The translations under genes were made by a program, and so were the position numbers. From contig OZ242260.1 of the NCBI GenBank assembly GCA_965207065.1, positions 320,001 through 384,000 on the forward strand: a stretch of 64,000 nucleotides of DNA, in the 5' to 3' direction. Origin of the DNA: a bacterium. Its GTDB lineage: Bacteria > UBA8248. The notes beneath the pieces are model-generated. The model made no database searches. It was not told the DNA's origin and saw only the letters and a list, made by a program, of their open reading frames with translations. Positions 1 through 64,000 of the stretch are shown piece by piece (within the stretch, counting starts at the first letter, position 1; every line of letters starts with the position of its first letter).

Positions 1-552
1 CTGGGAGAGCACTTCGGCGGAGATGTAGGGATCGTAGGCGAGTACGTTCATGCCCAGACTGCGGGCGAACGTCGCCGTCTGTGAACCCACGCGCCCCATC
101 CCCACGACGCCCAGGGTTTTGGAAGATAGCTCGCTGCCCACAAAGCGGCTGCGCTCCCACTTCCCGCCCTTGAGGGAGGAGACAGCCGAGGGAATCTTGC
201 GCGCCAGCGAGAACATCATGGCGATGGTGTGCTCCGCCGTGGTGATGACGTTGCCGTCGGGCGCGTTCGCCACCAGAATGCCGCGCATGCTGGCGGCCTC
301 GAGGTCCACGTTGTCCACCCCGATGCCCGCGCGCGCGACCACCTTGAGCGTCTCGCCAGTACCCAGAAGCTCATCATCCACCTGCGTGCCGCTCCGGACG
401 ATGAGCGCATCGGCGGTTTTGACGGCTTCGAGTATTTCCTCCCGCGAGGAGGAGGTGTAGTCGAGGACTTCAAAGCCCTCTTGGTCCTCAAGTATCTCAT
501 GCGCCCTCGGCGAGAGCGGCTCGGCAATCAATACGCGAAACGTCTGGTTCAT
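1..552 (-). CDS. serA: D-3-phosphoglycerate dehydrogenase, 5' part (runs off the window)
   Basis: Manual translation from ATG at 552: MNQTFRVLIAEPLS...ALIVRSGTQVD...VVARAGIGVDNVD...NAPDGNVITTAEHTIAM...KTLGVVGMGRVG. ATGA overlap with the upstream aminotransferase. Not in the ORF track. Confidence 0.9.
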   Translation of the reverse strand, partial: MNQTFRVLIAEPLSPRAHEILEDQEGFEVLDYTSSSREEILEAVKTADALIVRSGTQVDDELLGTGETLKVVARAGIGVDNVDLEAASMRGILVANAPDGNVITTAEHTIAMMFSLARKIPSAVSSLKGGKWERSRFVGSELSSKTLGVVGMGRVGSQTATFARSLGMNVLAYDPYISAEVLSQ

Positions 553-1688
553 TGGTTGAACACCTCTTGCGCTGCGGTGAGGCCGCGCCCTCTATCCAGT
601 GAATAGCCCAGATCGGCCAGGGTCGACTCCAGCGCGCCGACCGCGGCCAGCACGTCGGAGGAATCCACGTAACCCAGGTGACCGATACGGAAAATTCTGC
701 CGCTCAGGACATCCTGACCGCCGGCGATGGTCACCCCGTGCGCATCCTGCATCCTCAGGGGAATCGCCTTCCCGTCCACTCCCTCCGGCACGCAAACGGC
801 GGTGAGGGACTCGCTCTTCAAGTCCCGTGGGAATATGGTCATCCCCAATGCCTCGACGGCCGCCCCCGTCGCCCGCGCCAGCAGCGCATGCCGCGCGAAG
901 ACGTTCTCCAGCCCCTCCTCGCGCATCATGTCGAGCGCGACCGCCAGACCCGCCAGAAGCGAGATCGCAGGGGTCCAGGCGGTGGTGTTCTTCATCTGGC
1001 TCTTTCGCTCGATTTCGAGGTCGAAGTAATACTTCGGCGAGGTCGATTCCGAAGCGGCGCGCCAAGCCCGCTCGCTCAGCCAGACGAAGGCCAGCCCCGG
1101 CGGGAGCATGAGCGCCTTCTGGCTCCCCGTGATCACGGCGTCCAGGTCCCAATCCTCGGTCTTGAGATCGTACACGCCAAGAGCCGTGATGGCGTCCACC
1201 ACCACAAGCGTATCGGGCGATCGCTCGCGCACCACTCTCGCGACGGCCTGCGTGTCGTGCTTGGCGCCCGTGGAGGTCTCGCTCGCCTGCATCAGCAGGG
1301 CCTTGTGCCCTCCCCGCTCGAGGCGCGCCTCCAGAACATTCAGATCGACCGAACGGCCCCATTCCACCTCCAGGACGTCCGCCTCGACCCCGTACGCCGC
1401 GCAAAGCTCCGTCCAGCGCTCGCCGAACTTGCCGCCCTCGATCACGAGCGCGGAATCGCCCGGCGAGAGAAGGTTCGCCACCGCCGCCTCCATGCCGCCC
1501 GTACCCGAAGCGGCGAGGGTGATGACGTCGCCGCTCGTCTGGAAGAGCCATTCGAGGCCGCGCCGCGCCCCTTCGAAGTGCGCCTCGAACTCCCGTGTCC
1601 GGTGGTGAATCAGGGGCCGCGCCATCGCTTCGAGCACCCGGTGGGGAACCGGCGTGGGACCGGGGGCCATGAGGTGGTGCTTGTTCAT
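549..1688 (-). CDS. Class V PLP aminotransferase (alanine-glyoxylate/serine-pyruvate family)
   Basis: LMAPGPTPVP, SGTGGMEAAVAN, ETSTG, VDAIT and GSQKALMLPPGL motifs; coupled to serA. Confidence 0.92.
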   Translation of the reverse strand: MNKHHLMAPGPTPVPHRVLEAMARPLIHHRTREFEAHFEGARRGLEWLFQTSGDVITLAASGTGGMEAAVANLLSPGDSALVIEGGKFGERWTELCAAYGVEADVLEVEWGRSVDLNVLEARLERGGHKALLMQASETSTGAKHDTQAVARVVRERSPDTLVVVDAITALGVYDLKTEDWDLDAVITGSQKALMLPPGLAFVWLSERAWRAASESTSPKYYFDLEIERKSQMKNTTAWTPAISLLAGLAVALDMMREEGLENVFARHALLARATGAAVEALGMTIFPRDLKSESLTAVCVPEGVDGKAIPLRMQDAHGVTIAGGQDVLSGRIFRIGHLGYVDSSDVLAAVGALESTLADLGYSLDRGRGLTAAQEVFNQ

Positions 1689-1892
1689 TTCTCGCTCTTT
1701 CCCAAATGTGTGTCGTTTCGGACGGACGCGCGGCTACGCCCCAAGGATATACCATCCCCCGCCAAACCCCTCAAGCGATATCGTCTGGAAAGCGGGGCTA
1801 TGCGTAAAGGAACGAGCGCAAGAAACGGATAAACGCGCCTCTTTTCGTGAATATTTATAAGGCTGTTCGTGAACGTCCTTGCCACAGGAAGC

Positions 1893-2023
1893 GGGCGCTT
1901 CACGACGCGCCCCTATGGGAGAATCGTCGTAGGGGCAAGGCCCCTGTGCCTGCCCGGCCCTGCGTCTTTCCTACGAGGGACAACCACGGGGGGCAAGACA
2001 ACCCAGAAAGGTTGTCCTGCTAC
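1893..2023. repeat. REP-like palindrome cluster (GTAG type)
   Basis: gggcgcttcacgacgcgcccctatggg and gtaggggcaaggcccctgtgcctgccc; near-identical units recur at 51171-51360. Confidence 0.65.
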
Positions 2024-2049
2024 AAAACCACCACAACATATCCACACAC

Positions 2050-2079
2050 AAAAAAACCGGGGGGCCGAAGCCCCCCGGT
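2050..2079 (-). terminator. Rho-independent terminator of porin A
   Basis: accggggggc-ttcg-gccccccggt stem followed by a T run on the minus strand. Confidence 0.9.
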
Positions 2080-2120
2080 CGTCGTCGCGTCAGGTAAGGA
2101 CGCGTACGTCCTTCGTGCTG

Positions 2121-3338
2121 CTAGAAGATGTGGCGCAGCGTCCAGCCGACCGCCCAGCCGTCTTCCGCTTCAGGACCATCGACCGCTCTGCCGTAATCGC
2201 CGCGCAGAATAACGGCGCCCACACCGCGAAGCTCGAGATTCGAGTGGATCTTCCACTTGAAGCCGGCGTTGAGCTCGGTGCCGTATTCCTTCGCGTCCAT
2301 CGTGTCCGCCGCGAGGGAAGGTTCGGCGGAATTGTAAAGGGATACGCCGCCACCCAGCGTCAAGGTCTTGCTGACTTTGAAATCGGCCAGCCCCTCGATC
2401 ACGGTCGCGCCGTTCAAGCTGCGCAGATGCACGCTTCTGATGTTATTGCCCAGAGTCGTCCAGCGGCGCGAAGTCATGATGTGGCCGCCCACGAACCAGC
2501 CGGAGCCACCTTCCTGTGGCGTATTGAAGCGGCCGTCTTCGTTGGCTTTGGTGCCGTCATTGCCGGAGAGCATGGTGAGGTTGCCGCTCAGCTTCAGCTT
2601 GCCGAGACTCGCGGAAGTCCTCAGCAGGACCGCCCAACCAGAGAGTTCTGCGCCGCTTGAGAGGTCACCCTCCTGGATGACGACAGAACCGTTCACGTTG
2701 AGGATGCCCACCTTGGTCTTGGCGTTCAAACCGAGGAAGCTGTAGTCATAGCCGCCGGCCGCTGCGTCTCTCGAGTTGGCCACCCACGGCGAAACCGTGA
2801 GAGTGGGGGACAATTTAAAGCTCAGGCTGGCGTAATAATCCTTCGCATCGTCGTTTTCTGGGCCGGCGTCTTCATTCGCGCTGGTCATGAATGCGCTCAG
2901 CGAGATGTTCTTGCTCAGCTTGCCGTAGAGCGCAATGCCAGGCTCACGATGACGGCCGCTGCTGTCGTAAATTTCCTTGTCCGGAGAGAAGTAGTCCGTC
3001 CGGCCCATGCGGATGCGGAGCGCGCTGCCCGGAACCGCGAAGTCGAGCACCCAGCGGTTGACGCCGACGGTCTGCCGGCCGGGGCCGATTGCGAAGCCAC
3101 CGTTCGCGCTTACGAACTCGGGCTCCCACACGGCCGTAACGGCGCCGTTCTTCGCCGTGAAGCGCGGACGAATGAGCGCGTCCAGGTATCTATCCTTGTC
3201 TCCATCGTCTCCTTCAACGGCTTCACTGGAGCCACGCACCCGGTAGAAGCCGCTGAACTTCAGATCGGCAGCGTACGTGGGCGCAGTAAATGATACGACG
3301 AGCGCCAGCGCAAATAGAGCTAACAGAATTTTCCTCAT
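2121..3338 (-). CDS. Outer-membrane beta-barrel/porin-like protein, paralog A
   Basis: Sec signal peptide (MRKILLALFALALVVSFTAPTYA), alternating amphipathic strands, C-terminal Phe (LRHIF); paralog of 6653..7936. Confidence 0.8.
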   Translation of the reverse strand: MRKILLALFALALVVSFTAPTYAADLKFSGFYRVRGSSEAVEGDDGDKDRYLDALIRPRFTAKNGAVTAVWEPEFVSANGGFAIGPGRQTVGVNRWVLDFAVPGSALRIRMGRTDYFSPDKEIYDSSGRHREPGIALYGKLSKNISLSAFMTSANEDAGPENDDAKDYYASLSFKLSPTLTVSPWVANSRDAAAGGYDYSFLGLNAKTKVGILNVNGSVVIQEGDLSSGAELSGWAVLLRTSASLGKLKLSGNLTMLSGNDGTKANEDGRFNTPQEGGSGWFVGGHIMTSRRWTTLGNNIRSVHLRSLNGATVIEGLADFKVSKTLTLGGGVSLYNSAEPSLAADTMDAKEYGTELNAGFKWKIHSNLELRGVGAVILRGDYGRAVDGPEAEDGWAVGWTLRHIF

Positions 3339-3592
3339 GTGTATTTCTCCTCATCGAGGTTTCAAAAAAATGTTGCCGCCTTCCTTCGATTTAATGTCTT
3401 GGTTGTTAAATGCTTCTGCATCTGTGCTTCGTCGTCTGCAACAGGGCTTCCCGTTCTCGCATCACCCCCTCTCCTCAATGCTGCCCCGTACGTCGACAAG
3501 TTTCTATCGAGCGATCTGATTATTGCCGCTTATATAGACACTATCCCGCTAAAGAAAATAGTCATTCCATTCCCCATTTCTCAAAGAATAGA
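3339..3592 (-). repeat. Long 5' leader/promoter of porin A; left arm of an imperfect inverted repeat
   Basis: Reverse complement aligns with 6423-6652; includes a perfect 29-bp match (3424-3452 vs 6537-6565). Confidence 0.9.
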
Positions 3593-3869
3593 GATGATAT
3601 GATTTAAAAGCTAAAACGCCGACAATCATGCGCATGGATGCGCTCATATAATATAAATATATGTTTTTAATTGATTTATAATTACATTTTCTTCCGCGTT
3701 GCCCCTTGCGCCATCGCCAGATTTGTGCTGGAATGCGCTCTCAGTTGATGCAGGACGTATGCGTTTTGATGACGTATTTTGACGGGAGCGCCGCGCCGGA
3801 GCATGCGGATGGGCGTTCCCGCAGACCGCCGCAGGCATGCGGTTTGATGACACACCGGAGGGAGGAACC

Positions 3870-5054
3870 ATGCCGAGGAGAAGCGAATTCAGGCTCACCA
3901 AGCGCGCCGTAGACGCGCTCGAAACCGAACGCCGCGACGCCCTGTTCTGGGACCGGGATCTGGCCGGATTCGGGGTGCGCGTCCATGCCACGGGACGGAA
4001 GGCTTTTGTCGCGCAATCGAGAGGCCCCGGGGGGATAAAACGCGTGACCCTGGGCCGTGACGGGGAGATGTCGTGCGAGGAGGCGAGGAGGCAGGCCGCC
4101 ATCGTCATCGACCGCATTAAAAGCGGCGAGGACCCGGTCCCGAAGCCGCCTGCGGCGGAGCCGACAGTGGCCGTGCTCGCCGAGCGCTTCATGCGCACTT
4201 ACGTGGAGAGACGCCTCAAGCCGGGCAGCGTCGTGGAGTACCGCACCATGCTGGACAAATATATCCTGCCGGCCCTGGGGGGGATGGCGCTGTCCGGGGT
4301 CAGGCGGGCGCAAATCTCCGCGTTTCATCACGGCATGCGCGGCATGCCGAGCCGGGCGAACACGTCGCTCCACGTCCTCTCCCGGATGTTCAGCCTGGCC
4401 GAGGCGTGGGACCTCGTCCCGCCCGGACGGAATCCGTGCAGGGGAGTGCCGCTATACAGAACGCGCTCGCGCGAGCGGTTCCTGACGACGGAGGAATACC
4501 GCCGCCTGGGCCGGACGTTAAAAGAGGCCGAGGCGGACGGCTCGATCTGGCCGCCCGCGATCAAGGCGATCCGGCTGCTCATGCTGACCGGATGCCGGAG
4601 GAACGAGATACTGAACCTTAAGTGGGACGATGTGGACCGCACGGCGGGCGTTCTGAGGCTGAAGGACGCCAAGGCGGGCCCCCGCATGGTTCCCCTGACG
4701 AATCCCGTGCGCAGGGTTCTCGAGACGCTGCCCCGGAAGCGGGGCGAGCCGTGGGTGATCCTCGGGCAAAAACCGGGCCGGAACCTGCAGAGCCTCTATT
4801 ACTACTGGCGGCCCATACGGGAGCGGGCGGGTCTCTCCGACGTGCGGATCCATGACCTTCGCCACTCGTTCGCTTCGCGTGCGCTGGCGCTGGGCGAGAG
4901 CCTCTACACGATCGGCAAGCTGTTGGGACACGCGACGGTGCCGACGACGGCGCGCTACACGCATCTGATGCTCCGGGCCGAGAAGGATGCGGCCTCCCGT
5001 GTGGGGGGAAGCATCGGCGTTCACCTGACGAACGAGAAGGAGGAACTTGAATGA
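3870..5054 (+). CDS. Tyrosine recombinase/integrase 1 (N-terminal arm-binding DUF4102-like domain)
   Basis: LTKRAVDAL...FWDRDLAGFGVRV N-terminus; catalytic TGCRRNE, KAG, HDLRH, LLGH, TARY; GGAGG RBS before ATG 3870. Confidence 0.93.
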   Translation: MPRRSEFRLTKRAVDALETERRDALFWDRDLAGFGVRVHATGRKAFVAQSRGPGGIKRVTLGRDGEMSCEEARRQAAIVIDRIKSGEDPVPKPPAAEPTVAVLAERFMRTYVERRLKPGSVVEYRTMLDKYILPALGGMALSGVRRAQISAFHHGMRGMPSRANTSLHVLSRMFSLAEAWDLVPPGRNPCRGVPLYRTRSRERFLTTEEYRRLGRTLKEAEADGSIWPPAIKAIRLLMLTGCRRNEILNLKWDDVDRTAGVLRLKDAKAGPRMVPLTNPVRRVLETLPRKRGEPWVILGQKPGRNLQSLYYYWRPIRERAGLSDVRIHDLRHSFASRALALGESLYTIGKLLGHATVPTTARYTHLMLRAEKDAASRVGGSIGVHLTNEKEELE

Positions 5055-6220
5055 AGAAGCCGGGCACGATGGTGCTGTCGAGCCGGATGGTGGAGAAGTT
5101 TGTCGTGGAAAAAGACACGGTGTACTGGGATAGTTACGTCACCGGCTTCGGCGTCAGGGTGTATCCGAGCGGGAGCAAGGTCTACATCGCCCAGGCGCGG
5201 GGGCCCGGGGGGCCGAAGCGCGTGACGATAGGCCGCCACGGGGTGATCAACGCGGATGAGGCGAGGAGGCGCGCGGCGCTCGTCGTCAATCGCATCAAGT
5301 CGGGCGAGGAAGCGGTTCCGAAACCGATGAAGCCCGTGGCCGGTCCCACGGTGGCCGAAGCCGCCGCGCGGTATCTCGCCGAGTACGTGGAGGTGCGCTG
5401 TAAGCCGCACACCGCCGCCATGACCCGGTCTCTGCTCGGAAGGCGCATCCTGCCCGCCCTGGGCGGGACGCCGCTCGTGGTGGTGGAGCGCGCGCAGGTG
5501 GCGGAACTGCACCAGAGCATGCACGAGACGCCCCCGACGGCGAACAGGACAGTCGGCATCCTCTCCGCGCTATACCGGTATGCCGAGAGGTGGGGCCTCA
5601 TTCCCGAGGGAGCGCCGAACCCTTGCCGCGCCGTCGTCAAATTCCCCAAGCGGCAGGGGGAGCGTTTTTTGACGGATGAGGAGTTCATCCGCCTGGGACG
5701 CACGCTCGACGAGGTGGAGAGCGGTAAGCCGAAGTGCGCGAACGCGGTGGCGGCGATCAGGCTTCTGGCCCTGACGGGTTGCCGGAAGAGCGAGATACTC
5801 ACCCTGCGCTGGGAGAACGTGGCGCTGGAAGAAGGTGAATTGAGACTGCCCGATTCCAAGACGGGCGCCCGCGTGGTCTCGCTCCCGCCGCAGGCGGTCG
5901 CGCTCCTGGCCGCCCTTCCCCGGGAGGAGGGGAATCCCTGGGTAATTCGCGGCAGGAAGCCTGGCGTGCGCCTGAGGAACATCTACGGCGTCTGGTACTC
6001 CGTCCGCGCTCGGGCGGATCTCGATGACGTGCGGCTCCACGATCTCCGCCATTCGTTCGCGTCGCGGGCGCTCGCGCTGGGCGAGAGTCTTCCGATGATC
6101 GGCAGGCTCCTGGGGCACAGCCGGATCGAGACCACGGCGCGCTACGCGCACCTCGCGCGCGATACCGCCCACGAGGCGGCCGAGCGGGTTGCGGCGAGCA
6201 TCGAGAAAGACATACTATGA
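5051..6220 (+). CDS. Tyrosine recombinase/integrase 2, paralog of integrase 1
   Basis: YWDSYVTGFGVRV; TGCRKSE, KTG, HDLRH, LLGH, TARY; ATGA overlap with integrase 1. Confidence 0.93.
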   Translation: MKKPGTMVLSSRMVEKFVVEKDTVYWDSYVTGFGVRVYPSGSKVYIAQARGPGGPKRVTIGRHGVINADEARRRAALVVNRIKSGEEAVPKPMKPVAGPTVAEAAARYLAEYVEVRCKPHTAAMTRSLLGRRILPALGGTPLVVVERAQVAELHQSMHETPPTANRTVGILSALYRYAERWGLIPEGAPNPCRAVVKFPKRQGERFLTDEEFIRLGRTLDEVESGKPKCANAVAAIRLLALTGCRKSEILTLRWENVALEEGELRLPDSKTGARVVSLPPQAVALLAALPREEGNPWVIRGRKPGVRLRNIYGVWYSVRARADLDDVRLHDLRHSFASRALALGESLPMIGRLLGHSRIETTARYAHLARDTAHEAAERVAASIEKDIL

Positions 6221-6400
6221 GAGGCAATCGACGGGGTGGACGAAAAAGAATTGATTTGCCTGACCGGATTCGTGGCTCGTTTTTTGGAAAATTTCTGGAT
6301 TCGGGGTTTGACAAATCAGGGTATCTTCGCTAATGCTATTGATATGGGGAATAGGACGACTGATTCCGAAAATTTTTTGCGAATTCACATGGGAAGTTTG

Positions 6401-6430
6401 TTGACAAAACATGAATTTTCCGTCTATTCT
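6401..6430 (+). promoter_or_regulatory. Sigma70-like promoter for porin B
   Basis: TTGACA (6401-6406), 18-nt spacer, TATTCT (6425-6430). Confidence 0.6.
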
Positions 6431-6652
6431 TTTGTGAAGTAATGAATATCACATAAGCGGGAAACTGCTGGTTCGCTCGATAGAACCTTAGTCGAATTAC
6501 GGGGTGGTGCTTACGGAGAGGGGGTGATGCGGGAGAGGGAAGCCCTGTTGCAGACGACGAAGCACGGATACAGAAGCATTGGACAACCAGGACATTAAAT
6601 CGAAGGAATACGGCAACATTTTTTTGTGAAACCTCAATGAGGAGAAATACAC
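6423..6652 (+). repeat. Long 5' leader of porin B; right arm of the inverted repeat
   Basis: Homologous to the reverse complement of 3339-3592; ends in the shared atgaggagaaatacacATG. Confidence 0.9.
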
Positions 6653-7936
6653 ATGAAGAAACTTCTGTTAGCACTATTCGCGATTGCGCTCGTCGTGGCG
6701 TTTACCGCGCCCTCGTATGCGGCCGACTTCAAAATGAAAGGTTTCTACCGTGTTCGCGCTTTCAGTGGCAGCCTCAATCAGGCCGATAATGATAACGATG
6801 ACGGATCCGCCAGTGGTATCGACTCGCTGATAAGGCCGAACTTCTTGACGAGTGTCGATGGCGGCAAAATCAAGGCCAGATGGGAAATCGACTGGTATGA
6901 AAACGATAACTCCGCGAACGCGAATGCGGTCTGGGGACAAAACGGCGGCAGCCGCATCGGCGTGGGAACGAACCGCTGGCATATCGATTTCGCGATTCCG
7001 GGCAGTGCGCTCCGCATGCGCTTGGGCCGCGAGGACTACACCTCCCCGGACAAGGAAATTTTCGACTCCGCTGGGGCCAATCGTAAGCCTGGCATCGGGG
7101 TCTATGGCAAGCTCAGCAAGAACATGTCGCTCAGCATGTTCATGGTTCGGGCTGGGGCGAGCGGCTCAAACCGCACAGTCGAGACTGAGGATAAAAACAA
7201 AGACAGCTACTTCGCGGCTTTGGGCATCAAGGTTTCCCCGACGACCACTCTTACTCCTTGGGTGGCCCTGCACCGCGACGGCGAGCATAAATCCCTCACG
7301 TACGCTGCCCTGCACGCCAAGGCGAAAGTCGGCATCTTCAGCGTGAACGCCACCGGCGTTACGGTGGGTGGTGATTATTCAGATACAATGGATGCTTCCG
7401 GCTGGGCGTTTCTGTTGAGAAACACAGCCAGCCTGGGCAAATTGAAGCTCATGGCCAACCTGACGATGCTCTCGGGCGATGACAACGAAACTGACAAAGA
7501 AGTAGGCGAGTTCAGTCTATTGTTTCCCAACGCGGGCGATATCGTCAGTGGTGTTCTCATTTCGGGCCGCGGCAACATCATGCTCATTGACGCGAATGAA
7601 CGCATCAGGGGGAACACAAGCAATGGGAAGCTGACGAAGAACAAAGGAAAAATGGGGTTGACAAACGGCGCGGTCATCGGCGAACTCGGACTTAAGTATC
7701 AGGTCAGCAAGACCTTGAATCTGGGCGCCGGGATATACATCTACCAGTCTGCGGAAGATGACAGTGAAGGCGACAGTGACTTCGGCACCGAGTTCGACTT
7801 CGGCATGCAATGGAAGATTTATTCCAATCTGGCGCTTCGCGCGGGATTCGCGTACTTGGCGGCCGGCGACTACGGCACGAACAACGACAAGGAAGACTCC
7901 TGGATGACCGCAGTTTCTCTGCGCCACATCTTCTAG
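6653..7936 (+). CDS. Outer-membrane beta-barrel/porin-like protein, paralog B
   Basis: Signal peptide; shared blocks with paralog A (GFYRVR, NRW.DFA.PGSALR.R.GR.DY.SPDKEI, YGKLSKN, ASLGKLKL, LRHIF). Confidence 0.8.
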   Translation: MKKLLLALFAIALVVAFTAPSYAADFKMKGFYRVRAFSGSLNQADNDNDDGSASGIDSLIRPNFLTSVDGGKIKARWEIDWYENDNSANANAVWGQNGGSRIGVGTNRWHIDFAIPGSALRMRLGREDYTSPDKEIFDSAGANRKPGIGVYGKLSKNMSLSMFMVRAGASGSNRTVETEDKNKDSYFAALGIKVSPTTTLTPWVALHRDGEHKSLTYAALHAKAKVGIFSVNATGVTVGGDYSDTMDASGWAFLLRNTASLGKLKLMANLTMLSGDDNETDKEVGEFSLLFPNAGDIVSGVLISGRGNIMLIDANERIRGNTSNGKLTKNKGKMGLTNGAVIGELGLKYQVSKTLNLGAGIYIYQSAEDDSEGDSDFGTEFDFGMQWKIYSNLALRAGFAYLAAGDYGTNNDKEDSWMTAVSLRHIF

Positions 7937-7976
7937 GAGCTTGATTGACTTCGCGTCCTCACCTGACGCGACCATA

Positions 7977-8009
7977 ACCGGGGGGCTTCGGCCCCCCGGT
8001 TTTTTTTTT
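7977..8009 (+). terminator. Rho-independent terminator of porin B
   Basis: Same stem-loop as 2050-2079, followed by a T run. Confidence 0.9.
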
Positions 8010-8319
8010 GTGTGTGGACAACTGTCATAATCGAGTACAAGAGCAGAAAATTCTCCGTCTCTCGCTCCTGTGCCGCTTATGCCTTTTCTTATTCGTGCCT
8101 GTCTGTCGCTGGATCACCATGTACCGTTTTCGGTACGCGCGGGGCATGGGGACGCCGCCATTATTGAGTCGTCGGTTATCCCGACAAAAAACCGGCCGCG
8201 ACGCCCTCCATTGGCGCCGGCGATGTCTCCACGGCAGACGCCAGAACCTGATCGCTGGCTTCCGCGTCACGACGCAGATGGCCTTTTGTGCGATTCCCGC
8301 AATCTGGCGAGATGGCGGT

Positions 8320-8950
8320 TGAAGAGTGCTTTCGTCTCCCTCGTTCCACCAGTTCCATTGCCAGACGCCTTCAATCAGGATGGAACGCAGGCGCTTCTGT
8401 CCGACAGGCCGGAGCTGGGCGCGGACCAAGCTGTCGCCGCTATGGCGGACGACGGGCGAAAGGCTCAGACAGGAGGCCACCTTCTTGACGCGGTTGAAGC
8501 GCTCCGGCGCAAATATCTCGGCCAAGAACCTCGCCGACCCCGCCAGGTTGCATCAAGCATTCGTAACGGTCCGGATGCAGACGCTTCGTCTCTCGCCTGA
8601 CCTCACGTTTCAAGAACCGATGTTCTTCCTGGCAATACTCGCGGATCATTGATATTCAGGGCATCGTTCATGCTTAGGCGCCAGGGGTAGCGCCTCAAGA
8701 TCGTCCCCTACGGTACTTACCCATTGCCTCGTGCCCAGCGGCTCCTCGATGCCCGATGTCGGCAGAAATTCCTTTATCTTCTGCTTGATCCCTGGTCCCG
8801 GCCTAGGACATCCGCTTGCAACGCCGTACAAGTGCTCGATTACCTTCTTCATTGAGAGAGGAAACAGCTACGGACTCCCGGCGAAGCAAATGGCCGGTTG
8901 CTCCGCGTCGATTCGGTCGTTTCAACCTGCCGCCGCGGTAGGAGCTTCAT
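8320..8950 (-). pseudogene. IS110-family transposase relic, multiple frameshifts
   Basis: Fragments across frames: DRIDAEQ (KTDRIDA-like), IKQKIKEFL..GIEEP, AEIFAPERF..VASCLSLSPVVRHSG..GQKRLRSILIEGVW. Confidence 0.7.
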
Positions 8951-9712
8951 ACCTGAGACATATAAAAAATCGACAGGGAAACCAGACGGCGGCTGGGCCT
9001 TTGTGCCGGGATTACTTGCTGGATGAGTCACCACTGGATGATGCGCGAAATCGTGGAGACCGTCCCGAAACCGCCGCGATTCGGGAGGACGACGCCGGGC
9101 TCTCGACATCTCCCGGCAGCGCCGGATTCGCTCGAAATGAAGGCCGTTCTCCTTAGGAGCCGTGAAGCTGAACCGGCGCTCGCAGAACTTTCATTCCCTG
9201 CGAATAACTCGGGACGGGGCGCAAGATCGGGCGAGCGCGTTGCCACGACCAGGACGGCGAAGGACCGGCAAGTCCACACGGGCTATGTAATATTATTCAG
9301 ACTTGCCGTTACGGGCAGACGATGAAAACCAGCGATCGAGCCGTCGATACGTTCAAACAGTTCTGAGGGAAGACAGCCTGGACAGATTCCAGGGAGGGAA
9401 CGCCCGCTCGACATTTCCGGGAGCGAACGTCTCGAGCAAACCTGCGCGCATGGTCAGTGATTTCTGATTACATGATTGATTTTACGATATCCACGCCTGG
9501 AGACGGGTATGTTACACGGCGCCTTCCGGGATTTCGAGAGATAATCCGGGCGCAACCTGGGAGATTCAGGAAAAACTGAAGCGAACTTCTTTCCCCATTC
9601 GGCTGATTGAGGCACGAGAAAAAATTCTTCCTTCCAGGCTTCCCGAACCCCGCAAATTCGTCTCACACCCCGGATAACCGGACGAAGCCTCAAACCTTTA
9701 AAGCAGGGAATT

Positions 9713-11656
9713 CTATTCCCCGATCCTATAGAAAAATATCTGGCTCCTCACTCCGGCGAACGGGCCCGAACTCGCCGTCGCCACCACCAGATCGTCGGAA
9801 CCGTCGTTGTCCGCGTCGCCGAATGCGAAATCCACGACCCCGCTGTTCAACTTCCTGGTGCGCCAGGTTTCACTTAACCCGCCACCCTCCCAGAGCAGAC
9901 TCGCTATTTGTCCCCCGGAAACGCCTAACCCTGGCGCAATGGCAGTACTGTATTCGTTGCGAATCACCAGAACTTCATCCACACCGTCCCCCTCGACGTC
10001 TTCGATCATCACGCGCGAGCGTATTGGGAGGTCCGGCGTGTCCGCCTGTTCTTCGCTGCGCTCGGCACCGGCCTGGGAGAAGAACTTATGGACCGCCGCG
10101 CCGTATTTTTCAGAGCTTGAGTAGACCTCTGCGCCGCTCCTCGAGAACACCCGCAGCCTGTCGTCGTTGCCCACCTCAATGACCTCCTGCGCGCCATCCT
10201 TGTTGATGTCCCACAAGCCGAAACCCAGTATCGTCAAATCGGGCGGAAGCGGATAAGGAGCGGCGGACATGAGTTTCCCGCCCGACCAGCGATAGCTGCG
10301 GATGGGACCCTCGAAAGCCTCGTTGAGTCCCTCGCTCTGGCCCAGGAGCAGGTAGGTTTCCGAGTCAGGAAACTTCTCTCCCCTCTTTGGCCGCCGCACC
10401 CGTATCAGGCGATAAAAAGTCCTGTCGTTCCTGACGAGGGGCGTGAACTTACCATTTTTGAACTGCAGGATCATCGAGAACAACTCGTTCGAGCGGTAAG
10501 AGGCGAGGTAGAACTCGGGCGCACCGTCACCGTTCATGTCGGCGACGTCGATCCATCTGAAATCGTTCGCCGCTCCCCCTTCGAAACGCGCGATCTCGCG
10601 CAATCGATTCCCATCGAAGCGGTTGACTATGACCTGAGTCTGCGTGATGAGGACGATTTCGTTCTTCCCGTCTCCGTCCACGTCCGTGAGGGACAACCCG
10701 CGCAAAGCGACCTTGTCGAACGAGTAGCTCTTCATGCCGTCGGCCTTGCCGGGCGAGCCCTCTCGGGCAAACACGAAACTCTCGTTCGCAGGTCCCGCGC
10801 GTTCTCGGCCCCCGCGCCTCAGTTCCTGCACCCTGGGCGCAAGACCCTGATCGAAGGGCAACTCGTCCGCAATCGCCACAGCCTTGAAGAGTTCCTCCTT
10901 CGTGGTGAGGGATAAAAGGCGGGTGGAGAATATCTTCCTCCCCCGGATCTCGCGCAGTTCGTTCTGGAGCGCCATGTCGCCCCGCACCTGGTTCCGCAAG
11001 TGTATGGGGTTTTTGTTTTCAAGAATTTGATGAGAAGCGATGCCCGTCTCGAGGAGCCATACCTGCAGCCTGTCCATGTCGTAAACATCGAAGCGTCCGC
11101 TCCTCAGGAGTTGACGACTCAGCTCCCTCGTAAGCGTTTCCGTGCTGACGGCCTCTTTCGTTCGGTTGACGAAAGGAAGTATCGCCAGGCGGATTTTCGC
11201 GGCGGACATGCGCACCGTGTCCCTGACGCGCGGGGAGAGTCGTCCGCCAGGCGCCAGGCGGACCAGACGCGCGATGGAAAATTTCTCCCGCACCTCGACG
11301 ACTTCGATCTCGCCGATCTCCTCTTCCAGCTTGCCGAGTATGACGCCGCTCGCCGGGTGCCGGAACGGCGCGCCCTCGCGGTAGACACCCAGCTTGACGC
11401 CCTTGACCACCTCATCCTTCTCGCCGAGGCTCAGGTAGAGATCCGCCCCCTTGACGGCAACCACCGAGCCGCTCAGATTCGGAAACTTCCGGTTCAGCTT
11501 TTCGCTGATGAGGCCTAAGGCCTTGCGGTAATCGTTCTCCTGGGCGTGAGTCAAGCCGCCGGATCCACCGAGGAAGATTATAAAAAACAACAGGACGAGC
11601 GGCGCCTTCGCGACGATGCGAGAGAACATGAAAAACCTCATTATAGGGATACTCAC
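9713..11656 (-). CDS. Secreted FG-GAP/VCBS-repeat (beta-propeller) protein with N-terminal FlgT/CsgG-like region, copy A
   Basis: Signal peptide; repeated DxDGDG motifs (DVDGDGKNE, DMNGDGAPE, DINKDGAQE, DVEGDGVDE, DADNDGSDD); start could be a few codons later. Confidence 0.8.
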   Translation of the reverse strand: MSIPIMRFFMFSRIVAKAPLVLLFFIIFLGGSGGLTHAQENDYRKALGLISEKLNRKFPNLSGSVVAVKGADLYLSLGEKDEVVKGVKLGVYREGAPFRHPASGVILGKLEEEIGEIEVVEVREKFSIARLVRLAPGGRLSPRVRDTVRMSAAKIRLAILPFVNRTKEAVSTETLTRELSRQLLRSGRFDVYDMDRLQVWLLETGIASHQILENKNPIHLRNQVRGDMALQNELREIRGRKIFSTRLLSLTTKEELFKAVAIADELPFDQGLAPRVQELRRGGRERAGPANESFVFAREGSPGKADGMKSYSFDKVALRGLSLTDVDGDGKNEIVLITQTQVIVNRFDGNRLREIARFEGGAANDFRWIDVADMNGDGAPEFYLASYRSNELFSMILQFKNGKFTPLVRNDRTFYRLIRVRRPKRGEKFPDSETYLLLGQSEGLNEAFEGPIRSYRWSGGKLMSAAPYPLPPDLTILGFGLWDINKDGAQEVIEVGNDDRLRVFSRSGAEVYSSSEKYGAAVHKFFSQAGAERSEEQADTPDLPIRSRVMIEDVEGDGVDEVLVIRNEYSTAIAPGLGVSGGQIASLLWEGGGLSETWRTRKLNSGVVDFAFGDADNDGSDDLVVATASSGPFAGVRSQIFFYRIGE

Positions 11657-11849
11657 TTAAAGTGGAAACTCCGGCCGTGCATCCTCCACCCGGCAACGGA
11701 GCATGGCTCCCGTTTATCAATCAGCCGTCATATGAAATCGAAGACACAAAGCCCCGAATCATCAAAAAGAACTATACCGCATAATAAGCAGAAAACATAT
11801 CGATTCTCACCATGCGGAAAGCGATTTCGTCTAACGCAGGAGGTGTTTC

Positions 11850-11945
11850 GCCTCGAAGCCGGGCAAGTCCCGCCTCCCTTTGAACTTTTGGTGAAGAGGC
11901 AAGTCGAACCCGCAGGTCTATCTCGCGTGTTTTCGCGCTCCGGAT
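11850..11945 (-). pseudogene. Remnant of the 3' end of the TMTC-like TPR gene (duplicate of about 41446-41540)
   Basis: Translates GARKHAR*TCGFDLPLHQKFK versus GAQKHGREAERFGSPLHPKLK; the intergenic DNA towards the FG-GAP gene is also homologous. Confidence 0.75.
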
Positions 11946-11994
11946 ACAAGGCCGGTGAAATTAAAGAACATCGGATTACAAACTGTCGAAGATG

Positions 11995-12604
11995 AGTCAT
12001 AGTCCTCGGACAACGATTTGGTGTGGTGACATTCAATGAAACCATCCCCTCGTTCACAATACATCGTTGAGAAGTCAAAATCGCACACCTCACACTGAAG
12101 TTTTCTGCTTCTTTGATGACAAGAGCCTTCTTACGTTTAACTAGTTTCGTGTCTCGCTCACGGTAACGATGCATCCTTGTGAGGAGTTGACCTTCCTCAC
12201 CCTCTTCTTCCCCATCGGACAGGACTTCTTTGGAAGGAATCGGATCTTCTGACGCAACTAAAGATCGAATGCTTTCTGTCACACTTGTGAGTTCTGAACG
12301 ATTTGAGATGTAAAGGTTTCCAGACGATCTCCTCGTCTTTGTTTCCTCGTTGGAGACCCTTTCCTTCGTAGTTTGGATCGAACCGACGAAAGTTCATCAG
12401 TTTCATATACACCCCGTTTGTGTTCCGAAATGTATCCGAGGGATTCCCCCTTAACTTTACTGCTAAAGAATTTAAGGAATCGCTGAGGTCCCTAATTTCA
12501 ACAGATTGATTGCCAGGAATAGAGGGGGTGTAACGGACATAAAAATCAAGGGCGAGGATGAGTTCGTCACGTGACCAAGGAGGATTCCTCATGATTAGCT
12601 CCAT
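11995..12604 (-). pseudogene. McrA-like HNH endonuclease, frameshifted and truncated
   Basis: RNPPWSRDELILALD..GVYMKLMNFRRFDP; then HRYRERDTKLVKRKK, CEVCDFDF, GFIECHH in shifted frames; second half of the HNH motif missing. Confidence 0.75.
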
Positions 12605-12696
12605 CGATTGGCTCAGTTCGAATGCTAGTGTGGGTAAACAATTGTATGTGTCTACGTGATTACCAGCTTTCCTTTTGGATTCATTTTAGCAATTTC

Positions 12697-13410
12697 CTAC
12701 TTCACAACATATGGATTCTTCCAACCCATTTCACAGGAAATCATGTCATGCCGCAGTTTTTCGTTCGTATCGACCGGATCGTCTTTGTCCCATTGTTTCA
12801 TCAGATCGATAAAATCATCACTTAACTTCAGATGATACTTCTCAAGCATATACAGCCAAACACGGGCAATATCTCCTCGGATAGATTCCATAGGTTCCGC
12901 TTTTGTATTGGATACCTCAAAGTCACACGCGCCGTATTTCCGTTCTTCTTTGGGGATTACACCATGAAGCTTGTCGATACGATCCCCATTAAGTTCGCCA
13001 ATAGCAGGGACAAGGTTAAACAAATCACCTTCGGCTTTCTTATACCCGTCAACTTTCCTGCATTCTTTACGCGTTAGGTCTTTGCAATTGAACCCTGACG
13101 CGATCCATTCAGCAGGAACGATATGTTCCCATTCAATTCGTAATGCCCTTGCGTTTGGTTTACCTTTCTTTGTTACAAGCCGCTTTGCTTTGTACCCACA
13201 GGCGAAACCAATCACCCAGAGGTTTCCCTTCCGTATCAATTTTTCTTCTTTCGTGGCTTTACGGTAAGGACATCTACAGTAGAAGCTGGATGGCCCTATC
13301 TCCCACCAAAGTTTTTGGGCGGTATTTTTAGCATGTTCAAAACTTGTTGGTGGTTCAGCAAATGCCGGCATGGCAACTAGGGCAATCATAATGAACGTCA
13401 AGAAATACAT
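12697..13410 (-). CDS. Secreted endonuclease I (EndA/Vvn family) DNase
   Basis: Signal peptide; FYCRC, RIEWEHIVPA, DLFNLVPAIGELNGDR, RGDIARVWLYM motifs; low GC. Confidence 0.88.
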   Translation of the reverse strand: MYFLTFIMIALVAMPAFAEPPTSFEHAKNTAQKLWWEIGPSSFYCRCPYRKATKEEKLIRKGNLWVIGFACGYKAKRLVTKKGKPNARALRIEWEHIVPAEWIASGFNCKDLTRKECRKVDGYKKAEGDLFNLVPAIGELNGDRIDKLHGVIPKEERKYGACDFEVSNTKAEPMESIRGDIARVWLYMLEKYHLKLSDDFIDLMKQWDKDDPVDTNEKLRHDMISCEMGWKNPYVVK

Positions 13411-13460
13411 TGTGTCTTCCTCCAATGATAGTCAGTGCCGCTTAGCCAAACTGGAATATA

Positions 13461-13580
13461 TTTATCCAAACCGGCGACGACGTGGGCGAGGTGACGGGCG
13501 CGTTCTTTGGAGCACAGCACGAAGGAATTGGCGGTGTTGTCGAGAGAGACGATATGTCCGCTGGATTCGGAGAACGCGGC
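13461..13580 (+). pseudogene. Orphan C-terminal fragment of a transferrin-binding-protein-like (TbpB barrel) lipoprotein
   Basis: FIQTGDDVGEVTGAFFGAQHEGIGGVVERDDMSAGFG resembles the G.FYGP..E.GG...FG.K end of TbpB-type barrels. Confidence 0.55.
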
Positions 13581-13692
13581 AGGAAATACAAGAATGCCGG
13601 AGTGGGGACGGCCAGATATAATGCCCGATTTGCAACTTTTTCACTCCAATAATCAAGCCTGGAGTATGTCGATTATTCCTGGTCCTTATCGT

Positions 13693-13875
13693 TCATGATC
13701 TCTCCCGGTTCATGAAACCGTCAAATGCTCCTTCGATTTTCGCTATACGCTCTATTACGTTGGACACCTCACCCCGAAGACCGGATATGTCCTGATGAAT
13801 CCACCTATATGCCGTTCCAGTTGCACCCAGAATAGTGATCAGGATTATGATAACACCAATCCATGTATCGGCCAT
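13693..13875 (-). CDS. Small membrane-anchored coiled-coil protein
   Basis: N-terminal TM helix then heptad-like LRGEVSNVIERIAKIEG; GGAG RBS upstream. Confidence 0.55.
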   Translation of the reverse strand: MADTWIGVIIILITILGATGTAYRWIHQDISGLRGEVSNVIERIAKIEGAFDGFMNRERS

Positions 13876-14213
13876 TTCACAATCTCCCCTTGTCCGGTTC
13901 CATACTCCCGATTATGTCATTATTTATCAAGACCCTTTTCAATACTTGCGATATTTCTACTTATCGAGAAGGTGTTAAGAATTTCCCGTATCGGGATAAT
14001 CCTGGATGGTGTTTTTGAGGTTTATCCCATGCTTGTCAACTCAAAGTTAGAGGGCAGCACCAAAATCGAGTGCGGCTACACCCCCAATCCTTTAAGAGAT
14101 GTTTCTAGCCTCTTCATCTCCCTTATAGAAACAGAAAGAATGTCTCCGCCGCATGTTGTCCAGCCCACGCGATCGTAAAAACGTCGGCGCCATACCCGTC
14201 CGGATATTCGATC

Positions 14214-16498
14214 TCACGTTGTATCCGGGATACCGGGCCGCTCGACCGTGTAGCCGAGGCTCTCGTAACCCTTGACGCGCTTGCCGCCCATACGCCTGAG
14301 TGCCAGCACGGCGTCGTCGATATAGTCGTAGACCAGCACTTCGCGTTTTTCCGGATGAAGCCTGTGCAGGCGGCCGATGTACTGGGCCAGCGTCCCTTTC
14401 CACGACACGGGCATAGCCAGAAACAGCGTGTCGAGGCGGGCATCGTCGAATCCCTCTCCGATATAGCGGCCGGCCGCGACGAGTACCCGTTCCTCGCCGT
14501 CGGGAATATCTTCCAGGCGCTTCATGATCTCGCGGCGCCCTCTCGTCCCCATTCCGCCTCTGAGAAGCAGGACATTTCGCGCGAAGCGCCGGAGCCTCCC
14601 GGCAAGTTCGCCGGCGTGGTCCTTGCGCTCTGTGACAACGAGGGGGGAGCGTCGCGCCTCAAGCGCCGCCAGCAAGTCATCGATGATTAGTGCGTTGCGC
14701 TCTTCATCACCTGCCAGCGCGGAATATACCTCCTGGATCGGCGGGTGCTCGGCTTCGATGCCCGCCGGCAGGCGGAACCGCGTCGGACGCAGGATGGCCC
14801 AGTGCCGGAAAGGGTGGCGACGCGCCTCAGATTTGGCGCTCGCCCGGTAGCGGATGGGACCGCACTGCATGAAGACGACCGGGTGATGCCCGTCCTTGCG
14901 CGTGAGGGTCGCAGAGAGCCCGAGCACGTACTTGGCCCTGGCGCGTCGCGCCACCGCCTCGAAACTGACCGCCGAGAGGTGATGGCACTCATCAATCACG
15001 AGATGCCCGTAGTCGGCGACGAGGTCGGCCACCACGTTTTTGCGCTCCAGGCTCTGGAGCGTGGCGACGTCTATGACCCCGCCGCGCTTGCGTACGCCGC
15101 CCCCGATTCGGCCGGTGGCGGACACCGGAATATCCAGAAAAACCCCCATTCGCGCGATCCACTGCTCCATCAGCTGGCGGCGATGAACGAGGACGAGCGT
15201 GTTCACGCCGCGCTCAGCTATCATCGATGCCGCGACGACCGTCTTGCCGAACCCGGTCGCGGCGGCGAGCACGCCGGTCTCGTGCACGAGCAGGGAACCT
15301 GCGGCTTTCCGCTGCTCCCGGGTCAATTCTCCGGGAAACGCCGTCTCGACGGGGCGGCCGGGGTTTCGCTCATCACACAGCGTCAGGCCGACTCCGGGCT
15401 CTTCGAGCAATTGCCGCATCGCCTCGAGGCAGCCGCGCGGAAGCGCGACGTGACGGGAGAGAAGCTCCGCGCAGGCGACTATGTGGGGTATACCGAAAAT
15501 GGAGAGCCGCATCGCCTGCGCCCTGTAGAACCCGGAGTTCTGGAACGCCGCCAGGCGAACGAGCCGGTTGATAAGACCCGCCGGCAGTCCGGCGCACGGG
15601 ATGTAGAGCTGATCCGCCAGGACGGTTTTTATCCGCTCGGGCAGCGTGCCTGCGATCGGAAGCGCAGGCCTTCGCCGCGAGGGCGGCGCGCTCCAGGGCT
15701 CCTCATCCTCCTCATCCATCGGCAGGCGCAGACCGAGGACCCGGCCCTGGAAGCCTGCCGCCTCCACGATGGCCGCGGTCTCCTCAGGCGTCAGGCGGCG
15801 GAGCGAGGAGAAGAACGCCCATTGGTCCTTATGGCGCAAAATCATCATCAAGGAACACGCTGTTGCCGTGCTTGCGCGGACCGCCCTGTAAGGGCAGCGC
15901 GATGAGGTTCCCGAAACCCCCCTCGGGCAGGGTGTCCTGGCTGGGAAATAACCGGTCGTAGGAAGAAAACCCGATATCGGGGTTGTTCTCCATCGCTTCG
16001 GTCAGGAGATGTGAACCCAGCCTGCGGGCCAGTGGCGCGGGCACGGGTTCGGTGAAGAATATCCAGACGTGTCAGCCGTTTCCAGAACGCGAACGCTCGA
16101 GCGCCGCGGGCGCCCCCTTCGAGCAGCAGGCGGCCAGGAACGCGCCCGCATCGCTACGCCAGGTCGCTTTATCGAAATCGACGGCCAGAAACCTGCATTT
16201 ACTGTCCGCCAGCATGGGATGGACGCCCAGCGTCTCGCGGCCGCGCAGGTGAGAATCGGTCGCCTCATCGGTGACGAGGCGAAAAGCCTGGTTCGGGCAG
16301 GCGCCGCACCTCATCCTGGGCTTCTCGCACAGGCGCGGATTCCATTCATTCTCGCATACCGGCGCTTAGCCGGCTCTTCGGGTGCGGGCGTTCTCCCAGC
16401 GCCTGGGATAGACGTCGTCCCTGTCGCGAACCCGCGCGGCTTCTTCGGCCTTGCAGACTTCGGGGGTCAAAGGGGTTTCCCTCTATCTTGCCGCTCAT
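14214..16498 (-). pseudogene. Primase-like (AEP/TOTE-type) domain fused to SF2 DEAD/DEAH helicase; disrupted
   Basis: CRFLAVDFD, ERSRSGNG*HVWIFF, YDRLFPSQD..GGFGNLIALPLQ; helicase AATGFGKT, DECHH, GLSAT, EGFDDARLD, QYIGRLHR; stops at about 16072 and 15829 plus frameshifts. Confidence 0.8.
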
Positions 16499-16562
16499 AG
16501 CGGTTTGGGGCCGTGAGACCCGGGCGTGTACGTAACCACATGATTCCCTGCCATAACGGGCG

Positions 16563-17710
16563 CTACCGGTACAACTTCGCCAACCGCTCGATGAATCGCT
16601 TCTTCCGGGCATGCCGCAACCGGAGCGCGTCCACTCGCTCGAAAAAGCGCGGTGTCGCGCCGGCCTCCTCCGCCAGTGCTCTTAGGTCGTAAAGCAACGC
16701 CGCCGCCCGGTCGTAGCCGTGGAAGTCGCGTTTGTCGATTTCATCCTCGACCTCGCGCCACACTGCTTCTCCCCTCGCAAGAAGGGCGTCGAGACGCACG
16801 CGCCTCTCCTCTTGCGCCTGCCGTTCCTTCCGCGCGCGCTCGTCTTCTCGCCGCTGCGCTTCGGCGGCCTCCCGCTCTTCCCAGATCACAGCCGCGCGCG
16901 CCCGCAACTTGGACACCCTGCGGAATCCCGTCTGCATCATTCCGCTTTCAGGCGACACGGCTTCCCGGACGCGGCTTTGCACCTCCACCCCCACGTGGGG
17001 GTCGCCCCCGGCTAGACGATGAAGCCACTCTGTCTTCTCCGCTTCCGGCATTGACGCCAGGGCGGCGTGTACGGCTTCTGGTGAAATACTCTCCTCAGCG
17101 ACGCCCGCCCGCCGGGGTCTCTGCAGCCGCCCGGACGAGGTCCGGGTCGATGCGGAAGAATTCAGCAAAAGCTTCCAGCCCGCCGCTCAGCGGGCCGATG
17201 CCCGAGAGCGGCTCGAGCTCGTCATCTCACACCCCGTCGCATTCCACCGCATCCAGCCAGAGCAGGTAGGGCATGCGCATGTCCCCGCCGAGCACCTCGG
17301 CCCTGAGCGGAGCCAGGGCGGTGAGCCAACCCGAACCGTCGTCCGGTTCAACGTAACCCGATTCTTCGTCATCCGTGAAAACGTCGAGGATCAGGTTCTC
17401 GCCCGCGTCTATGAGTTCCACGAGGTTCGAGTCGCGCAGAAAAAAAGACGAGCCTGTCCGGAACGACGAGGCGTTTCGGCAGCCGCATCATGAAGTGCCT
17501 CGTTCCCTGGTCCGCGAGGTAGAGATGGAGGTCGAACCAGCGTTCCATGAGGTGTAGCGGATCGCCCCGGAAGTCGCCCCAGTCGTAGGAATTGGTGAAA
17601 CTCGTCGCCGTGATCCGCGCTCGCGTGGACATCGCCCGCAGCGCTTCGATGTCCTCTGCGCCGAGCGGGCGATCTATCGCCTGGAACTCGTAGTATTGGT
17701 ATTCGATCAT
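16563..17710 (-). pseudogene. Conserved hypothetical protein (EYQYYEFQAIDRPL family), frameshifted
   Basis: N-terminus EYQYYEFQAIDRPL..STRARITATSF, middle LAPLRAEVLGGDMRMPYLLWL, C-terminus YDRAAALLYDLRALA..HARKKRFIERL, split over three ORFs. Confidence 0.75.
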
Positions 17711-18437
17711 GATTCGACCTACCGGTAGCCAGCCATTGCGTCATCCACCGGAATACGGTTTATATCCCCGGGTTTGCGGTTGATGGCAACTTATGGCGCA
17801 TTCCCGGCGAAAACGGAAGAAATCGCCTGTACAAATCCTGCAATTCCCTTCCGCATTCTCCTGTCGGGTTGGCCGGGTCAAGTTGATCTGCCCAGGTTCT
17901 GTGCCCGAATCACTTAATGAAGTCCACCCTCTCATTATTTTCTCTGAAATTACAGATTACCGCCGAAACCGCTCTGTGCCCAATTTACAGAAGGCCTCCG
18001 CTTCAACCCGGCTCTTTCAAACCAGATTCATGACGATCCTTCCAGCCAGTTGTAGACAAGGCTCGAGATCAATGGCGCCAGTACCACTATGATTTTGTTC
18101 GCAAACAAAAGAATATTCTGATTCGTTGAGCCCCCAGCAAATACGGATTGAAAAGTGTGGCCTGCAGTATGCGCCCTTCGCGCCAATCGCCAGACCGGCC
18201 AAGCGATCACAACCAGAGCGGTCAGTGTATAAGTCATGCCCCCAAAAAGCGTCATCTCATCTCCATAGTTCTGCAGTTTCTGTAATGCAGATCTCTGATG
18301 TTCCTTGATGCCGTCTCCCAATCCGCTTCCAAATATCCGTCTGCCCTTCCCTTGAAATTTCCCCTAAGGTAGGGCAGTGATAATGAAAAATAAATGTTTT
18401 TCGCGTATTTCTTCGGGGTTTTGTCGTGCAAATGATC

Positions 18438-18665
18438 GGGTGGACGCTCCCTTCTGGCAGTATCACACTGTGGCGGGGTGACATCGTTTATCACCCGGAA
18501 GGCACACATGGATCGAGTTTCCATCATAGGTATCGATCTGACAAACCGGAGCTTTCAACTCGACGGAGTACGCGCGGACGGGTCGGTCGCGTTCCGGAAG
18601 AAGTTGAGCAGGGCGGAGGTGTTGGGTTTTCTGGCTTCGCAGTTGAATTGTCTGGTAGCGACGGA
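18438..18665 (+). mobile_element. Truncated IS110 (IS1111-type): left end plus first ~50 codons
   Basis: gtggacgctccc..ctggcagtatcacactgtggcg..cccggaagg matches 34650-34722; MDRVSIIGIDLTNRSFQLDGVRADGSVAFRKKLSR. Confidence 0.85.
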
Positions 18666-18863
18666 TACTCCCTTCTCCATTACCAAGGCAACCTCTGGCA
18701 GTTCGCTATCGCTAACTTGATAAGATTACTCGTGTTCTGCATTTTATAATCTATTGGAACACAAACGATTGTAATGCTGCAAAAAATCATGTAGTGCCTC
18801 ACTTTGAAATTCGGTGGTGTTTCAGGTTGAAAATGACAACAAATATTTCTATCCATTTTTCTG

Positions 18864-18893
18864 TTGACATTTTTACGATGATGCGACTACATT
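18864..18893 (+). promoter_or_regulatory. Possible sigma70 promoter
   Basis: TTGACA, 18-nt spacer, TACATT in an AT-rich intergenic region. Confidence 0.4.
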
Positions 18894-19105
18894 TTCGATA
18901 GCAAACGTTATCCACGAGAGAGAACACAAGATGGACTTGTTTGAAATCCTGATTTTAATTCAATCTTATGGCGTTTTGGCTGGTGTATGGTATGGAATAT
19001 ACGTGATGAACGCCAACGCCAAACAGCGTGCAGGCGAGTTTGAGAAAAGGCATGAGGAATCCATGCTTGCCCTCCGAACCCTGATTGAGCGAACAGGAGG
19101 ATGAT

Positions 19106-19465
19106 GTGAAACTGAAACTCACCATTTCATTGCTGATGCTCATCATAGTCAGCGTCATCGCGGTTGCAGCACAGCCGCTTCCAAGCAGAGCGCCTACAAG
19201 TGCGGTTGGTGCGGGAGTTGTGAAACAAAAGGGACTCGATGATACAAAGGGACTTATATTTGTTCCTGTTGATCCTAGAATGCTAAAGAAATGGAAATTA
19301 TCAACTATTTCTGGAGCGGGCAAATTAGTTTACCAGGCGTTAGACGTAGCGACGAAAACTGAGATAACTGTCCTCGAAAGAAGATTGACAGAAATAGAGA
19401 AATCTATCGCTAAAATGCAGGGCTCTCTTGAAGTTATCCTGAATATATTGGCCAATGGGAATTGA
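19106..19465 (+). CDS. Secreted hypothetical protein with C-terminal coiled coil
   Basis: GGAGG RBS then GTG start; signal peptide; heptads LERRLTEIEKSIAKMQG. Confidence 0.6.
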   Translation: MKLKLTISLLMLIIVSVIAVAAQPLPSRAPTSAVGAGVVKQKGLDDTKGLIFVPVDPRMLKKWKLSTISGAGKLVYQALDVATKTEITVLERRLTEIEKSIAKMQGSLEVILNILANGN

Positions 19466-19800
19466 TATGACTACTGGCCCATAAGGACAGAAAAGACCGA
19501 GCGACGCCATCGGTTACATTGTAACAGTCGCCAAGGTCGCCTCTTCGAGTTCCGCTCTTAGAATTTCGTGAATCTTCGCCAGATCCGCAATGAAATAGGC
19601 ACCATAAAGTCCCGAATTTTCAGGTACGCCACTCCCCTTTCTCGACGTTTGCCAAGACGAGGATTCTCGGTTCATTACAGTCGAACATCAACTCTACTCG
19701 ATCGAAACAGAACGGCCTGACGGAACGTCCCTCCCTCCCGTTTCTTCCGAGGAGGCCGCGACACGTGGTGGGTTGCCTCCTTACGGACGGTTCAGTGGAA

Positions 19801-20553
19801 CTATTTGTCTCGGAACCAATCCTCGACTTCGGTGAAGCCACCATAAGCGATTAGGCCTCCAAAAGAGATCGATGCTGTCGCTAAGGGATTGGCAATTCCG
19901 CTCAGGAAGTTGGCTCCGGCTAGCCCGACTCCTCCGAAGAGCTTCGATAAACCCCATCCCAAGCTTGCAGTACGCTCTTTCAGGTTATTTCCTCTGTTCA
20001 GAGTATTGCTCGCTCTTGAGCAGAGAGATTCAATGCTGCTGCTCAGCTTGTTCGTCTGGTAATCGGCCAGCCATCCACCAGGATTCAAGGCGATGTTATG
20101 GCGGTGGGCGATCATAAGCAGCAGAAGGAGTTCCCGTGACTCATCTGAGAACCCGGCGCGCACAAGAATCAGCTCTTCCTTCACAAGAAAGTCTGCAAAC
20201 CTAACTCCAACCCTCGCGGTTTTTCTTGCATCCGCGACATGCCTCAACACTCTTGAAGAAGCGTGTCTCTCAATGTGCTCGATTACCCGTCGCAAGGCGC
20301 GTTGGGAGGTTTCGCACGAGTGCCGGAGAGCTTCCAACAATTGGGCGTGCTCGAGGTTTCCGAGGCGAAATTGAGCAACAGCAAGTACGCGAGATACCCT
20401 ATTGAACGTGTCAACGACCGATTTAAGCGAATTGATGTCAATGCGGTCTTGCTGGGCCGCCAAGTCTCCGGGTGAGTAGAACAATATGCCGACGAGTAGA
20501 CCCATCATAAGTAGCCTTTTCATCTTGCGGCTTGGCTCGATTTTCATAGTCAC
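19801..20553 (-). CDS. Secreted/membrane hypothetical protein
   Basis: 250-aa ORF; signal-like N-terminus; Gly-rich hydrophobic C-terminal helices. Confidence 0.55.
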   Translation of the reverse strand: MTMKIEPSRKMKRLLMMGLLVGILFYSPGDLAAQQDRIDINSLKSVVDTFNRVSRVLAVAQFRLGNLEHAQLLEALRHSCETSQRALRRVIEHIERHASSRVLRHVADARKTARVGVRFADFLVKEELILVRAGFSDESRELLLLLMIAHRHNIALNPGGWLADYQTNKLSSSIESLCSRASNTLNRGNNLKERTASLGWGLSKLFGGVGLAGANFLSGIANPLATASISFGGLIAYGGFTEVEDWFRDK

Positions 20554-20879
20554 TCTCCCAGAAGGTGGCTGTGGTCAATCCATTTGGAGTTTGCCAGGCC
20601 TCGATCCGTAGGTTGGAGGCTCGGATATACACCCTTCAAGCCGGGGTCAATCACCGGTTTCTTGGTCGGCGATTTCAGAGAGTTTGACTTGAGGACGGTC
20701 GGGAAACCGGTCGATGAGCGAGAGACTGTCTCCCATCGCCTCCACCATCCTACGTAGAGCCAAGGGACCCAGCTTCATACTACACTTCTGCTGCTCCGAT
20801 CAAGGCAGGGCCAGGATATCGACTGCTACCACGAGAGCCATTGACCCGGTTGTTTTTTTAGACGGATTTAGACAGAGGG

Positions 20880-21450
20880 TCGGGGATTTCAAACAGGCAA
20901 TCGCACCCGTCGGTATTAATATAGCTGCGCAAGAGACCGACCTTGCGCCATCTGTGGACTGTAATGCCCGACACCCCAAGTAGGTTCGTCGGTCTCGTCA
21001 CTTCGCAACAACCCGCGTTCGCGCAGCCGTTGATAACGCGACTTGAGAGCGTAGCGCTCTCGCACCACACTGACCAACTTCGGAATAAAGGCATGGCCGT
21101 GACCACTTCGGTATCTGCGCTGGTTGAGGATTCAGGCGACCTCGCCATCGGTGTGGTTCTTTCAACAGCCTTTTGATCTCGGCGACGACCTCCTCTCTGG
21201 TCTTGTAGACCTCGTACCAGAGTGGCTCCGATGTCCAGGTCAGCGTCGGATCGCGCCCCCGCGCACATGCACGCCTAGGTTCCGTGTCGACTTGGTTATT
21301 GTCACGTCCTCGTCAGTAGCCGCGCCATCCGCTTGCGCTCGCGGTACCGCGTCGCCGGATTGTTCCACAGGCGGGGGAAGTCGCTCGCCAGCGCGAGGAT
21401 TCGCTTGCGTTGCCCTTCGTCCAACCCCGGTCTCGGCTCGGCTACGCTGG
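20880..21450 (-). pseudogene. C-terminal relic of a large serine recombinase-family gene
   Basis: QRKRILALASDFPRLWNNPAT..RERKRMARLL, EDVTITK..VHVRGGA, LLGVSGITVHRWRKVGLL (HTH), in shifting frames. Confidence 0.55.
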
Positions 21451-21838
21451 AGTTCTCGCCAATCATAGCCAAAGACGAAATAATTAACGTTTCTATCTTG
21501 GAAGAACTTTTTGGTCTCGTCGTAGGGAATGTATATGTCACGCAATGGGCCATCGGCGACGATTACATGGTTATCACGATCACGACCGTTGTTCTCATTT
21601 CGCAACAAGGGCAATAGCCCAAAGAATAGTGTGAGATCAGTGAGCGATGGAACTTGGTTGCGTTGATAGGCTTCGGTTGAGCATTTCAGGTGCTACCCCA
21701 TCCCACCCGGCAGCAACACGATGGGTTAAGTCCTAAACTTGCTGGAAAATTAAGAGGGGGAGCACCAGGCGAACTGGTGACAGTGCAGCCGGTGAGAGTC
21801 CGGCAGGAGGGGTGCAGCGAGACTCACTGCGGTACTAG

Positions 21839-23439
21839 CAGCCTGTCGGACTTGGCCCTGCCAAGAGGGTTGAAGCGACGTCGTGGGAGCGATTCCCGGG
21901 GCTCACGATCATCGACTCGCCTTGACCGGCGATTCGGCGCCAGGAGTCATGATCGGCCCTCACCAGCCCGGTGGGAGTCGTAATGGCCGCCAACAGGCCG
22001 CGGGACGAGGCGTTTTATCGCCCGATCACGCCAGCGTCAGGTTGTGCAGGCGTTTGCAGTTGTAAGCCAACATCACCAGTACCCACTCGCCTTCCACCTT
22101 GTCGAGACCGCGCAGGAGGAACTGCCGGAAGCCCATCGCCTGCTTGACGATGCTGAACACCGGCTCCACCGTCTGCCGACGCAGGCGATAACGGGCGCGC
22201 TCTTCAGGCAGCGCCATCTTCGCGCGCATCGCCGCAATCCAGTCCGCCCGAACCGCCGGACCCTGCCGGGGCGCCACCGGTGGCCGGAAGTCGTGCCGAC
22301 GGCGTCGCCCTTCGGCTTGCGTGGACACCAGCACCTCGGCGCCCCGTTCCTCGAGTCGTTCCACCTCGCTGCCGCTCGCGTAGTCGCTGTCCGCCAGAAC
22401 CCGGGCCGGAGCGCCAATCCCGGGCGGGACCGCGTCCCCGTCCGCCACCAATTCCCGGCGGTCGCTCGCGTTGTTGCTCACCCGCGCACCCAACACCAAC
22501 TGGCTGCCCTCGGCATCCACCACCGCCTGCGCGTTGTACGCCTGACGGTACTCGTGCCGCTTGCTCTTGCGCATCAAGGCGCTGTCCCCATCCGTCAGGT
22601 TAATCTGCTGCCCCTCTTCGGGCTCCTCCCGCGGAGGCTTGGATGCACGGACCCTTGCCCCGGCCCGTACGACGCTCACGAGACGCCACCTTGCGAGCAT
22701 ATGCCGCCCGACCCGCCTCGGCCGCCGTTCCTGCCCGGCGCTCCAACTCCGCGCACGCCTCGTCCAGCCTCGACTTCAACTCTTCGCGACGCGCGAACTC
22801 CTCCGGCAGCGCCTGCGGGTCCGCCACCTTCTGCGCATCTTCGCTCTCCGCCCGTTCCAGCAACTCCTCGACCTCTCCGCGCAACTGCGCCCGCAACGCC
22901 TGCGCACGGCCATACCGGATGTTTTTGTGCTTGTTCGCGTTCGCGTCCACCTTCGTGCCGTCCACACTCACCGTCCCCACTCGCAACAGCTTCAACTCCT
23001 TCGCCAACAGCAGAACCTGCTCGAACGTCTCCGCTACCGCCTCGAAGTTATTCCGGCGGAACGCGGAGAGCGTGTCGTGGTCCGGGTGAGAGTTCGACGC
23101 CACGTACCGAACCCCGATATCACGGTACGTCGCGCGCTCGATCCGCCGCGAACCGAATATCCCGTTCGCATAGCAGTAAATCAGCAGCGCAAGCATCATC
23201 CGAGGATGGTACTGCGCCGAACCCATGCCGCGCTCGTTCACACGGAATGACCTCACCGGCACCCGTTCCACCGCCTCCACTACGAAGTGCGCCAGATCGT
23301 CCTCCGGCAGCCAATCCCGCATGTCCACAGGCAGCAGATACAACTGCGGCTGATCTCTTTCCACAAACTTCGCCACCGCAAGCCCCTCCATTGAAATATG
23401 GAGCAATTATAATTAACAGGGTCTAAGTCCGACAGACTG
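21839..23439 (-). mobile_element. IS1182-family insertion sequence
   Basis: Terminal IRs cagcctgtcggacttggccctg and cagggtctaagtccgacagactg; flanks ctag / gtag. Confidence 0.85.
22026..23406 (-). pseudogene. IS1182 transposase, frameshifted near 22650
   Basis: LLPVDMRDWLPEDDLAHF, YHPRMML..YANGIFGSRRIE, VDGTKVDANA; then NLTDGDSALM, YNAQAVVD, LADSDY, RRQTVEPVF..KQAMGFRQFLLRG. Confidence 0.88.
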
Positions 23440-24116
23440 GTAGTGCCTGTAGCTGGCACTCCTGCCATGAATCACGGATGTACTCGCAGTGTTGTCGGTT
23501 TCCCTGCTGTACACAATCGGGCCACGGGCAAATCTCTTTCCCCTCGGAATCTGCCCTGATAGGGGTGCACAGAACGTCTCCTTCTGGGCCTCCGAACATC
23601 CTTACCCAGTAAAAAACGTTGGGGTGATGATATAGGAAGACTTTGTGTTCCGTCAGCAGACCCATAATCCAATTTAGCCATTTGGGCACGGATTCCATGT
23701 AGTGTCAGAGGTTAACTCCGATTCCCAGAGGATTCTCCGCGTGGATTATCTTGTTAAGTTGGTCGTAAATAGTGATCAGCCTGTCTTCCGTTAGGACATC
23801 TCCCACCTTCTCCTTAGGCTCGGGGTAGTACCTGGCATGTATCCCTCTCAGGTCTCTCATGATCTTCTTGATGTTCCAGGCCTTCCGGAGTTCATCCCGA
23901 GATTTTCGCCAAGCGTCCTTGTTGGAAACCAGGGAGCTGAAAATAATCAGTTCCAAAACTATCCGGAGTTGAAGGCAAGCTGATTCCAACCGGGTCTGGT
24001 TAATAATTCCGCACATCTCCATGAGCCGTTGGATGGCGTCCACCTTGAGCTTTATCTCCTCCATGAGGTCGGAGTACTGGTTGATGTCGAGTTCCTCGGC
24101 CTGTTTTATTTGCCAT
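23423..24116 (-). pseudogene. Hypothetical (possibly HEPN-like) gene split by an in-frame TGA at 23705-23707
   Basis: ORFs 23705..24064 and 23423..23698 are in frame (NL*HYMES); ESACLQLRIVLELI..YDQLNKIIHAENP. Confidence 0.5.
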
Positions 24117-24166
24117 CCGCAGCCTGTGCAGACTATCTCCCATCCCCATCCGACTGGGTCGGTTCC

Positions 24167-24684
24167 CTAGAGTTGGAGCATGTCGTCTCCGCACTCGGGA
24201 CAGATCTGGTACACATTTCCATCTATTCCCTTGACCGGTTCGTTCGATCCGAAGCCCAAGCTCATGCAAACGTCGCTGAACTTAGGCATCTCCCCGCACT
24301 CAGGGCACGGCTTGGTGGGCATAATGCCGTATGTCAGGTACTGGAGGGCAGCTTCTTGATGGCCAAATGGGCATTCCCCCCGGGGCTCTACCTGTCTGGT
24401 TTCCATGAAGATCTCTGATGCCTCCTCACAGGTTCGTACCCCCAGGCATCGGCCAATTTTCTCGACGCTCTCCTCGGTCAGCCGGTACTTTCTCTCAACG
24501 CCAGCTTTCTCCCATTCACCCAGCTTGATCACGTCCCCTGCTCGGTGCCTCTCGGTGTACCTGTTTGCCAGGTACCAGCAGAATCGCCAGTAGGCTTCGG
24601 GGTCTTCTGTCTGCAGAAGTTGCTCCAGGGGATCTACTCTCGGAACTCTCACCCTCTTTCTGAACTTTTTTTCTGCTTGGCCAT
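24167..24684 (-). CDS. Hypothetical protein with two CxxC pairs (probably frameshifted at the N-terminus)
   Basis: CPECG..CPECG; start uncertain. Confidence 0.4.
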
Positions 24685-24824
24685 TTCTCGCCTCTTTTTT
24701 CCTGCTCCTCGTCCCTGAATGTTCCAAAAACACTGATTGACGCCAAGTCAGCTTCTATATGAAACGGACTCACATCGTTGGATGCTTTCCCAAGCGGACC
24801 CCGTCTCGAATCGGGCCACGCTGG

Positions 24825-25241
24825 TCAGGACTTCCCTTCGAAGAGACTGAGGTCTTCGGTTGCGGCCATGCGCCGGCGGCTATCGCGATTGGGCTTGGCG
24901 ATGCAGGTCAGTGATTTGCCTGACCCCGTCCTAGAAGTGACGACGAAGTCGGCGCCACCCACGCCCAGTTCAATTGCCTTGCGTTGATGGCGATACAGGG
25001 AGTACCCGTCAAAGATGTGCCGGGTGTCATCATGCAGCAATCCTGCGGTGATTACCTCTTCGACGGTGCCGGCCTGTTCGTAGGCGGGATTGAACTGCAG
25101 CAAAGGCTGTGGCCAGAGGCGCCCCTCGGAGAGCGAGTCTTTGACCGTCCGCTCGATCTCTGGGTCGGAGATGTTGATAAAGCAGCGAATATACTCCGCA
25201 TAGTCACCAACGATCTGCCTGTGCGTGTCGAAGACATTCAT
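24825..25241 (-). pseudogene. N-terminal fragment of a large DEAD/DEAH helicase (defence-island type)
   Basis: MNVFDTHRQIVGDYAEYIRCFINISD..LWPQPLLQFNPAY..LYRHQRKAI..TSRTGSGKSLT; ends just after Walker A. Confidence 0.8.
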
Positions 25242-25321
25242 AGCTCAACCTTTTGGGACCGGCGCCATTGTACCTGCCGGGCCATACCAGATCGGTCCTG
25301 CCCGATCTCGATTTTCGTCAC

Positions 25322-26740
25322 TTATTTTGATTCCTGGGTTTGCCTCAGGAATTCGCGCCCCTCAGGTGTCAGGCGATAGCGCTGGTTCCTGCTGCGTGGT
25401 TTGTCCGGGATAGTCATCTCGATCAGCCCTGCCTGTAGGGCGGGAGATAGATACGCCTTGCGAAAGTGCTCGTCGTTCTTCAACCCAAGCGCGTTCCGGA
25501 GGCCTTGCCTGGTCATTTCTCCCGAAATTGCTTGTAGTAGCCGAACTTCCGTGGTGACTTCCGTGGTGACTTCCGTGGTGACTTGTTCCACCGAACGCAC
25601 AACCGCCCTTTCCCGCACCTCTGGGCTGGGCCAAAAGGTGGCGGTGAAGAAGCCGTTGACCTCGAATTCAGGCTCGGGGCAGCCCTGCGCGCGAGTCTCG
25701 TTTCGGATGCGCCGGATACCGGTACCCGCCTTCTCTATGAAGTCGATACGGTGGAGCAGGTCGGCGATCAACGCGTTGCGTCGAACACTCTTGCTCCCCA
25801 GATCGGAGAGCGACAACCCCCGGGGCAGGTTACCCGGGCTCACAACTTCGATGCGGTCGGCGTAGATCTCGACAAAGACGTTGGCCCCGTCAACAAACCA
25901 ATCGCGGTGCATGACGGCATTCGTGATCGCCTCTCGCAGGGCGTTGGTCGGATACTCTGGGACATTCTCACGCTTGAGTCCTTCTATACGGTAGGCGGTG
26001 CGAGTATTCCGCTCAACGAAGCGCAGGGCGTCTTCGATGTCGGCCACGATTCCGCCGTTGAAATCTTTACGATCCAGAATGTGCACCTTGTCAGTGTCCC
26101 TGGCCAGCAGGCAGGTGATGTAGGCCTGCGGAAAGAAGCGGCGCACATTCTTGGCAAAGAAGAGCACTCCCGCGTTCCTGAAGAGCAATGTGCCATCCAC
26201 TCTTTCGGCCGCCTCGATGTTGACCAGCACATCCTCGACCCGGGGCCGACCGGTTATCCCGGAAAGACTGAGCCAATTGTCGAAGTTTTCGCGGTCAAAG
26301 TCCTCCGGATAGGTGAACCGAGGGCAGGGTGTTAGATCAAATCGGACAGCACCTTCGAACCGGAACAAATCGCGGATTTCGTCGCGACTCAGTTTCTGGG
26401 TCACCGCACCTTGACGCCAGAAAAAGCCGTCGCTGCACTGCACTGGCTTGGTAACGCTTTCACTTACATGGACCGCGAACACTCTGCCAACCAGCTCCGC
26501 TCGCACCAGTACCGGCGGATCGCAATTGCGGGCGATGTCCTGGATGCGGGCACGTAAAGCGTTGGAGTCTTTCACGCCGACCACCGTGCCGTTATCACGC
26601 ACACCCAGGAGAATCTTCCCGCCGATAGTGTTGGCAAGCGCCACAAGCTCCCGTGCGAACGACGACGAGAGACTTTCCTTGAATTCAAGTGTCGTACCTT
26701 CCCCCTCCTGGATGAGGATTTCGAGATCATCGAGTGTCAT
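25322..26740 (-). CDS. AlbA_2/Schlafen-like DNA-binding domain + HATPase_c_4 (RecG-C-like) + C-terminal HTH protein
   Basis: EGTTLEFKE..ALANTIGGKILLGVRD; ALREAITNAVMHRD; SVRRNALIA..IEKAGTGI; TIPDKPRSRNQRYRLT. Confidence 0.88.
   Translation of the reverse strand: MTLDDLEILIQEGEGTTLEFKESLSSSFARELVALANTIGGKILLGVRDNGTVVGVKDSNALRARIQDIARNCDPPVLVRAELVGRVFAVHVSESVTKPVQCSDGFFWRQGAVTQKLSRDEIRDLFRFEGAVRFDLTPCPRFTYPEDFDRENFDNWLSLSGITGRPRVEDVLVNIEAAERVDGTLLFRNAGVLFFAKNVRRFFPQAYITCLLARDTDKVHILDRKDFNGGIVADIEDALRFVERNTRTAYRIEGLKRENVPEYPTNALREAITNAVMHRDWFVDGANVFVEIYADRIEVVSPGNLPRGLSLSDLGSKSVRRNALIADLLHRIDFIEKAGTGIRRIRNETRAQGCPEPEFEVNGFFTATFWPSPEVRERAVVRSVEQVTTEVTTEVTTEVRLLQAISGEMTRQGLRNALGLKNDEHFRKAYLSPALQAGLIEMTIPDKPRSRNQRYRLTPEGREFLRQTQESK
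25546..25584. repeat. 12-bp tandem repeat (gtggtgacttcc, ~3 copies) encoding a VTTE linker
   Basis: Seen directly: VTTEVTTEVTTEV. Confidence 0.85.
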
Positions 26741-27003
26741 GCAAACACCTCGGATATTATGATGACCTCATGGCTCCCGCAGAGCATCTCCTCAATTGTC
26801 AGGTCAGAGATTCCATCCGAAGTGAGCTTGCCCCGGCGGATCTGCCCCGACCGCTTGTCCACGGGGCCTGACCCACAGATGTCGGGACCGTTGGAACTAT
26901 CGGTCTCCACCTGCATCGGTTCGCTGAACAGGGGTCCGGTCAGGAGCTGTCTTTCGTGGATCGGCACGTCAGCACTCAACAAGGCACTCCTGTTCTCAGT
27001 CAT
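26737..27003 (-). pseudogene. Probable N-terminal fragment of an SNF2-type helicase gene
   Basis: QLLTGPLFSEPMQVET resembles N-termini of defence-island helicases; truncated. Confidence 0.45.
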
Positions 27004-27023
27004 TCACGAATTTAGGTCTATTC

Positions 27024-27242
27024 TCAGCCAAGCTTCCCATGTCTCTGTCGATGAGCGAGATGCCGAAACACTCTCGCCCCGACCTTCACCCACTCGTCCA
27101 CTTTGGAGAGCCTAAAGTGCAGCAACCGGCCCACCAGGTGAGATGGAAAGCCTTTCGCATCGACCCAACGATAGATGGATTCCTTGGCCACTTGCAAATG
27201 GGCTGCGACCTCCCCGATACCGACCCAGCCTTCTTCAGCCAT
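27024..27242 (-). CDS. Excisionase-like HTH_17 DNA-binding protein
   Basis: MAEEGWVGIGEVAAHLQVAKESIYRWV..LVGRLLHFRLSKVDEWVK. Confidence 0.8.
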   Translation of the reverse strand: MAEEGWVGIGEVAAHLQVAKESIYRWVDAKGFPSHLVGRLLHFRLSKVDEWVKVGARVFRHLAHRQRHGKLG

Positions 27243-27489
27243 TGTCGACGGACTCCTATCTAAGCAAGACAATGAAAGGCCATTAGAATATATAAGAATT
27301 GTTTCCTTGGTCAAAATAAGATTCTGCCTTGACTGGGATGGGCAGGCAAGGAACAGCGCGCTCTTGGTGATGGGCGGGGTTGGGGGTAATGCGGTGCCGT
27401 CATGCGGTCCGGCGGCAGGTGAGTTCGAGACATGTATATCGATTAGCAAGCTTGCCAATCCCGATTTCACAATTCTCTGGTCGCAGGCG

Positions 27490-27740
27490 GCGGGTCTTCC
27501 GGGAGGATACGCGGACCCCGAAGCGCGCCTGGACGCCGAGGTGGCTTACGGCCTCGACGTCCCGCGCGCCCTGCTGACGCCCTACGCGGGGGTCTCGCTC
27601 GCGGAGAGCGGCGAGGTCTGGCGCGCGCTGGAAGCTCGGCCCCGTATACGAGGTGAACCTCGAGGTGAGCCTCACTGAGGCCGCGAACGATGAGCGGCCG
27701 GGGGGCGGCGTCCTCCTGCGCGGCTCGAGGAGGTGGTGAC
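27490..27740 (+). pseudogene. Orphan 3' remnant of an autotransporter-like beta-barrel gene
   Basis: ARLDAEVAYGLDV..LLTPYAGVSLAESG, then frameshifted strands. Confidence 0.55.
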
Positions 27741-28248
27741 CGGCGCCGGTCGGTGGAGGGCGCGGTTCTTCCGTAGGGGCGCTTCCACGGCCCCGGCCAC
27801 GAGGAGGCATGGGGCGTGTTCGACACCGGGGCCTTCGTCGGGGCGTTCGGCGCCAGGCACCAATGAAGGACGCGCGGGCTGTTTCACGAGCCGGTGGAGG
27901 CCTTCCGCCCGTTTTCAGACAATTGGCAGTTTCCAGCGGGCGTGAAATCTTTGTAGTCTGTTGAAACTGTTGTGGATAGTTTTGTTTTCTGGAAGTTTTG
28001 TTGGGGATTCGCTTCCTGTAATGCGTAATCAAGATGGAAGCGGATGAATTCAAACTCCTGCGCATCTCGATACGTCCATGTCGGGCCGATGTGAGAGATC
28101 CTTACCGAGCCCCTCCTACCCGGTCGTTACGCCCACTTTGCCGACGGACATCTTGCCGAGGCAGCGGAAAAAATTGTAACTATCATTTTGCAGGAGGTGG
28201 AGCGTCCTCACCGCACCGATACAGGCAAAGTTTCAAACTCCTCGTAGG

Positions 28249-28932
28249 TTAAGGTCTCTGCAACTTGCAATGGAGCTTTTTTGTTGCATTATTACTAACG
28301 GAAAATACTAGGTTGCAATTTACCCACCCTTTCTTTCGTAGTAGTAAGGAAAGTTCTTTCTTATAATCGCCATAGGATACGGTGTACGAAGATATCGGAG
28401 TTGATAAACGGGTATCGGTTCCATCCAATTCAATCTTTGCACCCCTCGGGTCCGAGTCGACCGAAATTGACATGCTGTGCAAGGGTCGTGACAGCCATAT
28501 TTTCCCAATAGTAGGGCAAAATTCCGATGGCTTCCGCTTCATAAACTGCACGTCTGGCAAATGAACATAATGAACCCTCTCCGCTTTATCCCACGAAGTA
28601 CGAGGTGTTGGCCAATGGGTCCGCCAGTTGTATCGACAGTTTGTGGCCAACACCGTAGAGAAGGAAATTTCCATTCCTTGATTAGTTTTCTTCAATTCGA
28701 TACGAACTTTGTGTTCATGTAAAGTATTAATATAGAAACTATTGATTCCGCTCTCAATTCCGATAAGGTCACCGACATACCCAATCAGAACCCCATCTGC
28801 TGATCTGTACACTCTTCGTCCGTCAAATTGTGTATTTTCTGTCTTGGGGATAAACCGAATAGTATCTGCCGCCATAACATTTCCATAGAGGGATGGAGCA
28901 ATGAGTAGTGCGGCAATGCAAATGAATCTCAT
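28249..28932 (-). CDS. Secreted protein with PEGA-like domain
   Basis: Signal peptide; ISVDSDPRGAKIELDG..STP..LLLRKKGW; low GC. Confidence 0.65.
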   Translation of the reverse strand: MRFICIAALLIAPSLYGNVMAADTIRFIPKTENTQFDGRRVYRSADGVLIGYVGDLIGIESGINSFYINTLHEHKVRIELKKTNQGMEISFSTVLATNCRYNWRTHWPTPRTSWDKAERVHYVHLPDVQFMKRKPSEFCPTIGKIWLSRPLHSMSISVDSDPRGAKIELDGTDTRLSTPISSYTVSYGDYKKELSLLLRKKGWVNCNLVFSVSNNATKKLHCKLQRP

Positions 28933-29449
28933 TTTCTTTCCCCTTCAATATCCTTCGTTGCCCTATTTGCCATGAGCCGAGTCAACAAGACAACGCACAA
29001 TCCAAAGCAGAACGTGGAAATCAATACTGTCGCATACTGATACCCAAATGTCTTAATGACACCGGTATGTTCGAGTGGGAGCTGACTGACAGCCAACATT
29101 CTCGCGGTTTTTTCGAACCCGATGAGACCAAAATATAGCGAAAGAGCTGAGAATAAAACGATTGAGAAGAGACCATATAGGAGAGATCTGTAGGTAGGGA
29201 TACGTTGTTCGATGATTACGCGTACCAAGAAAGCGGTGGCACCAATGACACTAACAGCCCAAGCGATCATCAAATGCGATAAGTCTAAAGTAATGTCAAT
29301 TGATTTTTCTTGTGCAGGAATAAGATACCCGTTAGGCAGTGTTCGGGCTATAGTTGGGCCTTGTTGAGACAACTCATGGCAAGCAACAAAGATCAAAGCA
29401 GCAATGACTAACGCGCCCATAACAATTTGGTCTATATACTTGCTCATCA
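28929..29449 (-). CDS. Four-TM hypothetical membrane protein
   Basis: Hydrophobic helices; ATGA overlap with the PEGA gene; low GC. Confidence 0.6.
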
Positions 29450-29806
29450 TGGAGAGGTCCTCCCAGCTTGAACAGGTCGATGACACCCGGTCGATTTGAT
29501 TCGAACGAGCCTTCGCCCCATCTTATTAAAAATTGAAAACTCCGGGTTTAGCATCTGGGGCTCTCGTGGCGCTATGGTTTTTCTCACTCGCACAAGAGTT
29601 TGTGCTCTCCAGGACGAAGCAAGAAGATGCTACTGGGAAACCTAGACACCTCCCTTGGAACACGTGAAAGAACGTCCAGGTGGGAGTGGCGGGAAACCAG
29701 GCGACGGGCCAAGCGGTCATCCGGGTGGGCCAGGATCTGGCGGTGGCCGCTCTGGAGCAGATGGCGCCGGGCATCGGGGCGGAAGATAACTTCATAAATC
29801 CTAGCC

Positions 29807-30142
29807 CTATTTGTCATGTTCGCGTTGCTCCGATAGCCCTGATTCACTTGAACCTTCCACTGTAAGCTCAGCCTTGAGTCGTACGGGTGGGACATGTTTT
29901 GTTTGCGTAACAATCCTACTTCCGTCCGGCTGTTCTTTATAAGAAGTTGTATCATCGATGTAAGTTTCTTCAGGTTCGCGCCACCAAAACATAAGAAAAA
30001 TAGCTACACCAGCGGCAATCCCAGCAACAATAAACCAAAGCAAAGCTGATTGATCGGGAAACATTACTTCAACCCCGAAGCCAACCGACAGCACAACGAC
30101 TTCGCAAGATACAAGTATGGCGCACTTCCGAAATCTGTCCAT
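29807..30142 (-). CDS. Two-TM hypothetical protein
   Basis: Two hydrophobic helices and a polar tail. Confidence 0.5.
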   Translation of the reverse strand: MDRFRKCAILVSCEVVVLSVGFGVEVMFPDQSALLWFIVAGIAAGVAIFLMFWWREPEETYIDDTTSYKEQPDGSRIVTQTKHVPPVRLKAELTVEGSSESGLSEQREHDK

Positions 30143-30247
30143 GCGCCAACACTACATCTTGCGCATGAGTTATCCAAGCGCATAATCACGACTTAATTCC
30201 CCCTCCCGTCAAGTTTGAGATATAATTCCCAAGGGAAAAGGCATATT

Positions 30248-30580
30248 TCAACTCGCCGAATCTGCCTGATCCCGTAGCTCCTTCGCCAATTTGCTCGGCA
30301 ATTCCGGCGCGACTTTGGAGATATTCCTGCTCATTTGCTTGATTTCTTCCTCTCGTCCGGCCTTCTCCATGTCGCGTATGATGGCCTGCGCGGTGAACAT
30401 GGCGGAGCGAAGCAGGTGAATTTCCGCCTCCGTCCGGGGCCATTTCCGACGCTCCAGGCCCTCCACTGTAAGTTAGACCACCAGTCGGTTCGCCGAAATT
30501 CCCCGTTCGCGCGCTTCTTTTTCGACGCGTTTCCACTCTTTGGACGTGAAACGGATGTTCTTTTGTATCGTCTGCGCCAT
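30248..30580 (-). pseudogene. Ribbon-helix-helix (CopG/MobC-like) protein with an in-frame stop
   Basis: MAQTIQKNIRFTSKEWKRVEKEARERGISANRLVV*LTVEGLERRKWPRTEAE; GGAG RBS. Confidence 0.6.
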
Positions 30581-31303
30581 TCGTTTCGCCACTCCTTTTC
30601 GTGAAGATTTTCATTGATTCCGGTCCCGAAACGCTCGGAAATTCCGGTTTTCCTTCGCCGAATACACTCGCCGCAAACCAGGAAAGACTCGAATCGATGC
30701 CGGAAATCTCAATACCAAATCGGTATCTATCATGCCGCAGCGCGTGTCTGAGTACTACCAATTTGGTATCCTTTGGGGAATCCCCGAATTACGCCGTATT
30801 TCAAATAGCATACGGAATTTATAAGTGTAGGGATTTCAAAGGGTTCAAGTGCTACCAGATTGGTATTACTTTTTTCGGCATGTTGGAGGCGGTATTCGGC
30901 GCCGTTTGAGCAAGGGACTGCATGCCGGGGGCGCACATGGCCTGTACTTGCACCGAGGTGCGTCTGGTGTGCTGAAAGAAGCGCCGAAGGGCGGCAAGCG
31001 CAGGGATCTTCGGGGATGCGAGTCGGGGGAATTTTTGCCGGCGAGATTGGCGAGCGGGAGCCGTCGCGGCGATTGAGCGGGAAGAAGCGAGAGACAAGAG
31101 AGTGTGAGGGCGCTGGAACTTGTACTTCCCATCACAAGCGAGAGGCGTACGGAGACGCGGGTCTTGCGCATCGAATCACAAGCGGCGGGCGAGCAGGACG
31201 CATTAGCTTGTGTTTTTTTCACAAGCAGACGGACGACACGGGAGGTGAAGGGCCGCGCCGCCATGTTGACGGGAATGGCGACGCGACCCGTTGAGCGTTC
31301 GCG

Positions 31304-32225
31304 TCACGCCACGATTTTCTGGACGGGGATGCCGAGGGTTTTTTGCCTTGTCGACGAGGTTGTCGGTGATGCCCGAGCCGGGGAACGCGATCACGCCCTT
31401 TGGCAGGAGAGCGAGCAGCTCGTCGTTGCGCCTGAAGGGAGCGGCCCGACCGTGCGCTTCCCAGTCGGGCTTGCATACCACCTGATGAACGCCGTTGCGC
31501 TCGGCCCATCCCGCCGCGATTTTCTCGGCGCCGGGGCCGCCGCCGTGGACGAGAACGACGTCGGCGTACTTGGCCTTGACCTTGTCGAGATGCGCGATGA
31601 TAAGACCTGAGTCGTTCGCCTCCTTGCCGCCCGCGACGGCGACGAGGGTTCCCTGGGGTAAGTGGGCCGTGTTCGCGCGGTCCTTTCTGGCGCGCTGGAA
31701 GTCGCGCGCCTCGATGACGGCGGAGGTGAGCTTGCCGGTCTGCGAGACGTGGGAGCCTCGCCTGGGCCGCCATACCTCGCCGGTCTCGATGCGGTAGGCC
31801 TCTGCGGCGGTGTCCCTGAGCCCCTCGAAGGCGTCCCTGCGCTCCGTGAGGTTGTTGGCCCTGTCGGTCATGAGTTCGAGTTCGCGGGAGCGGATCTCGG
31901 AGCCGTCCTGTTCGCGCTGGAGTTCGCGGATGCCGGGGATGAGCCTGTCGGCGGCGCGGTCGAGTCGCTGTGTCTGGGCGTCCAGGGTGTTGACGAAGCC
32001 CCAGAGAAGGCTCGCCCGCTCATCCGCAAGCTGCGTTCCGTCGGGCGCTGCTTCCGCGAGTGCGCCGAAAGCCTTGATGACGGCGCCGGTCGCCTCGGCC
32101 TCGTCCCACACGGGGCGGTTGTCGAACTCGTCCGGCCCGGGCGTGGCGCCGAACAGGGCGGCCTGCTCGCAGACCATGGCGGTGAAGGATTCATGCTGGG
32201 CATCGTTGTGATCGTTCTCGTACAT
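31304..32225 (-). CDS. DUF2493 (SLOG/YspA-like) protein of conjugative elements; probable +1 slip in an A run near the C-terminus
   Basis: VAVAGG..VLVHGGGPGAEKIAAGWAERNGV..PDWEAHGRAAPFRRND..FPGSGITDNLVDKA; removing one A restores LGIPVQKIVA*. Confidence 0.8.
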
Positions 32226-32285
32226 GGTGCTCTCCTTGCGGTCGTGAGTTGCGTTGGAAGTCATCGTTCACTCCTTTGGTTGTCC

Positions 32286-32657
32286 TCAAGCGAGGGGATG
32301 GTTGAATTCGGGAAGAGCGTAGCCACGCTCGTTGCGCCCCACTTCCTTCGGCATCTCGTCGAGATACCCGGCTGCCCACTCGGCGGCGCGCGCGAGTACG
32401 TCGCCGTGGCACGGGAGGGGATGGCAGTGGCAGCCGAGTTCGCAGCCCTGGAGGTCGGCGAGTTCGTAGAGGTCCACCTCCTGGCGCTGGATTTTTCTCC
32501 ACAGCCATTGCCGGTATTTTTCAATCACGTTGTCGCGGTCGCCGTCGGGGCCGAGCCGGAAGGGGTTTCCCCATTTCGTCATGCGGTCGATCCTCACCAG
32601 CAGGCCGCTGCCGTTTTCTGCGACATAGTCGTTCAGGTTCACCACGGTGGTTTCCAT
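32286..32657 (-). CDS. DUF4326 domain protein
   Basis: IDRMTKWGNPF..VIEKYRQWL..LGCHCHPLPCHGDVL. Confidence 0.85.
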   Translation of the reverse strand: METTVVNLNDYVAENGSGLLVRIDRMTKWGNPFRLGPDGDRDNVIEKYRQWLWRKIQRQEVDLYELADLQGCELGCHCHPLPCHGDVLARAAEWAAGYLDEMPKEVGRNERGYALPEFNHPLA

Positions 32658-32717
32658 GCCTTTCTCCTCCAGAGAGTTAACGGATGCGCTTCTTAGCGCC
32701 TCATTTTCAGCACGTAA

Positions 32718-32892
32718 GGGCATCGGGCGGTGTTGCCGATGCCCGTAGGCGGGCGAATCAAGGGCTCGTCATTTTCCGGGGGGTTCCCGAAAAACACGTT
32801 TCATAGAGCGGCGCTCTGGTTTTTTGCCGCTCGACGTTTTTTGGGGGGCACCGGCAAATGATGGCCGCTTGCGGCCACCCTTTATTCGCCCG
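32718..32892. promoter_or_regulatory. Large imperfect hairpin (Frpo/ssi-like candidate)
   Basis: Nested inverted repeats; see findings. Confidence 0.55.
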
Positions 32893-33285
32893 GCGTTCGT
32901 GCTAAAATGAGGACGCTAAGAGAGAGACACCAGTACCGCCACCGGGACACAAGAGTTTTTGGGTGTTTCACGATGAAGGCGAAGCTCATCGGGAAACAAT
33001 CTCTCATGCTGCGGAGAGGGTCATTTCGGGCCGTTATTCGGCCCGAAATTCCCGCAGCGGGGGGTAGACCGAGCCACTTTCCATGGTATGTGGTGAGAGC
33101 AGGCGCATGCCGATCTTCCGTGAACACGGTTTACCGTTCACGGAACCGGAAGTATATCGGGTGTTCCCGGTAGAGGAGAGGGGCAGGCAGGGCGGGAAAG
33201 GCGCGGGCGTTTCGGTGGTGGACTTCCTCTGGATCCGGAGCAAAACAAAAGGGACCGACGCAACATCGCGCCGGCCCCGGGGTGA

Positions 33286-33720
33286 TCAGAATGGAATTTC
33301 CTGCCCGACTACGCCCGCGGTCGCCGCCACGTCGTTCGTCTCGGGGTGCGCGCCGTTGCCGTTCCCGTTCATTTTTTCCAAAAACTGCACGACCCCGCCC
33401 GGCGCGATGAGTATCTCGGTGGAGAAGCGATCCGAATCCTCCTCGTCCTTCTTCCAGCGCCTGGTCTGGAGCTTGCCGGCCACGTAGAGGAGGCGGCCCT
33501 TCTTCGCGTGGCGTTCGAGCATGTCCACCAGCCCGGGCTGGAAGGTCACTACCCTGTGCCATTCGGTTTTGTCGACACGCTCGCCGGATTGTTTCTCCAC
33601 GTAGCCCTCGTCGGTGGCGATGGATAGATTCGCGACACGCCCCCCGCTTGCGAGATGGTTGATGGTGACGTCTGCGCCTAAGCGCCCGATGAGTTCCGCA
33701 CGGTTCAGTCCGAATGCCAT
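33286..33720 (-). CDS. ssb: Single-stranded DNA-binding protein (mobile-element type)
   Basis: LNRAELIGRLGAD, ANLSIAT, TEWHRVV, GKLQTRRW, C-terminal EIPF. Confidence 0.93.
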   Translation of the reverse strand: MAFGLNRAELIGRLGADVTINHLASGGRVANLSIATDEGYVEKQSGERVDKTEWHRVVTFQPGLVDMLERHAKKGRLLYVAGKLQTRRWKKDEEDSDRFSTEILIAPGGVVQFLEKMNGNGNGAHPETNDVAATAGVVGQEIPF

Positions 33721-33794
33721 TTTGATACTCCTTGAAGTGTGGTGTGGATGATGAGGGAAGCGGAGAGCCTTTCTCTCCACTCCCCCGGTTCGCC

Positions 33795-33929
33795 CTATAC
33801 GCTACAGAACTCCTCTGTCTCGCCTTGCGCCTCGTCGCGCAGCTTGCGGATCGTGTACGCGTCGAGCCCGAGTTCTGCGAGCAACTCGTCTGCGGTGGGA
33901 ACGTCGACGTCGTAGTCGTTCTCGTACAT
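33795..33929 (-). CDS. Small acidic hypothetical protein (44 aa)
   Basis: GAGGAGG RBS; MYENDYDVDVPTADELLAELGLDAYTIRKLRDE. Confidence 0.45.
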   Translation of the reverse strand: MYENDYDVDVPTADELLAELGLDAYTIRKLRDEAQGETEEFCSV

Positions 33930-34129
33930 GGCCAGGCCTCCTCTCGGGTTGTCGCCGGCGGCGGGAGCTGGAGACCGTCTCCCTCTCCCTACCGGGCATT
34001 TGCCCGGCTCCCCGCTTCACTCTCACTCTCGGGAGGAGGTTCTCACCCGGCGGGGACAACTCGCAGAGGGCGCTTGCCATTGCCGCGGATTCGTGTCAGA
34101 AGGCGCGCGGACGTGAGGAAGGAGGAGTC

Positions 34130-34579
34130 ATGGAACGACTTAAGTCCTGGATTCCGGCGCTGTCGTGGCTGCCGGCGGGGATTATGGCGGAAGAGGTTCT
34201 GCGCGCGGGGTTCGTGTCCGGAATGATGGCGCCCGCCTCCCTCGTGGAGTTGACATTGGTTGCTCCGTGCGGCCTGCCGCTCGCGCTTGCCTGTAAGCGT
34301 CTCGCCCGCTCGGGGTATCCGGGTCCCGCCCTGGTGGCGTGGGCCGCGCTCGGCGCCGCCGCACTCGCGGGCTTCTTCGGTCCGCTCCCCGCAGGCGTTC
34401 AGGCGGTACTGGTCTCTCTTCCGGTCTGGCTGGCGGCCTGGCGGGTCGAGCGAAGGTCCCGCCGCCCGGGACTCGCCTTGCCTCGGGAATGGCGCGGGCG
34501 TTCGCCCGGCAGGTTCCTCCTACGGGAGTTGAATGACCTGGAAACCCCCCGCCGAAAACGCTTCCGGCAGACGCCCTGA
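34130..34579 (+). CDS. Hypothetical membrane protein
   Basis: Strong RBS (aggaggag); several hydrophobic helices. Confidence 0.5.
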   Translation: MERLKSWIPALSWLPAGIMAEEVLRAGFVSGMMAPASLVELTLVAPCGLPLALACKRLARSGYPGPALVAWAALGAAALAGFFGPLPAGVQAVLVSLPVWLAAWRVERRSRRPGLALPREWRGRSPGRFLLRELNDLETPRRKRFRQTP

Positions 34580-34722
34580 GGTCGACGGGACGGCTGCGGA
34601 GCAGGGCGGCGTCGAAACCTCCCCCCTCCATCGTCGTCCCGCCGATGGGGTGGACGACCCCTCCTGGCAGGTATCACACTGTGGCGAGGTGGCGTCTCTA
34701 AATCGCCCGGAAGGAGTATCCC

Positions 34723-35748
34723 ATGGAACAGGTTCACATCATCGGTATCGACCTGGCGAAACACGGATTTTAACTCCATGGCGCGCGCTCAGACGGTTCG
34801 GTCGCGTTTCGCAAGAAACTGAGCCGGGGGAAAGTACCGGGTTTTCTGTCTTCGCAGCCGCGCTGCCTGATCGCGATGGAGGCGTGCGCGAGCGCGCACT
34901 ACTGGGGCCGCGAGATCGGCAGGCTCGGCCACGAGGTGAAGCTCATGCCACCGGTCTACGTGAAGCCTTACCTTAAGCGTCAGAAGAACGACGCGGCGGA
35001 CGCGGAGGCGATCTGCGAGGCCGCCTCGCGCCCGACCATGCGCTTCGTGGCGGTGAAGAGCGAAGCGCAGCAGGCCCAGGGCATGCTGTTCCGTACGCGC
35101 GATCTCCTGGTTCGCCAGCGCACGCAGACTGCCAATGCGTTGCGCGGTCACTTCGCGGAGTTCGGGGTCATCGCTCCGCAGGGACTGGTGAATACCTCTC
35201 GCCTGGCGGCGGCTCTTGGAGACCCGGTTACGGAGCTGCCGACGGTGGTCCGCGAGTTGGGCGGGGTTCTTCTCGATCAAATTGCCGAACTCAACGAGAA
35301 GATCAGGGAGTTGGAGAGGCAACTCCACGCGGGCGCTTACGCGGACGAGGAGGCGAGGCGTCTGATGAGCATCCCGGGGGTTGGTCCGATCACCGCGTCG
35401 GCGATACTGGCCTTCGCGCCGCCTTTGGAGAGCTTCAAGCGCGGACGGGACTTCTCCGCCTGGCTCGGCCTCGTGCCCAGACAGCACTCGACCGGAGGTA
35501 AGTCCCGACTGGGCAAAGTGTCGAAGATGGGACAGCGCGACATCAGGCGGCTGTTGATCATAGGTGCCATGGCGGTGGTGCGCAGCGCGGTCCGGCGCGG
35601 CGCGCCGGCGGGCTCCTGGCTGGCCCGGATGCTGGCGCGCAAGCCTCGGATGCTGGTCGCGGTGGCGCTGGCGAATCGAATGGCGCGCATCGCCTGGGCG
35701 CTGATAACGAAGAAAGAACTCTACCAGGAACGGGCGCCGGTCGCCTGA
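34723..35748 (+). pseudogene. IS110 recombinase (DEDD RuvC-like + Transposase_20) with nonsense TAA at 34771-34773
   Basis: MEQVHIIGIDLAKHGF*LHG..MEAC..KNDAADAEAI..SIPGVG..AWLGLVPRQHSTGG..VALANRMARIAW, all in one frame. Confidence 0.92.
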
Positions 35749-35997
35749 GCGGCAGACAAACGGATTATCCGGGAATGTGAGCAGGTCGGAGGACGGGTAA
35801 GGGAAAATGGTCAATGAGACAGGATCGGGAAAACCAGGGTACCGCCGAGAGCTATCGAGCTCGCCCCGCCGAATTGGACCCGATCCGCGCATCTCCATAC
35901 AGACCCGCGGCGAATTATATGCCGCATCAAGAGGTCGGACATACGACTGCGCCTGACCACAGACCCTGAATCGTTCAAATGACATGCTTGCATTTAC
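35749..35997 (+). ncRNA. Putative bridge/seek RNA of the IS1111 element
   Basis: Two stem / internal loop / hairpin units (35822-35886 and 35887-35952) whose loop segments match the flanks and the element end. Confidence 0.7.
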
Positions 35998-36048
35998 GGG
36001 GTCGTCCACATACGGCGGTACGTACCCCCGCCGTGCCGGCTCAGGCGC

Positions 36049-36858
36049 TCACCACCCGGCGAGCCCGGAAATCACGGGCGCGTCCTCGACCACCTCCACT
36101 TCCTCGCGGGAGAGCCTCTTGAAGGCGAGGCACATCGCGACTTCCTCCCATGAGTCCAACGGTCCGTGCTCGATGCCCGTGGCCAATTCGACAATGGTGT
36201 AGCGCGGCGGAAAGACCGGCATCCCCCTGTGCACGCCCGAGGAGTGCCAGGAGCGCGAAGCGCAACGGGCGCACCTTGATGCTCCGTCCGAATCCTGGCC
36301 GCAATCAACGCAGGCGTTCCTGGCGCGCCTGTCGCGATAGCGCGCACGGCTGGCGGCGTTCTTGCGCGGGCGGCGCTTTGAATCCCTTGCGGCGCACGAA
36401 GCGCACGTCGAAGCCCCCGCGAGGACCTCTCCTCCGCATCTACCGCAAAGTCCCCTGGCGCGCCTTTTTTCATAAAGCTTCTTCTCCGCCGCGCGGCGCG
36501 AATCCCTGCAATTTTCGCAGACGGTGGCGCCCTCGGCGGGTTCTCGTTCGCCGCAAGTCGTGCAGAGCCCGGCTTCGAGACGATCATCCCGGCGCTTCCT
36601 CGCCCTCACACGCGCCATGCGGCGGCGGCTCTCTGGAGAGCGTCCTCCGTATCGAGCCCCCTCTCCCCGGGCTTTGGCGTACCGGGCGCGTTCGGACATG
36701 CGTCCTCTCTCGAGGCAGAATTCGCAGATACTGCGACCCTGTGCGGGAGGGTGTTTTCCGCACTTCGGACAAGCCCCCCGCGCTCTGCGCTCGGCCGTCC
36801 GGCGCCTGTGTCGTTCGCGTTCATAAGCGCGTCGCTTCTCCGGGTCTTTGTGGGGCAT
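36049..36858 (-). CDS. Arg-rich protein with four tandem CxxC-x(9-11)-CxxC zinc-binding repeats
   Basis: CPKC..CEFC, CTTC..CENC, CGRC..CASC, CVDC..CARC; GGAGG RBS. Confidence 0.75.
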   Translation of the reverse strand: MPHKDPEKRRAYERERHRRRTAERRARGACPKCGKHPPAQGRSICEFCLERGRMSERARYAKARGEGARYGGRSPESRRRMARVRARKRRDDRLEAGLCTTCGEREPAEGATVCENCRDSRRAAEKKLYEKRRARGLCGRCGGEVLAGASTCASCAARDSKRRPRKNAASRARYRDRRARNACVDCGQDSDGASRCARCASRSWHSSGVHRGMPVFPPRYTIVELATGIEHGPLDSWEEVAMCLAFKRLSREEVEVVEDAPVISGLAGW

Positions 36859-36928
36859 GGTTTCCCTCCTTCCGGCGACTGGAGTCCGTACGGCCGGCAG
36901 TGGGCCGACGAAACGTCTTGCGGGCTCA

Positions 36929-37228
36929 TCACCGGCTCATCATTCGGCCCCAGACGAGGTGTTCGCCCCACAGCTGGAGCCCGCTCCCGGGGATTTTGAT
37001 CCCCGTGCAGACGATGAGCTCGTCCCGGGCGGGACGCATCTCCCTGACAACACGGCGCGAGGCCGTCACGCGTTTTCTTCTGCGCTTACCCGGTTCTCCC
37101 GCGGGGACGGGACGAATGCCGCCCCGGGCATCGGATTGATAGCGTTTGACTTCGTAGCGCTCATCGGCCAGGCCAGAGCCCAGAAGATGGATGAGGAAGG
37201 TATTCGCTTCGGGTTTTGGTTTACGCAT
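36929..37228 (-). CDS. Hypothetical basic protein
   Basis: AAGGAGG RBS before MRKPKPEANTF. Confidence 0.45.
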   Translation of the reverse strand: MRKPKPEANTFLIHLLGSGLADERYEVKRYQSDARGGIRPVPAGEPGKRRRKRVTASRRVVREMRPARDELIVCTGIKIPGSGLQLWGEHLVWGRMMSR

Positions 37229-37627
37229 CGCGCGGCCTCCTTGGAGTGGGTGGGTGATGGCGGCGGAAGTGAACCTCGACCGGGAGAGCCTCCCTCCCGG
37301 ACCATTCCGCCGCCCCCTCCCGGTCCGGCTCCGCCTCCCGGCGGGGCGGCGCGCGTCGATGGAGGAAGAAAGAGATGCGGCTCGTATTCGCGCATTTTTT
37401 TCGGATTTTTTATCAAATCCCGGCGCGGGGGATGTCCGGCGTGAGCGCGTACGGCGGCAAGGCGCAGGAAATCCGCTGCAAAATTTCCTTGCACGCGGAT
37501 TGTTTTCGGATAATATGGGCGTCCGTGAAGAGGACGGGACGCCGCGGCGAACAACCGGGGGGGGGTATTCCGGGATACGGGGCGCGCGCCGCCGCATGAG
37601 CGGGAGAGAGCGGAGTTCATCGCGCGC

Positions 37628-37975
37628 TCAGGCGAAGGGGCCGTGACCGTAGGGATAATCATCATCGTACATCTCGCCTTCCTCGTAATCACGCCGCCAG
37701 GAGTAACGCCCCGTCCGGGTCTCCCAGTCGAATTGCTCTTCGTTCCTCTCGGGAAGGGTGTAGGAGGTGAAGGCGGACCAGTCGCCGCGGTACGCCCGCC
37801 ACAGGGCGCCCGAGAGCGCGGTGACGATGGTCCAGAGCGCGGCGAGGAGCCAGGCCGCAGAGATGAAGCGGACGCCCCTCCCGCCGCTTATGCCGATAAG
37901 GGTGTAGAGCAGCGCGAGAGCGGGGCCAGCGAGAACGATCAAGTGCGCCGCAGCGGATGGTTTCGGGTTTGTCAT
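37628..37975 (-). CDS. Two-TM hypothetical protein
   Basis: GGAGG RBS; MTNPKPS, two TM helices, acidic tail. Confidence 0.55.
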   Translation of the reverse strand: MTNPKPSAAAHLIVLAGPALALLYTLIGISGGRGVRFISAAWLLAALWTIVTALSGALWRAYRGDWSAFTSYTLPERNEEQFDWETRTGRYSWRRDYEEGEMYDDDYPYGHGPFA

Positions 37976-38460
37976 GGAAAATCCTCCCGGGTCGTGAGTC
38001 GATGGCGGACGGGCGCGGCGGCCTCTCTCCACCCCGCACCCTCGGTCCCGGGCGACTCTCCCCGGCCTCCACCTCTCGCCGGCGGGCGGCGGTATGACGT
38101 CGACCACCACGACCGGCCGCCTCGAGGGTTCCTGCTCGATCGGCGGATGGATGAGAGACGTGGACGACGAGGGGGTCTTGCGCGAGCAGGAGCCGTTGAG
38201 CAAGACCCGGCGGCGGTGTATATTTGCCGCGATACCCGTACAGATTCAGGGAAAACACCGTACCGCGAAAAACGCGAACCAGCCGCTTCAGGCGCGCATT
38301 TCCTCCTTGTGCTGTGTTGCCTGGGGTTCAAGCAAGCGGCGAGTCGCCCCTCCCGGCGTCCCCTCGTGGAAATGTCGTGAAAGACCAATGCGGCATTTCA
38401 CACTTGCCGGGAGGGGCGGCGCTCCGGTTCAGGCGCTTTCATAGGGGGTATGAGAAAAAG

Positions 38461-38720
38461 ATGCGGAACACCGGCATATCGGCCCATGCCGCACGGAGGG
38501 TGTCCCTGCCTAAGGCCGGGGCGCGAAGCGCGGTGGACGCGCTGCTTCGCGCCGGCGGGGACACTTTCCCAAGGATATTTCTGACGGGGTTGTGCGCGTT
38601 GCCGCTCGGGAGCCGTCCTGCGGGGAGGGACCTCGGCATGGGGGGAGCGAGTCGATGCCCGGCCTGGAAGACGCTGGGTTTCCGGGCATCCGGAACGCCC
38701 TGTGAAGCGGACGATGCGGC
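38461..38720 (+). pseudogene. Degenerate HU/IHF-family gene
   Basis: MRNTGISAHAARRVSLPKAGARSAVDALL...CPAWKTLGFRASG loosely follows the HU consensus. Confidence 0.5.
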
Positions 38721-39307
38721 AAGCCCGAATGGATGTCCGGCAGCGGTTGCTCCGGACCAACCGGAAGCAATACCCAGAGCGCTGCAACGAGCGCCGTCAC
38801 CCCGCCGCCGGACACTGGCCCCCGACATGGGCGCACCGGGACGCGCAGAGGTTGTAATGAATCCGCTTGCGGTTTGATTACTCATTTCAAAGGAGAAAAA
38901 CCAAGCACGCTGCAGCAGGACGAAAAACCGACGTATCTGATATAAAATCAGCTAGTTACATGGAGGCTTTGATTATCGGAAAATGTTGGATACGGTCTGT
39001 TCGATAAAAGAATAAGAGAAGATGATGGTCTTTGTCAACAAACATTCCCGGTGGATATCCAAAAAATTCGTCCCTTGAAGATTCGAATCCTGCACCGGTC
39101 ATCGTGCCGGGAAAAATGTTTAGCAATTGCAAAATCAATCTTTTACAAGATATTCAGTTTCAAAAGGAAACGAAGGGAATTTCTTTTCTCCACCCGGGTC
39201 CCCTCAATTCAAGAAAAAAATTTTCATTTACAGCCTATCCTGGCCCCGCAATTGCGCCCTGCGCCTCAGAAAATCTGGCGAAGCATCATACGATTGAAGC
39301 AGAAGAC

Positions 39308-41227
39308 CTATTCCCTTAGTTTATAGAAGAAAATCTGGCTTTTCTCGCCGGTCAGCGGGCTCGAACTCGTCGCCGCAATTACGAGATCGTCGAAACCGTC
39401 GTTGTCCGCGTCGCCAAATGCGAAATCCACGATTCCCCCGCGCAGTTTTCTGGAGCGCCAGATCTGGGTCAAACCGCTGCCGTCCCATATCAGGCTCGCG
39501 ACCTGACCCCTCGAAACGCCCAGACCGGGTGCGATGCCAACGGCGTATTCGTTGCGGATCACCAGAACCTCGTCCACCCCATCCCTGTCGACGTCTTCGA
39601 CCAGCACGCGCGAGCGTATTGGGAGATCCGGCACATGAATCCTGTCACTGGTGTTTTCAGTATTGGCCTGGGAGAAAAATTTATGGACGGGTGCGCCGTA
39701 GGTTTCAGAACTCGAGTAAATATCCTGCCCACTCATCGAGAAAACCCTCAGCATGTCGTCCTTGCCGACTTCGATGACCTCCAGCGCGCCGTCCTTGTTG
39801 ATATCCCACAAGCCGAAGCCGAGTATCGACAAATCGGGCGGAAGCGCATAGGGGGCGGCAGGCGCGAGCTTTCCTCCCGACCAGCGATAGCTGCGAATGG
39901 GGCCATCGAAAGCCTTGTCGAGTCCTTCTTTCTGGCCCAGGAGCAGGTAGGCTTCTGAATCGGGGATTTTAGCGCCCTTCTTGGGCCGCCTCACTTGAAG
40001 CAGTCGGTAAAACGTCCTGTCGTTCCGGACGAGAGGCGTGAACTTACCATTCTTGTACTGCAGGACCAACGAGAACAACTCATTCGAGCGATAAGAGGCG
40101 AGGTAGAACTCGGGCGCGCCGTCTCCGTTCATGTCGGCGATATCGAGCCAGCGGAAGTCGTTCGCCGCCCCCTCGTCGAAGCGCGCGATTTCGCGCATCC
40201 GGTTATTCTCGAATCGGTTGACGATAACCTGAGTCTGCGTGATGAGGACGACTTCGTTCTTCCCGTCGCCATCCACATCCGCGACAGACATCCCCCGGAA
40301 GGTGACCTTGTCGAACGAGTAGCTTTTTTGACCACCTCTCCCACCTGCTACGCCCTCGCGAGCGAGCACGAAACTCTCGTTCGCAGGTCCTGCACGTCCG
40401 CCTCCCTCGCCGCGATTGAGGTCCTTCACTTGGGGCGGCAAGCTCTGATCGAAAGGAAGTTCATCCGCAATCGCCACGGCCTTGAAGAGTTCCTCCTTCG
40501 TGGTGAGGGACAACAGACGGGTGGAGAGGATTTTCTTACCTTTGATTTCGCGGAGTTCGTTCTCGAGGGCCATGTCGCCCCGAATCTGATTTCGCAGACG
40601 AATCGGGTTCTCACGTTTCAGAATTTCATCGGTGGCAATGCCAGTCTCAAGGAGCCATACCTGGAGCCTGTCCACGTCGTAGACGTCGAAGCGCCCGCTC
40701 CTCAGGAGTTGGCTTCCGAGTTCCCTCGTGAGCGTCTCCATGCTGATGGCCTCTTTCGTCTGGTTGACGAAAGGCAGTATCGCCATGCGAACCTTCGCGG
40801 CGGACATGCGCACCGTGTCTTTGATGCGCGGGGAGAGTTGTCCGCCCGGCGCCAGGCGGACCAGCCGGGCGATGGAGAATTTCTCCCGCACCTCGACGAC
40901 TTCGATCTCGCCGATTTCCTCTTCCAGCTTGCCGAGAACGACGCCCGTCGCCGGGTGTCGGAACGGCGCGCCCTCGCGGTAGACGCCGAGCTTGACGCCT
41001 TTAACAACCTTATCTTTCTCACCCAGGCTCAAGTAGAGGTCCGCACCCTTTACGGCGACCACCGCGCCGCGCAGATTCGGGAATCTCTGGTGCAGCTTCT
41101 CACTGATGAGGCCCAAGGCCTTGCGGTAATCGTTCTCCTGGGCGTGAGTCGAGCCGACGAATAGGCCGAGGGAAATCATGAGCGCCGGCAGGACGAGCGA
41201 CGCCTTCATAACAAAGTGAGAGAACAT
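39308..41227 (-). CDS. Secreted FG-GAP/VCBS-repeat protein, copy B
   Basis: Colinear, highly similar paralog of 9713..11656. Confidence 0.82.
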   Translation of the reverse strand: MFSHFVMKASLVLPALMISLGLFVGSTHAQENDYRKALGLISEKLHQRFPNLRGAVVAVKGADLYLSLGEKDKVVKGVKLGVYREGAPFRHPATGVVLGKLEEEIGEIEVVEVREKFSIARLVRLAPGGQLSPRIKDTVRMSAAKVRMAILPFVNQTKEAISMETLTRELGSQLLRSGRFDVYDVDRLQVWLLETGIATDEILKRENPIRLRNQIRGDMALENELREIKGKKILSTRLLSLTTKEELFKAVAIADELPFDQSLPPQVKDLNRGEGGGRAGPANESFVLAREGVAGGRGGQKSYSFDKVTFRGMSVADVDGDGKNEVVLITQTQVIVNRFENNRMREIARFDEGAANDFRWLDIADMNGDGAPEFYLASYRSNELFSLVLQYKNGKFTPLVRNDRTFYRLLQVRRPKKGAKIPDSEAYLLLGQKEGLDKAFDGPIRSYRWSGGKLAPAAPYALPPDLSILGFGLWDINKDGALEVIEVGKDDMLRVFSMSGQDIYSSSETYGAPVHKFFSQANTENTSDRIHVPDLPIRSRVLVEDVDRDGVDEVLVIRNEYAVGIAPGLGVSRGQVASLIWDGSGLTQIWRSRKLRGGIVDFAFGDADNDGFDDLVIAATSSSPLTGEKSQIFFYKLRE

Positions 41228-41445
41228 GAAAAAACCTCACACAGGCAGCATACTTAAGGTAGAAACTCCGGCAACACCGACACCGCTCCACAACGGAGCA
41301 TGGCTCCGGAAAAAAATCAGCCGTTATAAGTTATCGAAGACAGAAAGCCCCAAACATTCCCAAATATACCGCGTAAGAAGCAGAAAGCAAGCCTATTCAG
41401 TCCATACGAAAAGCCACTCCATCCCGGCGCAGGCTGTGTTTCGCC

Positions 41446-43386
41446 TCAAGGCCGCGTGAGTCCCAATTCCCTCTTGAGTTTCGGGTGAAGCGGCGAGCCG
41501 AACCTCTCGGCCTCTCTCCCATGTTTTTGGGCGCCTGCGCGGTCACCCTCCAGATACAAAGCCAGCGCCAGATTGTGGTGGACGCCACCGTGGCCGGGCT
41601 TAAGCCTCAATGCCGCCCTGAACTGCGCTATAGCCAGACGCCTCGAGCCCGACTTGAGGTAGAGAGTCCCTAAATTGAAGCGCGCCTCCTCCAGCGTGGG
41701 GTTGAGACCAATCGCGCGCTCGAAATGGGGCCTCGCCAAATCGCCGCGCTCAGCGCCCATGTACAGCGCTCCCAGCGCCAGATGCGCCTCCGCGTTCTCG
41801 TCGTTGAGCCGCAGAGCGCGCTTCAAGGAAATTTCGGCGGCGGCCGCATCGCCGCTTTGCATCTGCGCGATGCCTAAATCCACCCAGGCGTAATCGTAGA
41901 CGGGATAGATGGCGACGGATTTTTTAAGCGGCGCTATCGCCTCCCGGAACCTGTTCCGGTCGATCAGGGCCTGTCCATACACCCTGAGCGCACGGGCACT
42001 GTTCGGCGACACTTCCGCCGTACGCCGCCAGAAACGGAGCGCATCGCCCCACTCGTGGTTTCGCTTCATCGTAAGCGCGCCAAAGAGCATGCACACGCCG
42101 ACGAGCAGCGCGGCGGCGACTCGCCAGTCTCTTCCACTGAGCATCACACACACCGTAGGCGCCAGGGCGATGAGAAAACCGGCCGATGGGATATACAGCA
42201 CCCGCTCCGCCATGATGGTGCCCATCGGGATCAGCAGGTTACTCACGGGCAGGTAGGCGCCGATGAAAACGACAAGACCGAAGGCGACCCACGGCATTTC
42301 TTTCCTCAGACGCCAGGCAGAGTAGCCCCACGCCAGAAGCCCCAAAATACCCGCCGCCGCCCAGAGCATCGCTTCCGCTCCTTCCACCGGAATCTGTGCG
42401 AAGGAATAATCCATGCTCAACGGCCATGGCCAGAACAGGAGTTTGATATAGCGGCCCAGGACGCCGATGGCGCCGAAGATTCGCCCGCCTGCCGGCATCA
42501 GCGCCAGGACGTTGTCCAGTTTCGATGGCGGGTAGGGGCGCGCCAGCATCCCCAAGGCGGAATACCGCATCCACACATATATGATGAGCACGAAGGCGAG
42601 CGCGCAGACGGCGATGAGCGTGTTCCTGAGAGGCGGACGCTCCGTCTCTCCCAATACATACCGGCCCCAGAGCCACCACAAAAGAGCGGTGAACAGCAGG
42701 GCGACCCCGATTTCCTTGGACAGCAGCGCAAAAAGGCAAAGCGCGCACGTGAGGCCGACAGGCGCGAGTAAATTTCGATAAGGGGAGCTTCCTTCTCCTC
42801 CCCTATCGGAACTTCCCTGCGCTTCGCCGGGTTTCGCCCCAGGGAGCGCAACGCCCATCAATAGCCCCAATCCCCCGAACACGCCTATGGCGGCCATCAG
42901 GTCGGCGCGCGCGACGACGGCGTTCACCGCCTCGGTATGAACCGGGTGGAGGGCGAACAGCAGGGAAACGGCTCCCGCCGCATTGCGCGAGAGGCCGAAT
43001 CGAACGCACAGCCAGAACAACGCGAGCGAGGCAAAGGCGTGCAACAAGGCGTTGATGATTCGGTAGCCAACCGGATTCAGTCCGCCAAGTGCGTGGTTCA
43101 GCGCAAGGGAGGCGATGGTGAGGGGCCGGTAGAGGCGGTCTCTTCCCTCGTTCGTCTCGAGCACGGCCCAGTAGTCGCGCTGAAAAGCTTCCAGGATGCG
43201 GCCGCTCTCGCGGACCAGGGGATTCTCGCCGATGATGGCGATGTCGTCATGCAGAAACGGGTTCGAAAACGTACCGGCGAAGATGAAAAATGCGGCTCCT
43301 GCAATTGCGCAGATCCAACCCCATTTCACAAGCGAGTGCATTCTTCCTCTCTCATCAGCCGCCAGAACTATCGGGCAATCCGCCAT
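41446..43386 (-). CDS. TMTC-like membrane glycosyltransferase (DUF1736) with C-terminal TPRs
   Basis: FLHDD, YRPLT, LFALHPVHTEAV..RADL, SKE, AERVLYIPS, RNHEW, then TPR repeats. Confidence 0.85.
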   Translation of the reverse strand: MADCPIVLAADERGRMHSLVKWGWICAIAGAAFFIFAGTFSNPFLHDDIAIIGENPLVRESGRILEAFQRDYWAVLETNEGRDRLYRPLTIASLALNHALGGLNPVGYRIINALLHAFASLALFWLCVRFGLSRNAAGAVSLLFALHPVHTEAVNAVVARADLMAAIGVFGGLGLLMGVALPGAKPGEAQGSSDRGGEGSSPYRNLLAPVGLTCALCLFALLSKEIGVALLFTALLWWLWGRYVLGETERPPLRNTLIAVCALAFVLIIYVWMRYSALGMLARPYPPSKLDNVLALMPAGGRIFGAIGVLGRYIKLLFWPWPLSMDYSFAQIPVEGAEAMLWAAAGILGLLAWGYSAWRLRKEMPWVAFGLVVFIGAYLPVSNLLIPMGTIMAERVLYIPSAGFLIALAPTVCVMLSGRDWRVAAALLVGVCMLFGALTMKRNHEWGDALRFWRRTAEVSPNSARALRVYGQALIDRNRFREAIAPLKKSVAIYPVYDYAWVDLGIAQMQSGDAAAAEISLKRALRLNDENAEAHLALGALYMGAERGDLARPHFERAIGLNPTLEEARFNLGTLYLKSGSRRLAIAQFRAALRLKPGHGGVHHNLALALYLEGDRAGAQKHGREAERFGSPLHPKLKRELGLTRP

Positions 43387-43562
43387 GGCGAGGGCAACCG
43401 CCCGGAATAGTCGGTTTTCGCATGAAAAGGCTCCCGGAGTCGCGACCCGACCGTGGTAATCTCAGGGACATGCGAATCATCATGCCTCCATCATGACAAC
43501 AAAACTTCCGCCCCGCCACCAAGAAACCCAGACAAAATCGCCCTGAACGTTCTCTTTACCTT

Positions 43563-43591
43563 TTGACTCCCGGCGTGACGACTGCTAGTCT
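43563..43591 (+). promoter_or_regulatory. Sigma70-like promoter of the thiC leader
   Basis: TTGACT, 17-nt spacer, TAGTCT just upstream of the riboswitch. Confidence 0.55.
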
Positions 43592-43603
43592 TTTAGATTG
43601 AAA

Positions 43604-43680
43604 GTTCGCTGGGGGTGCCTTGCAGGCTGAGAACAAACCCTTCGAACCTGAACCGGTTAGAGCCGGCGTAGGGAAGCGAC
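43604..43680 (+). promoter_or_regulatory. TPP riboswitch (THI element)
   Basis: ggggtgc..ggctgaga..accc..gaacctgaaccggttagagccggcgtagggaa consensus, upstream of thiC. Confidence 0.95.
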
Positions 43681-43724
43681 AGGTCTTCCACATCCTCTGG
43701 TTTCCCTTCGCCACAAGTGAATAA

Positions 43725-45581
<1,857 letters not shown>

Positions 45582-45607
45582 GCCGTCCGTAACCGACTCG
45601 ACGCATT

Positions 45608-45643
45608 AAACCCCGCCTGGGCCGACGCTCAGGCGGGGTTTTC
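45608..45643 (+). terminator. Rho-independent terminator after thiC
   Basis: aaaccccgcctggg..ctcaggcggggtttt. Confidence 0.85.
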
Positions 45644-45784
45644 TATTGTTCTAGCAAACATCGATATTGAAGTGTTTTTCGGCATCCCCATACCCTCATG
45701 CCAAACAAGCTCGTCACAAGTGATTCCTTGTCCGCGTGATTGATGCTAAATTCCTCTTATCGGACCGAGTCGAGGGGAGCCGTC

Positions 45785-46843
45785 ATGACGCTGAAAATGG
45801 GTGTGTGGGCGCCCGTGTGGGGCACGTTTCTGGGCCGTATCGAAAAGCCCGAGGAAGTGAAGGAGGCCTCTTTCGCCCACAATGCGCGCTACATTCAGCG
45901 AGCGGAGGAACTGGGCTTCGAGACCACCCTGCTGCTCGACAGGAGCCTGAACAGCATCAAGGGCCTGGGCGCGCCCGTTCTCGAGGCCTGGATCACCGCG
46001 GCGGCGCTGGCGCCCATCACGAAGAATATCGAACTCATCATCGCCGCCAAGAGCGCCTACCGCCACCCCTCGCTCGTCGCCCAGATGGGGGCGAACATCG
46101 ATTGCATCAGCGGGGGGCGCTTCGCCATCAACATCGTCTCGGGCTGGTGGGCGCTGGAGAACGAAATGGCGGGCATCCCCTTCCCGCCGCACGATGAGCG
46201 CTACGACCTCTCCGAAGAGGTCATGCACATCCTCAAATGCTACTGGACGAAGGAGCGATTCAGCTTCCAGGGCAAGTATTTCCAGATAACCGACGGCGTC
46301 ACCGCGCCCAAACCCGTCCGAAAACCCTGGCCCACGTTTTATTTCGGGGGCGAATCGACCGCCGCCGTGAAGCTGGCGGGCAAGGCCGCGGACGTCTTCC
46401 TGTTCAACGGCCGTTCGCTCGCGGACGCAAAATCGCTGATGTCCGCCGTGAACCATGAAGCGCAGGCAAACGAGAGAACCATCCGCCACGGGATGAGTTC
46501 ATTCATCGTTTGCCGCGACACCGACGAGGAGGCCCAGGCGGAACTCGACCGCCTTTTCACGCTCATCACCGAACCGCCGAAGCTAACGGGAGTCGACAGG
46601 GCCGCCCAGCACAGGAAAACGAGCGCGAAGGCGGGCGGCGTGGGCTCGAACGGCGGCACGGCGACGGGCCTCGTCGGCTCGCCTGAGACCATCGCCGAGC
46701 GCATCATGGCGTTTCACGAGGCGGGGGTGGAGTTGTTCCTGCTCCAGTTCCATCCCATGCTCGAGGAGATGGAGCGCTTCGCCTCGGAGGTCATGCCCCT
46801 CCTGCCCCTGGGCGAGAAAGAGCCCGAGGCGGCGGAAGCCTAG
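45785..46843 (+). CDS. LLM-class flavin-dependent monooxygenase (SsuD/SfnG-like)
   Basis: AEELGF, LEAWITAAALA, ISGGRFAINIVSGW, HDERY, YFGGES, GLVGSPETIAERI. Confidence 0.88.
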   Translation: MTLKMGVWAPVWGTFLGRIEKPEEVKEASFAHNARYIQRAEELGFETTLLLDRSLNSIKGLGAPVLEAWITAAALAPITKNIELIIAAKSAYRHPSLVAQMGANIDCISGGRFAINIVSGWWALENEMAGIPFPPHDERYDLSEEVMHILKCYWTKERFSFQGKYFQITDGVTAPKPVRKPWPTFYFGGESTAAVKLAGKAADVFLFNGRSLADAKSLMSAVNHEAQANERTIRHGMSSFIVCRDTDEEAQAELDRLFTLITEPPKLTGVDRAAQHRKTSAKAGGVGSNGGTATGLVGSPETIAERIMAFHEAGVELFLLQFHPMLEEMERFASEVMPLLPLGEKEPEAAEA

Positions 46844-46850
46844 CCCGCGC

Positions 46851-47327
46851 TCACTCCAGCGATACGCGCGCGCCCAGCCCGAAGCCATTCCTCAAGAACC
46901 AGCCCTGGTTCACTTCCAGCACTTGGCGCACCTTGTTCCGGGAGCGATAGGAAGGAATCCGCGTCCCCGGTCTGTGGGGCTGTAAGTGTATGATTTCCAA
47001 CACCTCTCCGCTCTTGTCGATGAAGGCGAGCGACAGCGGAATCCGCGTGTTCTTCATCCAGAAGAACCGCCGCGCGTCCCCCTGGTATACGAAGAGCATC
47101 CCGGCGTTCTCGGCCAGCCGCTCCCTGTTCATGAGGCCCTGCGCGCGGGCTTTGGCGGTGCTTGCGATCTCGACCGGGAGCACGGCCTCGCGCCCCTCCT
47201 GGGTGATGCGCACCACCCCGCTTTCGAACGTCTGGGCGGCGGCGGACGGGGGCGCGAGCAGCGCCCAGACGAGCATCGCGGCGCAGAGGATGCCGGTTCC
47301 CGATACCATTCGCACGGATAACCTCAT
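46851..47327 (-). CDS. DUF192 domain protein
   Basis: VEIAST..RAQGLMNR..GMLFVY..FWMKNTRIPLSLAFID..VLEVNQG; start uncertain. Confidence 0.9.
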   Translation of the reverse strand: MRLSVRMVSGTGILCAAMLVWALLAPPSAAAQTFESGVVRITQEGREAVLPVEIASTAKARAQGLMNRERLAENAGMLFVYQGDARRFFWMKNTRIPLSLAFIDKSGEVLEIIHLQPHRPGTRIPSYRSRNKVRQVLEVNQGWFLRNGFGLGARVSLE

Positions 47328-47771
47328 AGATAACAGGCACTTGAATGAGCCGGCCGGGAGCGGCCCCCCGGGGAGATCCGGCCCCGCAACTCCCCGCATT
47401 TCCCGTCATCGAGCCACACCCGGATTATGGCAGAATTCTTCCTGTGCTGCGCACCGGCGGCGTCATTTCCCCCCGAAACAATTTGCGGTAATTTACCGAT
47501 AAACCCCGTGAATTTATCTGAATTCATCTAATTTTTCGGAAATTCATTTTCCGGTTCGATTTCTTTGCGCGTCGCCGCCTTGTCCGACGCGGCTCTTCAC
47601 CGCCGCTGGCGATTGCCCGGAATTGCGCGTGCGGTTTCCGATCCGATCAACCGCTCGCGGTTTTTCTGAATGTAGAGTGACCCCGCACCGGGCCTTCCAT
47701 ATGCGCCCGGGCCCCGGCGGGGGAGAATCCAGGCCGGAGAACGGCATTACGGCGCATCGTCGTTCGTCCGT

Positions 47772-48692
47772 CTAGGAATACCTTGCCGAGTGCCCGAGGA
47801 ACTCCAGGCATTTTTGCGCGAGGGGATTTCTTCGCCCCTTCTCGGTGAACATGCCGCAAAAATGGTTGTCGTATTCGACGTAGCCGTCGGCGAGTTCGAC
47901 CAGTGCGCCGGTGTCGAGGTACCGCTCGAACCAATGCTGCCAGCCCAACGCGATGCCGCGCCCGGCGGCGGCCGCCTCCAGCACGTAGATGTAGCTGTCG
48001 AGACCCATGTACCGGGGCGTTCGCGACGGCCGGCCGGCAGCCCTGAACCAGTCCTCCCAGGACGCCCAGCCCTGGTTGGGCCGTGTGAGGTCGAGAAACG
48101 TGAGCCCGCTCCAGCCGCTGACGGGCCCGTTCAGAATATCCGCATGGGTCTCGGCATAGCCGGGCGAGCAGAGCGGCCTCACCGCTTCCCTGATGAGCAT
48201 CACGCGATCTTCCGCCCCGAGGTTCGCTTCCCAGGCCAATACGATGTCCGCGACCGGCTCATGAGGCAGGTTCTGCACACCGTAGTGGTAGGTCAGGATG
48301 CGAATCTCGACATGCTCGCCGAGCGCCTCCAGCAGCTGTTCGTATTGCGGCATCAACAGGAAGTGGGAAATTTCATGAGAGCAGGTGATCACCACTTGTT
48401 CCCCGCCCGGCCGGGCGGCGACCTCGCTGGCGGCCGACCGGATGATGCCGAGGCCCGCGGCGACGGCGTCATGGAAACGGATTCCGGCATCGGTCAGGGT
48501 CACTCCGGTCCGGGAACGCTCGAACAGCCGTACCGAGAGCTGCTTCTCGAGGTTCGCCACCAGGCGGCTGATCGCGGGCTGCGAGGTGCGGAGTTCCTCG
48601 GCCGCATGGGACAGGCTGCCCAGCCGGGCCGCGCTATCGAAGGCCACCAGGGCGCTGGTCGCCGGAATTCGGGAAGACTTGTTTCTTTTCAT
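47772..48692 (-). CDS. LysR-family transcriptional regulator (GcvA-like)
   Basis: LVAFDSAARLGSLSHAAEELRTSQPAISR..LE..LFER; AAAAGRGIALGW. Confidence 0.92.
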   Translation of the reverse strand: MKRNKSSRIPATSALVAFDSAARLGSLSHAAEELRTSQPAISRLVANLEKQLSVRLFERSRTGVTLTDAGIRFHDAVAAGLGIIRSAASEVAARPGGEQVVITCSHEISHFLLMPQYEQLLEALGEHVEIRILTYHYGVQNLPHEPVADIVLAWEANLGAEDRVMLIREAVRPLCSPGYAETHADILNGPVSGWSGLTFLDLTRPNQGWASWEDWFRAAGRPSRTPRYMGLDSYIYVLEAAAAGRGIALGWQHWFERYLDTGALVELADGYVEYDNHFCGMFTEKGRRNPLAQKCLEFLGHSARYS

Positions 48693-49401
48693 ATCAATAA
48701 TAATATATCAAATGATTGAAAATGAAAATATCAGTATAATATGTATGCGATATATATCTTTATAGCGGTATTATCGTGCCTTTATCCTTATCAATATCGT
48801 TATATTCGAACACAAAAAAATCCGTCATGGTCCGGGGGGTGGAGACCCTGATGTTACCGATGGGAATAAAGCGAAACAAGCTGCCGGTGAGCGGATTCCG
48901 GGCGTGCGGCGCGCGGGCATGAGGCCGTCGGCGCGGAATATCCGCCGCAACCTCGGCATTCAGGAGCAGCCGCTCCACGTCCAGATATAAAAAATGCAAA
49001 AACATGAGTTGATTTTTTTCCGGCTATTACATATAAATTATGTGATATTAATATATCAACGAGGTATGTTGCGACACAATCCGAGATATAGGCAAGAACC
49101 CTGCAAACCCCGGACCGGGAGCGGGAGAAGGTGTACGCCAGGCTCCCGCCCGGGAACGGGGAAACGGTTTCCCGATTCTCCCCGGCGCTTCCCGAAATTT
49201 TCATCACCACTTTGAATGCGGGCTCAGGGTCGGCAGCCTCGCGTGCGAATGCGGTCTGTTCGTCGTGGAGCGGGGCTGAAAAAGCGGAGTGATGATACGG
49301 CTCTGCGGGAAAAAAGAACCGGTAGCGACAACGAATTGAGCGATGAGGACGAGACTGACGTTTCCTCCATCCGAAGCCTCGTCTCATCCGGCGCGGCGTT
49401 T

Positions 49402-49620
49402 TTATCTTATCCCCCCGAAGGCGCCAAGAATCTTCTCCGCCCGATCATCCAAGGTCCCCGCCGCTTCCTCGTGGTTGAGGCCGCAGAACCCCCCGGCCAC
49501 CTTCCCGTCCGCGTCAGTGAACCCGTTCGCCTCGACCGTCACGTCATAGGCCAGGCTGGATTTCCGCCACCCCCTCAGCCGCGCCCGTTCGCATCGAAAC
49601 CCGTTCGGTGGGAGAATACG
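49402..49620 (-). pseudogene. Orphan C-terminal fragment of a TbpB-like barrel lipoprotein
   Basis: LAYDVTVEANGFTDADGKVAGGFCGLNHEEAAGTLDDRAEKILGAFGGIR*. Confidence 0.55.
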
Positions 49621-49774
49621 TCTTAAGACTTATGGAGCTCGCGCAAGAGTCGGGAGCGGCGCCTGGGTTTCCGAGCGGGTATCCTGACTCGGGTGCGCAT
49701 CGAGAGGACAGCCACCGGCGGGCGCGTTCGCGGGGCCTGCGTTTTCATCACGCCTTAAGCCTGGAGGAACTGCA

Positions 49775-50242
49775 ATGGCCGAAGATCATCATCATTTCAT
49801 GGGATTGACGATCGAGGAGTCGCGTCTTGCGCTCGAGGCGGGGAACTCCCCCGTCGGCTCCATCATCGTCAGGGACGGGGAAATCATCGGCAGGGGGCAG
49901 AACCGCGTCATCTCCCACAACGACCCCACCTGCCACGGCGAGACCGACGCCATCCGGAACGCATGCCGCGATCTGGGCGCGCCCGACCTGCCCGGCACGA
50001 CGCTCTACACGGCGATGGAGCCCTGCCCGATGTGCTGCTGGGCCATCGTCCTGGCGAAGGTCGAGACGCTCGTCCTGGGCGCGCGCCACGCGGAAATGGG
50101 GCGGACCGACTACGGAGACTATTCCGTCGAAAAACTCCTGGAGATGGGGAATCAATCCGTGGCGCTCGTCACGGGGGTCCGCGTGGCCGAATGCGAGGCC
50201 TTAAGGCGCAGCTGGTCGGGGTGGGTGGAGCCCACGTCGTAA
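49775..50242 (+). CDS. Nucleoside/nucleobase deaminase (CDA/TadA superfamily)
   Basis: DPTCHGETDAIR..LYTAMEPCPMC zinc motif. Confidence 0.9.
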   Translation: MAEDHHHFMGLTIEESRLALEAGNSPVGSIIVRDGEIIGRGQNRVISHNDPTCHGETDAIRNACRDLGAPDLPGTTLYTAMEPCPMCCWAIVLAKVETLVLGARHAEMGRTDYGDYSVEKLLEMGNQSVALVTGVRVAECEALRRSWSGWVEPTS

Positions 50243-50277
50243 CTGAAAAGAGCCGGAAGACAACGAGGAGAGAATTC

Positions 50278-51102
50278 ATGAGCCGCTGGATACAGGAACT
50301 GACCTGGCCGGACGTGGCGGAATACCTGGAGCGCGGGGATACGGCGCTCGTGCCCGTCGGCGCCACCGAGCAGCACGGGCCGCACTGCCCGCTGGGAACG
50401 GACGCGGCCGAGGCCATCGCGACCGCCGAAGAAGTGGCCGAGCGGGCGGACGCCCTCATCGCCGCTCCCCTGTGGTTCGGGTGGTCGCCGCATCATCTCG
50501 CGTTTCCGGGTACGATTTCGATCGCCGCGGAGACGCTCACGCGCGTCGTCGAGGACGTGTGCAACAGCCTCGTGGTTCACGGCTTCAGGCATATCGTTAT
50601 CTTAAACGGCCACCGGGTCGCGAACCTCCCGCCGATAGAGATCGCCGTCGTGCGGGTGAGGAATTTGACAGGCGCGGCGGTCGCCATCGTGGACTTGGCC
50701 CTCATCGCCGGCAAGGAGATTCGCGACGCCTGCGAGAGTCCCCCCGGAGGCGTAGGCCACGGGTGCGAATCCGAAACCTCCTTCATGCTCTACAAGTACG
50801 GCGAACAGGTCCGGATGGAGCGCGCCGTGGACGCAATTCCGGAGGTGGGCGAATTCGAGCACCGCTTCGTGTCCGTGGACCACGCCGTCAACCGGGTCGA
50901 AAACCCGAAGCTCTCCTTCCCGCCGACGATGGAGGAATACGGACAAAACCGCGAAGCGATGGGGGTCGGCGGCGCGGCCACTCTGGCGTCCGTTGAGAAG
51001 GGAGAGAAAATTTTCGAAGCCATCGCGGCGAACACCACGAGATTCGTCAAAACCTTTCAGAACGTGCCCGTCACCATCAAGGCGACCGCCCCGCCCCTTT
51101 AA
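50278..51102 (+). CDS. Creatininase family amidohydrolase
   Basis: PVGATEQHGPH.PLGTD, SPHH..FPGTIS, LNGH..N, GHGCESETS; GAGGAG RBS. Confidence 0.9.
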   Translation: MSRWIQELTWPDVAEYLERGDTALVPVGATEQHGPHCPLGTDAAEAIATAEEVAERADALIAAPLWFGWSPHHLAFPGTISIAAETLTRVVEDVCNSLVVHGFRHIVILNGHRVANLPPIEIAVVRVRNLTGAAVAIVDLALIAGKEIRDACESPPGGVGHGCESETSFMLYKYGEQVRMERAVDAIPEVGEFEHRFVSVDHAVNRVENPKLSFPPTMEEYGQNREAMGVGGAATLASVEKGEKIFEAIAANTTRFVKTFQNVPVTIKATAPPL

Positions 51103-51134
51103 GGCGGAGGGGCCCATATTCGGTTCATGGGCTG

Positions 51135-51362
51135 CAGGGGCGGTTCGCGAACCGCCCACCCCGAAGAAACGGGCGCTTCACGAAGCGCCCCTACGGGTAA
51201 TGATGACCGAGGAATGAAGACGGCGCGGGGGCCTGTCCTGACGGGGGCTTCCTTCCAATTCAAATCGAGATTACTCATCGTCATTCCGGCTTTCGCCGGA
51301 ATGACGAACCAGAAAACGCATAGACCGTTTTTCGTAGGGACAGGCCCCTGTGCCTGTCCGAG
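51135..51362. repeat. Cluster of REP-like palindromes (GTAG and CGTC types)
   Basis: gggcggttcgcgaaccgccc; gggcgcttcacgaagcgcccctac; cgtcattccggctttcgccggaatgacg; gtagggacaggcccctgtgcctgtcc. Confidence 0.75.
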
Positions 51363-51425
51363 GCCCCCGTTGCCCCTCCACCCGTATGCCATTTGGGCGT
51401 CAATGCGAATGTAGAGGCCGCATAT

Positions 51426-51607
51426 GGGGTTGTTGAAAACCCCCGAGAAGGGAGTTCGCGGTTATTGTAGGTAGCGCTCCCTTATTGGGAGCGCTACAGA
51501 TATGCGGCCCTTTTGGTGGGAAATAAGTGCGGGGCGCATATATGCGCCCCCTACACATTCACATATGTCGAACCGAACTGCAGAGTCGGGGTTTTTTCAA
51601 CAACTCC
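51426..51607. mobile_element. MITE-like element containing REP-like hairpins
   Basis: Terminal IR ggggttgttgaaaacccccga / tcggggttttttcaacaactcc; internal gtagcgctccc..gggagcgctac and ggggcgcatatatgcgcccc. Confidence 0.6.
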
Positions 51608-51675
51608 CAAGGGGGGAGTGCTTCTTACTCCTTCATAAGTCGCGTCAAACACTCATCCATCAATCGTGTTTGCCC

Positions 51676-54024
51676 CTACTCCCCCGTTCCCTCTCCCCTC
51701 ACCCGCTTCCCCTTCATCAGGAACGCGCCCAGGGCGGGCAGCAGCGCGATGGCGCCCACCATGTTGACCAGGAACATGAACGAGAGCACCGTGCCCATGT
51801 CGGCCTGGAGCTTGAGCGCGGCGAGAATCCAGGTCGCCACTCCCACGGCCAGCGTGAGGCCGGTGAGCACCACGCCCGCCCCGGTTGTGGCGAGCGTCCG
51901 CTCATAGGCGGCGGCGAAATCGAGCCCTTCCCGCATATAGGCGAGCAGCCGCCCGCAGATGTATATCCCGTAGTCCACGCCGATGCCCACGCCCAGCGCC
52001 ACCACAGGCAGGGTGGAGACCTTTAAGCCGATCTCCAGAAACGCCATCAACGCGTAGGCGAGCAGCGAAACCAGCGCCAGGGGCGCGACGATGCAGACGG
52101 TCGCCGCCACCGAGCGGAAAGAGATCAGGCAGAGCAGAATGACCGCCGCGTACACGTAGCCCAGGATCGGGAACTGCGACGCCTCTATCTCCTCGTTCGT
52201 CGCCGCCATCACCCCGACGTTTCCCGCCGCCAGGCGGAAGGCGACACGCTCGTCGCGCTCTGTTTCGTTGAACGCCTTAACGGCTGCGACGACCCGGCGG
52301 ATGGTCTGCGCCTTGTGGTCGGCGGTGTAGATGAGCACCGGCATCACCGAACAGTCTCCGTTCAGAAGGCCCGTGCTCGTCGGCACGAGAGAGACCGACT
52401 CGGCCAGCGCGTGTCGGTTGCGCGGCAGCGCGCGCCACTTGAGGTTCCCCTCGTTCCAGCCCGCGTTCAGCTTGCGGACGATTCCGGCGAGCGCGACCAC
52501 CGAGCGCACGCCTTCCACGTTGCGCATTCTCCACTCGAATTCGTCGATCAAGCGCATCACGCGGTAATCGACGCATCCTTGCGGTATGGTCTCCACGATC
52601 ACCGTCAGCACGTCCACGCCGATGTTGAAGCGCTTCACGATGGCGGCGGTATCGCGGTTGTAGGTGGAGCTTGCGCGCAACTCCGGCACGCCCTGGTGCT
52701 GGTCGCCCACGCGGACCTCGGGCGCATAGCGCGCTCCGAGAGCCAGCAGCGCAGCGGCGACGGCTATCGTCACCATCGCGGGACGCGGCCGGGCCGCCCG
52801 CGCGGCGCGCTTCCAGAGACCTTCCAGAAGTCCGGGCGAAGCCTTGCGCTCTCCTGGCGTCTCCGCTTTGAGATAGGAAAGCGCCACGGGCAGAAGGCCC
52901 AGGTTCGTCAGGATGATCGCCGCCACCCCCAGGCTGGCCGTGACGGCTATCTCCTGGATAACGCGCACGGGTATGAGCGCGATGGCCACGAAACCGATGG
53001 CGTCAGACGCGAGCGCCACCGCGCCCGGCAGCAGCAGGCGGCGGAAGCTCGCCCGCGCGGCGGGAACGCCGCCGCCCCCTTCGGCCTGCACGGCGTTCAC
53101 CATCTGCACCCCGTGGCTCACCCCGATGGCGAAGACCAGAAACGGCACCAGGATCGACATCGGGTCGACGCCGAAGCCGAGACCCGTGAGCGCGCCGAGC
53201 TGCCAGATGACCGCGACGAGGGAGCACGCCAGCGGCATCGCCGTGAGGCGGACCGAGCGGGTGTAGGCGTAGACGAAGAGGGCGGTGATCAAGACGGCCA
53301 GGCCGAAGAAGAGCAGCACCTGGGCTGCGCCGTCCGCAATCTCGCCCACGACTTTCGCGAACCCGATGATGTGGACTTTCGCCACGCCGCCCGCTTCGGC
53401 ATCTTTTCGGATGACTTCGAGCGCCCGCGCGACTTCCAGGTAATCGAGCCGCTCGCCCGTGTCGGGGTGAAACTCCTGGAGCCTCGCGCTCACGAGCGCG
53501 CCCGAGAAATCGTTCGCCACCAGCCGGCCCACGATGCCCGCCTTGATGATGTTCTCGCGCACCCGCGCGAAACCGGCCCGTGTCGGCTTGAAATCCGGCG
53601 GCAGCACGTTGCCCGCGACGATGCCGTCTTCCACCACCTCGTTGTAGCGCACGTTCGGCGTCACCACCGAATAGACCTGGGTGCGGTCGACCCCCGGAAC
53701 GAAGAACACGGCGTCGTTCACCTTCTGGAGCAGGGCGAAGAATTCCGGGCTGAAGATGTCTCCCTTCCGCGCCACGAGCGCCACCGCCACGCGGTCAGCG
53801 CCTCCGAACGCGGCGCGGTGCTTGACGAAGGTGCGCATGTAGGCGTGTTCGAGCGGGACCAGCTTGGTGAAGCCCGCATCTACGCGCAGACCCGTCGCCA
53901 TCCAGGCCATCGCCAGCGTGATGAAGGCGAACGCGGCGATCACCCAAATGCGGCGCGAGAACAGCGCGCGCTCGAGCAAGGCCGTAACCGGGGATGTCTT
54001 GGGAGTGGAGGAGGCGTCCTGCAT
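51676..54024 (-). CDS. RND/MMPL-family transporter
   Basis: Two-repeat RND topology; LVFAIGVSHGVQ, ALGVGIGVDYGIY; start at MQDASS. Confidence 0.9.
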   Translation of the reverse strand: MQDASSTPKTSPVTALLERALFSRRIWVIAAFAFITLAMAWMATGLRVDAGFTKLVPLEHAYMRTFVKHRAAFGGADRVAVALVARKGDIFSPEFFALLQKVNDAVFFVPGVDRTQVYSVVTPNVRYNEVVEDGIVAGNVLPPDFKPTRAGFARVRENIIKAGIVGRLVANDFSGALVSARLQEFHPDTGERLDYLEVARALEVIRKDAEAGGVAKVHIIGFAKVVGEIADGAAQVLLFFGLAVLITALFVYAYTRSVRLTAMPLACSLVAVIWQLGALTGLGFGVDPMSILVPFLVFAIGVSHGVQMVNAVQAEGGGGVPAARASFRRLLLPGAVALASDAIGFVAIALIPVRVIQEIAVTASLGVAAIILTNLGLLPVALSYLKAETPGERKASPGLLEGLWKRAARAARPRPAMVTIAVAAALLALGARYAPEVRVGDQHQGVPELRASSTYNRDTAAIVKRFNIGVDVLTVIVETIPQGCVDYRVMRLIDEFEWRMRNVEGVRSVVALAGIVRKLNAGWNEGNLKWRALPRNRHALAESVSLVPTSTGLLNGDCSVMPVLIYTADHKAQTIRRVVAAVKAFNETERDERVAFRLAAGNVGVMAATNEEIEASQFPILGYVYAAVILLCLISFRSVAATVCIVAPLALVSLLAYALMAFLEIGLKVSTLPVVALGVGIGVDYGIYICGRLLAYMREGLDFAAAYERTLATTGAGVVLTGLTLAVGVATWILAALKLQADMGTVLSFMFLVNMVGAIALLPALGAFLMKGKRVRGEGTGE

Positions 54025-54034
54025 GGTGAAAAGT

Positions 54035-55009
54035 CTATTCGGCCCGGGGCAGGCGTCTGGCCCCGAACTCTCCGAGCAGCAGCACCCGCCCATCAGGGAG
54101 TGCGAGCGCTTTGGAGACTCCCTGGCGCGAGGTCAGCGGCCGGAAGGCGGCGTCGGTCGATACGCTGCGTCCGCCGTCGCGGCTTACGAGCAGGGCGCCC
54201 TCGAGGCCGGTGACGAGCATGAGCTCGGGCTTCACAAGGAGCGCTCCCGTCAGGGTCGCTTTCGTCCCCGTTTTTACCTGAGTCCAGCTCTCGCCCCCGT
54301 TCTCGGAGCGGTACATGCTGCCCCGGAGGCCCAGCAGCAGCAACTCGTTCGCGTCGAGCGCGAGTGCGGAGAACCACGAGCCGGCGTAGGGCGAGGCGAG
54401 CTTGCGCCAGGTGCCGCCATCATCGTCGCTGCGGTAGATCGCGCCCGCCTCACCGGCGATGAACAGCCGACCCGGCCCTGCGGGAACGATTGCGTTCAGG
54501 TGGAAATCATCCTTGTCGATGGTTCGCGGCTTCCAGGTACGGCCGCCGTCGGTGGTGCTGAGAAAATAGCCGTACGCCCCCACCGCGAAGCCATTCCGTT
54601 CGTCGCGGAACCAGACGTCGAGCAGGGGGCGTTCTTCTTTCGGCGCGAAATGGACCACCCGCCAGGTCGCGCCGCCGTCTTCGGTGCGGAGGATGAGCGC
54701 GTCGTGCCCGACCGCCCAGCCGATGCGCTCATCGTGCATGTGCACCGCCGTCAGGAGGGCGCGGACGGGTACGCGGGCCTGCTTCCAGCTTGCGCCGCCA
54801 TCGTCCGATACCAGCACGTGGCCGCGTTCGCCGACCACCACCAGGCGCGCGCCCGCGAATGCGCCGTCGATCAGCAGGGAATTGGGCGCCAGCCGCGCGT
54901 GAACCGCCGGTTGGGCATTCGCCGCGCCTAAGGCCAGTAGACAGAAGATGAGGCCGGGCAGGATGCGCAGGCTCAATCTTCCAGGGATTCCGGAGGTCGC
55001 CGCAATCAT
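54035..55009 (-). CDS. YCF48-like/BNR-repeat beta-propeller protein
   Basis: Repeated S/T-x-D-G-G-x-T/S-W Asp boxes; VVGERGH, AVGHDA. Confidence 0.88.
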   Translation of the reverse strand: MIAATSGIPGRLSLRILPGLIFCLLALGAANAQPAVHARLAPNSLLIDGAFAGARLVVVGERGHVLVSDDGGASWKQARVPVRALLTAVHMHDERIGWAVGHDALILRTEDGGATWRVVHFAPKEERPLLDVWFRDERNGFAVGAYGYFLSTTDGGRTWKPRTIDKDDFHLNAIVPAGPGRLFIAGEAGAIYRSDDDGGTWRKLASPYAGSWFSALALDANELLLLGLRGSMYRSENGGESWTQVKTGTKATLTGALLVKPELMLVTGLEGALLVSRDGGRSVSTDAAFRPLTSRQGVSKALALPDGRVLLLGEFGARRLPRAE

Positions 55010-56364
55010 CTCCTGCCCATTCGGCGCAACGCCGAGGGCGTGAAACCCCTGGAGGAGTAGTTCGTGCCGAAGACGTTCATGGGATACTCGTTGTTGAGCC
55101 CCAGCGCGAGGTAGCGCCCCGCCTGGAGGTCGGTGTGAACCTCGAGGGTGTAGCCCAGCAAGGGTTTTTCGTAATAGTTGACGGTGTGCCCTTCCGACAC
55201 GCGCCAGAGCTGATCCCGGTTGTCGTAGATGTCCGCCAGCAGAATCATCCACGAATCCTCATCCACGTAGAACCGCCGTTTCTTGTAGATGTGGCGCGCC
55301 CCTTCCTTGAGCGTCGCCTCGACCACCCAGACCCGGTGCAGTTCATAGCGCAGGTACTTCGGGTTGACGTGCAAGGGCTTCAAGACGTCTGCGAAGGTAA
55401 TCTTGTCGCTGTGGAGCTTGTAGCTGTTGTAGGGCACGTACATCTCTTGTTTGCCCACGAGCTTCCAGTCGTAGCGGTCGAGCGCCCCGTTGAACATGTC
55501 GAACTGATCGCTCGTTCGCAGTCCGTCCGCGGCGGTGCCCGGATTGTCGTAGGCGATGTTCGGCGCGCGCCGCACCCGTCGCTGGCCGGGGTTGTACACC
55601 CAGGCGTGTCGCGGCTCGGCGACCTGGTTGAGCGTCTCGTAGGCCAGCAGAATACGGCCCGCCAGCCGCGCGGGCGCCGCCACTTTCTGGCGGAAGAGAA
55701 TCATCCGGTTGTTGAGTTTCGCCTCCGTCATGCCCGGCAGGGAATATCGTACGAGGTAGGCGTCCTCGAGCCGGACGAGCGTGTAGTCGCCGCTCCGGGT
55801 GACGGCGGCCTGGCCGATGACGCGCGAGGCGGCTTCGCCCCGGAAGCGCAGCAGGTGGTTCCAGATCACCTCTGCCCCGTGTTTCGGAACAGGGAACGGA
55901 ACCCCGATCACCGCGCCTGTCACGCCGCTCCCCCCCGCTACGAGTTTCGCGGTGGCGGCGACGCGCTTCGTGGCGTCGTAGATGCGCTTCGGGAAGGCGG
56001 CGCTGCGCCGGGTCGGATAGACCGGAAGCTTAAGCGTCGGGTAGGTCTCCAGCATTTTCTGCAGGCCAGCGGAGAGTTTTCCCCGATGTTTATCCAGGTT
56101 CGCGCGGGTGATGGTGAAGAGCGGCTTGTCACCCGAATAGGGGTCGGGGTGGTGATCGCCGACCTTGTAGCCCGCCGGCGGGCTCGTGATGCCCCCCTTC
56201 CACTCCGGGATGGAGCCTGCGGCGTTGCCCGCCCGCTGTGCGCCGAGCGGGGTCAGGTCCTTGCCCAATCGGGCGATTTCATCAGCCGAAACCGCGGCGG
56301 AGGCGCTGGTCGCGACGAAGGTGAAAAGCATCGCGACGCCGATTCTCGATAAGATGGTTTTCAT
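55006..56364 (-). CDS. DUF1329 domain periplasmic protein
   Basis: LTPLGAQRAGNAAGSIPEW.GG, PFPVPK, WVYNPGQRRVRRAP, YELHRVWVVEATLK, FTPSALRR. Confidence 0.92.
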   Translation of the reverse strand: MKTILSRIGVAMLFTFVATSASAAVSADEIARLGKDLTPLGAQRAGNAAGSIPEWKGGITSPPAGYKVGDHHPDPYSGDKPLFTITRANLDKHRGKLSAGLQKMLETYPTLKLPVYPTRRSAAFPKRIYDATKRVAATAKLVAGGSGVTGAVIGVPFPVPKHGAEVIWNHLLRFRGEAASRVIGQAAVTRSGDYTLVRLEDAYLVRYSLPGMTEAKLNNRMILFRQKVAAPARLAGRILLAYETLNQVAEPRHAWVYNPGQRRVRRAPNIAYDNPGTAADGLRTSDQFDMFNGALDRYDWKLVGKQEMYVPYNSYKLHSDKITFADVLKPLHVNPKYLRYELHRVWVVEATLKEGARHIYKKRRFYVDEDSWMILLADIYDNRDQLWRVSEGHTVNYYEKPLLGYTLEVHTDLQAGRYLALGLNNEYPMNVFGTNYSSRGFTPSALRRMGRR

Positions 56365-56393
56365 GGCGGTTACCCCATTTTCATCGCTGTTGG

Positions 56394-58643
56394 TTAGAAC
56401 AGGTATTTGATTGTGGCGGAGACGAAGTCGCGGTCATTCACCTGGTTGTGCCTGCCGGCGCCGCCGAACATGGTGAAGCTCATGTCGAAATGCCAGCGGT
56501 TGAGATAGCTCGCGCCCAGCCCGAGGGTCACCGCGTACCGATCCTCGATGAACGGCCCGCCCGGTCCCGGGCTGGTTCCCTTCACGTCGTGCTGGAACGA
56601 CACGCGCGGCGAGACGTTCACCGCACCGATGGCGTTCAGGTACGACAGACGCGCCGCCATGCGGTAGCCGTAGGAGGTGGCGCTCGCGAATCGATCCTGC
56701 GGGTCCGTCGGGAGGCCGGCGTGCGCGCCCGTCGCCGTGGAATGGAAGGGATTACCGCTGGTCTGCGTGCCCGGCCCCTCGAGGCGGAGTACGCTTCTGT
56801 CCGGCATGTCGTGCACGTACATGAGCGCCGCTTCCGCGATGAACGCCAGGCTGTCCGCCCCGAGCGTCGGGCCGAAGACCTTGGTGGCCGTGGCCTGAAT
56901 CTGGCTCACGTCGCGTTCGATGTAGCCCTGGACGTAGGATTCCGGGAGGAAAACGCCGACCTGGTTCTCGCAGTAGCTGAAGGAATTCGCGCAAAACCTT
57001 TGGGTCGCGGGGTCGAGGGTGAGCGGCGTCAGGGCCGCGAAGAACACTTCGGCGTCGTCTATCTGCAGGGGCGCGTCCAGGCGGCGGGAATATTCGCCTT
57101 GCAGCGCCCAGCCCGAGGTGCCGAGTGTGGTGTTGAAGCTCACGCCCAGGAGATTGATGTCTTCGGGGTATTCGGCGAAGTAGCTCGCCGTCTTCACGTA
57201 GCGATCGATGGCCAGGAGACCGGCCATCCTGGTCACATTGCTGGTCACCTGTCTAGCGACCTCGCCGGGGACGATGCTGGCAACCTGCTGTTGGATGGCC
57301 GCCTGAATGGCCGCGGGCGGTGTACCGGGCGGGACTTGCGCCGTGACCGCAGCTGTAACCTGCTGAGTGACCGCCTGCGTAACCAGCGGGGTGACAGCCT
57401 GCGTCACCGCCCGTGTGGTCACGGAAGTGGGCGAGCCGACCGCCGCCGCCGCGAAGAGGCCGTCCGTCACCCCCTGCACCGTGCCGGTGCGCCCGCTCAG
57501 GACGGGCAGGCGGCTATGGAAGTTCACGAAATAGAAGCCGAACTCGGAGTTGTTCAAGCCATCGGCGAGGTAGCGCAGCGCGAGGCCCCACTGGCCCGAG
57601 TCTTCGGGTTCGCCGTCTCCTCCGCGGTATACATTCAGAAAATGGGGGTCGAAGACCGGCTGCGCTCTCTGGGGCAGGGACACCAGGGTACCCGGCGCCG
57701 CAGGGCTGGGAATCCGGAAACTCTGGAGGTCGGCGTTGACCGCCTGTGTCAGGCCAGGTCCCAGCGCCTCGTAGCTGAATCCCGTGTCGGGGATGGCCCC
57801 CCAGCCGAGCACGACCCTGTTCCCGCCCGCGCCGACGAAGTCGCTCGTCGAGAAGAAGCTGCCCGGCGGGTCGATCTCCGTCTTGTCCCACTTCACCTGG
57901 TAGAAACCTTCTACGGAGACGTTCTCGTTCAGCGAGGCCGAGACGGAGACCATCGGAACCGGCACGAGCCCGTCGCGCAGTTCCGCGCCCGGCGTTCTGA
58001 GCTTGGTCACGTCGAAGGGGTTGATGACGTTGATGCTGTTCTGGATGAACGTGCTCTCGCCCCAGCTGATGACGTGATTGCCGAGCCTGAGATCCACCGC
58101 CGCGGCGCCCAGGTCGAACGAGCCGGTGAGGTAGAGGTCGAGGACTTCGAAATCTTTTCCGACCAGGTCCTTTGCTTCCGGCGAGAGCTCGTTGCGCGCT
58201 CTGTCGCCGTTTTGGTTCTCGAAGTCGAAAAAGCCGTTTACGCGGGCGAAGGCGCCAAAGTTTCGGAAATTGAGGTCAAGTTCGCCGATGAACTTCGAAG
58301 CGTTGCTCACGATGCCGCTGTCGTAGTTGAGGTTCCCGTCGTCCGCGTTGACGGAGTTCGCTGCGCCGCCGTTCGTGGTGCCGATCAGTTTCTGGTCGCG
58401 GCTCCCGCCTCGGAAGGTGAAGCCGTGCGAAACCGTGATGTCGAGACTTCCCTCGAGTTCACCCTGCCTGAAATCCTCCGCACCCGCGGGCGTGGCGCAC
58501 AGGGCGAAGAGCAGGACGAGCGCGCATGCCGAAAGGCGAAACAAGCCGGAGATGGATATGAAAACGCCCCTATGGGAAAGGCGGTTCGTTGGCCGCCCGA
58601 CGCTGGTGCGACAGGCGAAGTGGCTTGAGTAATCTGGATGCAT
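56394..58643 (-). CDS. DUF1302 outer-membrane protein
   Basis: NADDGNLNYD, LGNHVISWGESTFIQ, INPFDVTKLRTPG, FFSTSD, DRDFVSATIKYLF; start uncertain. Confidence 0.9.
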   Translation of the reverse strand: MHPDYSSHFACRTSVGRPTNRLSHRGVFISISGLFRLSACALVLLFALCATPAGAEDFRQGELEGSLDITVSHGFTFRGGSRDQKLIGTTNGGAANSVNADDGNLNYDSGIVSNASKFIGELDLNFRNFGAFARVNGFFDFENQNGDRARNELSPEAKDLVGKDFEVLDLYLTGSFDLGAAAVDLRLGNHVISWGESTFIQNSINVINPFDVTKLRTPGAELRDGLVPVPMVSVSASLNENVSVEGFYQVKWDKTEIDPPGSFFSTSDFVGAGGNRVVLGWGAIPDTGFSYEALGPGLTQAVNADLQSFRIPSPAAPGTLVSLPQRAQPVFDPHFLNVYRGGDGEPEDSGQWGLALRYLADGLNNSEFGFYFVNFHSRLPVLSGRTGTVQGVTDGLFAAAAVGSPTSVTTRAVTQAVTPLVTQAVTQQVTAAVTAQVPPGTPPAAIQAAIQQQVASIVPGEVARQVTSNVTRMAGLLAIDRYVKTASYFAEYPEDINLLGVSFNTTLGTSGWALQGEYSRRLDAPLQIDDAEVFFAALTPLTLDPATQRFCANSFSYCENQVGVFLPESYVQGYIERDVSQIQATATKVFGPTLGADSLAFIAEAALMYVHDMPDRSVLRLEGPGTQTSGNPFHSTATGAHAGLPTDPQDRFASATSYGYRMAARLSYLNAIGAVNVSPRVSFQHDVKGTSPGPGGPFIEDRYAVTLGLGASYLNRWHFDMSFTMFGGAGRHNQVNDRDFVSATIKYLF

Positions 58644-58901
58644 GCCGAAGGTCTCCCCCTCTTTCGGTCAGTTTTTCTTTCCAGGTTGTTCACTTGTTCT
58701 TATTTAGATTTGCGCTCTGCAAGATATATGCAATGTCTCGGGCGAGTCAAGGGAAAATTAGCGCACCGTCGCTGAAAACAACGCCTCGCGAACAGATTTA
58801 GGGATAATGAAACGAACGCAAGGGCGACCACATTGGCAAGCATCCACACCGGCAAGTGAGACGCCGGACTTCCTGTCCGGATGCCTGCAGAGAAAGCGTC
58901 G

Positions 58902-59975
58902 CTACCGGACGCGTTTACCGTCTGGTTCGAAGAGATAGACGCGCGCCGGGTCAAACGTGATGTTGAGCTGCTCGCCTTCCTTGAAGCGATCGCTCGCCTC
59001 GACGACCGCGATGGTCGGGCGCTCGGCGCCGTGCTCGAAGTAGAGCAGCGTGTCCTTGCCGAGCGGTTCGACGAGCTGGATGTCGCACGAGAAGGCGGCA
59101 TCCTGGCTTCCCACCACGATGTGCTCGGGCCGCACGCCCAGGGTGTACTCCCCCGAAGGTACGCCCGCGTAGGCGTCGGGGAGCGTGTATTCGATGCCGA
59201 AGCCGCTGAAGGCGGGAGCGCCGTTCGAGTTATCCACCTTCCCCGAGATGAGGTTCATGGACGGGCTGCCGAAGAAATCGGCCACGAAGTAGCTGACCGG
59301 GTCGTTGTAGATTTCGAGCGGCGTTCCCACCTGCTCGATGACGCCCAGGCGCATCACCACGATGCGGTCGGCCAGCGTCATGGCCTCTTCCTGATCGTGG
59401 GTGACGTAGACGAAGGTTTTCTTGAGCTCCTCGTGGAGCCTGTCGATCTCGGCGCGCATCTCGCGGCGCAGCTTGGCGTCCAGGCTCGAGAGCGGCTCGT
59501 CCAGCAGGAAGGCGGCCGGGTCGGTGATTAGGGTGCGGGCCAGTGCGGCGCGCTGCGCCTCGCCGCCCGAGCATTCGACTGGCAGCTTGTGGAGGAGGTG
59601 CGTGATGCGCACCATGTCGGCCACCTCGCGCACTTTCTGCTTGCGCGTCTCGGGCGGCACCTTCTTCATGCGCGGGCCGAACTCGATGTTCTCCGCTATC
59701 GTCTTGTGCGGGAACAGGGCGTGCGTCTGGAACACCATGCCGACGCCGCGGTCACCGGGGTCGACGTCGTTCACGAGGCGCCCGTCGATGGAAATCTCGC
59801 CTGCCGTGGGCTCCTCGAAACCCGCGACCATGCGCAGCGTGGTCGTCTTCCCGCATCCCGAGGGTCCGACGATGACGACGAACTCGCCTTCCTCGATGGT
59901 GAAGTCGAGGTTCTTCACGGCCTCGATGTTCCTGCCGAATACCTTGCGTAAACCCTTGAGTTCGATTCTCGCCAT
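58902..59975 (-). CDS. Sugar-type (CUT1) ABC transporter ATP-binding protein
   Basis: GPSGCGKTT, CSGGEAQR, LLDEPLS, YVTHDQEEAMTLADRI, TOBE tail. Confidence 0.95.
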   Translation of the reverse strand: MARIELKGLRKVFGRNIEAVKNLDFTIEEGEFVVIVGPSGCGKTTTLRMVAGFEEPTAGEISIDGRLVNDVDPGDRGVGMVFQTHALFPHKTIAENIEFGPRMKKVPPETRKQKVREVADMVRITHLLHKLPVECSGGEAQRAALARTLITDPAAFLLDEPLSSLDAKLRREMRAEIDRLHEELKKTFVYVTHDQEEAMTLADRIVVMRLGVIEQVGTPLEIYNDPVSYFVADFFGSPSMNLISGKVDNSNGAPAFSGFGIEYTLPDAYAGVPSGEYTLGVRPEHIVVGSQDAAFSCDIQLVEPLGKDTLLYFEHGAERPTIAVVEASDRFKEGEQLNITFDPARVYLFEPDGKRVR

Positions 59976-59982
59976 TGTCCTA

Positions 59983-60885
59983 TTACCTCTTCACCATTCC
60001 GAATGTGAAACCTCGCACCAGGTGTTTTCGAATGAAAATGCCGATGACCATGAGCGGCAGGGTGATGCCCACCGCCAGAGCGGCCTGATGGCCGTAGACG
60101 CGGCCCTCGTCGGAGCCTTCGTATTTCGCCAGTTGAACGGGCAGCGTCACCACGTCCACCTTCGACAGCATGAGCGAGAGCAGATATTCGCTCCACGTCA
60201 GGATGAGGATGAACAGGAACGTCGCCACGATGCCTGAGCGTATGAGCGGGAATATGACCTCGCGGATCGCCTGCCACTTGGTCGCGCCGAGAATCTCGGC
60301 GGCCTGTTCGATCTCGACGGGCACCTCGTCCACGAAGCTCTTCGTCATCCAGACGGAATACGGCAGCGTGGTGATGAAGTAGACGATCACCAGCCCCAAT
60401 GCCGTGTCCATCAAATGGATGGCCGAATAATAGAGCGTCAGCGGCGCCGCCACCACGATGGGCGGAATCATCCTGAGCACAAGGAGTTGGAACATTCGTA
60501 TCTCGGATAATATCCGGTAGCGCGAGACCCCGTAGGCCAGGACCGCGCCGAAAGCGACCGAAAGCGCGGTGGCGGTAATGGCGATGTAGAGGCTGTTCCA
60601 GAGCGCCTGCCAGGGCTTGTTGGCCGAAGCCGACTCGTAGCGGGCGGTCTGCGTTTTCACATCCGTAGCGGTGCGGGGACTCTCGGGCCTGCCCCAAACA
60701 GCCTGGTAGTTGGCCCAGGAGGCCTCCTGCGACCAGTAGACCGGCGGCCAGGCGTGCCACTCCCAGTCGGGCTTGAACGAAGTGGAAACGATCCAGAAAA
60801 TCGGGAACGCCACGATCAAAGACCATATCAAGAGCATGGCGTAGCGGAATATCTTGAACAGGCGCGCCTTCATGACTCGGTTCAT
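59983..60885 (-). CDS. Carbohydrate ABC transporter permease
   Basis: TSFKP, EIEQAAEILGA (EAA loop), WSEY. Confidence 0.93.
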   Translation of the reverse strand: MNRVMKARLFKIFRYAMLLIWSLIVAFPIFWIVSTSFKPDWEWHAWPPVYWSQEASWANYQAVWGRPESPRTATDVKTQTARYESASANKPWQALWNSLYIAITATALSVAFGAVLAYGVSRYRILSEIRMFQLLVLRMIPPIVVAAPLTLYYSAIHLMDTALGLVIVYFITTLPYSVWMTKSFVDEVPVEIEQAAEILGATKWQAIREVIFPLIRSGIVATFLFILILTWSEYLLSLMLSKVDVVTLPVQLAKYEGSDEGRVYGHQAALAVGITLPLMVIGIFIRKHLVRGFTFGMVKR

Positions 60886-60887
60886 GC

Positions 60888-61850
60888 CTATGCCTCCGTG
60901 CGCGACGTTTCATGCAGGGCGTCGATCGCCCGCTTCTCGCGGCGCAGCACGTAGATAGCCGTGAGAACGATGAATATCATGATGACCATGACGACGTAGG
61001 ACATCGCCGCGCCCTTCGATATGTCGAACGACACCCAGGTCGTGAAATAAAGATAGATGGGTATGGTTTCGGTGGCGGTGCCAGGCCCTCCCTGGATGAG
61101 ACCCCACGTCTTTGGAAATTCGGCCATGGCTTCCAGGAAGCGCAATATGAGCGCCAGGAATATGACGGGTCGTAAAAGCGGGAGCTGGATCTCGCGGAAA
61201 ATCTGCAGGCGGCTCGCCCCCAAAATGCGGGCGGCTTCCACCGGTTCGCTCGGCAGCGATGAGAGCCCCGCCAGCATGATGATGAAGACGAAGGGCGTCC
61301 AGTTCCATATTTCCAGCAGAATAATCGTAAAGATGGCGAAATTGGGATTCGACAGCCATGTGAACTTCGAGAGGTCTCCCGGCAGGAAATAGCTCAGGAA
61401 CCCGTTGATGGGCCCTTTCTCGTACAGGAGCATGTCGGCGGTATAGGCGATCACCACGGGCACCGTCAGCATCGGGAGGATGAAGAGAATGTAGAAGAAC
61501 GCCTGCCCCCGGAAGGGCTTGTACATCAACAGCGCCAGAATGAAGCCGCTTATGAAGCAACCCAGCGTCGAGAGGCCCGCGAACAGGAGCGAGCGCCCCA
61601 TGGCCCTCCAGAAACGCCCTTCGGTCAACACCTCCTGGAATAACTCCAGCCCCACGAATTCCGCGTCGAACCAGGTGGAGAGATAGACCGTCCAGGAATG
61701 GAGCGAAAAGTATATCTGCAGGAGAAAAACGGGCATCAGGAACAGGAACAGGAGAATCAGCGGTGAGAGCGCGCTCCATTTGAATATGCGTACGCCCCGG
61801 GCGCGGGTGGAGCGTCTACCCTTGGGCTGCGCCATTGTGGCTGTCGCCAT
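60888..61850 (-). CDS. Carbohydrate ABC transporter permease
   Basis: WNWTPF..LAGL..EPVEAARILGAS, GGPGTATET. Confidence 0.93.
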   Translation of the reverse strand: MATATMAQPKGRRSTRARGVRIFKWSALSPLILLFLFLMPVFLLQIYFSLHSWTVYLSTWFDAEFVGLELFQEVLTEGRFWRAMGRSLLFAGLSTLGCFISGFILALLMYKPFRGQAFFYILFILPMLTVPVVIAYTADMLLYEKGPINGFLSYFLPGDLSKFTWLSNPNFAIFTIILLEIWNWTPFVFIIMLAGLSSLPSEPVEAARILGASRLQIFREIQLPLLRPVIFLALILRFLEAMAEFPKTWGLIQGGPGTATETIPIYLYFTTWVSFDISKGAAMSYVVMVIMIFIVLTAIYVLRREKRAIDALHETSRTEA

Positions 61851-62013
61851 ACCTCAAACTCCTACGATCTCGAATGAATCAGAGCGTACGCCGGGAACCA
61901 TTCGGAAGCGGTCATCGCGTCGGCGACCGGGACCGGCGATACTCCGCCGGCCCCGGCGGTCGAAACATGAAACCCCCTCCCCGGAGCCGCGCCCCGGGGA
62001 GAGAAGATTCGTC

Positions 62014-63465
62014 TTACATGGGTTTGTTCACTTTCGGCATCATGGCCTTGTAGAAGGGAATCTCCCTCTTGAGCTTGCGCTTGCCGATCTTGCGGACGAT
62101 CTTGGCCCACTCGTTCTGAATGTCGCCCATCACCTTCTTGGCGCCCTTCTTTCGGCCCGCGTAGGCCTCGGAGAGGTTCCGGTCGACGACTTCCTTGAAC
62201 TCCTGGTAGCCGGTCACGTACGGCGGCGGGCAGGTGACGAGGAGGTTGTCCTCGACGGACTTGATTCCCTCCTTGGAGTAGACCTTGGTCACCTGCGGGT
62301 CGGTCATGTGCTTGGGATGCCAGGGATCGTGGAAGGTGAACTTCGGATGGCCCACGACCTCTGCGCTGTTCTTGTACGTGCTCATGTACATCGCCCATGC
62401 GACGGCGTGTTTCTTGCGCGGGCTGTGCTTGTTCACGACCATGGCCATCACCGGAGCGGAGAAGGCGCGGTGGATGAGTTTGCCGGAGAACTTAGAACCC
62501 GGCACCAGGCCGTAGCGCCACTTGCCCCTGGTCTTCGTGCCCGCCGTCGGGCTCTCGATGGCCGCGATAATCCCGTCCCAGTACTGGCAGGAGAAAATCT
62601 TGCCGTTGCGGATCCGGGGGATCATCTGCGGCGAACCCCAGGCGCCCGCCTCGGGGTGGGAAACCTGCTTGCGAGCGAGCCAGGTGTCGAAGGCGTATTC
62701 GGCCGCAGGCGTGTTCAGCGTGGGGTTGGCGTCGTCGTCGAACGGGAAGCCGCCCGCGCTGTAGAGATACATCCAGTACCAGAAGCTGCTGTTCGCCTTG
62801 TCCCGCAGGCCGCCGAAGCCGTAGAGCTCCTTGTCAGGCCTGTGGAAGAACTTCATCATCTCGAGTTCATCTTCCCAGGTGACCGGCCACTTCAAGGGCT
62901 TGCCGTGCTTGTCGGCGAAGGCTTTGCGCTCGTCCGGATTGTCGAAGTAATCCTTGCGGATGAACTGCGGGCAGACGTTGCCGTCCGTGGGCATGGCGTA
63001 GGTCTTGCCCTGATACTGCATGAAGGTCTCGAAGTTGCCCACCATCTTGAGGTCGAAGCCGGCGGTCTTCATGTAGCTGTCGAGAGGCTCGAGCATTCCC
63101 GCCGCCACGAGGGAGGGAATCATCATGGATTCCACGTGAAAGATGTCGAACTTGCCCGAGCGCGTGATGGCCTCGGCCATGGCCCGCTGGGGAATCTGCA
63201 GGTTGGGAACGTCACTCACCTTGTCCATGGAGATGCCGGTGGCTTTGTTGAATTCGCGGTTCAGGTCGGGGTAGTTGCGCCAGTAGAGGCCCCACATCAT
63301 TCCGTTCAGCTTGGCGCCGCCCAGCTTCTTGCCTGCCTTGATGACGGCGTCCTCCTCGGGCCCGGCATAGGCTTTGCCTGCGCCGCCGAGAACGGCGGGA
63401 CCCGCAACGGCGGTTGCCAAGCCGGCCTTCAGGAGGCTTCTTCTTTTGATTTGCTTCTCGCTCAT
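62014..63465 (-). CDS. ABC transporter substrate-binding protein (SBP_bac_1-like), Tat signal
   Basis: KRRSLLK twin-arginine signal; LEPLD..YAMPTDG..IRKD. Confidence 0.88.
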   Translation of the reverse strand: MSEKQIKRRSLLKAGLATAVAGPAVLGGAGKAYAGPEEDAVIKAGKKLGGAKLNGMMWGLYWRNYPDLNREFNKATGISMDKVSDVPNLQIPQRAMAEAITRSGKFDIFHVESMMIPSLVAAGMLEPLDSYMKTAGFDLKMVGNFETFMQYQGKTYAMPTDGNVCPQFIRKDYFDNPDERKAFADKHGKPLKWPVTWEDELEMMKFFHRPDKELYGFGGLRDKANSSFWYWMYLYSAGGFPFDDDANPTLNTPAAEYAFDTWLARKQVSHPEAGAWGSPQMIPRIRNGKIFSCQYWDGIIAAIESPTAGTKTRGKWRYGLVPGSKFSGKLIHRAFSAPVMAMVVNKHSPRKKHAVAWAMYMSTYKNSAEVVGHPKFTFHDPWHPKHMTDPQVTKVYSKEGIKSVEDNLLVTCPPPYVTGYQEFKEVVDRNLSEAYAGRKKGAKKVMGDIQNEWAKIVRKIGKRKLKREIPFYKAMMPKVNKPM

Positions 63466-63726
63466 CTGGTGCTCCTCCTTATTTCATGGGTGTTGACCGA
63501 GAGCGCAAAATAAAATCCGCGTCGTACGCTCATCAACATGATGAAGCGCCGGCCAGCGGAAAGAGTAAATCCGCCCCTCGGTCCGTATATGCAACTCATA
63601 ATGCCTAGGTAACAACGCATTCTATTAAAGCGGTGATATTTGTCAACAGGCGAGACGAGGCATCTTCCTTTATTTCAGGTTCGCAAACGGCAGGGGGTTC
63701 AAGAGAGGGCGTAAACGGAGAGAAAA

Positions 63727-63768
63727 CAAAAAAATCGCCCTCCCCGGCACGGTTCCGGAGAGGGCGAT
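63727..63768 (-). terminator. Rho-independent terminator after the Usp gene
   Basis: atcgccctc..ccgg / ccgg..gagggcgat stem followed by a T run on the minus strand. Confidence 0.75.
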
Positions 63769-63784
63769 GCGATGCGGCTTGATT

Positions 63785-64000
63785 CTAGCTTTCAACCGAT
63801 TCCGCTTCCATTTCCGCCAGCTTCTGCAGCGCCACCTTGTCCCTCAGCAGGAACACCGGGCATGGCGCGCGCCTCAGGACCTGCTCGGAGACGCTGCCGA
63901 TCAGGAAGCGGCTCACCATGTTGTGGCCGTGCGTGCCCATGACGAGGAGGTCGAAATCCCCCGTGTCGGCGAACTGCACGATCTCCTTCACAGGCTCGCC
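63785..64000 (-). CDS. Universal stress protein, 3' part
   Basis: DLLVMGTHGH..IGSVSEQVLRRAPCPVF. Confidence 0.9.
   Translation of the reverse strand, partial: GEPVKEIVQFADTGDFDLLVMGTHGHNMVSRFLIGSVSEQVLRRAPCPVFLLRDKVALQKLAEMEAESVES

Follow-up and report, generated by a model that had tools for sequence, protein, structure and literature searches.

Two divergent porin genes of an uncultured Nitrospinota bacterium (UBA8248) enclose a pair of tyrosine recombinase genes. This arrangement raises the question of whether the enclosed DNA inverts and, if so, whether inversion would choose which porin is expressed. An initial annotation, made from the sequence alone, had proposed such a switch. We analyzed the locus within a window of 64,000 nt (GCA_965207065.1, contig OZ242260.1, positions 320,001-384,000 of the forward strand).

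Inverted porin paralogs enclose two integrase genes

The gene order is terminator, porA(-), int1(+), int2(+), porB(+) and terminator, with porA and porB as inverted paralogs around int1-int2. The features of the locus are as follows, in window coordinates.

2041..2056, no strand: outermost 16 nt of the left inverted-duplication arm, pairing 100% with 8003-8018
2055..2080, minus strand: terminator-like hairpin and T run downstream of porA, inverted homolog of 7976-8001
2121..3338, minus strand: porA, encoding a 405-aa outer-membrane beta-barrel porin
3339..3582, minus strand: porA leader of 244 nt, a conserved, upstream/5′UTR-like region that stays with porA when the segment flips
3583..3592, minus strand: left recombination core TCTATTCTTT, containing the -10 TATTCT of the porin promoter
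3593..6422, no strand: invertible segment of 2,830 bp, supported by contig ends, the joint in run X3 and the opposite orientation in relatives
3593..3869, plus strand: int1-proximal segment end, homologous to the left end of a multicopy two-integrase element
3870..5054, plus strand: int1, encoding an arm-type tyrosine recombinase (ORF open from 3837)
5051..6220, plus strand: int2, encoding a second arm-type tyrosine recombinase
6221..6422, plus strand: int2-distal segment end, with the -35 TTGACA at 6401-6406
6423..6432, plus strand: right recombination core TCTATTCTTT, with the -10 TATTCT at 6425-6430
6433..6652, plus strand: porB leader, homologous to the porA leader in inverted orientation but lacking ~30 nt internally
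6653..7936, plus strand: porB, encoding a 427-aa porin paralog
7976..8001, plus strand: terminator-like hairpin downstream of porB

All elements listed in the initial annotation are present. It had correctly placed a perfect 29-bp inverted match in the leaders (3424-3452/6537-6565), which is the longest exact match between them, a shared box with TATTCT (3583-3592 minus, 6423-6432 plus), which is TCTATTCTTT, and TTGACA at 6401-6406 inside the cassette. The inverted duplication that it described is real but larger, extending from 2041 to ~3592 and from 6423 to 8018. Identity between the arms is 91% over 112 nt of the leader, 93% over the 55-nt terminators and 75-83% over coding DNA.

PorA and PorB share 46% amino acid identity and are the only two porin-family matches in the genome; PorA has a signal peptide and a C-terminal F. 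Both fell below the 250-bit cut-off of NCBIfam NF033939 (DESULF_POR1, outer membrane homotrimeric porin), with 77 bits for PorB and 38.7 bits for PorA in the N-terminal half only, and are at best distant relatives of this family. The porin model predicted by AF2 (pLDDT 71.6, pTM 0.72) has 18 strands, and its top Foldseek matches were 5ldt (E 3e-16) and AlgE and OccK chains (TM 0.55-0.63, probability 1.00). The predicted fold thus matches 18-stranded outer-membrane beta-barrel channels such as C. jejuni MOMP, AlgE and OccK/OprD-like proteins, a likeness of fold only at 9-15% identity.

The segment between the two cores inverts

We compared the window with public contigs from sequencing runs. 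Four runs were examined, of which X1 and X2 represent one sample and X3 a second sample of the same study. Contig boundaries in X1 and X2 fall precisely at 3592/3583 and 6432/6423. The 50-nt unitigs across the reference junctions (3563-3612 and 6403-6452) had depths of 10 and 9, and of 9.5 and 7.8 in X2. The flanking contigs had depths of 16-20, so the reference junctions are present at about half the flanking depth; the X1 and X2 flanking contigs differ from the window by 0 letters. In X3, a 376-nt contig with a depth of 4.1 joins 6133..6422 to the DNA from 3592 on the opposite strand, extends 86 letters beyond the joint and has 10 letters that fit either side. Because this contig joins 6422 to 3592 on opposite strands through 10 shared letters, we conclude that 3593-6422 inverts by site-specific strand exchange inside the 10-bp core.

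The direct evidence of a flipped junction is this single contig, and the opposite-strand joint was found in one of the four runs. All runs with a high share of the window come from one study, and X1/X2 are possibly the source sample. Alternative junction contigs were not listed for X1/X2, where the coexistence of orientations rests on graph breaks and half depth. Both orientations nevertheless occur in natural DNA, as indicated by the X3 joint, by the X1/X2 breaks at half depth and by the opposite orientation in six other species.

The TCTATTCTTT core occurs twice in the 64-kb window, both times at the porin locus, and 8 times in the 4.48-Mb genome. Exactly two inverted copies flank the integrase pair in each of six compact loci (this genome and five other species); in a further relative, G015, the two copies lie ~20.8 kb apart. 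Since the counts in window and genome are low and the same two inverted copies recur in the five other compact-locus species, the pairing of cores at the locus is not due to chance. Homology between leaders begins at the core in 7/7 porin-pair genomes, with the leader/cassette boundary at the same base in all 7 species. Beyond the core the sequences fall into just two classes, each represented by one porin in each of the 7 genomes.

Relatives carry the segment in the opposite orientation

The order in this genome (G000) is FL, porA(-), int1(+) int2(+), porB(+), FR, where FL and FR are flanking genes. In G011, G012, G013, G014 and G017 it is FL, porin(-), int2(-) int1(-), porin(+), and G015 has a variant of this order. 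Of these opposite-orientation relatives, only G011 and G012 showed the downstream FR gene. Compared with G000, six related species therefore have the cassette turned around with respect to the same flanking genes, and the alignment of G000 to G014 is colinear only as far as 3592. Each assembled genome shows one orientation.

Genomes with the porin-pair locus always carry the integrase pair between the cores, and no relative with a divergent porin pair but without integrases was found among the related genomes compared. Relatives without integrases do exist but carry a single porin (n=3 in the promoter comparison); they appear to be the ancestral state and are no argument against switching.

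These comparisons bear on several claims of the initial annotation. Its prediction that the cassette inverts between the leaders and carries TTGACA along held, the breakpoints being the TCTATTCTTT boxes that it had named. The location was only partly right, as exchange takes place inside the 10-bp core at the inner edge of the leaders, not between the long leader repeats. It had proposed looking for read junctions at the cassette ends, and the public contigs show breaks at both boxes and one opposite-strand joint. It had also proposed comparing orientation across relatives, which yielded the six species above. A divergent porin pair lacking integrases, which it named as a refuting case, was not encountered.

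The crossover site splits a promoter-like sequence

The best promoter-like site in 1900-8200 is TTGACA-18-TATTCT (10 of 12 consensus matches), located upstream of porB in the assembled orientation. TTGACA-N17/18-TATTCT is found upstream of exactly one porin in every genome and is kept in all 10 sequences of the TTGACA class. These include the three single-porin genomes, in which the upstream DNA offers no other candidate promoter; from sequence and conservation we infer that it is their native promoter. In G011, G013 and G017, the stretch equivalent to 6221..6422 matches native upstream DNA of the single-porin genomes. The -35 TTGACA travels with the segment and the -10 TATTCT lies in the crossover core, so that the crossover falls between -35 and -10 in 7/7 genomes. 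The int1-proximal end (3593..3869) has no TTGACA-like -35 facing the porin.

In the assembled orientation porA lacks a good -35, and thus porB is predicted to be ON and porA low or off. These states rest on promoter consensus matching only, without expression data; the RNA runs contained ≤0.09 of the sampled words. The fixed porA leader itself contains a weaker promoter-like site, TTGAGA-18-TATTTT (9 of 12; 3584..3555, minus strand), which is conserved in relatives and could possibly allow basal expression of porA. The porB leader has lost the region holding this weaker site yet keeps the split promoter. The claim that a strong promoter lies only on the porin B side thus held at the sequence level, with the correction that its -10 lies in the core and the crossover site splits the promoter. 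The further inference that inversion hands the promoter to the other porin is supported by sequence and conservation; that transcription follows orientation remains inferred.

Two arm-type integrases are conserved at the locus

Int1, which likely starts at ATG 3870 behind GGAGGGAGG, contains Arm-DNA-bind_3, SAM-like and Phage_integrase domains, and Int2 contains Arm-DNA-bind_3 and Phage_integrase. The Phage_integrase domain (PF00589) scored 80.8 bits in Int1 and 73.4 bits in Int2 (Pfam cut-off 27.1), and the N-terminal Arm-DNA-bind_3 (PF13356, DUF4102) scored 44.4 and 32.0 bits (cut-off 27). The two proteins are 52% identical, and the int2 start overlaps the int1 stop (ATGA). R243, K268, H328, R331, H354 and Y363 are invariant across 12 Int1 homologs; by motif, we take the first five to be the R-K-H-R-H pentad and Y363 the tyrosine nucleophile. 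Int2 has matching TGCRK, SKTG, HDLRHS, LGH and ARY motifs.

The porin-locus int1 and int2 of seven species form clades (supports 100/99 and 85/86), and their dN/dS values are 0.15-0.44 and 0.14-0.40, respectively (21 pairs each), indicating that both genes are under purifying selection and have been kept at the locus in seven species. The genome holds 10 int1-int2 pairs, 9 of them besides the porin locus, at 60-70% identity and all consisting of two genes; the same pair arrangement occurs in 47/78 metagenome loci. Among annotated sequences, the closest relatives are stand-alone 'site-specific integrase' genes on Rhodobacterales replicons (46% identity). The int1-side segment end resembles the left end of the mobile int1-int2 copies. 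It contains two copies of a conserved motif, CGTATGCG(T/G)TTTGATGAC, at 3750-3773 and 3828-3851, which are candidate arm or operator sites. The porin-locus pair thus represents an offshoot of a multicopy mobile element with two integrases and is itself conserved under purifying selection. Since int1 and int2 are translationally coupled through ATGA, catalytically intact by motif and conserved at the locus in seven species, we infer that they are most likely the invertases. A requirement for either enzyme has not been shown, and the 9 further pairs could act in trans on the segment.

A proposed porin switch and its alternatives

The locus is likely a switch in which site-specific inversion places a single promoter before one or the other of the two divergent porins; the flip is shown, and expression and enzyme are inferred. 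Strand exchange in the TCTATTCTTT core flips the 2,830-bp segment carrying int1 and int2. One segment end contains the -35 TTGACA with native upstream DNA of the porin promoter, and the other is the left end of what was once a mobile element with two integrases, lacking a -35. The -10 TATTCT in the core would stay before both porins, and the porin facing the TTGACA end would gain a complete sigma-70-type promoter. This porin would be porB in the assembly and porA after inversion, the other keeping the -10 only, as inferred from sequence and conservation. Because porA and porB are the only two genes of their porin family in the genome, the inferred outcome is an either/or choice of major porin and never none. 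Int1 and Int2 may act together as XerC/XerD or Tn554 TnpA/TnpB do, with the arm-bearing element end in an attP-like role and the native promoter in an attB-like role. As homologous leaders follow both sites, the products would be equivalent to the substrates and the inversion reversible.

A bolder joint reading is that the switch is a domesticated copy of an undescribed multicopy element with two arm-type integrases, acting as a heteromeric invertase on an attP-like site (left end plus arm motifs) and an attB-like site (native porin promoter). The crossover would be the promoter's own -10, giving a self-regenerating, factor-independent toggle that ensures production of one, and only one, of two major porins with distinct antigenicity. 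Taken as a whole, we consider this reading a little more apt to fail than to hold.

We considered four alternatives to the inversion switch. In the first, two coexisting lineages would carry opposite, stable orientations from rare past events, without ongoing phase variation. In its favor, contigs give no rates, both forms are seen only as population mixtures in metagenome-type runs of one study, and each assembled genome has one orientation. However, the X1/X2 flanks are identical to the window while junction depth is roughly halved, the same core bounds the segment in seven species, and both recombinases are intact and under purifying selection, which is not expected of an idle switch. A fixed polymorphism is therefore unlikely.

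In the second, each porin would be transcribed from a promoter in its own leader despite the flipping of the segment, and inversion would change little or mainly integrase expression. TTGAGA-18-TATTTT in the porA leader and the long conserved leaders without known function are compatible with this view. It is also unlikely, because TTGACA-N17/18-TATTCT is conserved throughout its class and is the sole candidate in the single-porin genomes, the porB leader keeps the split promoter without the weaker-site region, and every pair genome has its crossover point precisely between -35 and -10.

The third is RecA-dependent homologous recombination, as in the sap locus of Campylobacter fetus, between the ~250-nt, 91%-identical inverted leaders, with the integrases as passengers. 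Long inverted homology is indeed present, and leaders are homogenised within genomes; the two G014 leaders are identical, and thus recombination or gene conversion between them occurs. Nevertheless, this explanation is very unlikely, because the crossover is confined to 10 bp of identity where the repeat ends on its inner side, rather than in its interior, and the leader/cassette boundary is at the same base in seven species. Ten bp is far below the homology needed by RecA. The locus does not meet the sap-type pattern of crossover within long homologous 5′ regions, having 10 shared letters at the repeat edge and a fixed boundary.

Catalysis in trans by another recombinase, such as one of the 9 other pairs, with the local pair inactive for inversion, draws on the 60-70% identity of the 10 pairs and on the resemblance of the int1-side end to the mobile copies, but is very unlikely given that the local pair forms its own clade, is kept at the locus in seven species with dN/dS well below 1 and is always present between the cores of pair-locus genomes.

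Comparison with known systems

The promoter addition switches of Mycoplasma, i.e. M. agalactiae vpma with Xer1, M. pulmonis vsa and M. bovis vsp (PMC2268961; Flitman-Tene 2003 via PMC11868660), likewise use one promoter for alternative surface-protein genes, and a tyrosine recombinase inverts DNA at a short site in the conserved 5′ region upstream of each gene without loss of information. They employ one simple Xer-like recombinase beside the locus, a site downstream of a complete promoter and lipoprotein targets, whereas here two arm-domain integrases lie inside the segment, the site is between -35 and -10, and the only two targets are porins.

In E. coli fimS with FimB/FimE and other invertons, tyrosine recombinases flip a promoter-bearing segment (PMC11868660, PMC6083910). 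As at fimS, two paralogous recombinases are associated with one promoter-flipping switch. The fimS element spans ~300 bp, contains the complete promoter and turns expression ON or OFF. FimB and FimE are encoded outside the fimS segment and are not known to carry an arm-binding domain. In contrast, the porin switch is either/or between two divergent genes, spans 2.83 kb, contains its recombinases and splits the promoter. The C. fetus sapA inversion is RecA-dependent homologous recombination in long conserved 5′ regions. It shares a single promoter on an invertible segment, oppositely oriented surface-protein paralogs, conserved 5′ ends and an either/or outcome; the porin switch differs in exchanging within a 10-bp core and carrying recombinase genes in the segment.

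RIT (recombinase in trio) elements and Tn554 TnpA/TnpB consist of adjacent paralogous tyrosine recombinase genes that move together and are present several times in a genome (PMC3414803), as is the case for int1-int2. Identity with RIT was rejected, as RIT has three genes and all 10 copies here have two. Among Tn554 relatives, one recombinase is exceptionally long (611-828 aa) and in Actinobacteria is extended at its N-terminus by >400 aa (PMC3414803). The third gene of Tn554 is tnpC. BIM combines one recombinase with an unrelated protein, whereas the present pair comprises two arm-type (DUF4102) integrases of ~390 aa. Unlike in RIT, Tn554 or BIM, one of the int1-int2 copies acts as an inversion module that is fixed in place. 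IntSXT-type (DUF4102) genomic-island integrases have the same architecture of arm-binding, core-binding and catalytic domains (PMC8138268) but are single genes that integrate and excise islands, and not a pair in an inversion switch. According to a survey, arm domains go with mobile elements, and switches with simple recombinases (PMC8138268). Neither a described switch with two arm-type integrases, in agreement with the initial annotation, nor phase variation in Nitrospinota was found in the literature searched (supplementary files excluded).

Promoter-inversion phase variation is well known in pathogens and gut bacteria, usually with simple recombinases and an ON/OFF outcome. The present locus, a compact candidate two-state genetic switch supported by population sequence data, is unusual in that it would toggle either/or between apparently the only two porins of their family in the cell, in that the promoter is split at the crossover site, and in that its operation appears to depend on a pair of arm-type integrases, enzymes that are otherwise associated with mobile elements (PMC8138268). 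How the switch arose can still be read from the same genomes, which retain the mobile two-integrase element in ~9 further copies; together with the unusual features, this makes it an accessible example of how recombinases become domesticated. Variation of a major surface protein in uncultured Nitrospinota is hinted at here for the first time, and phage receptor function or host recognition would be obvious, though untested, selective reasons for it.

Layout of the porin locus

The inverted porin paralogs porA and porB belong to the two halves of an inverted duplication (2041 to ~3592 and 6423 to 8018), with the arm-type tyrosine recombinase genes int1 and int2 between them.

Features of the porin locus
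2055-2080, minus strand: terminator-like hairpin beyond porA
2121-3338, minus strand: porA
3339-3582: leader on the porA side
3583-3592, minus strand: 10-bp core, TCTATTCTTT
3593-6422: invertible segment
3750-3773 and 3828-3851: repeated TTTGATGAC motifs at the int1-proximal segment end
3837-5054, plus strand: int1 open reading frame; likely start ATG 3870, behind GGAGGGAGG
5051-6220, plus strand: int2, whose start overlaps the int1 stop in ATGA
6423-6432, plus strand: 10-bp core, TCTATTCTTT
6433-6652: leader on the porB side
6653-7936, plus strand: porB
7976-8001, plus strand: second terminator-like hairpin, beyond porB

All coordinates of the initial annotation held, including a 29-bp perfect match between the leaders, the two TCTATTCTTT boxes and TTGACA at 6401-6406. 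Identity between the leaders is 91% over 112 nt, that between the terminators 93% (with a perfect match over the outer 16 nt), and that between the coding DNAs of porA and porB 75-83%. The flanking genes encode a class-V aminotransferase (FL) and an FG-GAP/LpoB-like protein (FR). Directly past the porB terminator, between the switch and FR, lies a fragment of an IS110/IS116/IS902-family transposase gene (8025-8525, minus strand; Transposase_20, E 1.1e-10). The sole match in the window at the Rfam gathering score is a TPP riboswitch (RF00059, 72 bits) at 43601-43691 on the plus strand; no Rfam family was matched in the leaders. A tRNA-targeted island was ruled out, as no tRNA was found in the window.

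The segment inverts at the 10-bp core

The 2,830-bp segment inverts by exchange within the 10-bp core, and both states occur in nature. Logan contigs of four public sequencing runs were placed on positions 1500-8600. Runs X1 and X2 represent one sample, contain 0.99 of the sampled words and are possibly the source of the assembly. In both runs, perfect-match contigs stop or start precisely at 3592/3583 and 6432/6423, and the junctions are found on separate 50-nt unitigs (3563-3612 and 6403-6452) at depths of 10 and 9 (9.5 and 7.8 in X2) against 16-20 in the flanks. As contigs were built with 31-letter words, at which length a 10-bp repeat cannot break a contig, the breaks and half-depth junction pieces are the pattern expected from two coexisting orientations. 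Coexistence in this sample rests on these two signs alone.

The flipped junction itself was detected in X3, which represents another sample from that study. There, a 376-nt contig runs from 6133 to 6422 and continues on the opposite strand from 3592 downwards, with 86 letters past the joint and 10 letters fitting either side; it joins the TTGACA end to the porA leader. This explicit joint is a single contig of depth 4.1, the strongly matching runs all come from one study, and the contigs are uninformative on flipping rates. In X4, from a relative (share 0.26), a contig apparently stops at the left core, which is only a hint.

Homologous recombination is unlikely to be the flipping mechanism, as crossing over is limited to 10 bp and the boundary is fixed. 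The initial annotation had proposed that a recombinase-driven inversion hands the TTGACA promoter to the other porin. This interpretation is supported: the inversion is well grounded, and the enzyme and the effect on expression remain inferential.

Orientation and apparent ancestral state in relatives

Cassette orientation was compared across the genus, as the initial annotation had suggested. Five species (G011, G012, G013, G014 and G017) carry a compact locus which, with FL at left, reads porin(-), int2(-), int1(-), porin(+). This orientation is opposite to that in G000, the genome holding the window, where the order is porA(-), int1(+), int2(+), porB(+). G014 is the closest relative of G000, with integrases 95% identical; the two genomes align colinearly up to 3592, and the cassette only in the reverse orientation.

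In three complete genomes (G022, G002 and G008), one porin alone lies between FL and FR, with no integrase in the vicinity. These relatives appear to show the ancestral state. The fragmented genomes G018 and G019 also lack an integrase within 7 kb upstream of the porin. In G021 and G005, int2 adjoins a porin on short contigs, and one of 78 metagenome loci (L050) contains porin, core, int1 and int2. G015 (L027/L028) has the same parts, with inverted cores ~20.8 kb apart, FR inside that span, and an IS66-family transposase gene plus a DruA-like (Druantia) fragment inserted between int1 and its core; its switch may have been enlarged or disabled.

The outer ends of the duplication (2041-2104 and 7952-8018, comprising the terminators and TCCACACACAAAAAAA) are still 93-100% identical despite the diverged coding DNA, and G013 (L026) carries the B-type porin on the FL side, opposite to G000. 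These two observations hint that the whole unit might now and then be inverted or converted via the outer repeats.

A predicted promoter split between segment and core

We aligned the 330 nt upstream of 17 porin genes. In every genome with a porin pair, leader-leader homology starts exactly at TCTATTCTTT. Upstream of this box there are only two kinds of sequence, and in each pair genome one porin has the first kind and the other the second. The first consists of GTTTGTTGACAAA followed at 17-18 nt by TATTCT inside the box. As it is also found upstream of the porin in all three single-porin genomes, it is the native promoter. The second is the int1-proximal end of the cassette, without a comparable -35. 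The TTGACA side faces the FL-side porin in G011, G012, G013, G014, G017 and G015, and the FR-side porB in G000.

By pattern scan, TTGACA-18-TATTCT (6401-6430, 10/12) is the best sigma-70-like site in 1900-8200. As inferred from sequence alone, the -35 would ride on the segment while the -10 sits in the core, so that one porin would always stand behind a full promoter and the other would not. A second, weaker hit of the scan, TTGAGA-18-TATTTT, lies in the porA leader, which does not move with the segment. This site is the chief reservation about a strict ON/OFF reading, which is likewise an inference, made without expression data. The RNA runs X13 and X16-X20 contain only 0.05-0.09 of the sampled words and are uninformative on expression or habitat.

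Both integrases are maintained intact

Int1 and Int2 both contain Arm-DNA-bind_3, SAM-like and Phage_integrase domains and are 52% identical to each other. The porin-locus integrases of seven species form their own clades (100/99 for int1 and 85/86 for int2) in a tree whose outgroups were only the mobile copies of G000. Their catalytic residues are invariant, and dN/dS of 0.14-0.44 over 21 pairs for each gene indicates purifying selection. Among annotated proteins, the closest to them are single genomic-island integrases of Rhodobacterales, with 46% identity.

Because the two genes are translationally coupled, always paired and both intact, we infer that Int1 and Int2 would carry out the exchange, possibly as a heteromer. 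The site beside the element end, with its arm-type motifs, may play an attP-like role, and that at the native promoter an attB-like one. Homologous leaders follow both sites, so the products would equal the substrates and no directionality factor would be needed.

A probable two-integrase mobile element

G000 has ten int1-int2 pairs. The nine outside the porin locus (contig C1, ~13990, 70295, 898241, 1131188, 1555279, 1925757, 2368902, 3128227 and 4432466) are compact units of ~2.6 kb, which begin ~210 nt before int1 and end at the int2 stop, in three subfamilies 85-98% identical within each. These units probably represent a mobile element present in multiple copies and consisting solely of two arm-type tyrosine integrases, of which we found no description. 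No long inverted repeats surround the nine pairs, only chance-sized 10-11-mers, and a search of 78 metagenome loci gave only two weak ones of 60-67 nt. By this evidence, the other copies appear to be simple mobile units rather than additional switches.

Homologs of int1 occur in 17 of the 22 other genomes of the genus. A different family of the phylum also has them, with 23-30 matches at 67% identity in two genomes. Wherever inspected, the homologs sat in int1-int2 pairs. The pair is also present in 47 of the 78 metagenome loci. In G017, the FR-side porin is closely followed, at a contig end, by a third int1-like gene fragment (67% identity; L025 8948-9487), which might be a further copy of the mobile pair beside the switch.

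The motif CGTATGCGTTTTGAT(T/G)AC just upstream of int1 is common to all copies and occurs twice in the porin copy. At their left terminus, the mobile copies carry an imperfect dyad, GAATTTCCGAAAAATTC, to which ATTTCTCAAAGAATAGAG on the porin side can be aligned; the int1-side end of the invertible segment is thus the old element end, and the core lies at its junction with the porin leader. In G011, G013 and G017, the other segment end is native promoter-upstream DNA to within ~30-230 nt of the int2 stop. Native upstream DNA directly adjoins the int2 stop, and the left element end adjoins the second core. This arrangement is not explained by simple insertion at one site, which also leaves the inverted porin duplication without an origin.

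Porins and their leaders

PorA and PorB are 46% identical. Neither reaches the threshold of any Pfam family, and scores against NCBIfam DESULF_POR1 ('outer membrane homotrimeric porin') fall under the cut-off. The AlphaFold model of PorB predicts an 18-stranded barrel (pLDDT 71.6, pTM 0.72), with C. jejuni MOMP, AlgE and OccK channels as the best Foldseek matches (TM about 0.6). PorA/PorB identity is 48% inside the predicted strands versus 35% outside, where 31 of 32 alignment gaps fall.

These two are the only family members in G000 (a single 4.48-Mb contig), and the porin is present in all 22 other species of the genus. The porin tree has two or more deep types, with a second copy that varies from species to species; such partner diversity is consistent with selection for surface variety. 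Another member of the genus, G020, has four porin-like genes arranged as two pairs in tandem rather than divergent orientation (C1 ~2441330-2444637 and 2848518-2851936). Two separate parts of the query, residues 1-280 and 370-427, align to each, and, judged by sequence only, they are probably longer variants with an inserted middle part.

The ~220-250 nt porin leader is highly conserved in sequence across species (loci L022-L031), including the single-porin genomes. For 14 leaders, RNAalifold returned a covariation term of -0.32 and compensatory changes in 2 of 36 pairs, which does not support a structured RNA apart from a possible anti-SD hairpin: a leader CCTC pairs with GAGG of the ribosome-binding site just before ATG and might, by inference, control translation. 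The two leaders are homogenised within one genome. Because those of G014 are identical, homologous recombination is the probable agent of this homogenisation.

Comparison with known inversion systems

The principle that site-specific inversion moves one promoter between alternative surface-protein genes is already known. In Mycoplasma, the vpma, vsa and vsp systems rely on a single Xer-like recombinase (PMC2268961), and fimS is inverted by FimB and FimE (PMC11868660). Inversion of C. fetus sap uses RecA. In contrast to these systems, the segment described here encodes two arm-domain integrases, the -10 of its predicted, split promoter lies in the crossover core, and its origin from a still-active two-integrase element is visible; the host phylum is also new for such switches. 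A survey of tyrosine recombinases tied arm domains to mobile elements and named simple ones as switches (PMC8138268), whereas here arm-type recombinases are found in an inversion switch. Among known multi-recombinase modules, RIT, BIM and Tn554 (PMC3414803), none fits the int1-int2 pair; BIM ('bipartite module'), considered as a two-gene relative, was rejected since it consists of one recombinase and an unrelated protein (PMC3414803). No described case of such a switch was found in the literature searched, supplements excluded.

Follow-up and report, generated by a model that had tools for sequence, protein, structure and literature searches.

The choice of target sites by an RNA has been known for the IS110 family and its IS1111 group since 2024, and the element described here adds no new mechanism; it is a well-supported further example of the seekRNA or bridge RNA insertion sequences known from that year. 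Its described counterparts in the IS1111 group are the seekRNA elements ISEc11, ISPa11, ISKpn4 and ISPst6 (Siddiquee et al. 2024, PMC11187229). As these are presented in the parts of that paper used here, they share with our element a DEDD transposase of 330 to 350 aa carrying the GL-P----S(t)G motif, subterminal inverted repeats, a longer noncoding region downstream of tnp, and the existence of close relatives with different targets. In IS1111 elements, the segment matching the top strand is located 5' to the one matching the bottom strand, and their matches overlap in the target (PMC11187229, in part); in our element, too, the segment complementary to the top strand precedes the segment complementary to the bottom strand, with an overlap in the target. 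The differences from the four elements, as far as the excerpted text describes them, lie in the host lineage, in the target, which here is an intergenic site within a mobile-element module that contains an SSB gene and occurs in multiple copies, and in the state of the copy studied, which is non-autonomous (stop codon).

The bridge RNA of IS621 (Durrant et al. 2024, PMC11208160, in part) resembles the RNA predicted here in having two internal loops, a target-binding one followed by a donor-binding one, in using a core dinucleotide common to target and donor, and in the irregularity of the right donor guide, which for IS621 is described as discontiguous. Unlike in IS621, the RNA of our element lies in the right end rather than in the left, as does the bridge RNA of 93% of IS1111 elements, and the subterminal repeats measure 12 bp rather than 2-3 bp (PMC11208160, in part). 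The guide strand order on each loop is moreover reversed relative to the IS110 type (PMC11187229, in part). ISPpu9 and ISPpu10 of Pseudomonas putida, members of the IS110 family, likewise carry the gene for a small RNA on the downstream side of tnp; their insertion sites are repeated palindromic sequences, and they have circular intermediates (PMC12288879, in part).

Among protein families, NF033542 of NCBI is already named "RNA-guided transposase." The IS621 core is CT, unlike the CG core of our element, and IS621 bridge RNA is reportedly also treated by Hiraizumi et al. in 2024.

Identity and limits of the element

The stretch of DNA analyzed, referred to here as the window, comprises 64,000 nucleotides (positions 320001-384000) of OZ242260.1, a contig of 4.48 Mb that makes up the source sequence (assembly GCA_965207065.1, UBA8248). 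One segment of it (Table 1) is very probably an insertion sequence of the IS110 family, IS1111 group, which moves or once moved by RNA-guided recombination. Exact limits could be given to this element, since uninterrupted paralogues of its insertion site (G000, 20134-20226 and 4448549-4448641) exist in the same genome. At these empty sites, the two sequences that flank the window copy meet directly as ..GTCGGCCCGC-CG-GCGGTACGTACC.., so that the empty sites read ..GGCCCGC-CG-GCGGTAC.. and the occupied site reads ..CCCGC-CG-[ATGGGG...CCACATA]-CG-GCGGTAC... The CG core is thus found on both sides of the element and nothing else is duplicated, which is the site-specific insertion expected of the IS110 family.

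Membership in the IS1111 group, as claimed in a preliminary description of this DNA, is borne out by three features. The subterminal inverted repeats are 12 bp long with extensions of 5 nt and 3 nt (IS1111 elements have repeats of 7-17 bp and short extensions), the 341 codons of the transposase gene fall inside the IS1111 range of 330-350 aa, and the noncoding DNA is longer downstream of tnp (264 nt, 35749-36012) than upstream of it (78 nt, 34645-34722). The motif ATGGnGTGGAyGCC at the left end is kept in relatives, and the right repeat is likewise conserved.

When the transposase gene was translated with an X at the stop codon, the read-through protein matched PF01548 (DEDD_Tnp_IS110) at 1.2e-13 and PF02371 at 1.3e-23 in Pfam, and an intact sister protein (P0002) scored 322 bits with the NCBIfam model NF033542, "IS110 family RNA-guided transposase" (cut-off, 140). 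The C-terminal G(L)-P----S(t)G motif of the IS110 family (worded as in PMC11187229, in part) is present, as WLGLVPRQHSTGG / GLVPRQHSTG in the window copy and as ..RQHSSGG in its sisters. Identity of the transposase to relatives was at most 75% among the genome contigs searched and at most about 68% among plasmids. The in-frame stop noted earlier is indeed there: codon 17 reads TAA in the window copy, as opposed to CAG in the sister copies, and the window copy is therefore unable to make its own enzyme.

Table 1. Features of the insertion sequence and its immediate flanks (window coordinates)
Feature	Position	Strand	Basis
Left core dinucleotide CG, last two bases of left target half	34643..34644	+	Empty-site comparison
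Insertion sequence proper, 1368 bp	34645..36012	+	Ends from empty sites and four other copies
Left subterminal inverted repeat GTGGACGACCCC, 5 nt inside left end	34650..34661	+	Reverse complement of 35998-36009
Transposase gene (RNA-guided DEDD recombinase), 341 codons, in-frame TAA at codon 17 (34771-34773)	34723..35748	+	Pfam
Predicted bridge/seek RNA gene: conserved 5' leader, target-binding and donor-binding modules	35795..35962	+	Covariance model, helix covariation
Target-binding module: outer stem 35822-29/35879-86, inner CCA 35834-36/TGG 35875-77, apical hairpin 35849-62	35822..35886	+	
Right target guide, reverse complement of right flank cggcggtac (36013-36021)	35839..35847	+	9/9
Left target guide CCCGCCG, equal to top strand of left flank including core (34638-34644)	35865..35871	+	7/7
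Donor-binding module: GACC 35902-05/GGTC 35933-36, GCGGC 35907-11/GCCGC 35921-25	35887..35952	+	
Probable right donor guide CTCCAT, complementary (one G:U) to left end ATGGGG (34645-34650)	35893..35898	+	Inferred
Left donor guide ACATACG, equal to last 5 nt of element plus core (36008-36014)	35939..35945	+	Covariation
-35-like TTGCAT	35988..35993	+	Read from sequence
Right subterminal inverted repeat GGGGTCGTCCAC, 3 nt inside right end	35998..36009	+	Pairs with 34650-34661
Right core dinucleotide CG, first two bases of right target half	36013..36014	+	Empty-site comparison

Target guides and flanks of copies in the same genome

Two loop segments downstream of the transposase gene had been proposed as guides that match the flanks of the element, and both of them covary with the flanks in the same genome as well as in relatives. 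The left target guide is identical to the top strand and therefore pairs with the bottom strand. Its match had originally been given as 8 nt (cccgccga, 34638-34645); the first 7 nt hold, and the last A does not count toward the flank, since A 34645 is the first base of the element.

Every copy of the element in the genome for which guides and flanks could be compared was found to match its own site. In the window copy (WIN), the right guide GTACCGCCG faces the right flank CGGCGGTAC and the left guide is CCCGCCG, both matching. Two sister copies, L002 (1933144-1934519) and L003 (4446332-4447706), share 96% identity with the window copy, each with an intact ORF of 341 aa; they carry the guide GTCTGGCCG next to the right flank CGGCCAGAC and the left guide TGGGCCG, which again match their own flanks. 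A further copy, recorded as L004 and L007, is a single element into which some 2.6 kb of foreign DNA is interposed, and its guide GTATGGCCG matches the right flank CGGCCATAC, as its left guide CAGGACG matches the left one. L006 is truncated at its 5' end, which leaves the right side only, where the guide GTACATTCG and the flank CGAATGTAC match perfectly; L005 is without the RNA region. In total, the matches in own-genome copies were perfect in 4/4 cases on the right (9/9 bases) and in 3/3 cases on the left (7/7 bases).

The window copy and L002 differ at 60 positions, 7 of which lie inside the 16 guide positions. They provide a natural analogue of a guide swap, in which 96%-identical copies with different guides occupy correspondingly different sites: the insertion site of the L002 type is equivalent to window position 36908 and that of the WIN type to window position 34644. 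Four differently programmed copies that match their own sites, unoccupied targets and an intact sister lineage, all within one genome, make this an unusually clean natural example. It also supplies ready guide/target pairs with which the rules of IS1111 bridge RNAs can be tested (right and left target guides of 9 nt and 7 nt, the core CG, and a left donor guide of 7 nt).

Sister lineage and present state of the window copy

Over 1376 nt, L002 and L003 differ by a single indel, whereas identity between their flanks is only 79-84%. Because near-identical elements lie in diverged flanks, the two copies represent independent hits on the same site of two paralogues, and the sister lineage looks recently active. 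It had been suggested that repairing one codon of the window copy could restore a programmable recombinase. Such a repair is needless for obtaining an active enzyme, since both of these sisters have intact ORFs and look recently active.

For all four guide pairs, the 4.48-Mb genome contains perfect unoccupied 14-nt targets, 1-2 per guide pair, compared with an arithmetic expectation of about 0.03 for a random 14-mer. The guides of the window copy have two perfect 14-nt targets and one target with 1 mismatch that are empty in paralogous modules, and another 1-mismatch site elsewhere; for the sister lineage, one more perfect target is still empty. Perfect targets without an insertion lie at G000 20173, 4448588 and 1550232. 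The window copy is the only own-genome copy with its guides. Given this, the TAA and the two empty perfect targets, the window copy is most likely immobile now.

How far this immobility extends is a separate matter. One explanation, which we consider somewhat better than an even bet, is that the window copy is a dead relic whose guides record a past insertion only, with neither the RNA nor the element active at present, even with the enzyme of a sister copy supplied in trans. Besides the TAA and the lack of a second copy with the same guides, this explanation would account for the two perfect targets and the 1-mismatch target having stayed empty despite an intact, 96%-identical (at the DNA level) enzyme, whose element has ends and a donor guide identical to those of the window copy, and a scan of 34500-36150 for sigma-70-like promoters in the integrated copy found none. 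It sits less well with the RNA scaffold, which is undamaged and scores 166.9 bits with our covariance model R1 (described below), as high as any relative, and with the ORF, which apart from its stop has its full length and its motifs. In addition, seekRNAs are not strictly confined to very close transposases (PMC11187229, in part). This explanation concerns the present state of the copy only and does not conflict with the identity of the element.

The more far-reaching possibility, which we regard as doubtful though worth stating, is that several IS1111 lineages of this genome, only 4-5% apart outside their guides, had both target guides re-programmed to conserved intergenic sites that differ between the lineages but belong to a single relaxase-linked mobile-element module present in multiple copies, that they spread via its paralogues, and that the intact RNA of the broken copy could re-direct the sister enzyme in trans. 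If true, this would offer a natural series of re-programmed guides, with occupied and empty targets, for asking how the guide halves co-change.

Structure of the 3' noncoding region

A noncoding RNA downstream of the ORF had been expected for this element, and the structured region indeed follows the end of the ORF at 35748 (Table 1). Known seekRNAs occur as short forms of 82-96 nt and as a longer form (PMC11187229), and the same would be expected here. The stems, loop segments and hairpin (gagct-atcg-agctc, 35849-35862) cited in the preliminary description are all present at the positions given there. Folding of 35749-36025 as RNA reproduced both modules, with a minimum free energy of -101.1 kcal/mol (z, -2.4). 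We scored an alignment of 41 versions of the RNA region (A1) against the drawn structure. In this alignment, 90.7% of the cells assigned to pairs were paired, compared with 84.5% in shuffled alignments and 29-37% when the partners were slid; compensatory change on both sides was seen in 16 pairs, and the observed values were reached in 0/500 shuffles. Five helices were 97-100% paired, namely, the outer and inner stems of the target-binding module, its apical hairpin (within 35849-62), and the two helices listed for the donor-binding module in Table 1. The second unit described earlier was thus upheld in its inner gcggc/gccgc hairpin, but its outer stem, gcgca 35887-35891/tgcgc 35948-35952, was paired in only 53% of the cells across the 41 relatives and is therefore clade-specific.

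The second module's outer stem was left out of the covariance model R1. When R1 was run on the window together with 7 own-genome loci and 80 related loci, 90 matches were obtained, 81 of them spanning >150 nt. In the own genome, R1 recovered five strong copies. Compared with ISPpu9 and ISPpu10 (PMC12288879, in part), the loops of the window RNA covary tightly with targets and ends, and the R1 search of the own genome found no solo copy of the RNA with a score above 31 bits. A search of 34300-36400 against Rfam 15 in E-value mode found no matching family, the only hit being a chance miRNA match outside the element.

We infer that the 3' noncoding region acts as an RNA, by analogy with the characterized members of the family. 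That it acts as DNA instead, through recombinase-binding sites or a cruciform, with the flank matches arising because the enzyme recognizes similar DNA, appears very unlikely to us. Helix covariation would fit single-stranded DNA too. The guides, however, match opposite strands and overlap on the core, which is the geometry shown experimentally for RNA (PMC11187229 and PMC11208160, each in part), and the helices tolerate G:U pairs, which would be G-T in DNA (for example, 10 G:U at pair 36/104). A slight further argument for RNA comes from one RNA-library contig (249 nt, run X16) that covers 35736-35984 and stems from a relative with 20 differences, bearing in mind that such libraries can hold DNA.

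Donor guides and element ends

The left donor guide matched the element's own right end plus core at 7/7 positions in 56/58 rows of relatives. Nine distinct left donor guides (ACACACG, ACACATG, ACAGATG, ATACATG, ACAAAAG and others) each match the right end of their own element, and the same agreement with right end plus core is seen in copies from the same genus. The opposite, 5' strand of the donor loop behaves differently. The proposal had been that both loop strands carry a catac corresponding to the end of the element; this is correct for the 3' strand, whereas the 5' strand complements the left end instead. Since the catac of the 5' strand does not follow the right end in relatives, this half of the observation is coincidence. 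The 5' strand, with its CTCCAT, probably pairs with the left end: its CCAT is constant where ATGG of the left end is constant, and at the following position only some rows agree. In the rows of relatives, this probable right donor guide showed no covariation with the core, which it does not match.

Guides and targets in relatives

Among relatives, 80 rows had guides; the right flank was callable in 68 and the left flank in 70 of them, with 12 and 10 rows dropped, respectively. Over the 63 unique right guide/flank combinations, the mean score was 6.98/9, compared with 3.97 in 3874 non-self pairings; over the 58 combinations on the left, it was 6.26/7, compared with 2.66 in 3280 non-self pairings. 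When a single row with both flanks was taken for each of the 53 guide types from other genomes, the mean reached 13.4/16. Permuting the flanks among these types gave 6.8 +/- 0.27, and the observed mean was attained in 0/10,000 permutations. As many as 45/53 types scored >=12 and 9/53 were perfect; 28/53 had a right guide score (RTG) >= 7 together with a left guide score (LTG) >= 6, and 25/53 fell below this. The match between guides and flanks in the family is therefore strong on average and not perfect. Register shifts or the end calls of the script explain part of the shortfall in the 25 types. Among the weak rows are the copies from Vicinamibacterales, with some 300 nt added ahead of the right end, as well as several whose guide was cut by the fixed interval used.

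The same pattern was seen in 27 further R1 matches, from genomes belonging to the genus or class of the source; both flanks could be called in 22 of these matches. Some multi-copy lineages in these genomes lie in different contexts and have one short target in common, and the family was found in 14/18 of the same-genus genomes searched. Both the loop segments and the helices of the right end thus covary when the fold is compared across homologs and their targets. As in seekRNAs, the loop segments covary with both target halves, on opposite strands, and overlap at the core. Chance complementarity, for which it might be said that the region and its flanks are GC-rich and that CCGCCG-type words are common there, has practically no likelihood left, being refuted by own-genome copies with other flanks that carry correspondingly different guides, by the joint occurrence of the 9-mer and the 7-mer in only 9 of 200,000 shuffles of the 264-nt noncoding region, and by the family-wide score that the permutations never reached.

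Target site and its surroundings

The element is inserted in an intergenic position, 35 nt past the stop codon of an ORF encoding a Cys-rich product (36049-36858, minus strand). This ORF belongs to a module at about 30.2-38.1 kb of the window that also contains YAcAr/SLOG, DUF4326 and SSB genes and has at least 10 paralogues in the genome.

The palindromic flanks had led to the view that the target looks like a hairpin. The empty sites can indeed form a GC-rich hairpin, but three paralogous sites folded no better than shuffles (z, +1.5 to -2.2), and 51 reconstructed targets of the family had a mean z of -0.11, compared with -0.22 for control windows (p = 0.79); targets in the family are thus not generally hairpins.

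The further proposal that the element targets conjugative leading regions was not supported as it stood. The genome has six TrwC relaxase genes (PF08751) and three coupling-protein genes (PF02534), which lie 0.5-40 kb from module copies; neither kind of gene occurs within the window, and the relaxase families PF03432 and PF03389 gave no match genome-wide. The window holds two tyrosine integrase genes instead (3837-6220), and a tRNA scan of the window found none. With the relaxase genes lying outside the window and tyrosine integrase genes inside it, a conjugative "leading region" is a plausible target but only a reasonable guess.

Possible mechanism, expression and junction of the element

If the element follows the mechanism published for its family, the two guides of the target-binding module would pair with opposite strands of the target halves, both overlapping the core CG. 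The DEDD recombinase, together with the RNA, would then join a circular copy (right end-CG-left end) to the 14-bp target CCCGC-CG-GCGGTAC, and strand exchange at the core CG would leave a CG on both sides with no other duplication.

Contigs of the sequencing runs were inspected for traces of such products. A joint, 34625>36013 in run X1, was considered as an excision product and rejected, as it corresponds to a paralogous empty site. The circle junction was found in none of the run contigs, a kind of data that cannot show its absence. Beyond the contig of run X16, RNA-library contigs covered parts of the element only and all came from relatives. Between 34500 and 36150, there was one terminator-like site, located inside the ORF and no more than in shuffles.

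A promoter may arise in the circular form. ISEc11, itself a member of the IS1111 group, reportedly has a junction promoter. In our element, the joined ends of a circle would place a -10-like TA+CG+AT 17 nt after the -35-like TTGCAT, creating a putative junction promoter. This arrangement fits the junction promoters known for ISEc11 and ISPpu10, the latter a hybrid junction promoter (PMC12288879, in part). TTGC is found at exactly the same distance in 49/55 distinct right-end tails of relatives.

Target of the sister lineage and a split IS copy

The window contains a counterpart of the target used by the sister lineage of its IS1111-group element, that is, by the copies L002 and L003 elsewhere in the same genome. 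This site, at window positions 36895-36920, is empty and degenerate: its left half, TGGGCCG, matches at 7/7 positions, and its right half, CGACGAAAC, at 6/9. We also observed that two further loci of the genome, L004 and L007 (1511425-1515381), constitute a single IS copy, the transposase gene of which is interrupted by approximately 2.6 kb of inserted DNA.

Genomic surroundings of the window IS

The window IS lies within an island of approximately 30 kb, flanked by two copies of a gene encoding FG-GAP repeats and an LpoB-like domain that share 78.6% identity across 2.3 kb. A module comprising YAcAr/SLOG, DUF4326, SSB and an unnamed Cys-rich ORF occurs at least 10 times in the genome, at 68-90% identity, and six TrwC relaxase genes were found near its copies. 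Apparently, this genome harbours numerous related integrative elements.

Positions of the island and module features
Feature	Sequence	Positions	Orientation
FG-GAP/LpoB-like gene copies	window	9617-11941; 39212-41535	same
ORF with Schlafen AlbA_2, HATPase_c_4 and Fic-like C-terminal domains, inside the IS-bearing island	window	25322-26740	-
YAcAr/SLOG-DUF4326-SSB module	window	30200-38100	
Module, examples of ∼10 copies elsewhere	own genome	18089-24480; 74201-80563; 908300-914038	
Module, further examples	own genome	1545885-1550998; 1932403-1939024; 4445155-4452138	

Variant relatives in other genomes

Related ISs in Vicinamibacterales metagenome-assembled genomes (MAGs) (L012, L016, L018, L019, L022-L025, L027 and L030) are longer downstream of the guide RNA, with approximately 170-340 additional nucleotides before the right end. 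The left core is TG in the majority of these elements, versus CG in both the guide and the right core, a comparison in which the right-end calls are doubtful for L022 and L030 and no such call is available for L024. In an alphaproteobacterial MAG, a related IS is followed immediately past its right end by seven identical tandem copies of part of the guide-RNA region (L034:2457-3361). Each copy is 119 nt long, with a period of 131, and includes the donor loop together with the right end. Repeated right-end recombination may have produced this array.
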